Part shown: piece by piece, positions 1-64,000 of the stretch | Layout: the number at the start of each line of letters is the position of its first letter | Position numbering within the stretch: the stretch's first letter is position 1 | Origin: Candidatus Saccharimonadia bacterium | Lineage (GTDB): Bacteria; Patescibacteriota; Saccharimonadia; Saccharimonadales; 2-12-FULL-41-12 | DNA: 64,000 nucleotides | Direction of reading: 5' to 3' | Assembly: GCA_963717365.1 (NCBI GenBank) | Contig: OY970327.1 | Coordinates: forward strand, 1,119,752-1,183,751 | The notes under the pieces: generated by a model | Told to the model about the DNA's origin: nothing | The model's database searches: none | What the model saw: the letters and a program-made list of their open reading frames with translations, nothing else | Position numbers and translations under genes: made by a program

Positions 1-93
1 TATGGCTTGAGCTTAGTTGCAATTGCGGTACAGATGGTCCTCCATGTCGTTTGTGATAAAACAACATTCAGACTGTTTTGTTATACTATCACT

Positions 94-636
94 ATGAAAA
101 AAACTGCCAAGGACAAGGCTGAGACGTCGATACGGTCTAAGGCAATGATTAATCGACTATTTGAAAGGTACGCTACAAAATTACAAGCGTTACCCCATGT
201 CGTTGCTCAATATAGCGAAAATGGTAATGAACAAAAGTGGGTGTTTAACTCCACTGCTCTAAATTCTTTGCCAGTCACTCTGATGCATGTATCAGCTATG
301 GAGGGTATGCGCAACAATTGGGATGAGTCGCAAGATAGTAATGCTGTTGGCTCGGCCGTAATTATTGATATAGAAAGAGTAGATTGCTTCGAATGGCAGC
401 AACTCAGTTTTTTCCATTACAATTCACGCGAAAATCTCGACTTAGAGATTCAGCTTGCCGAAGCCGCTCTCAAGGGAGATGTAGCCTATAACAAAACTCG
501 AGTGCTACGGCATATAGAAATTTGCTTTAATGTCAACGGGGCGTGGCAGTGTGTGCCAGAATTTCCAGGACACAAATCCCACTATATTAAAAAACGAAAT
601 AATCTGCGTCCACCTCCAAGTAAGAGTGCAGCATAA
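94..636 (+). CDS. hypothetical protein
   Basis: ORF-track 7..636 starts at TTG. The first ATG is at 94 (MKKTAKDK...). No motif recognised. Confidence 0.45.
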   Translation: MKKTAKDKAETSIRSKAMINRLFERYATKLQALPHVVAQYSENGNEQKWVFNSTALNSLPVTLMHVSAMEGMRNNWDESQDSNAVGSAVIIDIERVDCFEWQQLSFFHYNSRENLDLEIQLAEAALKGDVAYNKTRVLRHIEICFNVNGAWQCVPEFPGHKSHYIKKRNNLRPPPSKSAA

Positions 637-744
637 TTTTGATCCTTTTGTAAGACAGACTGATTACAATAGCGTGCATGATGTTCTTCGTCCATTTGCG
701 GCTAATAACTTCTTCGGAAGTTTTTGCTTTGCTATACTCTAACA

Positions 745-1200
745 ATGGATAACTACGGACAACGTGTATTAGACAAACTAAATACTTACAATGTTGGATT
801 TATTTCTCCCGGTAGTAAAAAGGACACTTACAACGTTGATACAAAAAACTTCAAAGCCGAAGTTTACGTTCTACCCGGTAAAAGTTTTGGCATAGAGATT
901 ACTCTAAGATCAAATCCAAAATTAGAATATTCTTTTGACGACGACTTATATAATATGAGCAATTTCAAATATGCAGACTTATTCACCGAGATGGAAAACG
1001 ATATCCTAGCTATTATTGATGCTCTTTATGCCAATACAATAATAAAGGGGTCGCGCAACGGCAGGCCAGCGATGGCAGTTCCAGAACATAATAAGTATCA
1101 ATTAGTGTACTTAACAAAGTTTTTTGGCAAGACTGGGACAAAAACTTATAGTACCCTGGAGGAACTAATAGAAAAGGGCAACTTTATTGCATCAGCTTGA
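745..1200 (+). CDS. hypothetical protein
   Basis: ORF-track 724..1200. ATG at 745 (MDNYGQRV...). No motif recognised. Confidence 0.45.
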   Translation: MDNYGQRVLDKLNTYNVGFISPGSKKDTYNVDTKNFKAEVYVLPGKSFGIEITLRSNPKLEYSFDDDLYNMSNFKYADLFTEMENDILAIIDALYANTIIKGSRNGRPAMAVPEHNKYQLVYLTKFFGKTGTKTYSTLEELIEKGNFIASA

Positions 1201-1297
1201 AGAATGGTAGTAATTGAGCGACAGATGACCCTCTAGTAATAATTTCCCTATTCCGCTTAACGTCGCAATCCCGCAGGTCAGGTGTTAAAATCCACTC

Positions 1298-2053
1298 ATG
1301 AATGTGACGGCTGTTTACGAAGCTTCTAGTATGGGACATCGGGATAAGATGCAAGATGTTACATATTGCGATTATGATGCAATGGGCACACTGTATATGG
1401 GTGTATTTGATGGCCATGGTGAGTATGGACATATAATTGCGAAGCAAGTTGCCCAGATAGTACGTGAATCAATAGAAAACGCAGTCTCTAGTGAAAATAT
1501 CCAGGACTGTACCAATACTGTCGCGAATGGCTTCCAGGCTGCCCATAGAGCACTATTAGAAGAAGAAATGGCGATGGTGAGCGGCACAACAGCCACAGTA
1601 GCTGTAGTTAATCAAGAATACCTTGCAACCGTGTATGTAGGCGACAGTGAAGCAGTATTTTTTCCAGATTCTGGACACCCCATAGCCCTTACGAAGCCCC
1701 ACAACAAAGACAATGTTGCTGAAGTAAAACGGGCAACAGAACTAGGATTTCCTCCTCGTGGGCAACACTTTGGAGGTATGTTAGCCGTATCAAGGGCCAT
1801 TGGTGATATTTGTCGACCTTTTGTCACTCCAAAACCAGATATTACTATGCTCAGTTTAAGCCAGTCCGGTGTCTTAGTGGTGGCGAGCGACGGCTTATGG
1901 GGAACAAGCGCCAGGAGTAATCATGTAGCCGTGGAAACAGCTGTAGCCGTTCAAAGAATAGCTCACATGAGAAACCTACCTCGTATACTTGTCGCATTTG
2001 GCGGTCAACGTACTAGAGACAACGCTACCGCGATAGTCGCGCGGATTGAATAA
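1298..2053 (+). CDS. PP2C (PPM) family protein Ser/Thr phosphatase
   Basis: Motifs MGVFDGHGEYGH, VASDGLWG and C-terminal DNATAIV are typical of metal-dependent PP2C phosphatases. 251 aa. Confidence 0.85.
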   Translation: MNVTAVYEASSMGHRDKMQDVTYCDYDAMGTLYMGVFDGHGEYGHIIAKQVAQIVRESIENAVSSENIQDCTNTVANGFQAAHRALLEEEMAMVSGTTATVAVVNQEYLATVYVGDSEAVFFPDSGHPIALTKPHNKDNVAEVKRATELGFPPRGQHFGGMLAVSRAIGDICRPFVTPKPDITMLSLSQSGVLVVASDGLWGTSARSNHVAVETAVAVQRIAHMRNLPRILVAFGGQRTRDNATAIVARIE

Positions 2054-2165
2054 ACGTGTAAGAGAAGTTGATTTCTAACTTACTCCTCCAGTTAATTATC
2101 TCTTTGAACATCATATAGCCACTGTCTATAATTAGGCACATGTAAATATATACTGAGTAGTCTCA

Positions 2166-3389
2166 TTATTCAGTATTTGACTCATATCCCGCTATCTCAG
2201 CTTCTTTGGCCGTACAATAATAACCGGTATCAAACAGACTCGGCCCCGAATAGTAGTCACCATCCGGACTGGCGTAGTCATAAGAACCAAATAAACCTCC
2301 GCCAGCTATAAAAGGCAAGTCCTTGCATTTATTTATTGCTATCATGAAGGCTGAGGTATTATTCAACGAAAAGACCGATGGAGTTGTCTCGACATTAATT
2401 TTATCCCCACTTTTCTTAATATTGCTTATAGTAGCGTTCATAATATTGTGTTCTTGAGTGTTTTCGCTGTATGTTCTATCTTCGAGCACAACTTTAAATT
2501 CGGTAGTAGAATCATTCTGAGTTGTTATGAATGTCAATTTATCATTATTTAGAAAGTCTTCCGACTCTCTTGCTTGTTCATCGCCAGTACACACTTTGTA
2601 GACTGTATCGATCGGCTTAATTAAACGTTTCGCAACGCTATTAAATTCAATTTCCCATTTTGTTTCCTGCTTGTTTGTGGTTGGTTGATAATTTGGTTGC
2701 AGCAGATTAAGCTCATCATCTACAGATTTTTCGTATGACTTGATTGACTCCTGGCAAGCTGCCTTTGCCAGAGTGTCACCTTCAAAATCAAAGGTTAAAT
2801 ATTTGGAATCAGGCATAATGTTTAATTTTGCTAGCAATCCAGCCATATCAACTTCATAACTATTACTTACTGTGTAGTCTGCCTGGTGTTCTCTGTTGTC
2901 GTAGTCGATAATTTTTTTAAGCTCGACGATTTTTACTTCTGTGAAACTTCTATCAACTGGCAGCTGGGCATGTAATTCGTTTGTGTCTTTATCTCTGGAA
3001 ATCTTTCCTGCGGCTGTAATGAAAGGTAGCGCCGACTGTTCTCTAGGTGCATCCGTATCAAGCTTAAAATTGGCGCTGTGAATATCGTTTGCACCATCCA
3101 TATAGGCAAACAACGATCTATGTTCACCAGTTACTACGTTCGGGCTTTTAGCTGGTTCATTTTCAACTTTACTAGCATCTTTTCTATTTAATAGAAACGC
3201 AGTGCTTGTCAGTACAAGCAATAGAAACGCAGCGATTATAAAGACTACCCAACCTCTGTTTTTATTAGGTTGAACCCAATTGGCGCTGCTTGATTGAGTT
3301 GATATTATCGCTGGGGGAGGTGTTGGGATATCATCCGGCGGAATATCCTCAGTTTTTTCACCCAAAGTATCATTATCGTTTGGCTGCAT
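2166..3389 (-). CDS. membrane-anchored extracytoplasmic protein, unknown function
   Basis: 407-aa ORF with a Pro-rich N-terminus, one hydrophobic helix (WVVFIIAAFLLLVLTSTAFLL) and a large C-terminal domain. No motif recognised. Confidence 0.6.
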   Translation of the reverse strand: MQPNDNDTLGEKTEDIPPDDIPTPPPAIISTQSSSANWVQPNKNRGWVVFIIAAFLLLVLTSTAFLLNRKDASKVENEPAKSPNVVTGEHRSLFAYMDGANDIHSANFKLDTDAPREQSALPFITAAGKISRDKDTNELHAQLPVDRSFTEVKIVELKKIIDYDNREHQADYTVSNSYEVDMAGLLAKLNIMPDSKYLTFDFEGDTLAKAACQESIKSYEKSVDDELNLLQPNYQPTTNKQETKWEIEFNSVAKRLIKPIDTVYKVCTGDEQARESEDFLNNDKLTFITTQNDSTTEFKVVLEDRTYSENTQEHNIMNATISNIKKSGDKINVETTPSVFSLNNTSAFMIAINKCKDLPFIAGGGLFGSYDYASPDGDYYSGPSLFDTGYYCTAKEAEIAGYESNTE

Positions 3390-3521
3390 AGTTAAGCGTA
3401 TCCTTTTAGGAAAGTATAACAGTTTGCAACTAGTTCAATCTTAAATGGTTTTTTGTTTTGCTCATGCTTGCAATATATCGGCATACGTATATCTTAGTAA
3501 GTATAGGATATAAGGAGTATT

Positions 3522-4226
3522 ATGACTGAAGCAACAGAGACCAAACTGAACTGGATTGAAGATTCAGTAAAAAATGCTGACGTCATTGCTGCGCATGAGA
3601 GGACTATGTTTTTACATCGCGTTGCGATACTTGGTGTTACAGCTGTAAAAGACTATCTAAATGGTGAAGAAAACCGAAGCGAAACTCAAAATATAGAGTG
3701 GGGTAGAATTCATTCTCTGGGAGCAGTACGGCAATGGACACCGGTGGGCTGGCAAAGCGACCCAATATATCTTGGCGATACTGATGAAAACGAACTTGGA
3801 TTATCGTATGAGTTCACCACTCTAAATATAAATGGAATCATTGAAACAAAAACCAAAAGATCTATAAAAGGTACTAAAAAAACCGAAGAACTAATGGGAG
3901 AGACGTATACGATAACGCGCCAACTTGGGAATAGAGCTTCAGACCCAGTAGAGCTGATTACAGATCCACGCAAACAACCTGTATACATAGATCGTAACTA
4001 TACTTGCAGAAATCAAATTCCAAGCATAATGTGGAGTCCCGAAGACCAGATTAATGATTATGAAAATAGAACTCAACAAATAGTCGTATTCATGAAACAG
4101 CTTTCAGTTTTAGCTCTTGCAGCCGGCGCAGATTATGGAACCATACGAAATTTGGAAGCAAACCATGTTAGTCAGCAGCTCAAGCGTATTGCAGTTATAC
4201 CAAACCAAAATATGCGTTACTCTTAA
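3522..4226 (+). CDS. hypothetical protein
   Basis: 234-aa ORF with an AAGGAG RBS just upstream of the ATG. Confidence 0.6.
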   Translation: MTEATETKLNWIEDSVKNADVIAAHERTMFLHRVAILGVTAVKDYLNGEENRSETQNIEWGRIHSLGAVRQWTPVGWQSDPIYLGDTDENELGLSYEFTTLNINGIIETKTKRSIKGTKKTEELMGETYTITRQLGNRASDPVELITDPRKQPVYIDRNYTCRNQIPSIMWSPEDQINDYENRTQQIVVFMKQLSVLALAAGADYGTIRNLEANHVSQQLKRIAVIPNQNMRYS

Positions 4227-4255
4227 GACTAAATAGAACCGTGGATATCTATTGT

Positions 4256-4990
4256 TTACTTTTCAGTTAGCTCAAGTAACCAGTTTGTCATTGCTAAGAA
4301 TTGAGCTGGCGTATACTTGCCATACAAATTGTGTCCCCAGGATTGATTGAATACCGTTAAAACTTCAAGCTCAGCATGCTCTGATCCAACTTGGGCCAGG
4401 ACTGCAGCATGGTCATCAATCGGATACATTTCGTCATTATCAATTGCAGGGGTTCGGATATGGGCTTGAAAGAAATCAGGTTCAAATGGATAGTTTGGCT
4501 CATCGGGGATTATATCAGGCTCGGGAGTGTCATCTGGAAACCCGTTTTGTCGCAACCATTCCTTATATTCGCTATTATAATCTTCCCATAATTTGTCACC
4601 ATACAACATCTCTTCTTGTGTAAAGCCCCGGAACAGACGCGAATGATGCGGCGCAGCCTTCTCGTTGGCTTCATTCCATCCAACGCCTTGCCATAAGTAT
4701 AAATCAGGAGTGGGTTGACCAATCCATGTAATAAGCTCCGACGGGTCAATTGTTTGTGACAGTTGCTCGTGATCTAAACTTATTACTTTACAAGTGTGCG
4801 TAACTGCAAGTATACCCGAGCTTCGAGCGACGGCAAAAGTTTCATTTTTCTCGATCTTATAGCCTATCGGAAGTCCTAAATCAGGCATGTCAGGATTGGG
4901 TAAAAATATATCACCTAATACAGCTTCTTTTACTTTGGCTTCTTCGTTCAAAGCGCTATTTAATAATTCATATGATGTAGCAAAACTCAT
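4256..4990 (-). CDS. hypothetical protein
   Basis: 244-aa ORF with an AAGGAG RBS upstream on the minus strand. Acidic and Trp/Pro-rich. No motif recognised. Confidence 0.6.
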   Translation of the reverse strand: MSFATSYELLNSALNEEAKVKEAVLGDIFLPNPDMPDLGLPIGYKIEKNETFAVARSSGILAVTHTCKVISLDHEQLSQTIDPSELITWIGQPTPDLYLWQGVGWNEANEKAAPHHSRLFRGFTQEEMLYGDKLWEDYNSEYKEWLRQNGFPDDTPEPDIIPDEPNYPFEPDFFQAHIRTPAIDNDEMYPIDDHAAVLAQVGSEHAELEVLTVFNQSWGHNLYGKYTPAQFLAMTNWLLELTEK

Positions 4991-5110
4991 AAATCTCCTT
5001 GACGTTGATTAAATTATATAGTATTATTGCTAATTAGTCAATATAATAACGTAAAAGCTCATGCTTGCATACAATATATGTTTAGTGCAAGTCCATATAA
5101 AGGAGAAATC

Positions 5111-5332
5111 ATGTCCGAGAGTCACAGACCACTCAGATTCTCACACGACGCTGAGCAGCGCACTGAAAGATGGGTTCAAACTGTTGAGGAAAACTTAGAG
5201 ACGATGGCATCTTCACAAGTTTTAGATTTAGCACTGCACGAACCAGTTTTAGACTTAAGACAAAAAGCACAAACTGAATTAGGCAGCCGTCTGGATAGAA
5301 TGGATGAATTACTTTCCTCTACAGGCGAATAG
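5111..5332 (+). CDS. small hypothetical protein
   Basis: ORF-track 5027..5332. The internal ATG at 5111 is preceded by AAGGAG. 73 aa. Confidence 0.45.
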   Translation: MSESHRPLRFSHDAEQRTERWVQTVEENLETMASSQVLDLALHEPVLDLRQKAQTELGSRLDRMDELLSSTGE

Positions 5333-5399
5333 CTCTATACTTTAATTTGAAAAAGAGACTATACGCGTATTATGTTTACTATAATTCAAAAAAAATAAA

Positions 5400-5930
5400 A
5401 TGAGCCTTTACTATATAAAAGGAACACCGGGTTCTGGTAAATCAGCCATCCGGAAAGAACTTGAAGCACTTGGCTATGAAGCTCATGACGCCGACGATGA
5501 TGACATGGGTGGGCCTTATAATAACGCTACAAATACCAGAGTCGAGTACCCGGACGAATTAACTCCGGATTGGTTTGCTGACCACAGTTATAGATTGATC
5601 CCTAAGGCGATTGATGAATTGCACGAAAAAGCCAAGGACAAGACTATTTTCTTATGTGGTACTGCATCTAATGAAGATGATGTCTGGAGTTCATTCGACC
5701 AAGTTTTATTCTTGGATATTGATGCGGAGACTCTAAAGCAGCGTATTGCGGGCCGGGCAGATACAGCCAATGATTTCGGCCAAACTCCTTACCAACTTGA
5801 GTTGATTATGGAAAAGTACCGGGCTGATCGCTTGAAGCGAGACTTACCTGGCGTGATTAAAATAGACGCTACTTTGCCGCTGGGTGGAGTAGTTCAGGCT
5901 ATATTAGACAAAGTTTCGCCCGAAAAGTAG
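5400..5930 (+). CDS. P-loop NTPase, small-molecule/nucleoside kinase-like
   Basis: Walker A GTPGSGKS near the N-terminus. Clear paralog of 9644..10165 (shared MSL..I.G..SGKS..KEL...GYEA.D, FLCG.A.N, IDAT.P). Confidence 0.7.
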   Translation: MSLYYIKGTPGSGKSAIRKELEALGYEAHDADDDDMGGPYNNATNTRVEYPDELTPDWFADHSYRLIPKAIDELHEKAKDKTIFLCGTASNEDDVWSSFDQVLFLDIDAETLKQRIAGRADTANDFGQTPYQLELIMEKYRADRLKRDLPGVIKIDATLPLGGVVQAILDKVSPEK

Positions 5931-6063
5931 ATATAGTTTACAACATTAACCCCTTATAACAATGATTCACTAGATTATCAACAGGGGTAGGTGTTGACTT
6001 ATTTACATTTTTATTTTCCTTATTGTTCTGTACTATTGCTGAGCTGTAAGAAGGAGAATAGTA

Positions 6064-7008
6064 ATGGAAAATATAAGAAAAGAATCATTGCAAGAATTTT
6101 TAGATCTCAAAACTCTAGAAATAACAGTACAAGAAAACGCCGCCAGGCAAAAAGAGAAGTTAGAGCGGCAACGCGAGGAATCAGAAAAAAGAAATAAAGA
6201 GGAAGCATACAGAGCCCAAGAATTAGCTTGCAAGCAAGCTACTTTTGATTTGCTTCATAGTTATCCATTTGATCTATCAAAGCCAATTTCCGCTAGTGGC
6301 CATTGGTATGATTCAGATGACGGTATCGGCGAATCTATAGATACAGACTGGGCATTAGTAAAAGAAGATGAGGTTATCATTTTTTCTAAAGAATCAGCCC
6401 GGCATGATTTTGGATGGGCAACTAATAAAACGAAACAAGATAATGCTGTTTGGATGTTCGCGTCTGATATTGAAAAGCCATTAATTGCTAATGCAAAGCG
6501 TAGCGAAGTGCTGCAGTATGGAATGCCAATAATACTGGGTAATTTTGTATCAGGGAACTGGGAAAATATAAAAGAGGAAGTAGAAAGTATGAAGATTGAT
6601 CTAATGCGGAAAGACTTGTTCGAACGTTCTATTAGTTTATTGAATCAGTTTGGAATTCACGAGAAAAAAGGCTTCACGGAAGACGGTATCCGAATTCCAG
6701 GCCAGTCCGTGCGCGATATTGTGACATTGCGTATTTCCGATGATGGGCGGGCATGGCGCTTAGTCCAAAGGAACGACCCGTTTAGCGGTGAGTTAGAAGG
6801 GTATTCTCTGATTTATTTAAACCAGGATACCCAGGAAAGCTTTGTGATAAATGAACATAACGTGAAGCCAGACGTTCAGCCACATATGTACATTTCTGAC
6901 ACAACCTATAAAAGAGCCTACAATAAATATGTGGAGCCGCTGAAAGAGGGCATTGAGCTTATGGAAAACAGACTACACCCTACGCTGTTTGATGTCGGAC
7001 AAGCTTAG
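6064..7008 (+). CDS. hypothetical protein (N-terminal charged coiled-coil)
   Basis: 314-aa ORF with an AAGGAG RBS. Lys/Glu-rich N-terminus. No motif recognised. Confidence 0.6.
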   Translation: MENIRKESLQEFLDLKTLEITVQENAARQKEKLERQREESEKRNKEEAYRAQELACKQATFDLLHSYPFDLSKPISASGHWYDSDDGIGESIDTDWALVKEDEVIIFSKESARHDFGWATNKTKQDNAVWMFASDIEKPLIANAKRSEVLQYGMPIILGNFVSGNWENIKEEVESMKIDLMRKDLFERSISLLNQFGIHEKKGFTEDGIRIPGQSVRDIVTLRISDDGRAWRLVQRNDPFSGELEGYSLIYLNQDTQESFVINEHNVKPDVQPHMYISDTTYKRAYNKYVEPLKEGIELMENRLHPTLFDVGQA

Positions 7009-7020
7009 CTAGATGTTACT

Positions 7021-7581
7021 ATGGAGACTATGAAACCCATTTATTTCGTTACCGGCAACGACAATAAATTCCGTGAAGCCAAAGCATTGCTGCCAAGCTT
7101 AGAGCGAGTTGAATTTGATTTGCCCGAGGAGCAGACACTGGATCCTCAATTAGTGATCAGCAAGAAGCTGCAAGTAGCCAGAGCCCGGCAACAGGGAGCA
7201 TTGATTGTCGAAGATACTTCGTTGTATTTCAATGGGCTCAATGGCTTCCCGGGACCGCTCATAAAGTGGATGCAGCAGGCGGTTGGAAATCAGGGGATTT
7301 ACGAATTGTGCCAGAAAATCCATGACTCTTCGGCGGTTGCTAAAACGGTAATTGGTTATGACGATGATAATGGCAACACTTTATTTTTTGAAGGAGAAAT
7401 TGAAGGCAAAATTGTCAAGCCATACGGCAACGAAGGATTTGGTTGGGATGATATATTCAGACCCGACGGCCTAGACGAAACATTCGCTGAAATGGGAGAT
7501 GGCTTAAAACCTGAATTCAGTATGCGTACCAGAGCTTTTCAAAAATTGAAAGACTATTTAGGTACAAACGGTTATATTTGA
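7021..7581 (+). CDS. non-canonical purine NTP pyrophosphatase (HAM1/RdgB/ITPase family)
   Basis: IYFVTGNDNKFREAK N-terminus, EDTSL, FPGPLIKW and GFGWDDIF motifs typical of ITPases. Confidence 0.85.
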   Translation: METMKPIYFVTGNDNKFREAKALLPSLERVEFDLPEEQTLDPQLVISKKLQVARARQQGALIVEDTSLYFNGLNGFPGPLIKWMQQAVGNQGIYELCQKIHDSSAVAKTVIGYDDDNGNTLFFEGEIEGKIVKPYGNEGFGWDDIFRPDGLDETFAEMGDGLKPEFSMRTRAFQKLKDYLGTNGYI

Positions 7582-7684
7582 CAATTGTATTTAGTATGTT
7601 ATTATTGTTTAATGTTTAAGATTAATTTTCAGTCAGGACTACGTCGACGCCCTTAGGGGCAGTTAATCTTTTTGATTTCTCTTG

Positions 7685-7713
7685 GCCCCTCTTAATTTAA
7701 AGAGGGGCTTTTT
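7685..7713 (+). terminator. rho-independent terminator
   Basis: GCCCCTCTT / AAGAGGGGC 9-bp stem, 6-nt loop, then TTTTT. Confidence 0.7.
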
Positions 7714-7740
7714 AATTTTTAAACCTAAGGAACTAAAATA

Positions 7741-8247
7741 ATGAATAAGCTATATATATTTAATTGTTTACCGGAAGGTAAGCAGCACGAGGTTGCTCAG
7801 CTTGTTTCCGATTACACAAATGGGAAGCTCGGTGAAAAACCTCAAATGTTACCAATAGAGCCAGCCATGGTTTGGCAAAAACATCTTGGCGTCGTGGCGT
7901 TACACGAAGAGGCATTTTCAGGCTTCATCGGCGCGACCACACCCGAAAAACATAATGGAAACACCATGCCGGAGGTCGGTAGCTTGTGGGTACCGGCTGA
8001 ACATCGACAGAAAGGCATTGCTCATAAATTAATCCAGGTAGTAACTAAACTACTCAACCAGCAAGGACATACGCCGTATGCGTTTTGTAATTCTTTGAGC
8101 CAAGCTATCTTTGAGCAGTCCGACTATGCTGAAGTTGAAACTGGAGAAGTGCCAGCCTGTGCCTTAAGTGCTTGCACGGCCTGCCCCATGAAACCAAGCA
8201 ATGGTGGATGTTGCGACAACATACTACTATTTAAAGGAGGTAAGTAA
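7741..8247 (+). CDS. GNAT family N-acetyltransferase with Cys-rich C-terminal tail
   Basis: Acetyl-CoA binding-type segment HRQKGIAHKLI. The tail CALSACTACPMKPSNGGCC carries 6 Cys. Confidence 0.65.
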   Translation: MNKLYIFNCLPEGKQHEVAQLVSDYTNGKLGEKPQMLPIEPAMVWQKHLGVVALHEEAFSGFIGATTPEKHNGNTMPEVGSLWVPAEHRQKGIAHKLIQVVTKLLNQQGHTPYAFCNSLSQAIFEQSDYAEVETGEVPACALSACTACPMKPSNGGCCDNILLFKGGK

Positions 8248-9059
8248 TGATAACGTCAGAAATTATAGAAATAACTGGAAGCGAGTCAGGCCCAACACTG
8301 GCTATTTTTGCCGGTGTTCATGGTAATGAAACGGCTGGCGTTCTAGCTTTTCAAGAGTTAATTCCCAAACTAAAAATTACCAAAGGTACATTGTTTCTAG
8401 TCTTTGCTAATCCGCCAGCAATTGAAGCGAACGTCAGGATGATTAATAAAAATTTGAATCGGTGCTTCTTCAAAGGCAATAACGGTAACGAATACGAAGA
8501 CATACGCGCTAGAGAACTAATGGCTGTACTTGATCAGTGCGACGCCCTGCTTGATATACATATGTTTTACGATCCAGAAGGACTACCTTTTGTCATTTGT
8601 GAAGATAACGCGATCGATTTAGCAAAAAACTTTGACGTGCCAATCATTTCAACCAACTGGACAGAAGTTGAGCCCGGCGGAACTGATGGCTACATGTATT
8701 TGAACGGTAAAATTACCGTTTGCATTGAGTGTGGACCAATTTCGAAAGCTGCCAAGTACAAAGATCTAGCAGCACAAAGTATTTATCAGTTTTTGCAATA
8801 TTTTAATATGAGCGATAAACACGTTCCTACTGCAACCAATCCCAAAAGAATTATCAAAGCGCTTAACGCAGTCCATAAAAGTTCTGAACAATTTATCCTA
8901 ACAGATGGATTACACAATTTTGACCGCCTAACACCAGGCCAAGTTATTGCCACCGAGAATGATAAAACCTACACCGCTAACAAAGGCGAGTGCATAATCT
9001 TTCCGCATTACAAAGCCCGGCTGGGCGAGGAAGCGTACATTATTGGAAGCGAAGACTAG
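8247..9059 (+). CDS. succinylglutamate desuccinylase/aspartoacylase (AstE/AspA, M14-like) family hydrolase
   Basis: Zn-ligand motif GVHGNETAG, LNRCF, LLDIHM, CIECGP. The start overlaps the GNAT stop (TAATG). Confidence 0.75.
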   Translation: MITSEIIEITGSESGPTLAIFAGVHGNETAGVLAFQELIPKLKITKGTLFLVFANPPAIEANVRMINKNLNRCFFKGNNGNEYEDIRARELMAVLDQCDALLDIHMFYDPEGLPFVICEDNAIDLAKNFDVPIISTNWTEVEPGGTDGYMYLNGKITVCIECGPISKAAKYKDLAAQSIYQFLQYFNMSDKHVPTATNPKRIIKALNAVHKSSEQFILTDGLHNFDRLTPGQVIATENDKTYTANKGECIIFPHYKARLGEEAYIIGSED

Positions 9060-9089
9060 TTAAATGTATTTTTTTGCTATGATTTAACC

Positions 9090-9203
9090 ATGATAGAAGT
9101 TATTAGTATTAACGTACCACAATATTCGGTTGAGGCAGAACCGGAACATAAAGCAATAGGTAAACTCGTTGACGATGTAATAAAATTCTTAAGTAAATTA
9201 TGA
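9090..9203 (+). CDS. 37-aa ORF translationally coupled to the downstream methyltransferase
   Basis: Hand-translated MIEVISINVPQYSVEAEPEHKAIGKLVDDVIKFLSKL. Its TGA overlaps the ATG at 9200 (ATGA). Too short for the ORF track. Confidence 0.3.
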   Translation: MIEVISINVPQYSVEAEPEHKAIGKLVDDVIKFLSKL

Positions 9204-9640
9204 GTAATTCTTCGCTTTTGGCATCAACTAAATTCAAAATTCTGATACCAGTAATCTATTTATTGCTCAGTCTCGGGTTCTTCCTATTGGCGTGGCCAGA
9301 CCAAGCAAAGGCAAATCATTTTATTGGCCTTGCTGGAACGATTGTCGTTTTTATGTTTTGGATTATTGCCCGCATTCAACTCGGCAACGCGTTTTCTTTG
9401 GCTCCAAAAGCTAACTTTTTAGTAAAACACGGGCTATATAGTAAGTTTCGGCACCCTGTGTATTATTTCTCTATTTTAGCGGTAATCGGCATCGGCATAT
9501 TTATTTGGAAAGTGCCAGTACTAATACCGATAATAGGATTAGTTATCCTTGAATATATTCGGATTCAAAAAGAAGAAAAGTTATTGACAGCTAAATTAGG
9601 CGATGAATATGCGCGCTATAAGAAAACTACGTGGATATAA
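9200..9640 (+). CDS. isoprenylcysteine carboxyl / phospholipid methyltransferase family membrane protein
   Basis: Polytopic, with LVKHGLYSKFRHPVYY (the G.Y...RHP.Y signature of ICMT/PEMT enzymes). Confidence 0.7.
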   Translation: MSNSSLLASTKFKILIPVIYLLLSLGFFLLAWPDQAKANHFIGLAGTIVVFMFWIIARIQLGNAFSLAPKANFLVKHGLYSKFRHPVYYFSILAVIGIGIFIWKVPVLIPIIGLVILEYIRIQKEEKLLTAKLGDEYARYKKTTWI

Positions 9641-9643
9641 ATT

Positions 9644-10165
9644 ATGTCTTTAATTTTTATAACTGGCATATCAACTTCGGGAAAATCTACCATAGCAAAA
9701 GAGTTGTCCAGAAGAGGCTATGAAGCTTATGACACCGAACACAACGGGATCAGTGCCTGGTACAACATAAGGTCAGGCAAAATAGCTGCTGGCTTTAATG
9801 AAGTCACAGACCGCTCCAAAGAATGGCTTGATCAGCATGAATGGCTGATATCTGTTGATCAAGTGTCTAGATTTAAAGAAAACGCGCAGAACAAACCAGT
9901 GTTCTTATGCGGCGGCTCTGCTAATGACGAGATTATACGCGACATGTGTTCAGCCGTAGTATGGCTCAAAACAAATGAAGAGACTATTCGCAGACGAGTA
10001 CGTAATCCAAGAGATCATGACTACGGAACAAGACCACATGAGCTTGCCTTGGCAATTGCCAGCAATAAAACAAAAGAAGCTGAATACCGGCGCTACGGTG
10101 CCATAATGATTGACGCGACCAAGCCGATAGAAACAGTAGCTGAATCGATATTGACTACGTTCTAA
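9644..10165 (+). CDS. P-loop NTPase, small-molecule/nucleoside kinase-like (paralog of 5400..5930)
   Basis: Walker A GISTSGKST. Collinear motif similarity to 5400..5930. Confidence 0.7.
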   Translation: MSLIFITGISTSGKSTIAKELSRRGYEAYDTEHNGISAWYNIRSGKIAAGFNEVTDRSKEWLDQHEWLISVDQVSRFKENAQNKPVFLCGGSANDEIIRDMCSAVVWLKTNEETIRRRVRNPRDHDYGTRPHELALAIASNKTKEAEYRRYGAIMIDATKPIETVAESILTTF

Positions 10166-10203
10166 CTTAGCAAATACGTCAACTCTTTTGTTACTATTAA
10201 CCA

Positions 10204-10488
10204 ATGCCTAAATTCCAAATAGATTCCACTTACAAAAAACGCATCGAATACTTTGCTTTAGTGGCCGGAATAATTCAGCCGCTTATTACGTTGCCGCAGA
10301 TCATTGCCATATACTCCAACCAAAGCGCTAAAGATGTTTCGCTGTTAACCTGGGTGGGTTATTTAGTTTTTGGAATTACCTTTTTAATTTATGGGCTTGT
10401 CTTTCAGTTGAAACCAATTTGGGCGGGACAAATTATATGGGTGACAATGCAGACCATAGTTGTTATTGGAATACTCCTCTATAGATAA
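10204..10488 (+). CDS. SemiSWEET / PQ-loop family transporter
   Basis: 94 aa with three predicted TM helices and a PQ motif in TM1 (ITLPQIIAIY), followed by S..W. The size and pattern match bacterial SemiSWEETs. Confidence 0.65.
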   Translation: MPKFQIDSTYKKRIEYFALVAGIIQPLITLPQIIAIYSNQSAKDVSLLTWVGYLVFGITFLIYGLVFQLKPIWAGQIIWVTMQTIVVIGILLYR

Positions 10489-10507
10489 GTTCTGATATAG
10501 TTGGTCT

Positions 10508-11440
10508 ATGCCAAACGAAATCACCATTAGTGATATTCAGTCTATATTAAAGCTTGCAGGTACCGCAGGCTTCAGTGGAGATTTTCAAGCTCTTGGCGGC
10601 GGAGAGGTAAACGATACCTATTTGTTGAATTGTGGTGATCGTAAATTGATCTTACGTGTAGCACGTTATGAAGATCAGAATACTTTGCCGGATGAAGCCT
10701 ATGCGCTCAGTTTACTTGATTCTTCACGTATTCCAAAACTTATATATTTTGATAAGCAGCAGAGGATTAATGGCAGACAATGGATTTTGGAAAGCTATGT
10801 TAGTGGAGCGATTAAAGAACGACTAACCATAGAGCAGTTTAGCAATCTAGGCAAACTACTTGCAGAAGTACATCGAGTTCAATCAGACCATAAGCTTCTG
10901 GGTTTGTGGGATCAACTGCTAGATAATTGTAGAAGTTTTGGCAACGAAGCAAAACTATTGAATCATCCAGATCCGGTGATGCGTAAAATTATAATTGAAA
11001 GTAAGCAATTATTTCAGGAGCAGCAAAAAAACTATAATGCTATAACCCCAAGCTTAACTCATTCTGACGCTACGCCCAGCAATATATTAGTTGATGGTAA
11101 TAAGGTTGGGCTGATTGACTGGGAGTTTGCCAAATACACCGATCCAATGGCCGAATTTTCTACGATTTATTATGAAGATATGGAGTATAACCAAGGAAAG
11201 TGGCGTATACAAATACGAGGTGATGAGAAAGCTGCTTTGTTTAGTGGCTATGAGCTTGCTGGCGGGCAAATTGATGAAGATAGAATTAGGCTTTGGACGT
11301 ATCTCGATAAGCTAGGAGCGGCTATATTCTTATACTGGCGTATACATGAGTCCTCACGTGCTGCTAGGGAAGATCAAATTGTACAATACCGACTTGACCT
11401 AGAGAATTTGATCTTGTCACTTTCCAAAAGTTACTTATAA
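10508..11440 (+). CDS. aminoglycoside phosphotransferase / choline-kinase family kinase
   Basis: Catalytic loop LTHSDATPSNILV and metal-binding LIDWEF. Gly-rich N-lobe. Confidence 0.8.
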   Translation: MPNEITISDIQSILKLAGTAGFSGDFQALGGGEVNDTYLLNCGDRKLILRVARYEDQNTLPDEAYALSLLDSSRIPKLIYFDKQQRINGRQWILESYVSGAIKERLTIEQFSNLGKLLAEVHRVQSDHKLLGLWDQLLDNCRSFGNEAKLLNHPDPVMRKIIIESKQLFQEQQKNYNAITPSLTHSDATPSNILVDGNKVGLIDWEFAKYTDPMAEFSTIYYEDMEYNQGKWRIQIRGDEKAALFSGYELAGGQIDEDRIRLWTYLDKLGAAIFLYWRIHESSRAAREDQIVQYRLDLENLILSLSKSYL

Positions 11441-11493
11441 AATACCCGAAAATTCCTTAGTTAATACTAGCTTCGTACTGGTACTATTCTAAT

Positions 11494-11880
11494 ATGGGAT
11501 TACTTAGTAAACTTGCGTCACTATTTACCTACACATCAGGTGAGCCTGGCTACGATATTACTGTCGCTCAACAGTTTGTCTACGAACGGCTACCGCCTGA
11601 AGTGCAAGCCAAGCTGACGGTATCAGATATATCTTTGCTCATCGCAGGTGTATTTGACTGGCTGGATAGTCAAGCTAGCCTTAAGTCAGACTTTAAAACG
11701 TATGGTCTTCAGCAATATCTTTTTGGAATTGTTTCAGGGCACGTTTCAACCATGCTAAAAGGCGAGGAACTCGAACAATTCAAGCAAGCGATAAGAAAGC
11801 TTACCAGTCAAGAACTGGACGATTTTATTATGATTGAGAAGGAATATGCAATTCAAAACGGGACTAGCCGACCGTCTTAA
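11494..11880 (+). CDS. hypothetical protein
   Basis: 128-aa ORF. No motif recognised. Confidence 0.5.
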   Translation: MGLLSKLASLFTYTSGEPGYDITVAQQFVYERLPPEVQAKLTVSDISLLIAGVFDWLDSQASLKSDFKTYGLQQYLFGIVSGHVSTMLKGEELEQFKQAIRKLTSQELDDFIMIEKEYAIQNGTSRPS

Positions 11881-12010
11881 TTAGCAAGCGGCATGGAAGG
11901 GGAGCTAAGGAAAGTTTTGAAAGGCTAGCTGAATTAGTAGAAAAATAATACAATGGCTCTGTAGCAAAAATTAGTTTATAATTACTTGTTAGACATGACA
12001 GGAGCTAGAC

Positions 12011-12571
12011 GTGATTAATGCCGCAGACGTACGTGAGTTATCGGAAAAACTACGAGTCTATGATGTGGTTCAAGGAGGTTGGGAGCAGGAACCAAATGGA
12101 TACGAAGAAAATGTTAACCATGTCTTACTCCATCTGGTAAAAGATAGTACAGCAAAGGACTTTACTGATCCTACACTGCTACGAACCGCAATCGCGCCAG
12201 ATGCACTGCAGTACGCTATCAGGTTAGGACGTTGGTCGAACCAAGATGCGGTTGACTTAATGCCAACCGAAACAACTCGGCAAAGAATTAGGGAATTAGC
12301 TCCACGTTTTGGATTAATCCCGGTGCATCAACTGGCTCATCTTCAAGCTTCGACCACTTTAGCGCATAATTTGCATGGACTTGACCACAAAAATGATGCC
12401 GAACAGGCTGCAGCTGAAACAATTGAAACGGCGAGAATGGCTGCCGGGTTCTTGCTGTACGCGGCCAACCTGCAAGCGACCCAATATAAGTTTGACTTAA
12501 AAGAAACGTTTGACGCCCGGCTTCTAACGCTTAGGCAAAAATTTAATATTCCTGAACCTGAGTTTTCATAA
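12011..12571 (+). CDS. hypothetical protein (all-helical by composition)
   Basis: 186-aa ORF with a GTG start preceded by GGAG. No motif recognised. Confidence 0.5.
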   Translation: MINAADVRELSEKLRVYDVVQGGWEQEPNGYEENVNHVLLHLVKDSTAKDFTDPTLLRTAIAPDALQYAIRLGRWSNQDAVDLMPTETTRQRIRELAPRFGLIPVHQLAHLQASTTLAHNLHGLDHKNDAEQAAAETIETARMAAGFLLYAANLQATQYKFDLKETFDARLLTLRQKFNIPEPEFS

Positions 12572-12760
12572 GAGACCTTTGGCTGTAACTCCATACATTT
12601 CTGATTTCGCTCATGCTTGGGAATTTTGGCACTTCCAAACTCTAGGATAAATATTGGCGGCATGCGACTTGACCAAGTTGAGCGGGTCGGATCAACGATA
12701 ATGAAAGCCCTGAAAAATATATAGTCATTGCGAATAGTCTTTTATTGCTATGATACTATT

Positions 12761-13369
12761 ATGTCTAAAAAAATAATTCTCATTGGTGGCACGCCGACAG
12801 TCGGCAAGTCGACGATTGCCCAAGCGGTAGCCGAAAAATTGTCTATCCCCTGGATTTCGACTGATCAAATACGCGAAATCATGCGGACTATTGCCGACAG
12901 AAAGACTCACTCAAAATTATTTACTCCAGAAGCTTATACTGCCGAAAAATTCCTGACTGAATTCTCTGCCGAAGAGATTGTGCGTATGGAGTATGAACAG
13001 GGTGAAGTTACCTGGCTGGGGATAAGAAACTTAATTAAAAATGATTATGACTGGCAGAACGGCTTTGTGATAGAAGGCGTAAATATATTACCTCATCTTG
13101 TGGCACAGGACTTTAAAGATGACAAAAATATTAAAGCTGTATTTCTGGGAGATGAGGACATGGATCGAATGCGAACCGTGGTTTACCAGCGAGGGCTGTG
13201 GGGTGCGGCTAAAACCTACTCGGATAACGTTAAAGAAAAAGAAGTAGAATGGGCTCATATGTTCAGCCAAAAACTTAAAGCTGAAGTAAAAAAATATAAC
13301 TATCCCTGGATTACTATACAAAAAAATTCGGGCGATTTAGAAAAAGTACTACTCGCTTTAAAAGATTAA
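12761..13369 (+). CDS. P-loop ATPase, 2-phosphoglycerate kinase-like
   Basis: ORF-track 12728..13369, with the ATG at 12761. ILIGGTPTVGKSTIAQAVAEKLSIPWISTDQIRE resembles 2-PGK-type kinases. Confidence 0.6.
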   Translation: MSKKIILIGGTPTVGKSTIAQAVAEKLSIPWISTDQIREIMRTIADRKTHSKLFTPEAYTAEKFLTEFSAEEIVRMEYEQGEVTWLGIRNLIKNDYDWQNGFVIEGVNILPHLVAQDFKDDKNIKAVFLGDEDMDRMRTVVYQRGLWGAAKTYSDNVKEKEVEWAHMFSQKLKAEVKKYNYPWITIQKNSGDLEKVLLALKD

Positions 13370-13441
13370 TAATTCCCTGCTACATTAGTTATTGTATATT
13401 ATACACTTGCTAAGTTTTAACAGATCGAATACTATTAAATC

Positions 13442-14083
13442 ATGACACAGGCACCAGAAGTTGAAGCATACTTTATCCGCCATGCTGAATCGGAGGGTAA
13501 TAAACATTTGGCGCATTTGATTGGTGGACGCAGTAACCACCTAGCATTAACTGATACTGGAGTAAGCCAGGCACGAACATTTGCCCGGCATATGAGAGAC
13601 TTGGATATACTACCTGCTTGCATTCTGACCTCTCCAGCAGTACGTGCAAAGGACACCGCAATGGTTGTTTTGGATGAAATGGGCATAAGCAGACAGCCAT
13701 TGTTTGATGATGACTTACAAGAAATACATCAGGGAGATTGGGAAGGTCAGCCAAGAGTAGATGTTTATACCGAAGCCATAGGAGCTGAAAGGCAAAAACT
13801 AGGAAAAGACTTTAAAGCGCCTAACGGCGAATCTACCAACGAGATAGGTATACGGATGCTTTGCAGTCTCGATAGAAATTTTGCACAAACTATTCCCCAT
13901 CCCCATCCGTTGCGAGCTTTTATTTTTAGTCATGGCTACGCTATTAGAAGTCTGGCGTCATATCTGGAAGGTTGGACCCAAACCCAAACCTATCAAAAGG
14001 TGACAGAGAATTGCTCATACAGTCTTTTCACTCGAACAAACGGCAAATGGGCGCTTGAATACCTAGGTAAAACTGCCGAATAA
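13442..14083 (+). CDS. histidine phosphatase (phosphoglycerate mutase-like) family protein
   Basis: RHAESEGN catalytic RHG-type motif near the N-terminus. C-terminal SHG. Confidence 0.8.
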   Translation: MTQAPEVEAYFIRHAESEGNKHLAHLIGGRSNHLALTDTGVSQARTFARHMRDLDILPACILTSPAVRAKDTAMVVLDEMGISRQPLFDDDLQEIHQGDWEGQPRVDVYTEAIGAERQKLGKDFKAPNGESTNEIGIRMLCSLDRNFAQTIPHPHPLRAFIFSHGYAIRSLASYLEGWTQTQTYQKVTENCSYSLFTRTNGKWALEYLGKTAE

Positions 14084-14100
14084 GGTATTATAGATACTCG

Positions 14101-14799
14101 ATGAGTAACAATAATGATGCTATACCAACTCACCTTGGTTTAATTTTGGACGGCAACCGCCGGTGGGCGCGGGAGCACGGCAAGACTATTGCCGAGGGGC
14201 ATCGTCAAGGCTATAGAAATCTTAAGACAATTTGCAAAGCTGCCCTTAAACACGGAGTTCGCTATGTATCGGCATACGCATTCTCAACCGAGAATTGGAA
14301 TCGGGATCAGCAAGAAGTTCGCGATCTAATGAATTTCCTTCGCTGGGTTTTAAAACATGAAGTAAAAGAGTTTCAGAAAGAGAACATTCGGTTGCGGGTC
14401 ATTGGTTCAAAAGCTAAGCTCGGCGCAGCGCTATTGACCGCTATTCACGACGCGGAAAAGCTGACAGAAAATAATACACGCGGCACGCTTTTAGTGTGTC
14501 TAGATTATGGCGGCCAGCAAGAAATTGTTGACGCGGTAAAAAAGATTACCGCTGCCGGCACAAAGCCAGAAGACGTCACTGTTGAAATGATTGAGCAGAA
14601 TTTGTACGCCGGCGATGTGCCACCGATTGACCTAATTATCCGAACATCAGGCGCTCAGCGGATGAGTAATTTTATGACCTGGGAATCGGTCTACAGCGAA
14701 CTAATGTTCAGTCAGAAAAATTGGCCGGAATTTAATGAAGAAGACCTCGATAACGCTATTAAAGAATATGGCCGTTTGCAGCGCACATTCGGCACATAA
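14101..14799 (+). CDS. uppS: isoprenyl transferase (undecaprenyl-diphosphate synthase type)
   Basis: HLGLILDGNRRWA, AYAFSTENW and IRTSGAQRMSNFMTWES are cis-prenyltransferase signatures. Confidence 0.9.
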   Translation: MSNNNDAIPTHLGLILDGNRRWAREHGKTIAEGHRQGYRNLKTICKAALKHGVRYVSAYAFSTENWNRDQQEVRDLMNFLRWVLKHEVKEFQKENIRLRVIGSKAKLGAALLTAIHDAEKLTENNTRGTLLVCLDYGGQQEIVDAVKKITAAGTKPEDVTVEMIEQNLYAGDVPPIDLIIRTSGAQRMSNFMTWESVYSELMFSQKNWPEFNEEDLDNAIKEYGRLQRTFGT

Positions 14800-14850
14800 G
14801 TTTACTGCTATTGCTTGCTTAATTAGGTATTGCTGTGCATAATTTTTATT

Positions 14851-15099
14851 ATGAAACACAATACAGCTTCACCAGATCAATTTGAAATCGTTCAGGAAGA
14901 ATCATTTTCTGATCGACGTTGGAATATATTAGGACGTTTAGGCGTTTTAGCGGTTGTTACTGGCATTGCTACAATAGGAGTCTGTTTTGATAATGGCGTG
15001 ACTGATCCAGCAGTATTAGCTGGAGCATTCATTGCTACAGAGAGTGGCGCAGCTGCAGCCCTCGCCGCAGTGGTAGGCAAACAAATACCAATAAACTAG
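14851..15099 (+). CDS. small membrane protein
   Basis: ORF-track 14830..15099 (TTG), with the ATG at 14851. Gly/Ala-rich hydrophobic segments. Confidence 0.4.
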   Translation: MKHNTASPDQFEIVQEESFSDRRWNILGRLGVLAVVTGIATIGVCFDNGVTDPAVLAGAFIATESGAAAALAAVVGKQIPIN

Positions 15100-15108
15100 A
15101 ATTACTCT

Positions 15109-15804
15109 ATGCCGAATCTTGAATTTTCTGGAGAACAACAACCTAATCGGGCAGTACTATACATGCCCGCACCACTTGACCCTTTGCAAAACAGATTGTT
15201 TGAAGGAGCTTACCGGGAAAGCGGTATTGCAGCGTGGGCTAAAAAACGCGAAACTAGGCATGAAACAATTAAACCGCGGCGGCTATATGTCAGCGACGAC
15301 GGCCAGCATAATATCGCCTGGGTTGAACACACTGGTCATAGCCAAGCCAGCGAGGAATCATCAATAAAGAGGTATACAGTGCATCATGTGGTCTGCGACT
15401 GCGCTGCTGACGCAGGAACGCTTTCGGGCCATCCTGAAGCCGTGTTAGCATGCGATTACGTACAAGATGTTCTCACCCAGAGAGCAGATGAAATCAGTAA
15501 AGAGCAACGGGTCGGCGAAATACTCAGCAGTATGTATTATCTGGATGAAGATACAATGGATTTCAAGCTAAGTCTGCTTGGCCAAGAAATGGCGTTAAGA
15601 GCGATTGTCCACGTGCTTGAAACAGATAAAAGACACCCTGAGCAATGGATGGCCAACAGAATCACCGGGTTACACGATATTGATTTATTAGCTACGATTG
15701 TCCGACAAGACACGAGTACGGTAATGCCGCTTCTAGAAACTATGGAAGAGGGCGGACTTGTTACTATCCGTAAGGATAAAGTGAAATTGGATCCGAACGT
15801 ATAA
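15109..15804 (+). CDS. hypothetical protein, possible C-terminal winged-helix
   Basis: 231-aa ORF. The C-terminal segment (LLETMEEGGLVTIRKDKVKL) looks wHTH-like. Weak evidence. Confidence 0.5.
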   Translation: MPNLEFSGEQQPNRAVLYMPAPLDPLQNRLFEGAYRESGIAAWAKKRETRHETIKPRRLYVSDDGQHNIAWVEHTGHSQASEESSIKRYTVHHVVCDCAADAGTLSGHPEAVLACDYVQDVLTQRADEISKEQRVGEILSSMYYLDEDTMDFKLSLLGQEMALRAIVHVLETDKRHPEQWMANRITGLHDIDLLATIVRQDTSTVMPLLETMEEGGLVTIRKDKVKLDPNV

Positions 15805-16026
15805 CTACCCCAAAATTGGCTATAGATAAATAATTAACAGTTAATAACCAGGTGTAACTATATAATTGTAGTGGTTAACAAAAAGAAAGTTACTTTCATA
15901 TGCCATTAAAGCTAGACCAGTCAGGTAGGGCCCATTTTAAGTTTTACCTGTGGCCAAGTATTATTTTGACTATTTTAGTGACAATCGTTTTGAATATTAT
16001 CTTTTGAACATCCGAAGGAATAAACT

Positions 16027-16560
16027 ATGGAGAATAAATCTATGACCAATAAAATAATTATGATTGTCGCGGCGATACTACTTGCCTTAGGTGCCGGCTA
16101 TTTTATTAGCCAGCAATCGGACAACAATGAGCCACTTACAAAGCCGCCAACCCAGAATGAAAAAGAAAATACATCCAGCCCAACAGGTGAACGAGAAACG
16201 CTTGATCTGACGGGGCAACAACTGACAGCTTTACCGGAGTCGGCTTTCAGCAATCCAGATGTAACTACGCTCAATCTGTCTAATAACCAGCTAACCAGTT
16301 TACCCGCCGATATTGCCAAATTAAGTAATCTTGAGATATTGAATGTAGAAAATAATCGTTTGGAATCATTACCGCCAGAGATTAGCCAATTAACAAAGCT
16401 GCGGGAAATAAAGGCCAATAATAATCGTATGACCAGTCTTCCAGGCGAAATAGGCGCGATGACACAGCTCAAAATTTTAGACGTTTCTGGTAACAGCATA
16501 CCGACTAGCCAAATAGAGGAATTAAAAGCACAGCTTAGTAATACCGAAATAAAAAACTAG
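16027..16560 (+). CDS. membrane-anchored leucine-rich repeat (LRR) protein
   Basis: N-terminal TM helix, then at least 5 tandem ~23-aa LRRs (L.L..N.L.SLP.EI..L..L). Confidence 0.85.
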   Translation: MENKSMTNKIIMIVAAILLALGAGYFISQQSDNNEPLTKPPTQNEKENTSSPTGERETLDLTGQQLTALPESAFSNPDVTTLNLSNNQLTSLPADIAKLSNLEILNVENNRLESLPPEISQLTKLREIKANNNRMTSLPGEIGAMTQLKILDVSGNSIPTSQIEELKAQLSNTEIKN

Positions 16561-16630
16561 TGAGATAGTTCACGCCGGCTGTTAGCCTTCTTCTGATACA
16601 GTACAACTAAATAATCCTAAGGAGTAGACC

Positions 16631-17263
16631 GTGAATCCTGACAATGACCGTAGTTATATGCGCGTAAAAAAAGTAACAGTGGCAGTTATCATTTTAATTC
16701 TGGCAGCCGGCTTGTTTGGCTGGTGGCTGGGAAATTCAAATGATGCTCCTGCTAACAACTCTGCTAATAATCAAACAAGTAATACATCTCCACCAACCAA
16801 TAACAAAGATTCTCCTACTACCAATAATGATGCTGGTTTAGAGGTTAAATCACTTGTAAGTTATACGCTTCCAGATGGCTGGAAAGAGGGTTCGTGTGCG
16901 TCAACTGGTGGTCCAGTTTATATCGTGCCAAATGGAGCAGGAAACGTGGACTGCGACGCTAATCCAAGTTCCCCTGTCAAGATATCAATGGATCCGGCCA
17001 ATAATAAAGACTGTAATCAGCTGCAGAGCGTTCAGAATGTCTCTAAACACATCTGTGTTTCAGAGTTCATTAATAGTCGTAAAAGCTTAAAGGCTGAAAC
17101 AATCTACAATAAGGATTCATCCTATAAAAAAGAGACGGCCATTAACGCTTATTATATTGATACGGGCAAAGGTGTTGTCAAAGTAGAATATACGCACGAT
17201 CCGGGCAATAATGAATATCAAGCCGGCTTTGAACAGCTAGCAAAGAGCGTCCAGGTTAAATAG
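16631..17263 (+). CDS. membrane-anchored secreted protein, unknown function
   Basis: GTG start after GGAG. N-terminal TM helix, Asn/Ser/Thr-rich linker and a Cys-containing globular part. Confidence 0.55.
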   Translation: MNPDNDRSYMRVKKVTVAVIILILAAGLFGWWLGNSNDAPANNSANNQTSNTSPPTNNKDSPTTNNDAGLEVKSLVSYTLPDGWKEGSCASTGGPVYIVPNGAGNVDCDANPSSPVKISMDPANNKDCNQLQSVQNVSKHICVSEFINSRKSLKAETIYNKDSSYKKETAINAYYIDTGKGVVKVEYTHDPGNNEYQAGFEQLAKSVQVK

Positions 17264-17304
17264 CAAGCAAGCCACACCTAACTGCTAGTGGTAAGATATA
17301 AGTA

Positions 17305-19275
17305 ATGTCTGCCAAAACTGTGAAAAAACTTCGTAAAAGATTTAGGAAACAATCAAAAGCTAGTCCTCCGATTGTAAAGGTCCCTGTGCATGGGCGGGCA
17401 ATAATTTTTAGCGTACTTATTTTAGCGGTAACACTGGCAGCTGGCAGTTTATACTACAGCTATCACACCAATAAACTACCGCCGCCACTTCCACCGCCGC
17501 CAGCTGACGCATTATATAAACAGGCTGATCAACCAATAGATAAGCGTGTAGAGGACTTGCTGTCCCGCATGACACTTGAAGAAAAAATTGGCCAAATGGG
17601 GATGGTTGATAAAAACAGTATCAAAAAACCAGCCGATATTTCGCGTTACGGGCTGGGTGCGGTACTGAGCGGTGCGGGTGCCAAGCCGCAGGACAACACA
17701 CCAGCTGGCTGGCTGAATATGGTTGAAACTTTAAAGATACAAGCCGAACATTCACGCCTGGGGATTCCTTTGCTATATGGAGTCGATGCTACTCATGGTC
17801 ATGCTGGTGTGCCAGGTGCCACGGTTTTCCCGCATGCTATTGGATTGGGAGCCAGCGGTAACCCGGAACTGGTGCGCTCAGTGGCCTCTGCTACTGCTGA
17901 AGAGTTAGCTGCCACCGGCATAAACTGGAATTTCGCACCCATGCTGGACGCGCCGGAAGATATTCGCTGGGGCAGAACCTACGAAGCATTTTCTAGTGAT
18001 CCAGAGTTGAACGGCCGGCTCGGAGCAGCCTATATAGAAGGCATACAAAAACCAGTTAACAATCGTCCGTTTGTGTTAGCCAGTGCCAAGCACTTTATGG
18101 GTGTTGGTTCAATGGAGTGGCTTAGCTCTAATAATAAGAACTTTAAAATTGACCAGGGTACAACTCCGGGACGCTACGACTTGCTCGATAACAACTATCT
18201 GATACCATATGCAGCAGCCGCAAAAGCCGATGTTAGCAGTGTGATGGTAGGACTTAACTACTTTGGCGACAAACGAGTTATTGATAATAAATATCTGCTT
18301 ACCGATAAACTAAAAAATGAATTAGATTTTAAAGGATTTATTGTATCTGATTGGTATGGCGCCTACGAATTTTCCCGCACCTCATCTTACAAAGCCAATA
18401 TTACTACCATAAACGCTGGGCTTGATATGGCCATGCTTCCGTATGATTACAAAGACTTTATAAAAGACGTACGCCGTGCGGTTAATAAGAATGAAATTCC
18501 CCAGGAGCGCATTGATGATGCGGTTCGCCGCATACTGTATCAAAAATTTAAGGCCGGTTTGTTTGATGACAGCAGCTCTACGGTCACTTTTGAAGCGTTT
18601 GGCTCTGCCGCTAACCGCCAGCTAGCCCGCCGTGCTGTTGCTTCTTCTGCGGTTTTGCTAAAAAATAATAACGCCTTGCCGCTTTCTAAGAACTTGGGCC
18701 ATATTTTGGTTGCTGGTAGTGGTGCCGATAATATTGGCCGCCAATCCGGCGCCTGGACGGTTGAGTGGCAAGGTATAGATGGTAATTGGCTGATTGGCGG
18801 AACCTCTATATTGAGCGGTATCAAGCAGACAGCCGGTTTAACTAGCCACGTAGAATACGACAAAGAAGCAAACTTTGAAAACCTGACTACCAAGGCAGAA
18901 ATTGGTATCGCGGTAATTAGCGAAAAACCCTACGCCGAAGGCTGGGGTGATAACGCCAAACCGGTTTTAGAAGAAAATGATTTGCTGGCAATTGAACGTC
19001 TCAAAGCCGTTGCCAATAAAGTGATAATCGTAACGGTAACAGGACGCCCGCTATTCATGAATGATCAAATTGCCGCCGCCGATGCCGTAGTGGCTGCCTG
19101 GCTTCCGGGTAGTGAAGGGCAAGGCGTAGCCGACGTGTTGTTTGGCGACCAAGCTTTCACTGGCAGTTTGCCGCTAGCCTGGCCTGCAAGCATTGAACAA
19201 TTGCCAATTAGATCTGATGGCACTACGGCAGACGGCAAACCACCATTATTTGAACGCGGTTTTAGACTACTATAA
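17305..19275 (+). CDS. glycoside hydrolase family 3 (beta-glucosidase/beta-hexosaminidase-like), N-terminally anchored
   Basis: KHFMGVGS and GFIVSDW (nucleophile Asp region). Two-domain GH3 length, with an N-terminal TM helix. Confidence 0.9.
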   Translation: MSAKTVKKLRKRFRKQSKASPPIVKVPVHGRAIIFSVLILAVTLAAGSLYYSYHTNKLPPPLPPPPADALYKQADQPIDKRVEDLLSRMTLEEKIGQMGMVDKNSIKKPADISRYGLGAVLSGAGAKPQDNTPAGWLNMVETLKIQAEHSRLGIPLLYGVDATHGHAGVPGATVFPHAIGLGASGNPELVRSVASATAEELAATGINWNFAPMLDAPEDIRWGRTYEAFSSDPELNGRLGAAYIEGIQKPVNNRPFVLASAKHFMGVGSMEWLSSNNKNFKIDQGTTPGRYDLLDNNYLIPYAAAAKADVSSVMVGLNYFGDKRVIDNKYLLTDKLKNELDFKGFIVSDWYGAYEFSRTSSYKANITTINAGLDMAMLPYDYKDFIKDVRRAVNKNEIPQERIDDAVRRILYQKFKAGLFDDSSSTVTFEAFGSAANRQLARRAVASSAVLLKNNNALPLSKNLGHILVAGSGADNIGRQSGAWTVEWQGIDGNWLIGGTSILSGIKQTAGLTSHVEYDKEANFENLTTKAEIGIAVISEKPYAEGWGDNAKPVLEENDLLAIERLKAVANKVIIVTVTGRPLFMNDQIAAADAVVAAWLPGSEGQGVADVLFGDQAFTGSLPLAWPASIEQLPIRSDGTTADGKPPLFERGFRLL

Positions 19276-19297
19276 TAAGCCCTCTTGAGGTTTGTGC

Positions 19298-19326
19298 TTG
19301 ACAAATAAACATAAGTTTGATATAAT
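19298..19326 (+). promoter_or_regulatory. consensus sigma-70-type promoter upstream of rnj
   Basis: TTGACA (19298..19303), exact 17-nt spacer, TATAAT (19321..19326). Confidence 0.6.
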
Positions 19327-19504
19327 GGTAAGTAATTAAAGTTCCTCTTTAAATAAATTAGCGCTTTTACTCTCTTGAAAGCAGCGAAAAACTCTTTAAA
19401 TAAATTTTTATTAAAATCTGCCGTTTGCAACGGCTCAACCTAACTTTAATCAATAACAACAATTCGTAAGATTTTAAAAGTCTTACCTAAAACATAAGGA
19501 AATT

Positions 19505-21452
19505 ATGAAAAACATTAAACCAAACGGATCTTCCAAAACACGCGGCGCGGCCATCCGTGCTAACAAACGCAACCAGGAAGACGCCCAAAAAGTCATCAAC
19601 CAATACGCTGATGCCAGCCAGAAAATATTAAGACGGGCCAACGTTATCACAGACATGGCCGACAAATTAAAGGTCACCTTTCTTGGCGGCCTGGCTAGCG
19701 TTGGAGAAAAGAACATGGCCGTTATTGAGTATCGCAATGAGGCGATTATCCTCGACTGCGGTATGAACCTGAGCGTTAACTTGCCGGGGATCAATTACGA
19801 GATAAACGACACCACCTATCTTGAAACCATTAAACATAAGATCAAGGCCTACGTTATTACTCATGGCCACCTGGACCATATCGGCGGTTTGCGCCATACA
19901 GTGCCGGCGTATCCGGCACCGATATACGGATCGCGCTATACCAACGCGGTGATTGCTAAAACGTTTGAGGACGAATTGGTGAGATGGCCAAGACTTTAAG
20001 CCGGAACTTGTAACCATGGATGTCGACAGCCACCAGCGTCAGAAGATTGGCAGTTTCACGGTTGAATTTATCCGCATCACCCATGCCATTCCCGATGCCG
20101 CTGCTATTTGCATTGATACGCCAGTTGGCCGCATTATTGCCACTGGCGACTTTAGGCTTGATCCAGAGCCGCTGGATAATCGTCCTAGTGACAAGACTCG
20201 CTTGAAACAACTTGGCGACGAAGGAGTTTTGCTTTTAATGAGCGACAGCAGCTATGCCAACAGTGAAGGCCGGACGCCAACCGAACATACGCTCCAGGAC
20301 AGCCTGCACGATTTAATCGTGAATGCGAAGGGCCGGATATTCGTTTCGGCTTTCTCTAGCAATATGAACCGGGCGCAGATGATCATCAGTGCCGCTGTTG
20401 CGGCCGGCCGCAAAGTCACGCTCGACGGCCGCAGCATGTTGGCCTACGCCGAAATCGCCGTCAAACAGGGTATTTTAAAAGTACCAAAAGGGGCAATAGT
20501 ACCGATGAACCAAACTGCAAATATACCGGCCGACCAGCTACTTGTAATGTGCACCGGAGGGCAAGGCGAGCCAAACGCCGCCTTGCAGCGTATGAGTGAA
20601 GGACAGCATAAATACGTCAACCTTGCTCCCGGCGACACGGTTATAATCAGCTCCACGCCGATTCCAGGTAATGAAGTGACCTATGACCAAATCAGTAACC
20701 GCCTGAAACAAAAAGGCGTACACTTATATCGCCATCCAACGCATGAACTGGACGGCTGTGGCCCGCTGCACGTTTCCGGCCATGCCCGGCGCGATGAACT
20801 GCGCGAAATGATCCAGATGGTCCGGCCTAAGTTCTTGATTCCGGTCCATGCAGGAACACTCAGACGCTACTACCACGCCGAGCTCGGCATTGAAGAAGGT
20901 ATCCCGCGCGCTCATGCCTTACTGCCAGACAATGGAGACAGCTTATACTTTACTGGTAATTCAGTAGAGTCTGGCGGCCAGGTACCGCATGGCAGCCGCT
21001 TGATTGACCAGAATGGCGCCACGGTCAACGGCATTGTCATCAAAGATCGCCTGATGCTGAGCGAAGAAGGCATTGTAACGGTAACGTTAACCATCGATAA
21101 AAAATCCGGCCAGCTGCTAACCAGCCCAGATATCATCACACGCGGCTTTATTGCGGTGCGCGACAATGAAGAGCTGATGCAGCTATTCAGGTCAGAACTA
21201 CGCCGCGCAGTGGCCCAACGCTACAGCCGCGTTGAACTTGACCGTTTCAAACTTGAGATCAAAGAGCACATTACCCATTTTCTATACGAACAAACTAAAC
21301 GCAGCCCAATGGTAATCCCGGTGATTAATGTGGTGGGCGGCAAAGCGCAGGTGCCGGTCACTCACGTGAATAAACACCCTGTGGCTGCAGGGAATCAAGG
21401 TAATCAAGACCAGCAGCGCTTTGCTGAAATGCGCAGTCGACTCCTTAAGTAG
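19505..21452 (+). pseudogene. rnj: ribonuclease J, reading frame interrupted (segments 19505..19999 and 19983/20016..21452)
   Basis: The N-terminal segment has the metallo-beta-lactamase motifs (KVTFLGGLASVGEKNM, ITHGHLDHIGG). The second segment continues with TGDFRLD, beta-CASP and the C-terminal domain. The two parts are in different frames (+1). Confidence 0.85.
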
Positions 21453-21489
21453 CCGTTAACTAAGTAAACTATAAAATATAATAAAGTAC

Positions 21490-21518
21490 TTGACAAATTC
21501 ACTTTACTTTGATAAAGT
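21490..21518 (+). promoter_or_regulatory. promoter positioned for a leaderless yerC-like mRNA
   Basis: TTGACA (21490..21495), 17-nt spacer, TAAAGT (21513..21518). The ATG lies 7 nt downstream with no SD. Confidence 0.45.
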
Positions 21519-21525
21519 ATACAGT

Positions 21526-21858
21526 ATGAAAAAAGAAGTAAGCAAAATTTGGGAAGACGTGCAGGCACAGCAATTAGCTGATGCTCTGACTATTATTACC
21601 GATAAAAATACTATGCAAAACTTCTTAAACGATGTTATGACTGCAAAAGAGATTACCGAGATGGGCGCACGATTAGAAGCTGCCCGCATGCTGCAAGCAG
21701 GCGATAAGTATATCGACATAACCAAGAAAACCAAGTTGAGCAGCCGCACCGTCGCTCGTATTAGCGATTGGCTTAAGAACGGCTGCAACGGTTACCAAGC
21801 AGCCTTACAAACAATTAACCAGCATCACGACCATATCCCGCCAGTCCGTGCTGATTAA
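21526..21858 (+). CDS. TrpR-like YerC/YecD family DNA-binding protein
   Basis: ORF-track 21490..21858, with the ATG at 21526. LNDVMTAKEITEMGARLEAARML...SSRTVARISDWLKNGCNGY matches the YerC/YecD pattern. Confidence 0.75.
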   Translation: MKKEVSKIWEDVQAQQLADALTIITDKNTMQNFLNDVMTAKEITEMGARLEAARMLQAGDKYIDITKKTKLSSRTVARISDWLKNGCNGYQAALQTINQHHDHIPPVRAD

Positions 21859-21883
21859 ATCGTTTGCTTAATTACTAGCTAGA

Positions 21884-21908
21884 ACGCCAGCACGTCGCTG
21901 GCGTTTTT
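21884..21908 (+). terminator. rho-independent terminator
   Basis: ACGCCAGC / GCTGGCGT stem followed by TTTTT. Confidence 0.65.
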
Positions 21909-21947
21909 AGTTATTGAATAAATTTAAATTTTAAAAGGAGTTCTATT

Positions 21948-22775
21948 ATGGGTAACCCATATGTAGTTTCAGCCGAGCTAGATTTAGTTACGGCTGGCTT
22001 AGAACAAATTGTTAAACGAGATAGTATTGAAGACTTTAGAGAAAGCCTCGATACAGACCTGCGCGCCATGGGCAAAGAAACCCTCTGGGTATCTTCTGGC
22101 ACCATGCAAAATGGCATAGAGCAAACTATTGCCAAAACTAATCTCCCGGTAGTGAGCCTGGACGACAGATATGTGTCGTCAGCGGCACAATACCTGGGTA
22201 TTTCAAGGGGTGTTAATCCGTTGCTGGATGATGATGGCTACGTCGCACGATGCGGCTATCCTTCCATAGAGCAGCAACTGCGGCAAGTTCCATCCCTTGG
22301 CAAAGAAATAATGCTTGCGGATGATGTGCTCTTCAGCGGCCAAATGGTCGCTTGGCTAGCCGATGCGCTTAAACCTTATGGCGTAAAAATTGGAGCAGTG
22401 GTCGTTGGTATTGCCATACAAGAAGGCATTAACCGGCTGGCGGCAAAGGAAATTGAAGTGATCGCCACGGAAGTGTTTGAAGAAGTCGAGGACGAAATAT
22501 GCGAGCGTGATTTTGCGGTCGTACCGGGTTCGGGCAGGCGCATTGATGTCCTAGCCTCAAACGCCTTGTACTTTGACACTAAAAATGGAAAACCTGCCAG
22601 CTGGGCTTCAATATGTCCGGAAAGTGCCGAGGCGTTTTGCGCTAGTAGCCTTCAAAGAAGTATCAACTTGTTGCAGCCAGGCGTACCCATGCAAAGACTC
22701 GGAACTTTTCTGGGATACGGCACCAATGGCTGCGGCGCTAGCCTAATAAGTGAGCGCTTAGGAGAACTATCATGA
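21948..22775 (+). CDS. phosphoribosyltransferase-like protein
   Basis: Type I PRTase PRPP-loop-like segment EIMLADDVLFSGQM. The remainder is unrecognised. Confidence 0.5.
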   Translation: MGNPYVVSAELDLVTAGLEQIVKRDSIEDFRESLDTDLRAMGKETLWVSSGTMQNGIEQTIAKTNLPVVSLDDRYVSSAAQYLGISRGVNPLLDDDGYVARCGYPSIEQQLRQVPSLGKEIMLADDVLFSGQMVAWLADALKPYGVKIGAVVVGIAIQEGINRLAAKEIEVIATEVFEEVEDEICERDFAVVPGSGRRIDVLASNALYFDTKNGKPASWASICPESAEAFCASSLQRSINLLQPGVPMQRLGTFLGYGTNGCGASLISERLGELS

Positions 22776-23314
22776 GACGGCTACAGATTGGAGTTATTGG
22801 TTCGTGCAGTGATTTAGAGTATTCAGAAGATGCTCAGCAGTTTGCCCAAGAATTAGGCAGGCTTATCGCCCAAAAAAAATATACCTTGGTTTTTGGTGCC
22901 GAAAAAGATATTAACTCTCTGCCCACAATCGCCGCAGTAGCCGCAAAAAAATCAGGCGGAGAGACGCTGGGGGTAACCTATGAAAAAGGCCTTACACTTT
23001 TCAGCGAAAAAGCTGCGTCAGTGGTTGTAGCGGCAGGCTTAGTGCGCGGCGGAGGGCGGGAAACCGTCCTCATGCTGAGCTGTGATACCGTAATCTCGAT
23101 TGCGGGTGGCTCCGGAACACTGAACGAAATATGCGTTGCCTATCAAGCAAATATACCAGTTGTGGCAGTTAGAACGTTTGGCGGATGGAGCCAAAAACTG
23201 GCTGGCACTTATCTTGATGATAGGAAAAGGTACAAATTTCTATCTGTGACAAGTCCTCAGGAGGCTCTTGATTTGGCCGTACAGGCGGCACAAGAAAGGC
23301 GTGGAAGTGCGTAG
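22772..23314 (+). CDS. LOG / TIGR00725-like Rossmann-fold nucleotide-binding protein
   Basis: IGVIGS N-terminus and the AGGSGTLNE motif (PGG.GT..E of the LOG/lysine-decarboxylase-like family). ATGA overlap with the upstream gene. Confidence 0.7.
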   Translation: MRRLQIGVIGSCSDLEYSEDAQQFAQELGRLIAQKKYTLVFGAEKDINSLPTIAAVAAKKSGGETLGVTYEKGLTLFSEKAASVVVAAGLVRGGGRETVLMLSCDTVISIAGGSGTLNEICVAYQANIPVVAVRTFGGWSQKLAGTYLDDRKRYKFLSVTSPQEALDLAVQAAQERRGSA

Positions 23315-24029
23315 TATTCTTTTTATATGCGCGACTCACGGCGACGAAGGTTTTTCGGTCGATGTACTGGATGAACTATCAAAGACGTATAACCCCAAAG
23401 AATACGGATATGATTGGATTATTGGCAATCCGCTAGCATTAAAGAGCGGTACACGGTTCATAGATAAAGACTTAAATCGCTCCGCGCCAGGTGATCCTGG
23501 AAGCCAATACTATGATGACCGCAGGGCTGCGGAGATTATTAAATTGAGTCGGCAGTATGACGCCGTTATTGATATCCATGGTTCGGTAGCTGATTGCGGC
23601 GTTGTAACAATAGTTCCGTATCCAACAACCGAGAATATGGCTCTGGCAGAATCACTTCCCATTGAACGGACTGTAATCTGGTATTCAAAAAAATCGACAG
23701 TAAGCGGGCCTTTGGCGCAGTATGTAATGTGCCCATCAGTAGAAATAGAATGCGGGCCCAAGAATGACCCAGTTGTACAGGATAATTTGAAAGCAATCAT
23801 TGGGAATATTATTGTAGCTAACTTGAATGACAACGATATCTCGCTACCTGATCAAGAACTTTTCTCGGTTTATGGCAAGGAGCTAGGAAGGTCGGATAAA
23901 ACCGTTAAAGATTTTCAAGAATGTGTAAGAAGCGGCGAAAAATTCTATCCTTTTTTGTCGGCGAATCAGTATGAGGGGGTTGTGTGCTACAAGCTCAAGC
24001 GAGCTACCTGCGAAGACATCCTCCTATGA
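23268..24029 (+). CDS. AstE/AspA (M14-like) family hydrolase, paralog of 8247..9059
   Basis: ATHGDEGFS, LNRSAPG, VIDIHGS, EIECGP. The true start may be the GTG at 23301. Overlaps the upstream gene. Confidence 0.7.
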   Translation: MIWPYRRHKKGVEVRSILFICATHGDEGFSVDVLDELSKTYNPKEYGYDWIIGNPLALKSGTRFIDKDLNRSAPGDPGSQYYDDRRAAEIIKLSRQYDAVIDIHGSVADCGVVTIVPYPTTENMALAESLPIERTVIWYSKKSTVSGPLAQYVMCPSVEIECGPKNDPVVQDNLKAIIGNIIVANLNDNDISLPDQELFSVYGKELGRSDKTVKDFQECVRSGEKFYPFLSANQYEGVVCYKLKRATCEDILL

Positions 24030-24062
24030 TATGAGCGAGCAAGCACATATAATTAGCCTTGA

Positions 24063-24989
24063 ATGAACCCAGACACAAAACTTACCCAGCATCAAATTAA
24101 AGCGATTTGTTTTAAACACGACATCTCATACGTAGAGCACTCAAGGATTACAACAGGCTTCAGCCACGAGGTACATCTATTGAACGATAACCTCGTTATT
24201 AAAATATTTAACGCAAAGGATTCGAAGAAATTTCAAACTGAGTCTAAGTTGCTGTCGGCTGACTTTGATTTTCTAAAACCCAAACTAATTGCAGCCAGCG
24301 AGAATGATGAATTGTTAAAGCGCAGCTACATAATCATGACTTTTATCGAAGGCCTATCACTGGGCAGCGTATGGCATAAAGCCAATGACGTGCAACGGGA
24401 AAAATTGATTGCCGAAATTAGTAAAAATTTAAAAACTATAAATAAGATTGATCCAGTAAAAATTAATCTCAAAAGTCCGGTCTCATGGCAAGATTCTCTT
24501 TTCAACGGCAGTAAAGAACTAACAGCTGAACTTCAAGAAAGAAATATCATTGATAAATTGACTGCCGATAAAACCGTTCAATTTGTTAAGAATAACCTAG
24601 GCGTTTTGTCAGACAGTCCGCTTTATCTGGTGTACTGGGATATTCACTTTGATAACTTCATTGTTAATGAAAATTTTGAACTTAAGGCAATGATTGATTT
24701 AGAAAACGTTGAACTAACTGCGCTGGACTATCCACTATTTGTAATTAAAAAAATGATGGATGAGCCCAAAAAATATCTGCGAGAGAAAGATGAAAAGTAT
24801 GCTAGGAAAGAAGATTACGTTCAGTTGGAAGAGTGGTATCGAAAATATTATCCTGAAATGTTTCTGTTCGATAAGCTGGATCAACGAATAGAAATATATC
24901 AACTCCTAGATATCCTGCATTTGATGAAGAACTGGTCGCATCTACTCGAACTTCCAAAAAAACTAAGAAGCATTATAAGCAATTCATAG
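24063..24989 (+). CDS. aminoglycoside phosphotransferase / choline-kinase family kinase
   Basis: VYWDIHFDNFIV catalytic loop and MIDLENV metal-binding motif. Confidence 0.75.
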   Translation: MNPDTKLTQHQIKAICFKHDISYVEHSRITTGFSHEVHLLNDNLVIKIFNAKDSKKFQTESKLLSADFDFLKPKLIAASENDELLKRSYIIMTFIEGLSLGSVWHKANDVQREKLIAEISKNLKTINKIDPVKINLKSPVSWQDSLFNGSKELTAELQERNIIDKLTADKTVQFVKNNLGVLSDSPLYLVYWDIHFDNFIVNENFELKAMIDLENVELTALDYPLFVIKKMMDEPKKYLREKDEKYARKEDYVQLEEWYRKYYPEMFLFDKLDQRIEIYQLLDILHLMKNWSHLLELPKKLRSIISNS

Positions 24990-25033
24990 AGCTCCTAACT
25001 TAAAGCTTACGCTTTGTTTGCTATACTTCGAAA

Positions 25034-25192
25034 ATGAGTCTTGTTTGGATATTTATTACTATTGGCGGAGGAATTGGCGGTTATTTACCGATGTTGTTGG
25101 GAGTGGATGGATTTTCGGCCTGGAGTATTCTTGGCGGCACTGCGGGGTCCCTCATCGGCTTGTGGCTGTATAAAAGACTTGATCTTGATTAG
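25034..25192 (+). CDS. 52-aa glycine-rich membrane protein (possibly GlsB/YeaQ/YmgE-like)
   Basis: Hand-translated MSLVWIFITIGGGIGGYLPMLLGVDGFSAWSILGGTAGSLIGLWLYKRLDLD. Two hydrophobic Gly-rich segments. Too short for the ORF track. Confidence 0.45.
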   Translation: MSLVWIFITIGGGIGGYLPMLLGVDGFSAWSILGGTAGSLIGLWLYKRLDLD

Positions 25193-25233
25193 CTTTTCAG
25201 CGATTTAGTGGCTGATTAGTTTATAATTCCAAC

Positions 25234-27405
25234 ATGTTCTGGCAACGGTATGGTTTTGTGCTTCTGTTTATTTGTATTTCTTTTTTAAGTGCCGGGCTAC
25301 TTTTTATGAGCGAACCGATGGTCGGTCGGTTGCTCTTGCCACTTTTTGGCGGGTCGCCAGCGGTTTGGAATACCTGTATTTTATTCTTCCAGTCGGTATT
25401 ATTATTGGGCTATGTATACGTGCATCTAATAACCAGAAAACTAGGCTTTAAGCGGCTTCTTTTTGCCCATAGTATAATCTTGATATTGCCACTGGCAGTA
25501 TTGCCTTTTGCGCTACCAACCTGGGCAAGCACGGTGCCAGCCGATATCCCCGAATTACGCATACTAGCAATTTTGGCGATTACTATTGGGGCGCCATTTT
25601 TTGTACTTGCAACGTTTGGACCACTTATGCAGTATTTGCTGGCCGCCACTCGTCATCCTCGCTCAAAACAGCCGTACTTCTTATACGCTGCCAGTAATTT
25701 TGGCAGTTTTATCGCATTGCTGGCTTACCCGTTTCTAGTAGAGCCACTGGTCTCGCTTAAAAAGCAGGCGGTTGCTTGGACGATAGGATACAGTATTCTT
25801 ATTCTGTTGACGTTTGTCTGCATGATTACGGTTTACCGGCAACGGAATCATAAAATTGCTACAAAAGTACCTAAATTGTTTGCAGCCAGCCCTTGGCGTA
25901 CTCGCTTGCATTGGACTTTCCTAGCCTTTTTACCATCAAGTCTGTTGCTTGGTGTGACCGCATATATAACCACCGACGTGGCATCGGCACCACTGTTATG
26001 GATAATACCACTAGCACTGTATTTGCTCACGTTTGTAGTCGCCTTTGGTGTTAAGCGGCCAACTTTGATAGTTTCTTGGATAGCTCCTCTGGTTGCGGCC
26101 GGCTTATTTGTTACACTGATGATTAGTGTTTTTACGTTCCCATTACCGCAAGCGATAATAGCGGGCGCATACTTAGCATTGTTTACTCTGATTGCCTTAT
26201 TAGCGCATGGGCGTTTAGCAACCATAAGGCCAGAACCAACAAGATTAACTGAATTTTATCTCTGGATAGCAATTGGCGGCGCTTTAGGAGGTGTATTTAA
26301 CGGATTGTTAGCGCCGCTGATCTTTAATGATATTTATGAATTCCGGCTGGCACTCTTAATGGCGATACCATTGTTAGTTGGTTCAATAAAAATCATTAAC
26401 AGACTAGGGTTAAGTGTACTACTGGCTCTGTTACCGGCAGTCCTCTTTGGTACATTTTATATAATCACCCAGTTACCACAGGTGGAGGTTACCCAAAATA
26501 CAGCTGCTGTAATAATTGCGTTCGCTTTGGTTATTACCTATCTCATGTACCGCTATCGTCCGCTGTTTTTCAGCATCGGTCTTGTGCCACTGCTACTCAT
26601 TCCTATCGGAGTACTCGCACTACAGACAAATTTATTAAAAGAGCGAACTTTCTTTGGCGTTATTAAAGTTACAGATACCAATGAAAGAAGAGCCATGCTA
26701 CATGGTACCACCCAGCATGGAACGCAGCACTTGGATCCACAAAAAGCTACTGAACCTACCACGTATTACCATAAAAAAGGTCCACTTGGAGACATTATGA
26801 AAGCCTGCCAACAAAATTCTAGCTGCGGACAAATTGGCGCTATAGGTTTAGGAACTGGGACAGTCGCCGCTTATGGTGAGACTGGTAAACGACTTACATT
26901 TTACGAGATCGATCCAAAGGTAATTGAGATAGCTCGGAACCCTCGTTATTTCTCGTATATTCATACTAGTAAAGCCGAAGTCTCTACCCTTTTAGGCGAT
27001 GCTCGTCTGAGCCTACAGAAAGACCCTACTCGTCATGACGTGTTGATTGTAGATGCCTTCAGCTCCGATGCCATACCGGTGCATTTGTTAACTTTAGAAG
27101 CGGTGCAACTGTATCAACAAAGACTAACCGAAAATGGTTTACTGGCTGTGCATATTAGTAACCGTCATTTAGACCTAGAGCCTATAATCAAAGCTATTGC
27201 ACAAGAGCAAGGATTAGCAGCGCTAGTGCGTTACGATAGAGTGACATACGAAGAAGATAATTATAGATCACAATGGGTAGTATTGGCCAGAGAGCCAGCT
27301 ATTATGGATTATTTCAAAAATATCTCATCATGGAAGCCACTCCAAGGTAGTAATACTAAAGTCTGGACTGATGATTATTCCAGTATCCCTGACGCACTAC
27401 GTTAA
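25234..27405 (+). CDS. fused polytopic membrane / spermidine synthase-like methyltransferase-fold protein
   Basis: About 480 aa of TM helices, then IGLGTGTVAAY...FYEIDP...DVLIVDAFSSDAIPVHLLT (spermidine-synthase family). Confidence 0.8.
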   Translation: MFWQRYGFVLLFICISFLSAGLLFMSEPMVGRLLLPLFGGSPAVWNTCILFFQSVLLLGYVYVHLITRKLGFKRLLFAHSIILILPLAVLPFALPTWASTVPADIPELRILAILAITIGAPFFVLATFGPLMQYLLAATRHPRSKQPYFLYAASNFGSFIALLAYPFLVEPLVSLKKQAVAWTIGYSILILLTFVCMITVYRQRNHKIATKVPKLFAASPWRTRLHWTFLAFLPSSLLLGVTAYITTDVASAPLLWIIPLALYLLTFVVAFGVKRPTLIVSWIAPLVAAGLFVTLMISVFTFPLPQAIIAGAYLALFTLIALLAHGRLATIRPEPTRLTEFYLWIAIGGALGGVFNGLLAPLIFNDIYEFRLALLMAIPLLVGSIKIINRLGLSVLLALLPAVLFGTFYIITQLPQVEVTQNTAAVIIAFALVITYLMYRYRPLFFSIGLVPLLLIPIGVLALQTNLLKERTFFGVIKVTDTNERRAMLHGTTQHGTQHLDPQKATEPTTYYHKKGPLGDIMKACQQNSSCGQIGAIGLGTGTVAAYGETGKRLTFYEIDPKVIEIARNPRYFSYIHTSKAEVSTLLGDARLSLQKDPTRHDVLIVDAFSSDAIPVHLLTLEAVQLYQQRLTENGLLAVHISNRHLDLEPIIKAIAQEQGLAALVRYDRVTYEEDNYRSQWVVLAREPAIMDYFKNISSWKPLQGSNTKVWTDDYSSIPDALR

Positions 27406-27473
27406 CGGGCTATAACGGTAGTGTTTTAATAGAAATTCTGCTATATTAATGACAGTTATCTAAGTAAATAAAA

Positions 27474-29147
27474 ATGTTTAAAACAAAAAAAGCCCATCGG
27501 CATATTCTGCGTATTTTTATAGCCATGCTTGGCATGGCGCTTATTTTTAATCAGTTTAATCCCGCAAAAGCTGCCACTGACAAGGTAGAATTATACTTAA
27601 ATCCAGCTAGTGCTAGCATAAACAGCGGGGCAGGCTTATCGGTAAAAGTATTCCTTGAACAAAATACTAGCCAAGATTCCCAGTATGTATCGGCCAAGAT
27701 TAAATTTCCACCAAACACACTAAGCGTAGGTTCTCTTTCAACTGCGGGCAGTTTCTTTGCCAATAATCCCGGCGACCCCTATAGGAGGGTTACATACAAT
27801 AATAATACGGGCGTTATTGAGATTAGTGGATTCAATTCAACTACCAATATTATGCCAGCCGGCACCTATCTGGTTGGAACTATTAATTTTATTGGCAAAG
27901 GATTTGGGTCGGCTGCAGTCAGTTTTGAGCCGAGCTCGCTTGCAGCTGAAGAACCAGGGGATTCTAATGAACTAACGGGATCACGCGGCGCTACCTATAC
28001 GGTAACAACGCCCGCGCCACCTCCTGTTTTACCTCCACCAAGTTCACCAGCACCGCCTGCTTCAAATCCAGCTACCGGCTCAGCCCCGAACAGTGGAACA
28101 TCCTCTAATTCGAATGGTCGCCCAGCAACTTCCGGCGGAACAGCGACAGCGGGAACTCCAGGAGCCGCCACCCCTGGGGTGGCATCGGATCCGTCATCAA
28201 ATGGGACTACTGATGAAACGGCTTTAACCCCTTTTAGCCCCGACAAACCGGTTATTACTAATGTTGAAGTAAGTAACATTAGTGCCAACTCGGCAATAGT
28301 TAGTTGGGAAACGACACCAATCTCAAGGGCGACTTTCAAGTACGGCACTGAACCAACAAATTTGGCTCAGGAAATTCAACTTGCTGACGTTTCAAATAAG
28401 ATGAAAGTAGAGCTGAAAGACTTACCAGTAGGCAAAACAATCTATTATGAAATTGCCGAAGTGCAGAGCGATCAGGCAACCAGCTATTTTGGCGACTTTA
28501 AAACCGGTAATCAAACCAACGGCTTACTCACCATAGGTATGATCGTAGGTGGAATAATTATCGGGCTAGGATTGCTTGGGGCGGGTTACATGTTTTTCAA
28601 ACGCAGACAGCATTCCGTGGTTGGCTCTGCAAAGCTAACGCCTGTCCAGTCATATGAGATCCCAACTGAAAAAGTGGTACCTATTTTGGCACCACAAACC
28701 AATTTTACTCCTATTACACCAGAAAGCACTGCCCCAGCCCCAGTACCTACGGTCATTGTGCCCAGTCATTCAGAAATTGAGCCTGCAGCAGAAACAGTAA
28801 AAGAGATGCCGGAAACGCTTGATCCCTTGCCGCAGCCGTTTGTTCCTCAGCAGGCACCGTTTGTTCCACCGGCGCAAATTGTGGCACCGACTGCACACGG
28901 GTCAATGTCCTCTCCAGCTATACCCACTCAGCTAGCGCCACCTGAGGGTGCACCTACCACGATCTCTCGTCAACCCGACGAGGCCACAACTCACTGGCCA
29001 TGGACAGCTACGCCCGCCGAAACAACAAGTACCGGCCAGGGTACAGCTGCAAAATTACTGGAAGATGATGATATCCCAGATATGTACGAAGTCGGACAGG
29101 AAAGATTAAAGGAAGTCGAGGAGCACTTACATCCTCACAAGCGTTGA
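27474..29147 (+). CDS. surface protein: signal peptide, cohesin-like domain, Pro-rich linker, FN3-like domain, TM helix, Pro-rich tail
   Basis: Signal sequence ending AKA-A. The pattern KVELYLNPASASINSGAGLSVKVFL is cohesin-like. VSWETTP..FKYG is FN3-like. The TM helix is LLTIGMIVGGIIIGLGLLGAGYMFF. Confidence 0.65.
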   Translation: MFKTKKAHRHILRIFIAMLGMALIFNQFNPAKAATDKVELYLNPASASINSGAGLSVKVFLEQNTSQDSQYVSAKIKFPPNTLSVGSLSTAGSFFANNPGDPYRRVTYNNNTGVIEISGFNSTTNIMPAGTYLVGTINFIGKGFGSAAVSFEPSSLAAEEPGDSNELTGSRGATYTVTTPAPPPVLPPPSSPAPPASNPATGSAPNSGTSSNSNGRPATSGGTATAGTPGAATPGVASDPSSNGTTDETALTPFSPDKPVITNVEVSNISANSAIVSWETTPISRATFKYGTEPTNLAQEIQLADVSNKMKVELKDLPVGKTIYYEIAEVQSDQATSYFGDFKTGNQTNGLLTIGMIVGGIIIGLGLLGAGYMFFKRRQHSVVGSAKLTPVQSYEIPTEKVVPILAPQTNFTPITPESTAPAPVPTVIVPSHSEIEPAAETVKEMPETLDPLPQPFVPQQAPFVPPAQIVAPTAHGSMSSPAIPTQLAPPEGAPTTISRQPDEATTHWPWTATPAETTSTGQGTAAKLLEDDDIPDMYEVGQERLKEVEEHLHPHKR

Positions 29148-29160
29148 ACCCATTTTATTA

Positions 29161-31092
29161 TTATTTTGGAATCTTAACTGTAAAAGTCGAACCTTTTTTT
29201 GTGACAGACTCAACGTTAATTGTTCCCCCATGTAAGTCAACAATACGCCTTGCCCAGTACAGACCTATACCTGTTCCTCCCACTTTGGCGGAGAGGGAAT
29301 TGTTGATGCGTGAAAACTTTTGAAAGAGTTTATCAATATCCTTTTTTGCAATGCCGACGCCAGAGTCACTGATTGCAATATCGGTAGTTGTCGAGGTGTC
29401 TCTAATGGTAATAGTAATTACTTTTCCATCTACCGAGTATTTACTGGCATTATCGATCAAATTTTCAAAGACCATTCGCATGCGCCCAGAGTCAATTAAG
29501 GCGGTAACAATTGGCTTAGTATGTAGTATTGTGACCTTCTGACCACGTTGTTTAAAGATGCTGCGCTGTTCGTATAAAACTGTATTAATAAGAGATATTA
29601 TGTCGGTTGGTTCTCTCGTCAGGATAACTTTATCGGCATCGACATGAGCAACTTTTAATAGATCATCAATAATAGTTAGCTGACGTTCATTACTTTCATA
29701 GGCAACCTTGAGGAAGTTAATTTGATGGGGGGTCAGTCTGCCAGTATACCCTTCTATTAGCATACCCAAATACTGTTTAACGCCGGTAGCTGGAGTGCGC
29801 AATTGATGAGACGCGATTGATATAAATTCCTCCTTGCTATTGTTTAAAGCCATAAGCTGAGACCGCTGCTTGGTAAGTGTTTGGTTAACGGCTTCCAGTT
29901 TTTGCGACCGCTTAACTTCATGAATATCCATGCACGAACCAATATAGCCAAGAAATTCGCCATCTGTCGAGAAACGAGGAGAGCCATTATCAAGCATCCA
30001 GCGGTACTTATTATCATGACGGCGTAAACGGTACTCCATATTGAAGGTAGTACGTGCATCGAAGGCATTATTATATATCTCCAGGCAGCGTGCTATATCT
30101 GCGGGATGTATGCCTTTTGTCCAGCCGTCGCCAACTTCGTCTTTCAGTTTCCGGCCAGTAAAATTGAGCCAAGCTGAATTTAGATAGGTGCAATATTGAT
30201 TTGCGTCTGATTCCCAGATTAGGACGGGTGCGCTATCGGCCATTGCTCGGAACCGCTGCTCGCTTTCCCGAAGGGCTTGCTCGGATGCTTTTTGTTCGTC
30301 AATATCCGCGGCAGTACCAATTAAGCGAGCGGCCTTGCCATTTTCCATAATTGCTTGGCCATTGCCGACAATCCAGTGCACTTTTCCATTGGGCCAGGTA
30401 ATGCGAAACTCAATCCGGTAGCCTTTTCCGCTTTGCAGGGCATTGTTCACAGTAGTACTTACATACTCCCGGTCATCAGGGTGAATCATCTCCCGATACA
30501 TCATAAGGGTGACTTCTGTAGTCTTCTTCAGGCCAAATAACTTTTTGAGCTCATTCGACCAGGTTAATTTCTCGTTCTGTAGATCCAATTCCCATAAGCC
30601 CATACGTGAAGCTTTTAAGGCTAGGGCCAGTCGCTGTTCGCTATGGCGAAGAGCTTGTGCGGCGGCATGCTGTTCAGTGACATCCTGCTGGGTCCCCCAG
30701 GCACGAATCAGCATACCCTTTTCGGTATAACCCACAAGACTGTTAGAGAAATACTTATCCCTGCCTGCCTTATCGGTCTCATGCGACTCAACACCACTTA
30801 AACGATAGTCAGAAGCTATAAAGGCTTCAAGGTACGCTTGGTTAGCGGGATCGTCCTCAACCAGCAGGTCTCCTAGACGTGCTCCAACTAAGGCGTCGGC
30901 TTTTTTAAAGCCATACATCTGTGCCATGGCATCATTAGCTTCAGCTAAGTAGCCATACTTATACATGGCTTTAATCTGCTTGGCGGGTGAGTCAGTTATT
31001 GCGATTGGCTTATCAAGTTCACAGCGCCAGATACCTTCGCTACTATTTTTAATAAACGCCTGATAACGCTCTTCATTGTCGGTGCCTGCCAT
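29161..31092 (-). CDS. cytoplasmic multi-PAS sensor histidine kinase
   Basis: Repeated PAS/PAC segments, H-box SIASHQLRTPAT, and an HATPase with DNASKY and GTGIGLYWARRIVDLHGG. No TM helix. Confidence 0.9.
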   Translation of the reverse strand: MAGTDNEERYQAFIKNSSEGIWRCELDKPIAITDSPAKQIKAMYKYGYLAEANDAMAQMYGFKKADALVGARLGDLLVEDDPANQAYLEAFIASDYRLSGVESHETDKAGRDKYFSNSLVGYTEKGMLIRAWGTQQDVTEQHAAAQALRHSEQRLALALKASRMGLWELDLQNEKLTWSNELKKLFGLKKTTEVTLMMYREMIHPDDREYVSTTVNNALQSGKGYRIEFRITWPNGKVHWIVGNGQAIMENGKAARLIGTAADIDEQKASEQALRESEQRFRAMADSAPVLIWESDANQYCTYLNSAWLNFTGRKLKDEVGDGWTKGIHPADIARCLEIYNNAFDARTTFNMEYRLRRHDNKYRWMLDNGSPRFSTDGEFLGYIGSCMDIHEVKRSQKLEAVNQTLTKQRSQLMALNNSKEEFISIASHQLRTPATGVKQYLGMLIEGYTGRLTPHQINFLKVAYESNERQLTIIDDLLKVAHVDADKVILTREPTDIISLINTVLYEQRSIFKQRGQKVTILHTKPIVTALIDSGRMRMVFENLIDNASKYSVDGKVITITIRDTSTTTDIAISDSGVGIAKKDIDKLFQKFSRINNSLSAKVGGTGIGLYWARRIVDLHGGTINVESVTKKGSTFTVKIPK

Positions 31093-31134
31093 ATAGTCTC
31101 ATTGTAGCAGGCGGCGTAACCTACACTGTTAATA

Positions 31135-31143
31135 TGGTATAAT
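31135..31143 (+). promoter_or_regulatory. extended -10 promoter element upstream of yebC
   Basis: TGgTATAAT at 31135..31143. The -35 is poor. Confidence 0.4.
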
Positions 31144-31172
31144 TAAATAAACGTAAGGGAAGCAGTATAGAC

Positions 31173-31901
31173 ATGTCAGGTCATTCCAAATGGGCAAAAA
31201 TTCACCGAGGCAAAGCGATAGAAGACGCTAAGCGTGGCGCCATTTTTACAAAATATGGAAATAATATTGCTGTTGCGGCGCGAGCCGGCGCTGATCCGGA
31301 GATGAATTTTTCGCTCAGGCTGGCGATAGACAAAGCTAAAGCGGCAAATATGCCAGCAGCCAATATACAACGTGCCGTAGACCGAGGCAGCGGCAAGCTA
31401 GGTGGTGCTCAAATCCAAGAAGTCATGTATGAAGGTTACGGTCCGGGAGGCACGGCGATTCTGGTAGAATGTGCCACCGATAATCTTAACCGCACGTATC
31501 CCGATGTTAAGTTAGCCTTTAGCAAGCATGGCGGCAGTATTGCCGAAAAAGGCGCGGTAGCCTTTCAGTTTGAGCGAAAAGGTATGATCACGGTAGATGG
31601 CACCGGCGAAGACCTATTGCTTGAAGTGTTAGACGCTGGCGCAGAGGATGCGGTTGAAGACGACGGAGAATTAATCGTATACACAGATCCAAAACAACTT
31701 GCCCATGTCCGTGATAATTTAAAAGAAAAGGGGACTGCTATAACCGAAGCAGAATTAACCTACGTACCAAAAAATACGATTGAAGTAACCGATGATTCAA
31801 CAGCTATGAAGATCACGCGTCTCATGGACGCCCTTGAGGGATTAGATGATGTCAGTAACACACATGTAAATTTTGAAATACCTGAAGAACTGATCAAATA
31901 A
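31173..31901 (+). CDS. yebC: YebC/PmpR family DNA-binding regulator
   Basis: MSGHSKWAKIHRGKA N-terminus and full-length family pattern. Confidence 0.9.
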   Translation: MSGHSKWAKIHRGKAIEDAKRGAIFTKYGNNIAVAARAGADPEMNFSLRLAIDKAKAANMPAANIQRAVDRGSGKLGGAQIQEVMYEGYGPGGTAILVECATDNLNRTYPDVKLAFSKHGGSIAEKGAVAFQFERKGMITVDGTGEDLLLEVLDAGAEDAVEDDGELIVYTDPKQLAHVRDNLKEKGTAITEAELTYVPKNTIEVTDDSTAMKITRLMDALEGLDDVSNTHVNFEIPEELIK

Positions 31902-32380
31902 TGAGAATACTGGGCATCGATCCAGGTACCGGTATTTTGGGTTTCGGTGTAATCGATGCAACTATACAAAGTAAAGTTAAACTGATCGACGGGGGAGTAA
32001 TCCGCACACCGCCAAAGCAGGCCGACAGTTTGCGACTCAAAACCATTTATGACGAAGTCACGGAAATTATTAAACTTCACAAGCCTGATACCATGTCCGT
32101 TGAAAAATTGTTTTTCGCCCAAAATGTGACTACCGCTATGACGGTATCTCAGGCCAGAGGGGTAGTTTTACTGTGCGGAGTACAGAACGGCCTTGAGCTA
32201 TTCGAGTACACTCCCCTGCAGATCAAGCAAGCCATCACTGGTTATGGCCGAGCCGATAAAAAACAAATGCAGGAAATGGTGCGCATTATCTTAAACCTAA
32301 AAGAAGTGCCTCAGCCAGACGATTGCGCCGACGCGCTGGCAGCAGCGATCTGCCATAGTATGACTGCCCGTTTCGCCTAA
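31901..32380 (+). CDS. ruvC: crossover junction endodeoxyribonuclease RuvC
   Basis: MRILGIDPG..., VEKLFF, and the C-terminal DDCADALAAAICH motif. Confidence 0.9.
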   Translation: MRILGIDPGTGILGFGVIDATIQSKVKLIDGGVIRTPPKQADSLRLKTIYDEVTEIIKLHKPDTMSVEKLFFAQNVTTAMTVSQARGVVLLCGVQNGLELFEYTPLQIKQAITGYGRADKKQMQEMVRIILNLKEVPQPDDCADALAAAICHSMTARFA

Positions 32381-32423
32381 AGTACAATATATTTTTTTAA
32401 TCATTTTGCTATACTAAATACTA

Positions 32424-33161
32424 ATGTTGGAACGTCTGCCCGATTATGAAATTAAATCCCACCAGGATTTGGTGCTGGATGTAGTTACTTTTGAGCCGGA
32501 AGCATGCTTAGCGTTGGTTGACGATATTACTAAGGCCATTTACTTACCATTCAGAGGGGTAACTGGCGCAACCGAACGGGCAATCTTGCCGGCTGAACCA
32601 TGTGCCCCTCATCGTGAAAATGACGCTGAACATACGTTTCATATCGCAACAGTGGCTAATCAGTTATGGCAGCAGCGTGAACGGCTCGGTATTATATTCC
32701 CACAAGACTATGATCCTCACCAAGCTCTCTCGTATATTCTTGATCATGATGTGCCAGAAATACATGCCGAGGACGTAGATTCTATGAGTAGAGACTCCGT
32801 TCTTAAGCAACTCAAGCGTAGCCGAGAAAAAGCTGCCGGAGCGTTAATCAGGCTTACTCACCCCTCATTGGCGCCCATCATTGATAACTGGGAAGAGTAC
32901 GAGACAAAAGATAACAGTACAGCCCGCTTCGTCAATGACTTGGATAAGATCGCGCCCATCCGGGTAATATGTGCTGACGGTGGACGCCGCTGGCATAATT
33001 GGGAAGGTATGGCTACCTCCCGCGATTTCCACGGCCGAATATTACGCTCAAAATTACTTACTCCGTTTGGGCATGCCATGATGGATCTTATTGAAGAAGA
33101 TTATGACATGCATCCTGAGTATTTTCCGGATCAGTGCAACTACCAAGAACGATTATTCTAG
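32424..33161 (+). CDS. HD-domain phosphohydrolase
   Basis: ENDAEHTFH ... LDHDVPEIHAEDVD (H...HD...D pattern). Confidence 0.65.
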   Translation: MLERLPDYEIKSHQDLVLDVVTFEPEACLALVDDITKAIYLPFRGVTGATERAILPAEPCAPHRENDAEHTFHIATVANQLWQQRERLGIIFPQDYDPHQALSYILDHDVPEIHAEDVDSMSRDSVLKQLKRSREKAAGALIRLTHPSLAPIIDNWEEYETKDNSTARFVNDLDKIAPIRVICADGGRRWHNWEGMATSRDFHGRILRSKLLTPFGHAMMDLIEEDYDMHPEYFPDQCNYQERLF

Positions 33162-33181
33162 ATACGCTATAATAATAAGTA

Positions 33182-33763
33182 ATGATCGCGTATCTTGAGG
33201 GAATTGTGGCTCAGAATGAGCTTGATAGTATCGTGTTGAATGTGCACGGTGTGGGCTATGAAGTAAGAGTAAATACTCACGAACAGGGATTATTAGCTGT
33301 TGGCACCACTGTTCAGCTGCATATTTATGAACATATACGAGAAGACGCTCACGATTTATATGGTTTTATTCGGCCAGCCGGTAAGACGTTGTTTAAACAA
33401 TTGCTAAGTGTAAAAAATGTTGGTCCTAGGGTAGCTGTAGCGGTTCTGAGTCTTGGTTCAGAAGATGCCGTTCGCGCAGGGATTGCTGGTGGTGATGTAA
33501 AGTTACTGCAAAGCGCCAAAGGCGTCGGCAAGCGGGCTGCCGAGCAAATTATAGTTGAGCTGCGTGATAAGGTTGGCCTGGCAAGCTCTGTAGAGGCTGA
33601 GGGCATTGTGACGCGTGGCAGCGTTGATCTGGCTGATGAAGCGCTCTTAGCCTTGCTAGCGCTTGGCTACAGCGAGATGGACGCCCAGAAAGCATTGGAT
33701 CAAATCGATAAAGCTCTACCAACAGAAGAACGGATAACCCGGGCACTGAAGGGTAGTAGCTAA
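33182..33763 (+). CDS. ruvA: Holliday junction DNA helicase RuvA
   Basis: MIAYLEG N-terminus, HhH motifs ([21 protein letters not shown]) and a C-terminal domain III. Confidence 0.9.
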
Positions 33764-34809
33764 TGGCAGTTGAACGAATTGTCCAGCCAATCAGTGACGA
33801 CGACGATAACGTTGAGCAATTAATTGAAATTACCCTGCGCCCAAAAGACTTTGAGAATTATATTGGCCAGAAGCGCCTCAAAAAGAATATGCAACTGGCT
33901 ATTGCAGCTGCTAAAAAGCGCGGTGAACCAATTGACCATGTTTTACTCTATGGACCGCCCGGTCTGGGTAAAACCACCATGGCCAGCGTTATCGCACACG
34001 AGATGGGTGCCAATATAAGAATTACGTCGGGGCCGGCCATTGAGCGCGCCGGAGATTTGGCCAGCTTGCTCACCAACTTGCAAGACGGCGACATCTTATT
34101 TATTGATGAAATTCATCGTCTGCACCGCAGTATTGAAGAAGTTCTCTACAGCGCCATGGAAGACTTTAAGCTGGATATTATGCTTGGCAAAGGCCCCAGT
34201 GCTCGCAGTCTTCGGCTTGACCTGCCAAAGTTTACCATTATTGGCGCTACTACCCAGACAGGCTCGCTGGCAGCTCCGTTGCGCGACCGTTTTGGGCTGC
34301 AGCACCGCTTGGAATTTTACGATGATGCCGAAATTGCCCAAATTATAACTCGGGCCGCCGGTATTTTAGAAGTCGCTATTAATGATGAAGCTGCCCACCA
34401 CTTGGCCAAGCGGGCTCGACTGACGCCTCGTATTGCCAACCGTTTGCTTAAGCGCGTGCGTGACTATGCTGACGTCAATGGCGATGGTATCGTGGATCTT
34501 GCAATTACCCGCCAAACCATGGAGCTGCTTGAGATTGACGAACTAGGGCTTGATCCGGCCGATCGGCGGGTGATTGAGACTCTAATAGAACACCACAACG
34601 GCGGCCCAGTGGGCGTAGAAACGCTGGCGGCACTGACTGGTGACGAACGGTCAACTATTGAAGACTTTTTTGAACCGTACCTAATGCAGATAGGACTGCT
34701 AGAGCGTACACCACGCGGCCGCAAGGCCACTCGCAAAGCCTATGAGCACCTGGGCAAGACGGATAAACGCGTAAAAGATGAGGAGCCTGACCAGACAAAA
34801 CTGGTGTAG
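33763..34809 (+). CDS. ruvB: Holliday junction ATP-dependent DNA helicase RuvB
   Basis: [12 protein letters not shown], Walker [10 protein letters not shown], Walker B FIDEIHRL, and the RTPRG C-terminal motif. Confidence 0.95.
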
Positions 34810-34818
34810 AGTATACAT

Positions 34819-35484
34819 ATGGATCCAAACCAGACAAACCAAAAAGACCAACCATCATCTTCGGATCAACCTAGCCAGGACGGCCCAAAACAGAGTGACA
34901 TTGCTCCGAAGGCGGCTGCTCGGCGCGGCCGCCTATTCGATCCAACTGGTCGGATTGAAGGTTTAACTAACGAAGAGACCATGATTGCTGACATACGGCG
35001 TCATCCGTTTGGCTTATTTGTGATTTACTTGCAAATTATAGTGGCATTGCTGCTTGCCATGGGGTTAATCGCAATATTTTTACCTACTCTTGAGGATATT
35101 ACTGACATTAGTAAAGCTACGCTTAATTCGTTAGGAGCAGTTTTTGCTTTATTCACTCTTACCTTCGGGCTTCTGTTTTTAATACTGGCCACCCGTATTT
35201 ATAGGGGTAACCAGCTGATAGTCAGTGATAAAAACGTAACCCAAGTATTGCAGATCGGTTTGTTTAACCGAAAAATATCAGAGCTATCAATGGCAAATAT
35301 AGAAGATGTTACCGCTCAGCAGCAAGGAATCTTTCCAACCCTTTTAAACTACGGCGAGCTGCGTATCGAAACGGCCGGCGAACAAAACAACTTTACCTTT
35401 ATCTACTGCCCTAATCCAAACGCCTACGCGAAAGCGATACTGGATTCAAGACTGGCATTTATTACTGAAAACGATACCGAATAA
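34819..35484 (+). CDS. membrane-flanked bacterial PH (bPH2/YdbT-like) domain protein
   Basis: Disordered N-terminus, two TM helices, then a PH-like module ending GELRIETAGEQNNFTF. Confidence 0.55.
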   Translation: MDPNQTNQKDQPSSSDQPSQDGPKQSDIAPKAAARRGRLFDPTGRIEGLTNEETMIADIRRHPFGLFVIYLQIIVALLLAMGLIAIFLPTLEDITDISKATLNSLGAVFALFTLTFGLLFLILATRIYRGNQLIVSDKNVTQVLQIGLFNRKISELSMANIEDVTAQQQGIFPTLLNYGELRIETAGEQNNFTFIYCPNPNAYAKAILDSRLAFITENDTE

Positions 35485-35491
35485 AGCAAGT

Positions 35492-35794
35492 CTACTCTTT
35501 AAAAGGATTGTCGCGGGCATCCTTGAAAAGGGATTTAACCTCAATACTTTGATCCTCAAGCTCTTCAATTTTATCGATTGAGTTTTGGTCTATCTTGAGA
35601 CGTTTTACCGTATTGGACTGCTCTGTAATTGTAGAGTCATCAGGCTCAGCCTGTGTCAGTATGTTGATCCGGACAATTAAGAAAGCGTATATGAGTAAAA
35701 TAGTAATTATAAAAATAAACGTGCTGTAGCGGCGCAGCTTGTCCAAGGCAAGGCGAGCATATGTTGCAAGTTGTTTCATGTCTATGTTTTTCAT
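35492..35794 (-). CDS. small single-pass membrane protein, last gene of the pilus operon
   Basis: 100 aa with one TM helix. Starts 2 nt after the pilO-like stop. Confidence 0.5.
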   Translation of the reverse strand: MKNIDMKQLATYARLALDKLRRYSTFIFIITILLIYAFLIVRINILTQAEPDDSTITEQSNTVKRLKIDQNSIDKIEELEDQSIEVKSLFKDARDNPFKE

Positions 35795-35796
35795 AA

Positions 35797-36435
35797 TTAC
35801 GGTTTTACATACGCGTTTAGCGTTAAATTAAAAGTTAAACTCGTCCCATCTTCATCCGGCTCTATGTTAATTGCGCTTACATGCGCGGTACGCCGGTTTG
35901 TTTCTAGGCTTTCTAAAAATCGCAAAAAGTTTTGATAACTGACCTTTCCATCCGATGCTACTTGAATTGGAAGTGTAAACACACCGGGGATGCCATCGAC
36001 AGGTTTAACTTGGCTGACAGCCGGAACTGCCGGGGTTTTAGGGGCCGTCTCAGTTGTTTTATCGTCGGGATTAGCTGCTGGCGCCTTAGGGGCAACAACG
36101 CCAAGGTTAGATGCTTCAAAACTAACTGACTTAATGGGAATCTTATTCTCCTGGGCTATTTGAACAATCTCACGCACGGTTTTTGCCTGGTCCTTATCTT
36201 GAGGTACAACACTTCGGGCGATACTGTCGATCTCGCTGTAGCGCTCAACATCTTTTTTAGCCTGAGTCAGGGCAGTTTGCTGCATTTCTATTGTGGCATT
36301 TTCTAACTTAAGATCGAGGAGTTTTTTAGCTTGTTTTTGGAGAATAATATTTCCACCGACGGTCCCAGCCAAAATTACGAGAATAAGCAATGCAAGAACT
36401 CCTGATAGCAGGAAAAAGTATTTTCTTGAGGTCAT
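35797..36435 (-). CDS. pilO: PilO-like pilus assembly protein
   Basis: N-terminal TM helix plus coiled coil and a C-terminal globular part. 4-nt overlap with pilN. The call is by position and architecture. Confidence 0.55.
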   Translation of the reverse strand: MTSRKYFFLLSGVLALLILVILAGTVGGNIILQKQAKKLLDLKLENATIEMQQTALTQAKKDVERYSEIDSIARSVVPQDKDQAKTVREIVQIAQENKIPIKSVSFEASNLGVVAPKAPAANPDDKTTETAPKTPAVPAVSQVKPVDGIPGVFTLPIQVASDGKVSYQNFLRFLESLETNRRTAHVSAINIEPDEDGTSLTFNLTLNAYVKP

Positions 36436-37052
36436 TGGGTAGCTCCAGGGGTAATATATACGTAAGAATTATTTTTGCTAAATAATGCGCGTAAATTAAC
36501 GTCACATGGAAGACGGCGTTTGGCTGCTGTTATTGAGGTAGGCGCTACCCCTTCCGGCGTTCCACAGGTAATGCTGTTAATGTCGGCCTTTTCAAATACA
36601 CCATTCTTTGGATCCTGCAAATTAAGTTGCAACTGGGTTCCGGCGTTAAAATCCGCCGCAAAAGCATTCAGTTGAATACCTCCCTGGATATTATCAATTT
36701 TTAGGGATTGCAAAGCGGTATTCGCTGGCAGTGCAGAGCCAATTTGCCTGATTAGCTTTGAAAATAGAATTTCTCTAGAGAGTACTTGTACAGTGAGTTT
36801 GGTATTACTCGAAATTTCATTTACTCGCTTAGCAGTTTCGTCTACCTTCTGTACTTGTAGATCTTCTCTTAATTGGGCTGCCTGAACTGACTGTCGGTTT
36901 ACGGCTTGCTGCATATAAATAAGTCCACCGGCAATAATAATACAGACTCCCATTAATGCCACCAATGCGGCCATAATCCAGTTTCTAAGGAGGGTATTAC
37001 GCCGCGCATAAAAAATATCTTCTTTGACATCATGGGGCAGCAAATTAATCAT
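36432..37052 (-). CDS. pilN: PilN-like pilus assembly protein
   Basis: MINLLPHD N-terminus (the INLLP motif that binds PilM), a TM helix and a coiled coil. 4-nt overlap with pilM. Confidence 0.7.
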   Translation of the reverse strand: MINLLPHDVKEDIFYARRNTLLRNWIMAALVALMGVCIIIAGGLIYMQQAVNRQSVQAAQLREDLQVQKVDETAKRVNEISSNTKLTVQVLSREILFSKLIRQIGSALPANTALQSLKIDNIQGGIQLNAFAADFNAGTQLQLNLQDPKNGVFEKADINSITCGTPEGVAPTSITAAKRRLPCDVNLRALFSKNNSYVYITPGATQ

Positions 37053-38119
37053 GCGAACAGTTCCTTGGGCGTAATAAGCGCTAACCCCGAAGCAGTTACA
37101 TACATTGATTTCTCTACCATATTGGGTGGTTGTAGTTTGCCGACGTCAAGATTTTGCCATGGATCACAAGTACGTACTGGAATGCGCATTTCATTAGTTA
37201 AGTAATCACTCAGACCAGGCATATTAGCACCGCCGCCCATAGTTATGACTTGTTCAATTTTTTGCTTCGAGCCCGACCGCTCTTCGTGATAACGGATCAT
37301 ACGACGAATTTCTTTTACTAGTCCGTCTAATCGGGGCTGCAGCGCTTCTCTGATTTCAACTTGTTTTTTACTTTTGCCTAGACCATATTTCGTCTTAACA
37401 ATATGAGCTTCTTGCTGGGTAACGTCCAACTTAGTAGCAATAAGTTCTGTAAAAATATCTCCGCCGCCTGGAATCGTACCAGTTACAATTAATTCTTTAT
37501 CGTGAATAGTTATGTCGGCTGAATCACCGCCAAAGTCAATTAGTACTGTCGGAATATCGCTGGCATCCAGTTGACGTTGAAATAGTCGTCCAGCCGCTAG
37601 AATCGTAGTATCGAACGCTATCGGCTCCAGACCGAGCATGTGTATAAGCAGCATATAGGAATCAACAATTTTTTTAGGAACGGCTACGGCAAGTAACTCG
37701 ATTCCTTTTTCGTTGCGTTTAATGACGCTAAAATCCATATATAAATCATCTAGCGGAACCGGTATGTATTGTTCGGCTTCCAGGCGAACCGCCTGAATGA
37801 GCTCATGATCACGTATAAGCGGCAAGTTCATAGAACGTGTAAATGTGCGGTTAGCGGGGATTGATACAGCTACCCGGCGCGTATTTATTTCGCCGACAAT
37901 GTCATTGGCAAACAGACTTTGAATCGATCCTGCCAAACTTTTGAAATCAACTATAACCCCATCTTTTATTGCGTCGAGCTCATAACCAGCGACGCCATAA
38001 CCGCAAACGGACTGAGGTGCATTTCCATGATGTTCAAGCTGCAGAACTTTGATACTGCTTGATCCAATATCTAGGCCAAACAATGGTTTATCTTTAAAAA
38101 AATGCGATGAACTATTCAT
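37049..38119 (-). CDS. pilM: type IV pilus assembly protein PilM (actin-like ATPase fold)
   Basis: FGLDIGSSSIKVLQL phosphate-1 motif, DFGGDSADI, and the expected length and order. Confidence 0.85.
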   Translation of the reverse strand: MNSSSHFFKDKPLFGLDIGSSSIKVLQLEHHGNAPQSVCGYGVAGYELDAIKDGVIVDFKSLAGSIQSLFANDIVGEINTRRVAVSIPANRTFTRSMNLPLIRDHELIQAVRLEAEQYIPVPLDDLYMDFSVIKRNEKGIELLAVAVPKKIVDSYMLLIHMLGLEPIAFDTTILAAGRLFQRQLDASDIPTVLIDFGGDSADITIHDKELIVTGTIPGGGDIFTELIATKLDVTQQEAHIVKTKYGLGKSKKQVEIREALQPRLDGLVKEIRRMIRYHEERSGSKQKIEQVITMGGGANMPGLSDYLTNEMRIPVRTCDPWQNLDVGKLQPPNMVEKSMYVTASGLALITPKELFA

Positions 38120-38224
38120 TCCACCCTATGTATTTATTTCTACAATATGCTTACGTTTATTTAATACTAAGTATACATTAAATCAAGGCATATGCATATG
38201 TCGTTGACCCCTGCCTTGGCAGCG

Positions 38225-39619
38225 CTAAAAAGTACGGCGGTAGTCATCAACTACCCAATACGAGGCACCAAACCCGGAAGCTGCCACCCCAAACGTGATA
38301 GTGGCTGAGTTTGACAGCTTAACCGTCTGACCGACCACTGCGCCAATAGACCCGCCATTGCTAAGTTCTGCCTGGGTCCAGCGGGCATACAGTATAGTAT
38401 TTGGAGCTTCCGCGCTGTTTTGTAGCAAAATAGTCCGGTCATCGCGCGAATTAAACAAATTCGGCCCGGTTACATCCGGACAGTCTGGCGAACACGCTGC
38501 TGTGCTCCAGTATGTAATAACCTGCATTCCTAAGCCACTGCTATTTGATAGTAAGCCGCCAGAATTTTGTACTAGAACTCCGCCTGCGCCGTCAACCATT
38601 ATAGTTGGCCTGGCAGGATCTACTGTATTCTGGCCGCCCAGGACTATACCATTTTTTGTAGTTATAGTTCCTGAGTTTTGCAGGATTAATTTTCCGGTAA
38701 TCCAAACATCGCCCTCTAAAATAATATTGCAGCTTTTTTGAATAGTAACATCGCCGACTATTTTTAATCGTGCCGGCCAAGTGCGGGTTGTATTATTTGC
38801 GTTACAGTTTGTGTAATAGTTAGCACTAGAAGTAGTTAGTATATTGGCTTTTTGTTGGGTTCGTTCATGGGGGGGTAAGGCTTGGGTGGCAACGCCAGCA
38901 CCAGCCAAACCGGGATTCGTCATTCCGCCAGTAGATGTCTGGTTGTTTGCCCTTACCGTTCCGTAGATATGCGCGGTGTTGGTTAAAGTAATAGGTTCTC
39001 CATTTTGGCCGAGTGTACATATCTGAGGATATGCGGCAGTGGCAGGGTTAGGACAGGTTTGATGCGCTACCTGGACGTTTAAAGGATTAGTAGTGAGACC
39101 AATTTGAGAGGAATTGCTCATCTGGATCTCGCCGTTTATCAGTACGTCGCCGCCGAGGATTTTGGCGCTATTTTGCATAAAAAGACCGCCTACCCCGCTG
39201 ACTACACTAACTTCGCCGCCCTGTACTTTACGGAGTTTTACCGTGACGGTTACGGTTGATTCAGCCTGGGAGGAAGTAGCAGGACGGAATGTGCGTCCCA
39301 CAGAAACAAGCGCTTTATGGGTTGCATCAAGGTCGCTCACGGAGGTTTGGTAGGTAGTTCTAACATTGTTAGCGTTATGTACTTCAACTTGGCTCACGCT
39401 GCCCACCCAATTGTTGTCCAAGGTAATTTGTTCCATTGCGGCGTCAACCCCGGCGTCAGTAGCGAGTTGGGCATGAGTCCGTGATTGATCACGCTTAGCC
39501 ACTCCTAGGCCTGACAGTGATAAGTCAGTATAAACGGCAGCAATCAGAATGATAAACGGCAACATCAGTATGATGGCAATTAAAACGGAGCCGCGTTGAT
39601 TGTTGGTTTTTAATGTCAT
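38225..39619 (-). CDS. PilX-N-like anchored protein with beta-helix-like C-terminal region (putative pilus-associated adhesin)
   Basis: N-terminus QRGSVLIAIILMLPFI (pilin-like, lacking F1/E5). Repetitive G-D-V-.-I-.-G/N-rich segments. Sits in the minor-pilin block. Confidence 0.55.
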   Translation of the reverse strand: MTLKTNNQRGSVLIAIILMLPFIILIAAVYTDLSLSGLGVAKRDQSRTHAQLATDAGVDAAMEQITLDNNWVGSVSQVEVHNANNVRTTYQTSVSDLDATHKALVSVGRTFRPATSSQAESTVTVTVKLRKVQGGEVSVVSGVGGLFMQNSAKILGGDVLINGEIQMSNSSQIGLTTNPLNVQVAHQTCPNPATAAYPQICTLGQNGEPITLTNTAHIYGTVRANNQTSTGGMTNPGLAGAGVATQALPPHERTQQKANILTTSSANYYTNCNANNTTRTWPARLKIVGDVTIQKSCNIILEGDVWITGKLILQNSGTITTKNGIVLGGQNTVDPARPTIMVDGAGGVLVQNSGGLLSNSSGLGMQVITYWSTAACSPDCPDVTGPNLFNSRDDRTILLQNSAEAPNTILYARWTQAELSNGGSIGAVVGQTVKLSNSATITFGVAASGFGASYWVVDDYRRTF

Positions 39620-40287
39620 CAGAATGTATTCCTTAATGTTACCCGTATACTATTATCAAGCAAAAGTGGCTTGCCAAAGGTCTCTCGTTTCATAAATAGA
39701 TTTACTTTGACGGAACGCGCTAATAACGGGTCAGTGGTAGCTGCGTCGTCTTGGTCATATAAATTAAACGTCATGTTGTCTAGGTATTTAACAAGGGAAG
39801 TGTCATCTGGGCAGCTGCTATTAGCCGAAGCTGCGGGGCAAGATGTAACCAGGGTATTGCCAAGGGCGTTTGGATTGGCTAGTTTTCTACGGTACAAAGA
39901 ATCATTTAATTTAAAATATACCAGCTCATTGTTATATGGACTACCGGTATCAGGATCAATTATATAGTTATTGCTGCTATCTACGGCAGGAACGGCAAAT
40001 ATAATGACAAAGTTAGCATTACCCGTGTTCCAGCCAGCTGGAGTGTTGGGGTCAGGAATAGTATTCGTTTGGCGAACACCGGATCCATAGCGTAATTCTT
40101 CAACGGTAGTGCGCAGCAAATTCTGAGAATCGGCCGTCATATCTATAAGCGTATTATTGCGGACGACATAGGTAAAATAATACGTCAAGGCACTGAGTAA
40201 ACTTATGGAAATCATAGCAATTAATACAAGGCTGACAGTTAGTTCAACCAGTGTAAAACCAGATTCATCCTTAATATTGGCCGACAC
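39619..40287 (-). CDS. minor (pseudo)pilin, prepilin-type N-terminal cleavage/methylation domain
   Basis: Class III signal ESG|FTLVELTVSLV. Confidence 0.75.
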   Translation of the reverse strand: MSANIKDESGFTLVELTVSLVLIAMISISLLSALTYYFTYVVRNNTLIDMTADSQNLLRTTVEELRYGSGVRQTNTIPDPNTPAGWNTGNANFVIIFAVPAVDSSNNYIIDPDTGSPYNNELVYFKLNDSLYRRKLANPNALGNTLVTSCPAASANSSCPDDTSLVKYLDNMTFNLYDQDDAATTDPLLARSVKVNLFMKRETFGKPLLLDNSIRVTLRNTF

Positions 40288-40684
40288 CGAGCTCTCCTAG
40301 ATATGTTGTATACGAATACGTTTGAGTTTTACCCTGGGAGCGATAACTAATAGTCAGAGCAATATTTTTAACCGAAGTGGATTTATTGGTAACAACCAGG
40401 GTGGCGCTTCGCGGCGACCCGAGTTCTGCTGGTAACTCGGTAGAAATATCAGTCGTACCATTAGTTACCCCTAGGTAGCCTTTACTGCGCAGGGATTCAA
40501 CTTTACTTTCCGCGAAGGCGTTGGCAAGAACGGTATCCCTCGTTTGCTGGCTGAGAGCCAGCTGGTTGGTGTAAATAGTATTAACACTGCCTATTAGAAC
40601 AGCGCCAACCGCCAAGGATACGAGCAGTTCCACAAGGGTAAAGCCTGCTTCAGATGTTTGTTTGTGGTTTTGCTTCATGCTCAT
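40271..40684 (-). CDS. minor (pseudo)pilin, prepilin-type N-terminal cleavage/methylation domain
   Basis: Class III signal EAG|FTLVELLVSLAV. Confidence 0.75.
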   Translation of the reverse strand: MSMKQNHKQTSEAGFTLVELLVSLAVGAVLIGSVNTIYTNQLALSQQTRDTVLANAFAESKVESLRSKGYLGVTNGTTDISTELPAELGSPRSATLVVTNKSTSVKNIALTISYRSQGKTQTYSYTTYLGELGVGQY

Positions 40685-40719
40685 GCTTAAGTATACAGTA
40701 ACTAGTATGGTTGGAAGTA

Positions 40720-40747
40720 AAAACTCCCGCTATACGGCGGGAGTTTT
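40720..40747 (-). terminator. rho-independent terminator/attenuator after the major pilin gene
   Basis: AAAACTCCCGC / GCGGGAGTTTT 11-bp stem with a 6-nt loop. A/T runs on both sides, so it could act bidirectionally. Confidence 0.7.
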
Positions 40748-40773
40748 ATGGTTTTTAAGAATAAATCTATTGT

Positions 40774-41214
40774 TTAGTTTAGATTTTTCTTCTCAAAGGT
40801 AGCAGGAGTACCTTCACGGGTAGCCGTTAAGGTGTACTCAGTACAGTTAGGTGGCGTCGCGGAGTCACAGGTAACTACATAGCTGTATGTCTTAGCTGCT
40901 GCAGCTCCTGCAAGTGTCTGCGCGGTTCCTTGAGGGTCTTTCAATGCTTCACTATCAAGGCTCTTCATGTTAGTGCCTCTCCAGCTTGCGTCGTTTAACT
41001 CAGCCAGTGTTGGATACGTATTCTTCTCGGAGAAATATGCTTCGAGCTGTCCGTGGATAGCTTTTACATCCGTTTCTCGTTCTGTGTTACGGGCTTTCTT
41101 CTGAATGCCTGCGAAGGTTGTTACCACTAATGCTGCCAAAATACCGATCACGACAATCACGATCAAGAGTTCGACAATGGTAAAACCACTTTGTTTTCTT
41201 TTAAGAGAGATCAT
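40774..41214 (-). CDS. pilA: type IV major pilin candidate
   Basis: Class III signal KQSG|FTIVELLIVIVVIGILAALV. 146 aa with a C-terminal Cys pair. Followed by its own terminator. Confidence 0.8.
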   Translation of the reverse strand: MISLKRKQSGFTIVELLIVIVVIGILAALVVTTFAGIQKKARNTERETDVKAIHGQLEAYFSEKNTYPTLAELNDASWRGTNMKSLDSEALKDPQGTAQTLAGAAAAKTYSYVVTCDSATPPNCTEYTLTATREGTPATFEKKNLN

Positions 41215-41336
41215 AAAGGACCCACCCTCCTTATTTAAATTTTTAATTTGATCTTAGCGCCAGTTAGATATCTGACTACCAAGTATCTGAGAATTGATTA
41301 TCAAGCATAACCATAATCAGGTCAAGCGTTTTATGG

Positions 41337-42557
41337 TTAACCGTCGGCGCTGACATTTTGGCTCAGTGAAGCAATTGGGCCCATAACACTAGCAGCGATG
41401 AGTCCTACCATCCCGCCAAGTACGATAATCATAGCCGGCTCTATCAAAGAACTTAACCCGTCAATCAGAGCGTCAACTTCTTCTTCGTAAAAGTCGGCCA
41501 CCTTCAATAATATAGTGTCGGTCTGACCGGTTTCTTCGCCTACGGCAAGCATCTGGCTGACAATAGCAGGGAAGTACGGGCTGGCGGCCAGCGGTTCGGA
41601 TAGCTGTTTGCCGTTCCTAACTTGCTTTGCTGCGTCTTTAAGATCTGCTTCGATAACTTTATTTCCAATTGCGCTGCCAGTAACCTCCAGTGCGTCAAGT
41701 ACCGTGACTCCGGCTGACATGAGCGAGGCAAATGTCCGTGCAAACCGGGCGACAGCTATCTTTGTGATAACCGTTTTTAATATTGGAAGCCGCAATAGCA
41801 AGGCGTGCAGCTTATATTTGCCCTTTGGAGTTTTAATATAGCGCTTAATAAGAAACACTGAACCAACAGCTACCAGAACGATAACTATGGCATTAGCTCG
41901 CATAAAATTACTGCCGTCCAGCATAATTTGCGTATAAATTGGTAATTTAGCATCCGGTCCGCCAAGGTCTTTAATGATAGCGCCCAGTTTTGGTATAACA
42001 AAAATCATAATGCCAAAAAAGGCTACGATGGTAATGCCAAAAATTGCTACAGGATAGGCAGAAGCGCTCTTAATTTTTTTACGGATAGTAGCATCTTTTT
42101 CAACCTGTGCTGCCAGCCGTTTAAGAATTTCGTCTAAAATACCACCTGCTTCACCGGCTCGTACCATGTTAACGTAGATTTCATTGAATACATTCGGGTA
42201 TTTCGCTAATGATTCGTTGAGAGCCATACCTCCTTCGATATCTTTGGAAATGCCGCTAATTACCTTGCCGAAGTACTTATTGTCTGTTTGGCCCTGCAGT
42301 GTTGCCAGTGACCGCACAAGCGGTACCCCAGCTGAAATCATGGTAGAAAGCTGCCGGGTAAAGATTACAAGATCCTTTTGTTTTACCGATCCACCTTTTT
42401 TAGAAAACAGACTGAATTTGGTAGATACCTCTTTTATAACCAGGACGCGCGCATTTTGCCTGCCGAGCATGGTAACTACTGCATCTTGGGACGCAGCCTC
42501 AATTGTACCGGTTATAGATTTTCCGTCTTTGGTCGCTGTGTAATTAAATCTAGGCAT
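41337..42557 (-). CDS. pilC: type IV pilus platform protein PilC (GspF family)
   Basis: Two T2SS-F repeats and three TM regions. 406 aa. Confidence 0.9.
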   Translation of the reverse strand: MPRFNYTATKDGKSITGTIEAASQDAVVTMLGRQNARVLVIKEVSTKFSLFSKKGGSVKQKDLVIFTRQLSTMISAGVPLVRSLATLQGQTDNKYFGKVISGISKDIEGGMALNESLAKYPNVFNEIYVNMVRAGEAGGILDEILKRLAAQVEKDATIRKKIKSASAYPVAIFGITIVAFFGIMIFVIPKLGAIIKDLGGPDAKLPIYTQIMLDGSNFMRANAIVIVLVAVGSVFLIKRYIKTPKGKYKLHALLLRLPILKTVITKIAVARFARTFASLMSAGVTVLDALEVTGSAIGNKVIEADLKDAAKQVRNGKQLSEPLAASPYFPAIVSQMLAVGEETGQTDTILLKVADFYEEEVDALIDGLSSLIEPAMIIVLGGMVGLIAASVMGPIASLSQNVSADG

Positions 42558-42561
42558 GATA

Positions 42562-44379
42562 TTAGTCTACGCTCGTTACACGCAGGATCTCCTCAATGCT
42601 TGTCTGGCCGCGCAGAGCTTTAATGAAGCCGTCCAACTGCATGGTAACCATGCCATCCGAAACGGCCTGTTCTTGAATTTTTTCGCTGGTGGAGTTACCG
42701 ACAATTGCTTTTTGCACATTTTCAGAATTTTCCAGCACTTCGTAGATACCAATACGGCCTTTATAGCCAGTGTGGGCACAGGCATCACAGCCTTTGCCAT
42801 GAGGCCGCCAAAGACTGGTTATAGTGCTTTCGGTAGTAGTTAAGTCGCCTGTTGCGGCTTTGCCGGCAGTTTTTGCAGTGTTGGTTTTGCCAATACCGTC
42901 ATGTATGGCTTGCTGTTCCAATTTGTGAATATACGTCATGTATTTTGGATCATCAATCTTAAATGTCCGGGCAATTTCTGTTAAAGCAATCTGATCCGGC
43001 TTATATTGCTCCCGGCATTCAATGCACAGACGTCGTACTAAGCGTTGTCCTACTACGGCCCGCACGGTACTTGCTATCAAGAAAGGCTCAATTCCCATAT
43101 CGAGAAGCCGCGGGAGACAGGTAGCCGCGTTGTTGGTGTGAAGAGTCGCAAATACCAAGTGCCCAGTTAACGCTGCCTGTACTGCCAGCCCAGCAGTTTC
43201 ACTATCTCGAATTTCACCGACCATAATGATGTTGGGGTCTTGTCTTAGCAACGCCCGCAAGCCAGCTACAAATGTCATACCTGCCTTAGGGTTCACCTGA
43301 GTCTGGTTGGCGCCCTGAATTTTGTATTCCACCGGGTCTTCAATGGTTGAAATATTTACCGAGGGACGGTTTAGCAAGCTGAGCACACTGAATAAGCTGG
43401 TTGACTTGCCTGAACCGGTTGGCCCAGTTACTAAAATCATGCCGTGCGGCTGAACAATAGCTTGGTTGATTACTTCAAGCGATTTACCCCAGTAACCCAA
43501 CTCCTCCAAGCTTATAGCGTCGCTGGATTCGTTTAAGATACGCATTACAACCTTTTCTCCCTCTGTAATTGGAAGAGTAGAGACACGCAGCGCGTAGACA
43601 CCTTCGCCGACCTGAATTTTAAAACGGCCATCTTGCGGCATGCGGCGTTCGTCAATTTTAAGATTGCTTAAAATCTTGATACGACTTACCAGGGCGCTAT
43701 GAACTTTTTTCGGTAGTTTATTGGCTTCTTTAAGGATGCCGTCAACTCGATAGCGGACGATAACATTATTTTCCCGCGGTTCGAGGTGGATATCGCTGGC
43801 TCCAGACTTAACACCATACTCAATCAACAGATTAACGGTTTGGGCAATTGGTGAATCTTCAGCTAGATCGGCCTCGTCCAGTTCTTCATCAATGTCTTCA
43901 GCAGCTTCCTCGGGGGACAACACCTTTGTTAGCTCGCTACTAACCGTACCGCGGTATTGATCGAGTGCCGCGCTGATTGTTGAAGAAGTTGCCACATGGA
44001 CTTTAATGTCCGTACCCAGTTGTTTTTGGAGAAAGCTTAAAGCCTGCACGTCATCTGGGTCTTCCATGGCAAGCAGTTTGCAGCCATCATCATTTACGCC
44101 AAATAAAATAACTTTATATTGATGGGCGATCCGCTCTGGTACAAGTTTTAGAACTTCACGCGGAATTTCTTTGGCATTAAGCTCTATAAACGGAATATCA
44201 ATCTCGTCAGCATAGAGCTTAGTAAGCTCTTTTTCATTAACAATACCGTTCCGAACCGCAATATCCTGCAGCGGCTTTTTCTCGGTTTTCTCTTGTTCGC
44301 GCATGCTAACTAACTGCTCCTCCGTCACCTTTTCGGCGTCACGAAGCAATTGCTCGACAAGGCTATCGGATATACGCAT
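42562..44379 (-). CDS. pilB: type IV pilus assembly ATPase PilB (GspE family)
   Basis: N-terminal GSPII_E_N-like region, Walker A GPTGSGKST, Asp/His boxes and a tetracysteine motif (CIEC...CDAC). Confidence 0.9.
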   Translation of the reverse strand: MRISDSLVEQLLRDAEKVTEEQLVSMREQEKTEKKPLQDIAVRNGIVNEKELTKLYADEIDIPFIELNAKEIPREVLKLVPERIAHQYKVILFGVNDDGCKLLAMEDPDDVQALSFLQKQLGTDIKVHVATSSTISAALDQYRGTVSSELTKVLSPEEAAEDIDEELDEADLAEDSPIAQTVNLLIEYGVKSGASDIHLEPRENNVIVRYRVDGILKEANKLPKKVHSALVSRIKILSNLKIDERRMPQDGRFKIQVGEGVYALRVSTLPITEGEKVVMRILNESSDAISLEELGYWGKSLEVINQAIVQPHGMILVTGPTGSGKSTSLFSVLSLLNRPSVNISTIEDPVEYKIQGANQTQVNPKAGMTFVAGLRALLRQDPNIIMVGEIRDSETAGLAVQAALTGHLVFATLHTNNAATCLPRLLDMGIEPFLIASTVRAVVGQRLVRRLCIECREQYKPDQIALTEIARTFKIDDPKYMTYIHKLEQQAIHDGIGKTNTAKTAGKAATGDLTTTESTITSLWRPHGKGCDACAHTGYKGRIGIYEVLENSENVQKAIVGNSTSEKIQEQAVSDGMVTMQLDGFIKALRGQTSIEEILRVTSVD

Positions 44380-44544
44380 ACTTACCTCTCAGTATACATA
44401 AAAAGCACGAGCACTATAAGAGCCTAGTTAGCATCACGCTTGTTTTTTACATTTTGTGTTTAAATTTAATACTTCGTTCATAACCTAACGTTATATTTTT
44501 AGGTAGAAATGGGAGGTAGACAGTGGTAATAATTGCACTTATGT

Positions 44545-44553
44545 TGATATAAT
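44545..44553 (+). promoter_or_regulatory. extended -10 promoter element upstream of recA
   Basis: TGaTATAAT at 44545..44553. The -35 is poor. Confidence 0.4.
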
Positions 44554-44600
44554 AATAAGACTAACTAACATCTCTTTTTTGGGACATGGAGGAATTTAAG

Positions 44601-45650
44601 ATGGCTGATAAAACAGCAAAGAAGGCTAGTGCCAATACTGAAGACACCCAAGCTGATAGCAAACAGACTGAAGGTAAGCAAAAAGCGCTTGGACTCGCTC
44701 TCGAGGCAATTGAAAAACAATTCGGCAAGGGCTCAATTATGAAACTTGGCGAAGCCCATAAAGTAAATGTAGAAACGGTTTCTACTGGCAGTCTGAGTCT
44801 AGATATCGCGCTGGGCGGCGGCATACCAAAAGGCCGTATTATAGAGGTTTACGGTCCAGAAAGCTCTGGCAAAACAACACTGACATTACATGCTATCGCG
44901 GAGATTCAACGCTTGGGTGGCTCAGCAGCCTTTATAGATGCCGAGCACGCGCTTGATCCGTCATATGCTAAGCGGTTAGGTGTCGACACAGACAATTTGC
45001 TTATCTCGCAGCCAGACAACGGTGAGCAAGCTTTAGAAATCACTGAAACATTGGTAAGAAGCAACGCGGTCGACTTGATTGTAGTAGACTCTGTGGCAGC
45101 CCTTGTGCCGCGTGCCGAAATAGAAGGAGACATGGGTGATTCACACATGGGTTTGCAAGCTCGGCTGATGAGCCAGGCCCTGCGGAAGCTCACCGGTGTA
45201 ATTAGCCGCTCCAATACCACAGTTATCTTTATTAATCAGATTCGTATGAAGATTGGTGTTATGTTTGGCAACCCAGAAACTACAACCGGTGGCAATGCTC
45301 TCAAGTTTTACGCTTCGGTCCGGATGGACATTCGCCGTATTTCCCAAATTAAACAAGGTGATGACATTATTGGTAACCGTACACGCGTTAAGGTTGTAAA
45401 AAATAAGGTTGCGCCACCTTTTCGACAAGCTGAATTCGATATCATGTACAACAAAGGCATTAGCCGGTCAGGCGATATTGTTGACCTTGGCGTAACCCAT
45501 AACATCATAGAAAAGGCCGGCGCCTGGTTTGCCTACAAAGAAGGAAAAATCGGACAAGGCCGGGAAGCCGCTAAGGCTTACCTTGAAGAAAATCCAACAA
45601 TAATGGAAGAAATTGCCAAAAAAATTCGTGTGGCAGTCGAAAAGGAATAG
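44601..45650 (+). CDS. recA: recombinase RecA
   Basis: [15 protein letters not shown], Walker [10 protein letters not shown], and L1/L2 loop regions. The ATG at 44601 sits 7 nt after GGAGGA. The track start at 44586 is less likely. Confidence 0.97.
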
Positions 45651-45661
45651 GCACCCAGCTT

Positions 45662-45973
45662 ATGGCTACTCAACCTAAGACACTCCCTGAGTACCAAAAG
45701 TTAATTAGCCAGCTTATTGTTGAGCGGGGCTACGATAAAGAAACTATTGCTGAAGTTTTCATGTTGTTATTGGAAGAAACCGGCGAGTTTGCCAAAGCAA
45801 CTCGCCGGCATACCGGTATGAAAACTGGTGCACATTCCAAAAAACATGAACTTGCCGAGGAAGCGGCTGATGTCTTCTGGCTTTTAATTGATCTTTGTAA
45901 TCGGCTGGATATTGACCTTGAAACTGCTTTTCGTAATAAGGAAGCCATTAACAAAACCCGCAAGTGGCAATGA
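45662..45973 (+). CDS. MazG-like nucleotide pyrophosphohydrolase domain protein
   Basis: LLEETGEFAKA ... ELAEEAADVFWLLIDLCNRLDIDLE (the E..E / E..D metal-binding helices of the MazG family). Confidence 0.75.
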   Translation: MATQPKTLPEYQKLISQLIVERGYDKETIAEVFMLLLEETGEFAKATRRHTGMKTGAHSKKHELAEEAADVFWLLIDLCNRLDIDLETAFRNKEAINKTRKWQ

Positions 45974-46569
45974 AAGTAACTAAGATCGAGACACAGGTAA
46001 AGCATAAAGGCCGCTATTCAATATTTATTGACGACGTATTTGCTTTTGGACTGAGCGAGCTAGGACTGATAAACAGCGAGCTACGTGTTGGGCAGCAGGT
46101 ATCTGGAGATGAAATAAAGAAATTCAAAGATGATGCACAGACTGACAGAATCTATAACCTAACACTCAGCCTTATCTCTCGTCGTCCGAGGAGCCAATGG
46201 GAAGTCGAAGATTACTTACGTCGCAAGGAGACGGAGCCCCATACTAGCCAGGAAATAATTGCCAGGCTACAAGAAAGAAACTACATAAATGATCTGGACT
46301 TTGCCCGGAGATGGGTAGAAAGCAGGCGTCTTCGCGGACCTATCAGCGAGCGCAAGCTTGAACTTGAATTACGTGCAAAACGTATTGCAGACAATATTGT
46401 GAAAGACACGCTGAAAAAAGACGATACTAGTGAGTTTGACGTATTGGTGACTGAAGTCGAAAAAAAGCGTCGCCAGCCGCGTTACCAAGACGATACTAAG
46501 CTGATGCAGTACTTGGCTCGTCAGGGTTATCGTTACGATGATATTAAGCGGGCACTAGAAGAATCGTGA
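45970..46569 (+). CDS. recX: RecX family regulatory protein
   Basis: Helical-repeat composition, C-terminal YLARQGYRYDDIKRAL, and position after recA. The ATG at 45970 overlaps the mazG-like stop (ATGA). Confidence 0.75.
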   Translation: MKVTKIETQVKHKGRYSIFIDDVFAFGLSELGLINSELRVGQQVSGDEIKKFKDDAQTDRIYNLTLSLISRRPRSQWEVEDYLRRKETEPHTSQEIIARLQERNYINDLDFARRWVESRRLRGPISERKLELELRAKRIADNIVKDTLKKDDTSEFDVLVTEVEKKRRQPRYQDDTKLMQYLARQGYRYDDIKRALEES

Positions 46570-46571
46570 TC

Positions 46572-47096
46572 CTAGCCGGCAACGCTGGGCGAGACAGCCC
46601 GGGCGTGGGATTTCTCGCTCGGTTCCTCAATAATGACGCGCTTATCGGTAACTTCTACGATCTGTGAGCGGTCAACACTCAAGCTCCCGCCATTAAAATT
46701 TTTTACCAATGGTTGACCAACATACAGTTTTTGTATAAAAGAGTTTTTAGTTTCATAAGCGAAATCATTAATTTTGCCATACCGAGTTCCACTTTCGGAG
46801 TTAACTTTCAGCCCAAGCAAGTCAAATCCTAACTCCATCAAATGCTTTAATCGTATTAACTCCTCGGGTTCAGCCAAAACTTCATGATCATTTACTACAA
46901 ACCCTTGCGGTAAAACATCGCGAATATCATTGCTGAGCAGTATCAGGTTTTCTTTACTGCGACTATCTTCTACAAACCACCCCTCAATATATAAATTATT
47001 TGGGTTAATGACGGGCGAAATTAACGTTGCGATAGGACTGCCAGTACGGAGTGAAAGGATAAGTGTTCCGGGTGTTGATTCGTAAAGTTTAAGCAT
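46572..47096 (-). CDS. hypothetical protein, possibly tandem PRC-barrel-like
   Basis: 174-aa ORF. The fold call is weak, from a pattern read by eye. Confidence 0.4.
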   Translation of the reverse strand: MLKLYESTPGTLILSLRTGSPIATLISPVINPNNLYIEGWFVEDSRSKENLILLSNDIRDVLPQGFVVNDHEVLAEPEELIRLKHLMELGFDLLGLKVNSESGTRYGKINDFAYETKNSFIQKLYVGQPLVKNFNGGSLSVDRSQIVEVTDKRVIIEEPSEKSHARAVSPSVAG

Positions 47097-47206
47097 AACT
47101 GACTACCATTATACAAAAAACAGGCGAAGAGAAGGTATCTTAGCGAAATATATACTGCCATGCCTAGGAATTAATGTCATACGTGTACTACACTTACCTA
47201 TAGATT

Positions 47207-47665
47207 ATGGCTCATGTTCCCAACTACTCATTTAAATCAGAAAGCGCACTTGCAACCGAAGAATTCGCTGCTGGGCTGGGCAATCAGCTGCGCGGCGGCG
47301 AAGTTATTGAACTTATCGGCGATGTTGGAGCTGGTAAAACAACATTTGTGCGTGGACTGGCACAGGGCATAAACAGCAATAACCCGGTTTCGAGCCCAAC
47401 ATTTACTGTCTACAATATATATAAAGGTCGACTGGCGCTTTACCATTACGATCTATATCGAATAAAGGGTGACGCATTGGCAAAAAGTGAACTCGCCGAA
47501 ATAATGGATGATACTCAGAACGTATTAGTATTAGAGTGGGCAGAAGAAGTGCGACAAATTCTTCCAGAACCATACCTTGCGATTCACTTTTCGGTAACGG
47601 GTGAGTCAAGTCGACTATTAGGCCTGGAAATTCCCCAAACATATGACTATATGGAGATAGTATGA
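47207..47665 (+). CDS. tsaE: tRNA t6A37 biosynthesis ATPase TsaE
   Basis: GDVGAGKTTFVRG Walker A, SPTFT, YHYDLYR and the EW motif. Confidence 0.85.
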   Translation: MAHVPNYSFKSESALATEEFAAGLGNQLRGGEVIELIGDVGAGKTTFVRGLAQGINSNNPVSSPTFTVYNIYKGRLALYHYDLYRIKGDALAKSELAEIMDDTQNVLVLEWAEEVRQILPEPYLAIHFSVTGESSRLLGLEIPQTYDYMEIV

Positions 47666-48048
47666 TCCTCACAATACGCACCGATAAACCAGAAGCAGAA
47701 ATTGGCTTGTACCTAAAAGACCGGCAAGTTGCCTATAAGTCATGGACGGCGCACCGGGAGCTGAGTACTACCATCCATGTCGTTATTGATGAGTTGTTAC
47801 GCTCGTGCCAGGTAACTACACAGGATATTATGGGTATTGTTTACTACAAAGGACCGGGCAGTTTTACCGGTCTTCGCATTGGGGCAGCCGTAGCGAACGC
47901 CTTATCTGCCGCTGAATGTATCCCACTGGTACAATCTAATGAAGAGCATTGGATAGATAGTGGCATGAAAATGTTGAAGGAAGGCAAGTCGCAGACAGCA
48001 CAGCCGTATTATGATTCGGAACCTCATATAACTAAGCCAAAAAAATAA
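47662..48048 (+). CDS. tsaB: TsaB-like protein (short form)
   Basis: GPGSFTGLRIG motif. Only 128 aa, against about 220 aa for typical TsaB. ATGA overlap with tsaE. Confidence 0.6.
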   Translation: MILTIRTDKPEAEIGLYLKDRQVAYKSWTAHRELSTTIHVVIDELLRSCQVTTQDIMGIVYYKGPGSFTGLRIGAAVANALSAAECIPLVQSNEEHWIDSGMKMLKEGKSQTAQPYYDSEPHITKPKK

Positions 48049-48058
48049 ATAGGAGCCA

Positions 48059-48997
48059 GTGGTGAATCAGTCTGCAAATAATTCAAACTCGTCCCGTCCG
48101 CACTATGGCAGATTGCCGACTGCTGCTGAACTAGCCGCACTTCATAACCCGCGTCGTCAACGCGCCGCACCTAGCTCTCAGCGGGTATCATTGCCGCGTA
48201 AGCCCGATTCGGCTCAGAGGATACAATCTCACCGCCCATCCCCTGTTCGGCTAAAACCAGCAACAAAGGCTGCAGTTAGGCCCGCCAGCCCTCCCCATAG
48301 AATACAGACAAGCCCCGTAGTAAGGGAATCGCTATACCGACATAAGTCGTTTTGGAGCCGACGGAAAATTTTAGTAAGTATCGTAGGTATTGTGATAATT
48401 TCCGGAGGAATTGCCGCAGCTATTAAGCAGCTTTCACCGGCTGAGCAAGTACAAGGTGTCAGTCAAACCCAAAAAGTACAAGAACCAGCTGAAGGCCAAG
48501 ATGAAACAGTGCCAACCGCGGGCACATTAAATAGTTATCAAGCTGCTGCCAATGCGCCGCGAATACTCACTATTCCAAAGATAAATATTACCTCGCGGGT
48601 CTTGGCGTTGGGCTTGGGTGCAAACAATCAGCCAAAAGCTACCCCTAACATCTTCGATACCAGCTGGTACAACCTAAGTTCAGAACCTGGACAGCTGGGC
48701 ACAATGATCATCCAGGGACATATCCATGGACCTACCAAGCCCGGCGCATTTTACGAACTAAAGAAACTGGCCAAAGATGACATTATCCAAATCGAGAGCG
48801 GTAACAGTACGGAATATACTTACAAAGTTACTCGAACCCAGATCTATAATGCGCAGTCCAGTGATCCGGCCGATGTTCCCGCAGAAGATTCGAACGGCAA
48901 ACCTAACCTCATCCTTACAACGTATATTGGACAGCCGGCACAAATAACCAACCGTTACACGGAACGTCTAGTTGTGTTTGCAACACTCAGCCAGTAG
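48059..48997 (+). CDS. sortase-like protein (class E/F-like) lacking the catalytic Cys
   Basis: GTG start, basic/Pro-rich N-terminus and a TM helix. The pattern IIQGH ... DDIIQIE ... YKV ... LILTTY ... ERLVVFA follows the sortase fold, but the TLxTC position reads TTY. Confidence 0.6.
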   Translation: MVNQSANNSNSSRPHYGRLPTAAELAALHNPRRQRAAPSSQRVSLPRKPDSAQRIQSHRPSPVRLKPATKAAVRPASPPHRIQTSPVVRESLYRHKSFWSRRKILVSIVGIVIISGGIAAAIKQLSPAEQVQGVSQTQKVQEPAEGQDETVPTAGTLNSYQAAANAPRILTIPKINITSRVLALGLGANNQPKATPNIFDTSWYNLSSEPGQLGTMIIQGHIHGPTKPGAFYELKKLAKDDIIQIESGNSTEYTYKVTRTQIYNAQSSDPADVPAEDSNGKPNLILTTYIGQPAQITNRYTERLVVFATLSQ

Positions 48998-49234
48998 TCT
49001 GAATTTATTGGCTTGCATGGGGCTCGCTGGGGCTTGCCGAAAAAGCCAAAAGTCCTATATAGTTAGAGTTAGTCATTAGACTTAGTTGACATCATAAAAT
49101 TTTAGTTACATTCACTTACTGCGTTTCTTTTAGAGGTTTGAACCGTTCTGCCCGTACTAATGAAGTGATAGTGATCGTACCAGCAGCCTGCGTTCTGTCC
49201 CTCCCGTGCGCACTAGAGATAGAAGGGAAAACAT

Positions 49235-50749
49235 ATGGAACCAATTACTATCATATTGGCTCTTCTTGGTATTGGTGCTGGTTATGGCGCGAGTACGGTT
49301 ACCACCAAGCGCAAGCTGGGTAACGCCGAAGAAGTAGCAGTCAAAGAGCTGCAGAAAGCTAAAAAAGAAGCTGAAAAACTAGTTCAGAAAGCCCGCGACG
49401 AAGCTCATGAACTTACTGAAACCGCCCGTAAAGACGAAAAGACCCGCCGCAACGAATACAAAGACATTGAGTCTCGTTTGCTAACTCGCGAAGAATCGCT
49501 CGATAAAAAATTAGATAATCTGGACAAGCGCACCGAAGCACTAAGGGCCGCTGAAGACGAGGTTGAATCATTAAAAAATGAAATCCGTGAAATTCGTGGC
49601 CGTCAGCAAGAAAAACTGGAAAAAATCGCCAAGCTTAGCAAAAAAGAAGCTGCCGAAAAATTAATGGCCATGACCGAACGAGACATTAAGAATGACTTGG
49701 TTGGTCTAATTGCTAAGTTGCAAAATGACGCAAAAGAAACTGCCGAAGAACAAGCAGCTGTTATTATCACCGAAGCTATGGAACGTATGGCGAGCGATGT
49801 AACCGCTGAACGCACGGTAACTGCCGTCAAGCTTGAAGACGAGGAAATGAAGGGCCGTATAATTGGCAAAGAAGGCCGCAATATCCAAGCCTTGCAACGC
49901 GCGACTGGCGTGGACATTATGGTTGACGATACGCCGGGCATGATCATCCTGAGTTCGTTTGACCCCGTCCGCCGTGAAACTGCCCGTATCGCTATGGAGA
50001 TGCTGCTGAAAGACGGCCGGGTCCACCCAGGCCGGATTGAAGAAGTCGTCGAGAAGGCTCAGAAACAAGTCCAAAAAGATGTTATGCGTACCGCTGAAGA
50101 CGCTGCCCGCGAAGTTGGCATTGCCGGCATACCAAAAGAACTCATGCAGCTTCTAGGTGAACTTAAGTTCCGTACGAGCTACGGCCAGAACGTACTTAAG
50201 CATAGTACCGAGATGACACACATGGCCGGTGTTATCGCTGAGCAAATTGGTGCCGATACCCGCACCGTTAAGTATGCGGCTCTGCTCCACGACATTGGCA
50301 AAGCACTGACACATAAAATGGAAGGTAAACATCACCACATCGGTGCTGAAATAGCCCGAAAGTACGGTGTGCCTGAAGAAGTTGCCCACGCCATTGAAGC
50401 TCACCACGACGACATAGAAGCTACCACAACTGAAGCGCTTGTTATCCGCGTAGTAGACGCTATCAGCGCAGCTCGTCCAGGTGCTCGCAACGTCAGCGCC
50501 GAAAACTTTGCCGAACGTATGCGCGACCTGGAAAACGTGGCCCTCGGCTTTGGCGGAGTCGAAAAAGCCTACGCGATCAGCGCCGGCCGCGAAGTCCGCG
50601 TCTTTGTTAAGCCAACCGACCTGGATGACCTTGGTTCGATCAAACTTGCCCGCGACGTCGCAACCAAGATTGAATCTACCATGCAGTATCCGGGAACCAT
50701 TAAAGTCAATGTTATCCGTGAAACCCGTGCTATCGAATTCGCTAAGTAG
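49235..50749 (+). CDS. rny: ribonuclease Y
   Basis: N-terminal TM helix, long coiled coil, KH domain (GRIIGKEGRNI) and HD domain (LLHDIGK...HH). Confidence 0.95.
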   Translation: MEPITIILALLGIGAGYGASTVTTKRKLGNAEEVAVKELQKAKKEAEKLVQKARDEAHELTETARKDEKTRRNEYKDIESRLLTREESLDKKLDNLDKRTEALRAAEDEVESLKNEIREIRGRQQEKLEKIAKLSKKEAAEKLMAMTERDIKNDLVGLIAKLQNDAKETAEEQAAVIITEAMERMASDVTAERTVTAVKLEDEEMKGRIIGKEGRNIQALQRATGVDIMVDDTPGMIILSSFDPVRRETARIAMEMLLKDGRVHPGRIEEVVEKAQKQVQKDVMRTAEDAAREVGIAGIPKELMQLLGELKFRTSYGQNVLKHSTEMTHMAGVIAEQIGADTRTVKYAALLHDIGKALTHKMEGKHHHIGAEIARKYGVPEEVAHAIEAHHDDIEATTTEALVIRVVDAISAARPGARNVSAENFAERMRDLENVALGFGGVEKAYAISAGREVRVFVKPTDLDDLGSIKLARDVATKIESTMQYPGTIKVNVIRETRAIEFAK

Positions 50750-50757
50750 GCTATACC

Positions 50758-51612
50758 ATGAATAGCCCCGAAACCTCTCCGGATAACAAACTTGAAATAG
50801 TCACCGAAGATGGTTTGCGCGCCGTAGTAAATCCTATTGGTGGATACGTGGAGTCATTCCAGACAATTAATGGTATAGACTTACTGTTCCCACGAGTAGA
50901 CTTAGAGAAAAGTGTCCGCGGTGGTGTGTTTGCTTGTGCGCCAATCTTTGGTCCTGGCGACCGCGCCGGTTTGCCGCAGCATGGTTTTAGCAGAAACGTC
51001 ACCTGGCAATCCAAGGCTGGAGAGGATAGTTCTTCTGTGATATTGACGCACGAATTTACCGACGAAATTGAACCGGAATTAGCTGCGTACGCCGGATGCG
51101 CGATGGAAATGGTAATTGGCGTAGAGTCTTCAGAGGATAACGAGGCTATTTTGCAAACACGGCTCACAATTCACAACCGGGGTTCAGAAGAATTCGTGGT
51201 TGCCCCAGGTTTTCATCCATACTTCCCTGTAGAACCGGGCGGTAGCGCCCAAGATATAACATTCAGTACCCTTAATGCGGATCGCATACGTACTAATCGT
51301 CAATTTAACGCTGACGAACTTAAGCAGGCGCAACTGTTGGGTGAAACGGGTACCGGATTTATGGGAGATTTTACTAGCAACGGCTACAACATAGGACTTT
51401 CCTCGAATGCCCTTTCTCAACCGGTAATATGGACCGACAATCCGGATTGGTATGTTTGTTTTGAACCGACGGCGGCTGGCCCTGTCACTTCTGCGGACAA
51501 TACTCAAGACCTCGGTCCTTATATGATGCAGCCTGGCGAAACCAGGGAATACTTTATGAGTATCCAATGGATCAAAGCCAGCCAAGAACAAGAAGAACAG
51601 TTCGGAAATTAA
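50758..51612 (+). CDS. aldose 1-epimerase family protein (hexose-6-phosphate mutarotase-like)
   Basis: VRGGVFACAPIFGP....LPQHGFSRNVTW resembles the RGGIP..FP.FG...HGFAR..W signature. Confidence 0.6.
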   Translation: MNSPETSPDNKLEIVTEDGLRAVVNPIGGYVESFQTINGIDLLFPRVDLEKSVRGGVFACAPIFGPGDRAGLPQHGFSRNVTWQSKAGEDSSSVILTHEFTDEIEPELAAYAGCAMEMVIGVESSEDNEAILQTRLTIHNRGSEEFVVAPGFHPYFPVEPGGSAQDITFSTLNADRIRTNRQFNADELKQAQLLGETGTGFMGDFTSNGYNIGLSSNALSQPVIWTDNPDWYVCFEPTAAGPVTSADNTQDLGPYMMQPGETREYFMSIQWIKASQEQEEQFGN

Positions 51613-51706
51613 TATATGCTAAAAAAAGAAGCAGTAGACTGGTGCAAACAGGAAGTTAGAGCCGGCGGCCGAATTATAGGTGGCTAAGTAGTCTATAATC
51701 ACTGAT

Positions 51707-52276
51707 ATGAAATTTGTAATTTTACATGGCACGGACGCAAGCCATGAGAGCAACTGGTTCCCGTGGTTGAAAAATGAGCTGGAAAGGCAAGGCCACGAAG
51801 TGTGGGTGCCTGACTTGCCAGATTCCCAACGGCCCAATATACACAAATATAATGAACTGCTGCTCAACAACGGCTACGACTTCAACAACAGTGTTGTTAT
51901 TGGCCACTCCTCCGGCTCGGTTGCTATTCTGGGCTTGTTGGAGACCCTGCCGCACGATATGCGGCTTCATACGGCAATCCTAGTCGGCGCGTTTACTAAA
52001 CGCCTGTCAGAGAGCCCCAGCTGGGAAATGCTCCAGGAGCTGTTTCATGAGCCGTTTAACTTTGAATCCATTAATCAAAAAGCCAACCAGTTTATTTTTA
52101 TTCACTCCAACGATGATCCCTATTGCCCAATAGATGATGCTCGTGAACTATGCGAAGACCTCAGCGGCAAATTTATTGAATTTGAGGGAATGGGTCACTT
52201 TAGCAAAAAACTTGACCCGCGCTTTGAAGCGTTTCCTGAGCTCCTCAATATCATTAATGAAAAAGTTATTTCATGA
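51707..52276 (+). CDS. alpha/beta serine hydrolase (YdeN/RBBP9 family)
   Basis: ILHG...WFPWL N-terminus, GHSSGS nucleophile elbow, and C-terminal D and H (GMGHF). Confidence 0.7.
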   Translation: MKFVILHGTDASHESNWFPWLKNELERQGHEVWVPDLPDSQRPNIHKYNELLLNNGYDFNNSVVIGHSSGSVAILGLLETLPHDMRLHTAILVGAFTKRLSESPSWEMLQELFHEPFNFESINQKANQFIFIHSNDDPYCPIDDARELCEDLSGKFIEFEGMGHFSKKLDPRFEAFPELLNIINEKVIS

Positions 52277-53076
52277 AAATCCTTTACATTGGCGATGTTA
52301 TGGGCGCGGCTGGCATGAAAGTCGTATCCCGGCTGCTGCCGGAAATTAAGAAAGAATACCAGCCGGACTTTATCATTGCACAGGCTGAAAACAGCAATCC
52401 GGAAGGCAAGGGGCCGGGCAAGCCAGAGATTACTGCAATGCAAAAAATGGGTATAAATTTCTTTAGCGGCGGCAACCACAGCCTGCGTGGTACCGGATCG
52501 GCAGAATTATATTTAGATGAAACTGTACCTGTTGTGCGTCCAGCAAATCTGAAAGATGTGATTGGTCATGGCTATAAAATTGTAGAAACTAGCTTTGGAA
52601 AAATTCTGATAGCCAGTATGTTGGGGGCAACCGTTGGTAAGGTATTGGATATAAAAAATCCACTGCATGAAATTGAAGCAATTTTAGAAAAAACTAAAGA
52701 CGAAAAATTGGTTGCCAGAATTATAAATTTCCACGGCGATTATTCTAGCGAAAAACGAGTCTTTGGATATTACTTGGACGGTCGATTCTCGGCAGTAATT
52801 GGCGACCACTGGCATGTGCCTACGGCTGACGCCATGATTTTACCCAAGGGAACAGCGCATATTACTGATGTGGGAATGTGTGGCACGCTGCACTCTTCCC
52901 TCGGCGTTAAAATTGATGTTATTGCTCAGCGCTGGAATACTGGTAAAAAGAGCCATAACGAAATGGAAGAAGAAGGTCCGCTCCAGTTTAACGCGGTGTT
53001 AATAGACGTTGATACGGCTACCGGTTTAAGTAACTCTATTACACCAATTCAGCGTATCATTGATTCAAGCAACTAA
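52273..53076 (+). CDS. ymdB: YmdB-like metallophosphoesterase (2',3'-cyclic-nucleotide phosphodiesterase family)
   Basis: MKILYIGDVMG N-terminus, GNH, and GDHWHVPTAD...TDVGMCG pattern. Confidence 0.85.
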   Translation: MKILYIGDVMGAAGMKVVSRLLPEIKKEYQPDFIIAQAENSNPEGKGPGKPEITAMQKMGINFFSGGNHSLRGTGSAELYLDETVPVVRPANLKDVIGHGYKIVETSFGKILIASMLGATVGKVLDIKNPLHEIEAILEKTKDEKLVARIINFHGDYSSEKRVFGYYLDGRFSAVIGDHWHVPTADAMILPKGTAHITDVGMCGTLHSSLGVKIDVIAQRWNTGKKSHNEMEEEGPLQFNAVLIDVDTATGLSNSITPIQRIIDSSN

Positions 53077-53110
53077 TTAACGTATACTTACCTCTGTTAT
53101 TCATTTCGAA

Positions 53111-54895
53111 TTAACTTCGGGGTGTGGCGCAGTTGATAGCGCGCTCGGTTTGGGACCGAGAGGTCGAAGGTTTGAGTCCTTTCACCCCGACCAGAAGAAC
53201 TTTTTCTTCATTTAAGAACCCGTTCCAGGGTTCTTTTAATTTGTGCTCCTTTATTGACCACTGTAAAACCTTATTTTCAGACGCTTCAACAGTGAGGTTC
53301 GAGAAGAATTTTTGAAGTATTGAATCAAGTGCTTTTATGTTGATGCTGTTCTGAACTCCTACCTCTATTATTTTACCTATATTTTCAAATAGTTCGAGAT
53401 ATTTATCATATGTCACAATCGAGTCTTTCAAGCTACTTAGATCTTTCTGTTTCGACTTTAGTTGCTTAGTGAGCTCATTAATCTCAGTTTGAATTTCATC
53501 AAGATTAAAGTGTTCTTTGAACCCGTCATTATTTAGTAGTAGGTTCTTTGCTCTGCTATATTCCTGCTTTTTATCACTTATTGATTTTGAAAGGCTTCCA
53601 ATATTACTGTTGATTTCTCTTCTTTTTTCACTCAGAGCTTCTCTAGCTTCAATTTTATAGTTTTCATAATTCGCTTTAGTGGTAAAAAGGTTTTCTTTCA
53701 GGAATTCGATACAATAATTGACAATAACTTTTGCACGCATACTTTTGCCCCTATAGTCACAATATTCTGTATTGCATCTGAAATAGAAATAATCGGTTTT
53801 CCCATCCTTTTTCTTCTTAGAGGTTATACCTGTGGACATACGCTTTCCACAATGCGCACATTCGACCACTCCTCTTAGTAAGTCTGCCCTAATTCCTGCA
53901 CTGTTCTTTGACAAGAAACGAGATGAGATGGTGGCAGAAGTTAAGTCTGATACTTTATTTATCTTGAGAAAATCATCTACTGATACGGCAGGGACAAAAT
54001 CATAATGATCCCTAAGGACAACTAGCGATTTCCCATACTTCAGAACTCCTGCATATACAGGATCTTTGAAAAAAGTTGAAACTCTTCCTTTTGTCCAAGT
54101 GTATTCAGTGGCTTTTTTGCCACTATATTGGACTTTATACCCTTTTGAATTAGCCCATTTTGCTATATCTATCTGTCTTTCGCCATCTAATCTTCTCTGA
54201 AACATACTCCGGACTATCTGATAATTGTTTCCATCAGGCTCGAGTGCTCTGTTTTTCAAGACTCTATATCCGTGAACTCTTTTACCTATAAATTCACCTC
54301 GTTGTTCAGTTGCCCTAACATTTCCCCTTGTTACAACCTGACTAAGATTTTCAGAATACTGCTTGGATAAGACAAACGAAATTCCAAGAAGCATTTTGCC
54401 TGTTGGGCTGTTTTCAAAAGACGATGTTGCAAATCTTAGGTCCATAAGAACACCCTTATCTAGAAGATCTATTAGTTCGCCAGCTTCTTTCATATTTCTA
54501 GATAGTCTGTCGGGGTGATAGCTGATTATCGCATCGAGTTTTCCGTTTTTAAGCTTTTCGATCAATGAAGTAAATTTTGGTCGTATATCAGGTTCTTTTG
54601 CAGAACCTTTCTCTGATATTATCTCTACTACATTTAAGCCCTCTTGCTCGACACAATGCTTTAAGCAGAGGTCTATCTGGTCGGAAATACTATGCTCTTG
54701 TCGTTCATCGCCTATTGTAGATTTGCGAGCATATATTGCATATTTAAGTTTTGAGTAATCTACTTCGGGATTTAAAAAATCGGTCCTTGAACTATTCAGC
54801 AACTTAAACAGATCTTCTACATTCGCATTCTTATCAATCATCAATTCTAGTTTAGCATTATTTGCGCTACAATTGATGTTATGGGAGTAAAACAA
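53111..54895 (-). CDS. large serine recombinase (integrase)
   Basis: Resolvase-type catalytic domain (YAIYARKSTIGDERQEHSISDQ), a recombinase domain, a Cys4 zinc ribbon (CAHCGKRM...FRCNTEYC) and a long coiled-coil tail. An alternative start is at 54841. The last ~27 codons are antisense to tRNA-Pro. Confidence 0.9.
   Translation of the reverse strand: MFYSHNINCSANNAKLELMIDKNANVEDLFKLLNSSRTDFLNPEVDYSKLKYAIYARKSTIGDERQEHSISDQIDLCLKHCVEQEGLNVVEIISEKGSAKEPDIRPKFTSLIEKLKNGKLDAIISYHPDRLSRNMKEAGELIDLLDKGVLMDLRFATSSFENSPTGKMLLGISFVLSKQYSENLSQVVTRGNVRATEQRGEFIGKRVHGYRVLKNRALEPDGNNYQIVRSMFQRRLDGERQIDIAKWANSKGYKVQYSGKKATEYTWTKGRVSTFFKDPVYAGVLKYGKSLVVLRDHYDFVPAVSVDDFLKINKVSDLTSATISSRFLSKNSAGIRADLLRGVVECAHCGKRMSTGITSKKKKDGKTDYFYFRCNTEYCDYRGKSMRAKVIVNYCIEFLKENLFTTKANYENYKIEAREALSEKRREINSNIGSLSKSISDKKQEYSRAKNLLLNNDGFKEHFNLDEIQTEINELTKQLKSKQKDLSSLKDSIVTYDKYLELFENIGKIIEVGVQNSINIKALDSILQKFFSNLTVEASENKVLQWSIKEHKLKEPWNGFLNEEKVLLVGVKGLKPSTSRSQTERAINCATPRS
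53118..53193 (+). tRNA. tRNA-Pro (anticodon UGG), CCA encoded
   Basis: Hand-folded cloverleaf with a 7-bp acceptor stem (CGGGGTG/CACCCCG), 4-bp D stem and 5-bp anticodon stem. The anticodon loop is TTTGGGA, the variable loop is 5 nt and the T stem is 5 bp. Discriminator A plus CCA. 76 nt. Confidence 0.9.
53214..53242 (+). terminator. rho-independent terminator downstream of tRNA-Pro
   Basis: AAGAACCC / GGGTTCTT 8-bp stem, 6-nt loop, then TTAATTT. It lies inside the 3' end of the minus-strand recombinase ORF. Confidence 0.55.
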
Positions 54896-55153
54896 GGATA
54901 TTCAAGACTAATGAACGGACACTTGAAGGTCTTAAATGTTAGTGAGCGTAACAGGGGTTACTTATTTGTAACTAAGGACAAAATAGCTATGAGGCTTTTT
55001 GGAGAAAGTATAAAGATAAGATACCAAGGAAGTGTTTCGGAATTTAAGTTCGATAAATTTGGAAGAGCACATACTGGCAAATTATTTTTGAATAAATTAC
55101 CGAATGAATTCAACCTACAATATAAAGATGAGGTATTAGAAATAACACTGTGA
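54881..55153 (+). CDS. 90-aa protein translationally coupled to the methyltransferase (possible controller)
   Basis: Its stop overlaps the MTase GTG start (GTGA). The C-terminal FGRAHTGKLFLNKLP...YKDEVLEITL loosely resembles the AbrB/MazE swapped-hairpin pattern. Weak evidence. Confidence 0.4.
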   Translation: MGVKQGYSRLMNGHLKVLNVSERNRGYLFVTKDKIAMRLFGESIKIRYQGSVSEFKFDKFGRAHTGKLFLNKLPNEFNLQYKDEVLEITL

Positions 55154-56169
55154 AAAAACAAAGTTTATTAAAAATAAAACCAAAAAGCTGGCAATCCGAC
55201 AAAAAATTATTTACATTTATAGACCTATTTGCTGGAATAGGCGGATTTAGGATAGCATCCGAACGATTAGGGGGAGAATGTAAATTTAGCTCCGAGTGGG
55301 ATAAGAATTCACAACACACATATTCAACAAATTTTGATGATATTCCAAGTGGTGACATTACTAAAATTAATGAAAACGATGTTCCAGAACACGATATATT
55401 GTTCGGTGGTTTTCCGTGTCAGGCATTTAGCATTTCTGGGAAAAAGAATGGGTTCAACGACACAAGAGGGACGCTATTCTTTGATATAGCAAGAATAGCT
55501 AAAAAAAATAAACCAAAAATGATGCTATTAGAGAATGTAAAAAATTTTGCCAGACACGATAATGGTAAAACTTTAGAGGTAATACTTAAAACTCTTAATG
55601 AAATTGGCTATGATGTATTTCATCAGATTCTTAAGTCGAGTGACTATGGTGTCCCTCAAGCAAGAGAAAGAATTTATCTAGTATGTTTTAGGAAGGAATT
55701 GAAAGTTAGCAAATTTGATTTTCCAAAACCGATTCCAGTTAATGATAAAAAAGTAGTTAGACATATACTTGAAAAAAATCCTAAGCCAACCGACACAAGA
55801 ATAATTGATAAACCCTTGAACTATGTAAATAAAAGCTCCAGCAGAGACACTACAAAGCCCCTCAAGCTCGGTTATTTCAATAAAGGAGGTCAGGGCGAAA
55901 GAGTTTATTCAATAGATAGTGCGGGGATTACTTTATCAGCATATGGCGGTGGATTAGCGAGCAAAACAGGGGCATACGATGTAGATGGCATAATAAGAAA
56001 ATTAACACCTAGAGAATGTGCGAGAATGCAGGGTTTCCCAGAAGACTTTTCAATTCCAGTATCAAAAAATACTGCATTAAAACAATTTGGTGATAGTGTT
56101 TCAGTCCCTGTCGTTGAGTCAGTATTAAGGAAAATGTTATTAACAACAAAGGTAATACTAGATGAATAA
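55150..56169 (+). CDS. DNA (cytosine-5) methyltransferase, M.HhaI-like (predicted GCGC)
   Basis: Motifs are FIDLFAGIGGF (I), GGFPCQAFS (IV), ENV (VI), PQARERIY (VIII) and TPRECARMQGFP / FGDSV (IX-X). The variable region KGGQGERVYS...ITLSAYGGG..KTG is near-collinear with my recollection of the M.HhaI target-recognition domain. Confidence 0.95.
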   Translation: MKKQSLLKIKPKSWQSDKKLFTFIDLFAGIGGFRIASERLGGECKFSSEWDKNSQHTYSTNFDDIPSGDITKINENDVPEHDILFGGFPCQAFSISGKKNGFNDTRGTLFFDIARIAKKNKPKMMLLENVKNFARHDNGKTLEVILKTLNEIGYDVFHQILKSSDYGVPQARERIYLVCFRKELKVSKFDFPKPIPVNDKKVVRHILEKNPKPTDTRIIDKPLNYVNKSSSRDTTKPLKLGYFNKGGQGERVYSIDSAGITLSAYGGGLASKTGAYDVDGIIRKLTPRECARMQGFPEDFSIPVSKNTALKQFGDSVSVPVVESVLRKMLLTTKVILDE

Positions 56170-56956
56170 CGAAGAATTAATTAAGCTTGGCTCAAAAACA
56201 GCTAAAGCAGGGTTCAAAAATGAAGATTATGTTGTAGCGGAATTTAATGAATGGAAAACTAGCGACCTTAGCAAGCTCTGGCTTGTTAAAATGGGCTACA
56301 AACTTACAGAGATAGAATATGTTAAAGCGGAGAAAATTAAGGGCTCATTCAAGGCTGATATTCAAGTAGAAATTAGAATTGAAATCAAGCTTAAGGCACT
56401 TCAAGACATACAAAACTTGCAAGTAAAACTCGTATCAAACCCTAGAGGATTCAATCAAATTGATAAACGATGGATTTCAAAATATGTTGGACTCTGGGAC
56501 ATACCAGCAAATGTTGAAAAAGTATTGAAACACTTTACGGGCGAACTGCCCCCCTATATTAAAGATCCGAGAGACCCAAGAAGAATGTTTATGGACGAAT
56601 TTAGTATAGATAACCAACAATTGATACTTAATTTCATAAACGACAACAAAACTTTGATAATTTCTGACATCCTAAAAGGTAGAGGAAAATTTTCCGCTGA
56701 ATGGATGTTAGTAATTTTAAAAAATCCTGAAAACGATATGTTAGTAGATTGGGCACTCGAGCCAATAAACTATGTATTAAATTACTATGGAAATGGACCC
56801 GTAACAATAACTAGCCGAGGAAGCATAACAATAGGTAATATTACTATCCAAAGAAAAGGTGGTGACAATGGGCGACCAACTGCAAATATGCTTCAATTTA
56901 AGATAAACCCCGTTGAGTTAATAAACAAAAATCCTGAAAAACTAATCATTGTTTAG
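56162..56956 (+). CDS. type II restriction endonuclease, HinP1I/MspI-family-like (predicted GCGC)
   Basis: 8-nt overlap with the MTase. LGSKTAKAGFKNE, LQVKLVSNPRGFNQIDKRW, HFTGELPPY, RRMFMDEFS and ITIQRKGGDNGRPTANMLQFKI match R.HinP1I as I remember it. Confidence 0.75.
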   Translation: MNNEELIKLGSKTAKAGFKNEDYVVAEFNEWKTSDLSKLWLVKMGYKLTEIEYVKAEKIKGSFKADIQVEIRIEIKLKALQDIQNLQVKLVSNPRGFNQIDKRWISKYVGLWDIPANVEKVLKHFTGELPPYIKDPRDPRRMFMDEFSIDNQQLILNFINDNKTLIISDILKGRGKFSAEWMLVILKNPENDMLVDWALEPINYVLNYYGNGPVTITSRGSITIGNITIQRKGGDNGRPTANMLQFKINPVELINKNPEKLIIV

Positions 56957-57005
56957 CATTGTGCTTAACCTTGCTGTTGTATATCAGTAAGAATATTATG
57001 TAGAT

Positions 57006-57647
57006 ATGATTACTGTCACACAAATAGAACTCTTTAATATATTTGCAAGCATACTGTCTGTTTGTTTAGCAATTTTAGCTATATGGCTATCACTTACTTT
57101 TTTTATTAAGTCCAAAGATTCTGAAAAAAAGGTTGAAGTATCTTTGAATAAAATAGAAGACTCTTCAAATACTTTGCAAAGCATTTCAATGAAGCTAATA
57201 AATAGACTTACATCTGCACTTACGACAGCTAAACCATATGAAGAGAAGCTTTCAGAAATAATTAAATCATTAACTTCTTCGGGGGGGATCAATAATTCTG
57301 ATGAAAGTTCTGATAGCTCAACCAGCAGAAAAGAACTTGAACAAATGAGAGTTGATAACTTATTTAGCACGCTTTATTATTGTGCTGTATCAAATCTAGC
57401 AACTTCTTCAGCATTATCGGCTTCCAGAGATGTAGATAGTCAAACAATAAAAGAACTAGGAACTATGCTAGATCAAACAAAACAGGACTATGAGTTAATC
57501 CTTAAATGGATAAACAGCACTCCAAAAATAAATGAAAAGATAGAAAGTAGCACAAATAAGCACCTTTATGTCTCTGCATTGAGTTGGCAAAGTAAACTAG
57601 TTGATCTTAATAGCTTTGTTGAGAGCCTTTCAACAGTAAAACAGTAA
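57006..57647 (+). CDS. island cargo: membrane-anchored helical/Ser-rich protein, unknown function
   Basis: 213-aa ORF with an N-terminal TM helix (IFASILSVCLAILAIWLSLTFFI). No motif recognised. Confidence 0.5.
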   Translation: MITVTQIELFNIFASILSVCLAILAIWLSLTFFIKSKDSEKKVEVSLNKIEDSSNTLQSISMKLINRLTSALTTAKPYEEKLSEIIKSLTSSGGINNSDESSDSSTSRKELEQMRVDNLFSTLYYCAVSNLATSSALSASRDVDSQTIKELGTMLDQTKQDYELILKWINSTPKINEKIESSTNKHLYVSALSWQSKLVDLNSFVESLSTVKQ

Positions 57648-57674
57648 ACAAACAGTTAAGTTTTAGGAAATTAT

Positions 57675-58085
57675 TTAGCCAACCCAAGTGTGGTTATAAT
57701 CAAGCATCCTTAACCCCTCACCTTTGAATTTCATAGGTTGTTCATCACTTGCAAGGTTATCTGACAGCTTGGCAACCAATTCGATTAGTTTATATGTTGG
57801 CACATCTGAATAATCTCTTTTACCTAGTTCCTCTCGCATTGCTTTTAACTGTTCACCTTGCAAGATTAATCTATGTTTTTTGCTTGCCAAATACTGTTCT
57901 CTAAGAGATTCAAGCTCAATGGTTTTGTAGTTTGCTAATTCAATTTCAAGTTCACCGCTCCACTTTATCAAGGTAGGTTTACTTACATTAATTTCGTTAG
58001 ATATACTATCGTAGCTATTACCCTTAGCACGCAATGCTATAAACTTTTGTTTTATATCAATCGTTTCTGCCATAGTTCGAGCCAT
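57675..58085 (-). CDS. island cargo: N-terminal HTH protein with coiled-coil tail
   Basis: RAKGNSYDSISNEINVSKPTLIKW is a resolvase/terminase-small/transposase-type HTH. GGGG RBS. Confidence 0.6.
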   Translation of the reverse strand: MARTMAETIDIKQKFIALRAKGNSYDSISNEINVSKPTLIKWSGELEIELANYKTIELESLREQYLASKKHRLILQGEQLKAMREELGKRDYSDVPTYKLIELVAKLSDNLASDEQPMKFKGEGLRMLDYNHTWVG

Positions 58086-58101
58086 TCAACCCCTAGTAAT
58101 A

Positions 58102-58266
58102 TTATGCGTCCTTTGTAGTTATTTCATTACTATTTTCACCAAGTTGGATAGTGTTACCACTACTATCAGTTACTGACATATCTCCTGAGACATTACCACT
58201 TGAAGTAGATGGATTGCTTTCAGATATGTCACTAACTTCATTTAATGCGTCAGATTGATTTCCCAT
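58102..58266 (-). CDS. island cargo: 54-aa acidic Ser/Asn-rich peptide
   Basis: Hand-translated MGNQSDALNEVSDISESNPSTSSGNVSGDMSVTDSSGNTIQLGENSNEITTKDA. AAGGA RBS. A TGtTATAAT extended -10 lies at 58300..58308 on the minus strand. Confidence 0.3.
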   Translation of the reverse strand: MGNQSDALNEVSDISESNPSTSSGNVSGDMSVTDSSGNTIQLGENSNEITTKDA

Positions 58267-58435
58267 TTTTATCCTTTATACATAGTGTTTATCCTCTTTA
58301 TTATAACACTATAGCCAGAGGTGATGTATCTTTTGAACTGGAATATGAATATTCTAAATCCGAATAGGCTTGCTGATATTCATACGGCTTTTCGATGATA
58401 CAATTAAATAGTTCGAGAAGGGTTACCTTATCTCG

Positions 58436-58477
58436 ACCAAGCAAAGGGCCGTCCATAGTGACGGCTTTTTGCTTGGT
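58436..58477. terminator. long hairpin at the island/chromosome boundary (terminator-like)
   Basis: ACCAAGCAAA-GG-GCCGTC / GACGGC-TT-TTTGCTTGGT. The core 6-bp stem is followed by TTTTT on the plus strand. It lies 20 nt downstream of the minus-strand gene 58497..59054. Confidence 0.5.
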
Positions 58478-58496
58478 CTAGAGTACCGCCGAAAAC

Positions 58497-59054
58497 CTAA
58501 CGAGCACCGTCTTCCCGATGGCTTCTTGTAAATGACATTGCTAGGGCGGCCGATCCAATTATTACCATCGAGCTAAACCCCCCTACAAAACCTATGGATA
58601 TAATATAATCTGTAGCTTCATTTGATGACACGCTGCTTGCTTTTATGTCGGCTGCTTCTTGTAAGTTTTCAATACTTGGGAGTTGGACGTTAGCTCCGGT
58701 AAGCACTACCTTAGGGGTTATTGGCGCCTGTATTTCGCTAACGGCTTGATCGATGATGCCACAGTCAATTCTTTCAGCAGGAGTTAACGCAGTATATTTT
58801 ACGGTTGGCATAGCAGATTCGTTATCGGTGTAACGTTCTACTACCAATTGGCATCTCTCATGTTGTTTCTGCTCTTTATAAGGTCCACCGCTGAGACCAT
58901 GCTCTATACCGGTTTTATTTGCCAAAGTATAACCGCCAAAGCCGCAACTGGCTACTACTAGAGCTGCCATGCTTGAGAGCACCGCTCGCCGCCGATCAAT
59001 ATTATTTTTTAGTCGGTCTAATCTTTCGCTCATATCTCTCCTCTTTGCAAGCAA
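58497..59054 (-). CDS. bitopic membrane protein (N- and C-terminal TM helices), unknown function
   Basis: 185-aa ORF with TM helices near residues 25-45 and 150-175. Confidence 0.55.
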   Translation of the reverse strand: MLAKRRDMSERLDRLKNNIDRRRAVLSSMAALVVASCGFGGYTLANKTGIEHGLSGGPYKEQKQHERCQLVVERYTDNESAMPTVKYTALTPAERIDCGIIDQAVSEIQAPITPKVVLTGANVQLPSIENLQEAADIKASSVSSNEATDYIISIGFVGGFSSMVIIGSAALAMSFTRSHREDGAR

Positions 59055-59100
59055 ATATAGTTAATTAATATCAAAATTAGGTAAATCCGTCAACAATATA

Positions 59101-59847
59101 CTATAACTTGTACAATAGTGATTTGCGGTAAGATTCGGCTTCAGATTTTGCATCCTGCATATTATCGGCCAGTTCCCAACGAAACGCATTAGCCAAGCCA
59201 GAAATTCTGTTGTTGGCACGAGGCTTAGCTAGATCAAAGTCAATCTGTTCAGCTTGCAAGGGTTCTTGGAAAACAATGGTCATAGTATTCTTCTCAACGG
59301 TACCAGCAATGCCAGCCGGGATTACCGGCACACCATACTTAATAGCTAAATAGCCAATACTGCCCTTGAGCTTGCCAATTGGCTCTGCCTGCTCCATCCG
59401 CTTGCCTTGAGGATAAATACAAAATGGCTCTTTGTTAACTATAAATATCTGATTAAGACGCTCCAGTACCCGGGGTTGATTTTCTAACGAAACACTACGA
59501 TTAATCGGAAATCCGCCCCCATGCTCAACAAATCTTCCGGTTGCCCAGCCAAACTTTCCCTCCCAAAATTCACTTTTAGCCACGAAGTGTAAATTATGGC
59601 CAACAGCATCGAGTACTGCTTTGCCAACGACAGCAGTATCCAAATGGCTAATATGATTTGGGCTAACAATGTACGGTCCTTCTTCGGGTATGTTGTCTGC
59701 GCCAACTACCGTTAACCCACCTTTGTTTGAAATATAGCGTGTAAACACGGCATTAAGGAAGCCGCAATAGCGTGGTGATGGCTCAGGACAGCGCTCAAAA
59801 GCTTTAAGGCTAGGCTCTGGCGGGGAATTAGACTTTCGTAAACTCAT
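59101..59847 (-). CDS. plsC: 1-acyl-sn-glycerol-3-phosphate acyltransferase family
   Basis: NHISHLD (H....D catalytic motif), FVAKSE and IYPQGKR blocks. Confidence 0.8.
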   Translation of the reverse strand: MSLRKSNSPPEPSLKAFERCPEPSPRYCGFLNAVFTRYISNKGGLTVVGADNIPEEGPYIVSPNHISHLDTAVVGKAVLDAVGHNLHFVAKSEFWEGKFGWATGRFVEHGGGFPINRSVSLENQPRVLERLNQIFIVNKEPFCIYPQGKRMEQAEPIGKLKGSIGYLAIKYGVPVIPAGIAGTVEKNTMTIVFQEPLQAEQIDFDLAKPRANNRISGLANAFRWELADNMQDAKSEAESYRKSLLYKL

Positions 59848-59911
59848 GTGAGGTAAATTTTAAATGAAATTATGGCTATAAACAAAAGCGTTACCAGAGA
59901 ATTAAATGGAA

Positions 59912-60101
59912 AAAGGCTTTAGTACAGGTTGTTAAAAAATGTGTGATGCGATGCATCGAACAGATTTGTTACGTGTGTACTAAAGCCTTTGGCCTAGGGG
60001 AGCATGATTTGCTACTTCAGTTCAAGACATTCTTGAACCTACTTAACCCTAGGTAGTGGAGTGGTGCGTTACCGCTCGCCGATCGACGTCTGTCGTAGAC
60101 G
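59912..60101 (-). other. structured intergenic region (nested hairpins), candidate 3' UTR element or small RNA
   Basis: 15-bp perfect stem 59912..59926 / 59976..59990. 7-bp stem 59993..59999 / 60047..60053 enclosing the 8-bp hairpin 60020..60038. 5-bp hairpin 60087..60101. A U-run follows the outermost stem on the minus strand. Confidence 0.4.
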
Positions 60102-60108
60102 GTGCCTT

Positions 60109-60345
60109 TCAGCGTTTGAAGGTCATGACCTTGGTCATGCGCTCACAGACACTGGTGTTCGGCCAACGCTTCTTGCCATCCACAACGGCGACATAAAGCA
60201 CGACGGCGCAAGGCGCTAGAAACGACAACACGGTTGCGGCGTCTTTGTAGCCGGCGCTGAACACAGCGAGAATCACGATGATGGCTACCAGCAGCGGGAG
60301 CACCACCATGTCAACGTACTGCTTTTCGTTCTTTTTGAGTCGCAT
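60109..60345 (-). CDS. 78-aa two-TM membrane protein in a GC-rich insert
   Basis: Strong RBS GAGAGGAG 6 nt upstream. Two hydrophobic helices. G/C-ending codons, unlike neighbouring genes. Confidence 0.6.
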   Translation of the reverse strand: MRLKKNEKQYVDMVVLPLLVAIIVILAVFSAGYKDAATVLSFLAPCAVVLYVAVVDGKKRWPNTSVCERMTKVMTFKR

Positions 60346-60512
60346 TGCTGCTCCTCTCTGGGGTGGTGGACATTACTCCTATCAATCTGTTGATTGACAC
60401 ACCAACCATAGCATAAAGAACGTTTCTAGAAAATTGGATATGCTTACAAATTATGGTATTTGACACATTGTTAAGTATGTTATTAAATGTTCCTAATTCA
60501 AATGGAGTTACT

Positions 60513-60845
60513 ATGGATTTAAATGGTCACAATAGAATTACGGAAATACTAAGTAGCCGAGAGTATATATACAATGTCTCAGTACATCCCACTGATTGGG
60601 AATTTGTAAATGAAGCAGCAGAGGATCAGAGTGCTCGCATATATGAAGACGCCAGATTTGTAGATATTGTTACTACTGCGCTTCCTAGTGCTGTGCTAAC
60701 GGCTTTGCACGAAGGAGGAGTTTTGTATGATGAAGATCAGCAAGCCGCCCACAAGGGAGTTAATGGTCCAGTACTAAAATTGCTCGGCATCTGTAAAGAT
60801 AATGTCTATACACTAACGTTTAAAGACATGGTCTCAACCAAATAA
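60513..60845 (+). CDS. hypothetical protein
   Basis: ORF-track 60453..60845. The ATG at 60513 is preceded by GGAG. Confidence 0.5.
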   Translation: MDLNGHNRITEILSSREYIYNVSVHPTDWEFVNEAAEDQSARIYEDARFVDIVTTALPSAVLTALHEGGVLYDEDQQAAHKGVNGPVLKLLGICKDNVYTLTFKDMVSTK

Positions 60846-60846
60846 T

Positions 60847-61188
60847 ATGATAGAAACCAATAAAACCAATAAGGGTTCTACTTCACCAGAAAAGAAAAAG
60901 AAAAAAGACAGTACCGAAAAAGAGGGCTGGTTTGATAATATGGTGAGCACCATGCAGTTAAAATGGGAAGAGCGGCCATCACTAAGTACGATACAGCTGT
61001 ATCATTTCCCTATATTTTTAGCAGTAGGAGCTATTGCCATAGGTACATTTGATGCCACTTTTGACACTAAAATAGCCGAGAAAATGAAGGCCGAACAAGT
61101 CGAAAAACAAGATGGCTTTTTTGAACGACAAGTTGAAGGAGCGATTCACGAAATTGGAAAAATCGCCGTTGATATGAAGGATGATTAA
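60847..61188 (+). CDS. small membrane protein, Lys-rich N-terminus
   Basis: 113-aa ORF starting 1 nt after the upstream stop. One TM helix (FPIFLAVGAIAIGTF). Confidence 0.5.
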   Translation: MIETNKTNKGSTSPEKKKKKDSTEKEGWFDNMVSTMQLKWEERPSLSTIQLYHFPIFLAVGAIAIGTFDATFDTKIAEKMKAEQVEKQDGFFERQVEGAIHEIGKIAVDMKDD

Positions 61189-61291
61189 CCGGTCGTACTG
61201 CACATGGTTACTTAGGCGGTAGATGTTATAAGTAATTTATATTTAATGAACGTAACACCAGGAACAGATCACCAATAATAAAGGACAATGT

Positions 61292-61576
61292 ATGCCATCA
61301 GAAAAAATTAATTCAACCAATACAGAACCTGACCGCGAATCTAGCGTGACGCGCCGATTTGTGATGGGAGCGTTGGTGGGCGTAGTTTATAGTGGCGTCT
61401 GGATTGCCGGACTAGAGACTATGGACGCTGTGGGGTTTGTTGAAGCTGAACGAGAAGCTGAGATTATTGCTGGTGTGGCAATAACCGCTATAGCAGGCTT
61501 TGTGGCTGCACGTGGAGACGGCGCCGTGTCATTAAAATTTAGGCGTCAGGATAAGAAGACGAGGAGTAACACATGA
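61292..61576 (+). CDS. small two-TM membrane protein
   Basis: 94-aa ORF with a GGA-rich RBS region and two hydrophobic segments. Confidence 0.5.
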   Translation: MPSEKINSTNTEPDRESSVTRRFVMGALVGVVYSGVWIAGLETMDAVGFVEAEREAEIIAGVAITAIAGFVAARGDGAVSLKFRRQDKKTRSNT

Positions 61577-62067
61577 GGGTTGTATCTAGAGCTGCGGTAG
61601 CCATAGCAGCCGGGCTTGTCAGTTTTGGGTCAAGCCGTGGATTTACTGAACTCAGAGATATACCCGGATATGCCCAGGAAGTTAATCAGAAGGTAGAGCG
61701 CTGTGTCCCAAGCTTAGGACAAACTGCTACGCGTGCATCTGAACTACCGGAAGAATGCAAGAATTTTGAAGACAACTTTGAGTACGAAGAAACTATAGTA
61801 TATGCCTATGACCCCAAAGAGCGTGTTAGAAAAGAAATTAGTGTTAAGCGAACTTATACTTTACCTTCCGCTGCAGAATTGCGCGAACAACATTTCATGA
61901 CACCAACAGATATACAAGAAGAGGAAACAGAAGCTAAAAATACTGACATCGGTTTAGGTGGTTTTATTGCTGTCTTTGGCTTTTGCTTTATGTCACTGGC
62001 GGATGTGGCCGAAAAAAGGCGAAAACGTAAGCAAGACGAGCTACGAAAAAATAAACAAAAATTGTAA
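61573..62067 (+). CDS. bitopic membrane protein, basic C-terminal tail
   Basis: ATGA overlap with the upstream gene. N- and C-terminal hydrophobic helices, the same architecture as 58497..59054. Confidence 0.55.
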   Translation: MRVVSRAAVAIAAGLVSFGSSRGFTELRDIPGYAQEVNQKVERCVPSLGQTATRASELPEECKNFEDNFEYEETIVYAYDPKERVRKEISVKRTYTLPSAAELREQHFMTPTDIQEEETEAKNTDIGLGGFIAVFGFCFMSLADVAEKRRKRKQDELRKNKQKL

Positions 62068-62128
62068 CAAGCGTTTGGGGCAATAATATTGATAAATATA
62101 CCTTTATATATTATAATAAATATTAATT

Positions 62129-62521
62129 ATGGCCAATGTAATAAAGAGATCTGTCGATGCGCTTCGAACTGCTCCCTTTGGCTTTTCTCTGATTGGGCTT
62201 ACGATTTTAAATGGACCTGTGCTGGCTTTAACGGAAAACGGTGCTGAAGCATTAGATTTACTTGTAATTCCGCTGGATGGAGCTAGCGTGGCAATAGGTG
62301 GAATATTTGTTGTCCGCCAGTATCGATTAAGACGACGGCTCGAAGACAGCATAGAACGCAACGGCTACGACGATCGCTTATTTGATCCAACTACCAAAGA
62401 GTGGTGTAATCGGCAAACTGCTCGTGTTGTTTGTGGTAACAGTGGTGATTTGGCGCAATACGAAGCATTATGTGAACAGAAACGCGCTACTAACGAATTA
62501 CCAAGGATGCCACATGTTTAA
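62129..62521 (+). CDS. membrane protein, unknown function
   Basis: 130-aa ORF. The N-terminus APFG|FSLIGLTIL is vaguely prepilin-like but lacks E5. A second hydrophobic helix follows. Confidence 0.5.
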   Translation: MANVIKRSVDALRTAPFGFSLIGLTILNGPVLALTENGAEALDLLVIPLDGASVAIGGIFVVRQYRLRRRLEDSIERNGYDDRLFDPTTKEWCNRQTARVVCGNSGDLAQYEALCEQKRATNELPRMPHV

Positions 62522-62616
62522 TATTATTACGCATACTTCTATAAAACTGTTGACCAGGCTGCAAAAAAAGAGTATTTATAGTAATAGTAATAAATCTTAC
62601 ATACGAAAAATAAATT

Positions 62617-63078
62617 ATGGCTACTGAATCTCAATCTGAAATAATATCCCTCGAAGATTACGAATTCGGGAAGATTGGCTGTTGTCCACTTGATGAACTT
62701 GAAGACGATGCTTTATATAGGTTGCGTACAAAAGAACTTGGCTATGAAAACCAGGCATTGTCGCTTGGTAGTTTTGCTACCGATATTACAGTCAGAGTGA
62801 TAGGTAAAAACTGTAATCCGAAAAGTGCTGAAGTAGCCTATGAAGCCTATGGCAATAGATCGGGTGAGGCAATTGGAGTTGATATAAAGAGTGCAGATCT
62901 TGAAGGTTTAATTTATAAAAATGAAGCTAGTAAGTGTCGAGGTGACGATGTTGGCTATTTCTTAGCTGCCGACGAAACCTTAGGCTTAGAAGACGGCAGA
63001 CTAGTGGTCCGCCTACTAGAACCGCTACGACAGAAAAAAGCGGTGCAGTTGAAGTCGATGGAATTGCCGCGAGAATAG
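62617..63078 (+). CDS. hypothetical cytoplasmic protein
   Basis: 153-aa acidic ORF. No motif recognised. Confidence 0.5.
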   Translation: MATESQSEIISLEDYEFGKIGCCPLDELEDDALYRLRTKELGYENQALSLGSFATDITVRVIGKNCNPKSAEVAYEAYGNRSGEAIGVDIKSADLEGLIYKNEASKCRGDDVGYFLAADETLGLEDGRLVVRLLEPLRQKKAVQLKSMELPRE

Positions 63079-63109
63079 CTCTTACAAACTCGTAAAATAG
63101 AAAGCAAAC

Positions 63110-63652
63110 ATGAAAAAAAATGAAAATGGCTTTGGCCTGATTGCGATACTTGTGCCGATTATTATGATTGTGGCGGCTGGATTTGCCGGCTGGTACGTGT
63201 GGCAAAAAAATAAAACCGAATCTAGTGCCAAAGTCACGAGTCGGGCAAACCCAAACACAACACCTGATAAAAGCGGTGCGCCGGAAACTACGCGCACAGC
63301 TACTGCAAAAGAAGAACTTGAAAATCAGGATCAGTTGCTAAGGAATCATGTGTCTCGTCTGGTAGCTGGCGTAGTTGAGTATGCGTCAAACAACAACGGT
63401 ATTTTCCCCCAGGATCTTGTGGGCGTTCGAGCGGCAGCCGAAGTTGACGGCAAGCCGGTCCAAAATGTGTATCGGTCATGGAAAAATGCTGGGCCAATCA
63501 CCCAGGGGAAGCCAGAAGCTTCAACCTTTTACTACGCAACCTTCCATACCTGTGATCCTACAAATAACCTTATGAGCGCTGGCGGTACTAAGCGTATGAG
63601 CGCAGTCGTTGTGCAAATGCCTTCCGGCGCTGCTTACTGCACCGAAAATTAG
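63110..63652 (+). CDS. pilin-like protein lacking Glu5
   Basis: Short leader MKKNENG|FGLIAILVPIIMIV (G-F junction, hydrophobic helix, no E5) and a C-terminal Cys pair (HTCDP...AAYC) like a pilin D-region. Confidence 0.5.
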   Translation: MKKNENGFGLIAILVPIIMIVAAGFAGWYVWQKNKTESSAKVTSRANPNTTPDKSGAPETTRTATAKEELENQDQLLRNHVSRLVAGVVEYASNNNGIFPQDLVGVRAAAEVDGKPVQNVYRSWKNAGPITQGKPEASTFYYATFHTCDPTNNLMSAGGTKRMSAVVVQMPSGAAYCTEN

Positions 63653-63699
63653 AGTACCAATAACTGTGTTTTATAGGGTATGCTATCTCTAGAGTAACT

Positions 63700-64000
63700 A
63701 TGAACATTATTGATTCCACTAAACAATTTGTTCGCGGCAAGATGGACTGCCTGGCAGCCGGTCTAGACAAATTGACCGACGGCGCCATAACACCCAACGG
63801 TATCACGATTACTAGTTTCGCTGGACATTTCGCAGTTGGCTACTTGATTATTTTTGATTATTTAATAATTGCCGGCCTGTGCCTGATTGTATTTGGGTTG
63901 ATGGACGCACTAGACGGCGCCCTGGCCAGGCATAAAAAAATTGCCAGTACGCAGGGCATGTTTTTTGACGCGTCAACCGACCGGCTGAAAGAAGTCGTGT
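63700..64000 (+). CDS. CDP-alcohol phosphatidyltransferase family protein (5' part, runs off the window)
   Basis: Hand-translated from the ATG at 63700. DALDGALARHKKIASTQGMFFDASTDRLKE fits DG..AR........G...D...D. Confidence 0.75.
   Translation, partial: MNIIDSTKQFVRGKMDCLAAGLDKLTDGAITPNGITITSFAGHFAVGYLIIFDYLIIAGLCLIVFGLMDALDGALARHKKIASTQGMFFDASTDRLKEVV

What the first reader, a model, noticed from the sequence alone, without database searches (positions are those of the whole stretch)
53194..58477. AT-rich ~5.2-kb island next to tRNA-Pro driven by a serine, not tyrosine, recombinase
Immediately 3' of tRNA-Pro(UGG) the composition drops to 30-33% GC in four hand-counted 60-nt samples. Flank samples mostly gave 42-58%, although one ymdB sample gave 33%. 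The genes switch to mobile and defence functions: a large serine recombinase, a complete R-M system and four unknown ORFs. Host-like composition returns after tandem hairpins at 58413..58436 and 58436..58477. tRNA-adjacent islands normally use tyrosine integrases, so a large serine recombinase here is the less common pairing. I found no copy of the tRNA 3' end at the right border. That fits the 2-bp crossover of serine recombinases but leaves the exact ends undefined.
Basis: partly seen in the sequence, partly recalled or inferred. Interest (0 to 1): 0.55.

Follow-up and report, generated by a model that had tools for sequence, protein, structure and literature searches.

The report
Serine-recombinase island that splits its own gene
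A 5.2-kb mobile island carrying a restriction-modification system sits exactly at the CCA end of tRNA-Pro in a Saccharibacteria genome, and its serine recombinase gene spans the element's own attachment site, so integration detaches the last 45 codons, a layout the reviews I read describe only for archaeal tyrosine integrases.

Summary
Positions 53194-58439 are 34.6% GC against 44% for the rest of the window, and this is the lowest-GC 5.3-kb stretch in it. The block encodes a large serine recombinase (LSR), a C5 methyltransferase with an R.HinP1I-type endonuclease, and small ORFs.

The host is a Saccharibacteria (TM7) bacterium. In relatives, tRNA-Pro(UGG) ...CGACCA is followed at once by its terminator. 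Here the same terminator (58440-58477) lies just right of a second CGACCA (58434-58439).

The new result is that 'orf51' (58301-58438, minus strand) is the detached C-terminus of the LSR. In eight related type-1 islands, joining right end to left end continues the LSR ORF in frame for 43-45 codons, and three divergent islands continue for 53 codons. A 5,637-bp circular contig from two samples carries such an uninterrupted gene. About 16 of about 58 species-representative relatives carry an LSR island or remnant at this site.

The window's copy has a 1-nt deletion that puts body and tail out of frame. What the tail does is unknown. I rate it a new variant of a known kind.

The parts
53118..53193 (+). 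Host tRNA-Pro(UGG) with encoded CCA. Its 3' end is the B arm of attL, and the whole tRNA is host-derived and intact.
   Evidence: ARAGORN. Rfam RF00005, 64.6 bits. Identical or near-identical tRNA after ymdB in 63 relatives.
53188..53193 (.). Left copy of CGACCA, the identity block between attP and attB that must contain the crossover. The dinucleotide CA (53192-53193) is inferred.
   Evidence: Read from the sequence. All related islands begin right after ..GACCA. The outer inverted repeat GTTC/GAAC of attP is centred on CA. tRNA-Gly-targeting relatives share only CCA.
53194..53242 (+). P' arm of attL. It contains a terminator-like hairpin (53214-53235, AAGAACCC-GTTCCA-GGGTTCTT) followed by TTAATTT, in tRNA sense and antisense to the LSR coding sequence. 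It is a candidate substitute terminator for tRNA-Pro.
   Evidence: Terminator scan. Fold dG -17 kcal/mol, z -4.2. On 12 elements, 92.7% of cells are paired, one pair has 6 double-sided changes, and the covariation score beats 500/500 shuffles.
53111..54841 (-). LSR ORF as it stands in the integrated state (576 aa, identical to P0001). The body is 53194-54841, with catalytic Ser41 and the zinc-ribbon cysteines present. The last ~26 codons (53114-53193) are read antisense through the tRNA and are not native.
   Evidence: The start at 54841 agrees with an independent gene call. Invariant residues come from alignment A1. The fold of homolog P0040 matches serine integrase-att complexes at E~1e-19.
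53201..53205 (.). T5 run (A5 on the coding strand), the most likely place of a 1-nt deletion. The spacer between GACCA and GAACCC is 22 nt here against 23 nt in seven related elements. The loss puts the LSR body and the detached C-segment out of frame.
   Evidence: The exact position within 53194-53213 cannot be fixed, and a homopolymer sequencing error is not excluded.
54881..55153 (+). orf90, unknown, divergent from the LSR.
   Evidence: Called as a gene in an independent assembly.
55150..56169 (+). Cargo: C5 cytosine DNA methyltransferase.
   Evidence: PF00145 8e-98. PADLOC MTase_II 7.9e-116.
56162..56956 (+). Cargo: R.HinP1I-family Type II restriction endonuclease. GCGC specificity is expected by homology only.
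   Evidence: PF11463 2.5e-90. PADLOC REase_II 4.3e-97.
57006..57647 (+). orf213, unknown, with a hydrophobic N-terminus. Variable cargo.
   Evidence: No homolog in the related islands.
57675..58085 (-). orf136, a backbone protein that looks like a helix-turn-helix protein. It is conserved near the right end of related islands and is a candidate regulator or directionality factor.
   Evidence: 70% identity in L087-89, 45% in L041, 37% in L085/86, where Pfam gives HTH_23 (weak). Only weak PHROG HTH hits.
58102..58266 (-). orf54, a small acidic, Ser-rich backbone protein upstream of orf136.
   Evidence: Weak homologs at the same position in L081, L083, L085-89.
58300..58337 (-). Promoter-like region for orf54-orf136: -35 TTCAAA at 58337-58332, -10 TATAGT at 58313-58308, and a family-conserved ATTATA(A/G)C (= TATAAT, 58305-58300). 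It overlaps the stop codon of the LSR C-segment.
   Evidence: alignment of nine right ends.
58301..58438 (-). Detached C-terminal segment of the LSR: 45 codons plus stop, GRDKVTLLELFNCIIEKPYEYQQAYSDLEYSYSSSKDTSPLAIVL*. The mechanical 'orf51' (58301-58456) borrows a chance ATG in the host terminator.
   Evidence: In-frame continuation of the LSR across the reconstructed junction in 8 related type-1 islands. Contiguous in P0040 and P0109. Many amino-acid-identical positions use different codons.
58410..58439 (.). P arm of attR: AGTTCGAGAAG-N10-TTATCTCGACCA, with the right copy of CGACCA at 58434-58439.
   Evidence: Conserved in 9 islands.
58440..58477 (+). Host DNA: B' arm and the original intrinsic terminator of tRNA-Pro, displaced 5.2 kb by the island.
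   Evidence: Same motif as the terminators that directly follow tRNA-Pro in L066, L069, L072, L013, L017 and others. Fold.

Best explanation
The block 53194-58439 is a 5,246-bp integrative element of a family common in Saccharibacteria.

Shown:
- Related elements exist as a circle of about 5.6 kb.
- The attachment site attP lies inside the LSR reading frame, about 45 codons before its stop.
- In the chromosome the elements sit exactly after the CCA of tRNA-Pro(UGG), between the tRNA and its terminator.
- attP and attB share only 5-6 bp (C)GACCA.
- Integration leaves the tRNA whole but cuts the LSR gene. The body stays at the left end and gains a meaningless tail read antisense through the tRNA. 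The last 45 codons end up 5.2 kb away, just inside the right end, upstream of a conserved orf54-orf136 pair.

Inferred:
- The LSR made from the circle joins attP to attB by a 2-bp staggered exchange at the CA of CCA.
- A conserved hairpin plus T-tract inside the LSR 3' end replaces the displaced tRNA terminator.
- The change of C-terminus on integration alters LSR activity or directionality.
- Excision restores the full gene.

Cargo varies between elements. Here it is a HinP1I-type restriction-modification system, which may serve defence, act as an addiction module, or both.

This particular copy has a 1-nt deletion in the P' arm that puts body and tail out of frame, so it may no longer complete a cycle.
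For: Composition break.

Empty sites: in relatives the tRNA is followed directly by a terminator, and the window's right flank carries the same terminator motif straight after a second CGACCA.

Independent assembly: in short-read assembly ERR12037361 the island forms its own 5,300-bp contig (window 53163-58462). It overlaps the right host contig by 30 nt, so the assembly graph branches within 1 nt of both inferred junctions.

Recurrence: LSRs of 29-60% identity abut tRNA-Pro in many genomes. At least 49 of 120 homologs end in the tRNA-antisense peptide GRGERT(R/Q)TFDL.VPNRARYQLRHTP, and many others are cut at GRG or GRGDRT by contig ends.

Split gene: joining right and left ends gives an in-frame ORF continuation of 43-45 codons in 8 type-1 islands and 53 codons in 3 divergent ones. 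The segment is conserved at protein level with many synonymous codon differences.

Circle: P0040 carries the contiguous tail on two 5,667-bp contigs from two samples. Each has a 30-nt terminal overlap, and they are exact circular permutations of each other, giving a 5,637-bp circle with attP inside the ORF.

Recombinase identity: LSR domains and fold.

Hairpin.
Against: - No empty site, circle or junction read was obtained for this exact element. Two metagenome scans found nothing, and the Logan DNA could not be read.
- The Logan branch points (53192|53193 and 58432|58433) are each 1 nt to the left of what a simple filled/empty mixture predicts.
- The window copy is frameshifted relative to its C-segment, and its P' spacer is 1 nt short.
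- A whole-arm symmetry scan of attP does not single out one centre, so the CA crossover rests on one 4-5-bp inverted repeat and on the identity block.
- The tail's function is untested. The AlphaFold2 model gives it only moderate confidence (pLDDT 63-76).
- The hairpin lies in a conserved coding motif (KLKEPWxGF), and only one of its pairs clearly covaries.
- No transfer, packaging or replication genes were found, so the route between cells is unknown.
Confidence: 0.8

Rival explanations
1. The overlap of attP with the LSR 3' end is genome compaction with no regulatory meaning. The last 45 residues would be dispensable, and the tail-swapped enzyme would work like the full one, with directionality set by a separate factor such as orf136 or orf54.
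For: Only a short C-terminal stretch beyond the zinc-ribbon domain is detached, and the catalytic, recombinase, zinc-ribbon and coiled-coil parts stay intact. At least two unrelated tail types exist and are exchanged between bodies in tandem arrays. A conserved orf54-orf136 pair could supply classical directionality control.
Against: The tail keeps an open frame and a conserved motif (GRDxxxLLELF...IVL) with many synonymous changes in integrated copies, where it cannot be translated. That implies selection during a translated phase. The split position is kept across LSR clades only 29-35% identical.
Confidence: 0.35
2. This particular copy is a stranded relic. It arrived by LSR integration but the 1-nt deletion has disabled it, so it now persists only as a fixed restriction-modification island.
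For: The LSR body and C-segment are out of frame, and the circular form would end ...NEEKVLLVEIR*. The P' spacer is 22 nt against 23 nt in seven related elements. Remnant islands with decayed LSRs are common at this site: L002, L008, L009, L011, L018, L045.
Against: All other ORFs, the LSR body and the 45-codon segment are intact. GCGC is not depleted in the host part (observed/expected 1.0), which hints at recent arrival. The deletion sits in a homopolymer and could be an assembly error. The island assembles apart from its flanks in an independent dataset.
Confidence: 0.35
3. The block is a degraded prophage or phage satellite, and the serine recombinase is a leftover phage integrase.
For: The LSR matches PHROG 95 'integrase' at 2.1e-68. 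orf136 has a weak hit to a terminase small-subunit HTH (E 0.005). Two relatives sit in IMG/VR contigs.
Against: No capsid, tail, terminase, lysis or replication genes occur here or in related islands. The free circular form is only 5.6 kb with the same gene types. The IMG/VR hits are LSRs abutting tRNA-Gly, and in L093 a tyrosine-recombinase-like ORF lies just beyond that tRNA.
Confidence: 0.08
4. The block is not mobile DNA but an ancestral AT-rich segment of the host chromosome.
For: One flank sample is also AT-rich, and other parts of the window reach 39-40% GC.
Against: The block is absent from the closest relative and about 40 others, whose tRNA is followed directly by its terminator. The junctions are precise, and the recombinase family is site-specific for this position.
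Confidence: 0.02

Closest known systems
Large serine recombinase (serine integrase) elements: phiC31, Bxb1, A118/LI, TP901-1, SCCmec CcrAB/CcrC, Tn4451 TnpX
   Same: The domain order is the same (resolvase catalytic domain with Ser, recombinase domain, zinc ribbon with inserted coiled coil), and the fold matches integrase-att complexes. The att sites are short, identity between attP and attB is tiny, and the recombinase gene sits at one end of the element.
   Different: - The target is the CCA end of a tRNA gene. To my knowledge LSRs mostly target protein-coding genes.
- attP lies inside the recombinase ORF, so integration exchanges the enzyme's last ~45 residues. I found no report of this for a serine recombinase, though the search covered open-access text only.
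- To my knowledge, Tn4451 couples tnpX expression to the circle through a promoter formed at the joint. Here it is the coding sequence that is joined.
- The hosts are Saccharibacteria, part of the Candidate Phyla Radiation (CPR).
SSV-type 'suicidal' tyrosine integrases of archaea (SSV1, pTN3, pT26-2)
   Same: attP lies within the integrase ORF. The target is a tRNA gene. Integration partitions the gene to the two ends of the element. The att site is translated as part of the protein. Tandem or successive integrations create hybrid integrase genes (PMC7253208, PMC8371274; compare L098).
   Different: The chemistry and protein family are unrelated (tyrosine, PF16795). The archaeal split separates the catalytic domain and leaves two inactive pseudogenes, whereas here only a C-terminal tail is removed and all catalytic and DNA-binding domains stay in one ORF. 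The archaeal type is stated to be restricted to archaea (PMC8371274 section 6; PMC7253208 introduction).
Integration-dependent immunity of mycobacteriophages (BPs, Brujita; from my own knowledge)
   Same: attP lies inside a phage gene, so integration changes the C-terminus of its product and thereby its activity.
   Different: There the split gene is the repressor, the integrase is a tyrosine recombinase, and the removed tail is a degradation tag. No such tag has been shown here.
Classical tRNA-associated genomic islands with tyrosine integrases
   Same: They sit directly 3' of a tRNA gene, have atypical composition, carry accessory or defence cargo, and have an integrase gene next to the tRNA.
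   Different: There is no tyrosine integrase, no 15-50-bp duplication of the tRNA 3' part (only 6 bp), and the crossover is at the very end of the tRNA rather than inside it.

Membership tests
Large serine recombinase / serine integrase | N-terminal resolvase-type catalytic domain with the nucleophilic serine and conserved arginines | tested here: met
   PF00239 7.5e-23. The YARKST motif gives R39/S41 in the 576-aa protein, invariant in 65 homologs.
Large serine recombinase / serine integrase | Recombinase domain, zinc-ribbon domain and embedded coiled coil C-terminal to the catalytic domain | tested here: met
   PF07508 8e-11 and PF13408 8.6e-06. Four invariant Cys. The model of homolog P0040 has long helices at 392-475 between zinc-ribbon strands. 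Foldseek hits to serine integrase-att complexes 9y66 and 9dxh at E~1e-19, plus Bxb1 and phiC31.
Large serine recombinase / serine integrase | Short att sites (~40-50 bp) with exchange at a central dinucleotide shared by attP and attB | tested here: inconclusive
   Only 5-6 bp are shared between attP and attB. A conserved P arm and P' arm lie within ~30 bp of it, and the GTTC/GAAC repeat is centred on CA. The cleavage position needs biochemistry.
Large serine recombinase / serine integrase | Excision needs a separate recombination directionality factor | not testable with these tools
   The conserved orf54-orf136 pair is a candidate. There is no assay.
SSV-type 'suicidal' integrase | attP inside the integrase ORF, and gene partitioned on integration | tested here: met
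SSV-type 'suicidal' integrase | Tyrosine recombinase of the SSV family (Phage_integr_3, PF16795), with an archaeal host | tested here: not met
   Pfam finds serine recombinase domains only. The host is Saccharibacteria.
SSV-type 'suicidal' integrase | The split yields two inactive fragments, with the catalytic domain separated from the N-terminal part | tested here: not met
   All recognised LSR domains remain in the 5' fragment, and only 45 codons are detached.
Classical tRNA-linked genomic island (tyrosine integrase type) | Tyrosine integrase adjacent to the tRNA | tested here: not met
   No Phage_integrase hit among the island proteins.
Classical tRNA-linked genomic island (tyrosine integrase type) | Direct repeat of 15 bp or more of the tRNA 3' end at the distal border | tested here: not met
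   The repeat search finds none. Only CGACCA is shared.
Type II restriction-modification system, HinP1I type | Adjacent C5 methyltransferase and R.HinP1I-family endonuclease | tested here: met
   PF00145 8e-98 and PF11463 2.5e-90, with the genes overlapping by 8 nt.
Type II restriction-modification system, HinP1I type | GCGC recognition and cleavage | not testable with these tools
   Homology only. GCGC observed/expected is 1.0 in the host part.
Prophage, or integrative conjugative / mobilizable element (ICE / IME) | Virion or lysis genes, or a relaxase / type IV secretion genes | tested here: not met
   None found in Pfam, PHROGs or NCBIfam for this island, nor in related islands or the circle.

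The most novel reading that the evidence does not exclude
The exchange of the recombinase's C-terminal two-helix tail on integration is a built-in commitment or directionality switch for a serine recombinase. On this reading the full-length enzyme, made only from the circle, integrates. The tail-swapped enzyme made from the chromosome is either locked or biased towards excision. Tandem accretion at the tRNA then shuffles bodies and tails into hybrid recombinases. This would be a bacterial, serine-recombinase counterpart of the archaeal 'suicidal' integrases, evolved independently in the Candidate Phyla Radiation (CPR).
Probability: 0.3. Interest if true: 0.85.

Novelty: new variant of a known kind. 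Interest (0 to 1): 0.72.

Why it matters
- Recombinases that carry their own attachment site inside their gene are described in recent reviews as exclusive to archaea and to tyrosine integrases. A widespread serine-recombinase family in bacteria with the same layout would be an independent second origin. It would also give a tractable system for asking why such an arrangement is kept.
- How serine integrases choose direction is an active question in structural biology and genome engineering. An enzyme whose C-terminus differs between the free and integrated states is a natural experiment on that question.
- Saccharibacteria and other CPR bacteria are hard to manipulate genetically. This is a compact recombinase with a roughly 50-bp site, targeting a conserved and apparently neutral position at the end of tRNA-Pro. 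The site is occupied in about a quarter of sampled species, so it is an obvious candidate for an integration tool.
- The elements carry restriction-modification, toxin-antitoxin-like and other accessory cargo, so they are probably a main route of defence-gene exchange in these reduced genomes.

Tried and rejected
- Searching for a long direct repeat of the tRNA 3' end found none; only 6 bp are shared.
- Two exact-pattern scans of JGI metagenome contigs, one for the predicted empty site and one for the host terminator, both found nothing, so this species is not in that collection.
- Exact-protein look-ups of flank and island genes found one other assembly (Logan ERR12037361), but its DNA could not be retrieved, so only gene coordinates were usable. 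My first guess at the LSR product was reported as not on record, although the identical 576-aa protein P0001 later turned up in NCBI/ENA.
- Right-flank genes (the 185-aa protein and the acyltransferase) have no homolog within 10 kb of ymdB in any of 80 relatives, so gene-order comparison could not define the right border. The terminator motif did.
- I considered programmed -1 frameshifting at GAAGAAAAAG as a way to bridge the LSR body and C-segment in the window copy. I rejected it because the A-run is not conserved in relatives, which are simply in frame.
- A whole-arm symmetry scan of attP gave no clear centre.
- orf136 is not related to the DUF5681 proteins found next to some relatives' LSRs. 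PADLOC, NCBIfam and PHROGs gave nothing solid for orf90, orf213, orf136 or orf54.
- A single-sequence search of the PDB with P0040 found nothing, and the profile search found only catalytic domains. The fold search was needed.
- GCGC avoidance in the host part was tested and is absent.
- Literature searches for serine recombinases with attP in their own gene, and for Saccharibacteria recombinase islands, found nothing relevant.

Full report
**1. The observation**

A sliding-window profile shows GC falling from 0.42-0.53 on the left to 0.31-0.39 between about 53250 and 58250, then rising to 0.41-0.47. This is the minimum of all 5.3-kb windows in the 64 kb.

ARAGORN and Rfam place tRNA-Pro(UGG) at 53118-53193 on the + strand. 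Pfam and PADLOC identify three of the island's genes:
- a large serine recombinase (LSR) on the minus strand, with Resolvase, Recombinase and Zn_ribbon_recom domains;
- a C5 methyltransferase at 55150-56169;
- an R.HinP1I-family endonuclease at 56162-56956.

No tyrosine integrase, phage structural gene, relaxase or replication gene was found. It runs antisense through it to a stop at 53111-53113.

**2. Host and borders**

The flanking YmdB protein finds its relatives in Saccharibacteria (TM7) genomes, with a best identity of 78%. In 63 of these loci the same tRNA-Pro follows ymdB, always ending ...CCCCGACCA with an encoded CCA.

In about 40 of them the next bases are an intrinsic terminator of a recognisable form. 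L066, for example, reads ATCAAAGAGTCCACAGCAATGTGGGCTTTTTGATTGGTCAAGAG. The window has the same motif, AGCAAAGGGCCGTCCATAGTGACGGCTTTTTGCTTGGTCTAGAG, but 5.2 kb away, directly after a second CGACCA at 58434-58439.

The empty site therefore reconstructs as tRNA...CGACCA|AGCAAAGG. The island is 53194-58439 (5,246 bp, 34.6% GC). The 18-bp hairpin at 58436-58477 (dG -29.8 kcal/mol, z -7.65) is the tRNA's own displaced terminator, not part of the island.

An independent short-read assembly (Logan ERR12037361) holds the island as a separate 5,300-bp contig, equal to window 53163-58462. The right host contig ends at window 58433, a 30-nt (k-1) overlap. The assembly graph therefore branches within 1 nt of both inferred junctions. 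The DNA itself could not be read, and the 1-nt offset on each side is unexplained.

**3. A recurrent family**

LSRs of 29-48% identity lie on the opposite strand immediately after this tRNA in L010, L035, L041, L051, L057, L058, L067 and L073. Remnants occur in L002, L008, L009, L011, L018, L045, L062 and L080. Together that is about 16 of about 58 species-representative loci.

A protein search returned 618 homologs at E <= 1e-20. The exact protein is on a 1.19-Mb NCBI/ENA contig. Of the best 120, at least 49 end in the peptide GRGERT(R/Q)TFDL(T/S)VPNRARYQLRHTP, which is the antisense translation of tRNA-Pro. Many others stop at GRG or GRGDRT because their contigs break inside the tRNA. Most of this family is therefore seen integrated at this one site.

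Cargo differs from island to island:
- L085/L086: an N4/N6 methyltransferase with an MvaI/BcnI endonuclease.
- L081: HEPN, APH and SDR genes.
- L092: a SocA/Panacea protein.
- L067: HNH, a C5 methyltransferase and an S24 peptidase.
- L010: an AAA_14/DUF4143 ATPase.

What is conserved is the LSR at the left end and, at the right end, homologs of orf136 (70%, 45% and 37% identity), orf54, a TATAAT-containing motif and the last ~60 bp.

**4. The recombinase gene spans attP**

The mechanical ORF 'orf51' (58301-58456, minus strand) is conserved at 42-51% amino-acid identity in independent islands, but only from its seventh residue, which is exactly the island border.

I joined each island's right end to its left end, as excision would. 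In L010, L051, L057, L067, L081, L085, L086 and L087 the LSR reading frame runs straight across the junction. In seven of them it continues for 43-45 codons...KLKEPWxGF-(7 aa)-GRDxxxLLELFxYI...(I/L)V(L/F)*. L067 also continues in frame but lacks the GRD motif. Divergent LSRs (L035, L041, L058) do the same with a 53-codon tail of a second type.

Many amino-acid-identical positions in the tail use different codons. L087 against L092, for example, has 5 positions with the same codon and 12 with a different one. Conservation is therefore at the protein level.

Two database proteins carry the tail contiguously, P0040 (593 aa) and P0109 (592 aa). P0040 lies on two 5,667-bp contigs from two sequencing runs. 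Each has a 30-nt terminal overlap, and the two are exact circular permutations of each other, which gives a 5,637-bp circle. The contigs pass uninterrupted through ...TTTCGATTG-TGGTCGAGAG...CTCGAACT... inside the ORF, so an intact attP junction with a full-length gene exists physically.

Integration thus detaches the last ~45 codons and replaces them with whatever the antisense tRNA encodes.

An AlphaFold2 model of P0040 (mean pLDDT 84.8) places the junction just after the last zinc-ribbon strands. It shows the tail as two helices, 551-565 and 567-581, at pLDDT 63-76. The whole model matches serine integrase-att complexes at E~1e-19.

**5. Where the exchange happens**

attP and attB share only (C)GACCA. 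The base after CCA differs between the P' and B' arms in every pair examined, so the exchanged dinucleotide must lie inside that block.

Three observations point to CC or CA, with CA favoured:
- The best-conserved outer inverted repeat of attP, GTTC...GAAC, is centred on the CA of CCA.
- LSR relatives at 45% identity that abut tRNA-Gly(GCC) share only CCA with the tRNA-Pro sites.
- An exchange at the end of CCA leaves the tRNA entirely host-derived and intact, which is what is seen.

This remains an inference. A whole-arm symmetry scan gave no single peak.

**6. A possible substitute terminator**

Twenty nucleotides into the island, in tRNA sense, lies AAGAACCC-GTTCCA-GGGTTCTT followed by TTAATTT (53214-53242). 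The terminator scan picks it up and it folds at -17 kcal/mol, z -4.2.

Across 12 elements, 92.7% of cells pair. One pair shows AU, CG, UA, GC and UG, and the covariation score exceeds all 500 shuffles. The hairpin overlaps the conserved coding motif KLKEPWxGF on the other strand, so the support is moderate.

My reading is that it terminates tRNA-Pro transcription once the native terminator has been moved away, and that it keeps that transcription from running antisense into the recombinase gene.

**7. This copy**

In the window the spacer between GACCA and GAACCC is 22 nt, against 23 nt in seven related elements (L009, L010, L051, L081, L085, L090, L092). The LSR body and the C-segment are out of frame by one base, so the circular form would read ...NEEKVLLVEIR*.

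A T5 run at 53201-53205 is the likely place. This is either a real inactivating deletion or a homopolymer error in the assembly. The LSR body (with R39/S41 and the four Cys), the 45-codon segment and all cargo genes are otherwise intact. GCGC is not depleted in the host part (218 observed, 218.5 expected), which fits recent arrival.

**8. Mechanism**

Shown:
- the composition break, the precise borders and the empty sites in relatives;
- the recurrent LSR at this position;
- attP inside the ORF, and a free circle of a related element.

Inferred:
- the LSR catalyses attP x attB exchange at CA;
- the hairpin terminates the tRNA transcript;
- the swap of C-terminus changes enzyme behaviour;
- orf54 and orf136 regulate or direct excision;
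- elements move between cells by an unknown route. Natural transformation is plausible for Saccharibacteria from my own knowledge, and the window encodes type IV pilus components.

The main rival for the interesting part is that the overlap is mere compaction and the tail is dispensable.

**9. Comparison with known systems**

By every sequence and fold criterion the enzyme is a large serine recombinase. The layout, however, is that of the SSV-type 'suicidal' tyrosine integrases of archaea. Those have attP inside the integrase gene, a tRNA target and a gene partitioned on integration. Reviews state that this is found only in archaea (PMC8371274; PMC7253208).

The differences are real. The chemistry is unrelated, and here only a tail rather than the catalytic domain is detached, so 'suicidal' may not apply.

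Tandem arrays in L086 and L098 even produce hybrid full-length genes: a class-A body with a type-2 tail (P0096), and a class-B body with a type-1 tail. This echoes the hybrid integrases described for Thermococcales.

Open-access literature searches found no serine recombinase with attP in its own gene and nothing on Saccharibacteria recombinase islands.

**10. Verdict**

The island itself is an ordinary kind of thing, a small integrative element carrying a restriction-modification system. The family's architecture is a new variant: a CCA-end-targeting serine recombinase whose gene is cut by its own integration. It is common in a phylum that lacks genetic tools. I score interest at 0.72.

Noticed in passing
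L098:10001-17364 (Logan SRR28413655); also L086:1-1300: These are tandem arrays of LSR islands. In L098 the internal junctions create hybrid full-length recombinase genes: a class-A body with a type-2 tail (P0096, 614 aa), and a class-B body (648 aa) with a type-1 tail GREKRLLLELF.... There is no tRNA in the 21.8-kb locus. In L086 one island's right end is followed directly by another island's left end. It is unclear how an LSR inserts next to an occupied site.
   Followed up: partly
L093:8738-10465 and L094:9965-11683 (IMG/VR contigs): LSR relatives at 45% identity abut the CCA end of tRNA-Gly(GCC) instead of tRNA-Pro, and their ORFs run antisense into that tRNA (...FVCGAGKETLTPGLF). The family has therefore switched tRNA targets while keeping the CCA junction.
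   Followed up: partly
L032 about 10920-10990; L067 about 18740-18860: L032 has a 14-nt repeat of the tRNA-Pro 3' end (TTTCACCCCGACCA) 40 nt downstream of the tRNA, before the terminator. L067 has an extra tRNA-Pro 3' remnant plus terminator 112 bp beyond its LSR island. These look like scars of other integration events, possibly by tyrosine integrases, at the same tRNA.
   Followed up: no
window 53163-58462 versus Logan ERR12037361 contigs: The assembly-graph branch points implied by contig ends (53192|53193 and 58432|58433) are each 1 nt to the left of what a mixture of filled and empty sites sharing CGACCA would give. One extra base in the 53201-53205 run would explain the left offset but not the right one.
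   Followed up: partly
window 1-53193 and 58440-64000: GGCC is under-represented in the host part (176 observed against 251 expected from a Markov model, ratio 0.70). GCGC, CCGG and GATC are near 1.0. This may reflect a past or present GGCC-specific restriction system in this lineage.
   Followed up: no
window 58301-58305: The stop codon of the detached LSR C-segment overlaps the family-conserved TATAAT upstream of orf54-orf136. In the circular form the order on one strand is therefore LSR, orf54, orf136, which could be one transcription unit that integration breaks apart.
   Followed up: no
window 1-12000: The first 12 kb of the window are also somewhat AT-rich (39-42% GC in 2-kb bins) compared with 44-50% further on. 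I did not examine this.
   Followed up: no
L057:12805-14365 and L067:13414-15029: In the class-C islands a tyrosine recombinase (Phage_integrase, about 1e-17) and an MgsA_C fragment lie next to the LSR inside the predicted island, so some family members carry both recombinase types.
   Followed up: no
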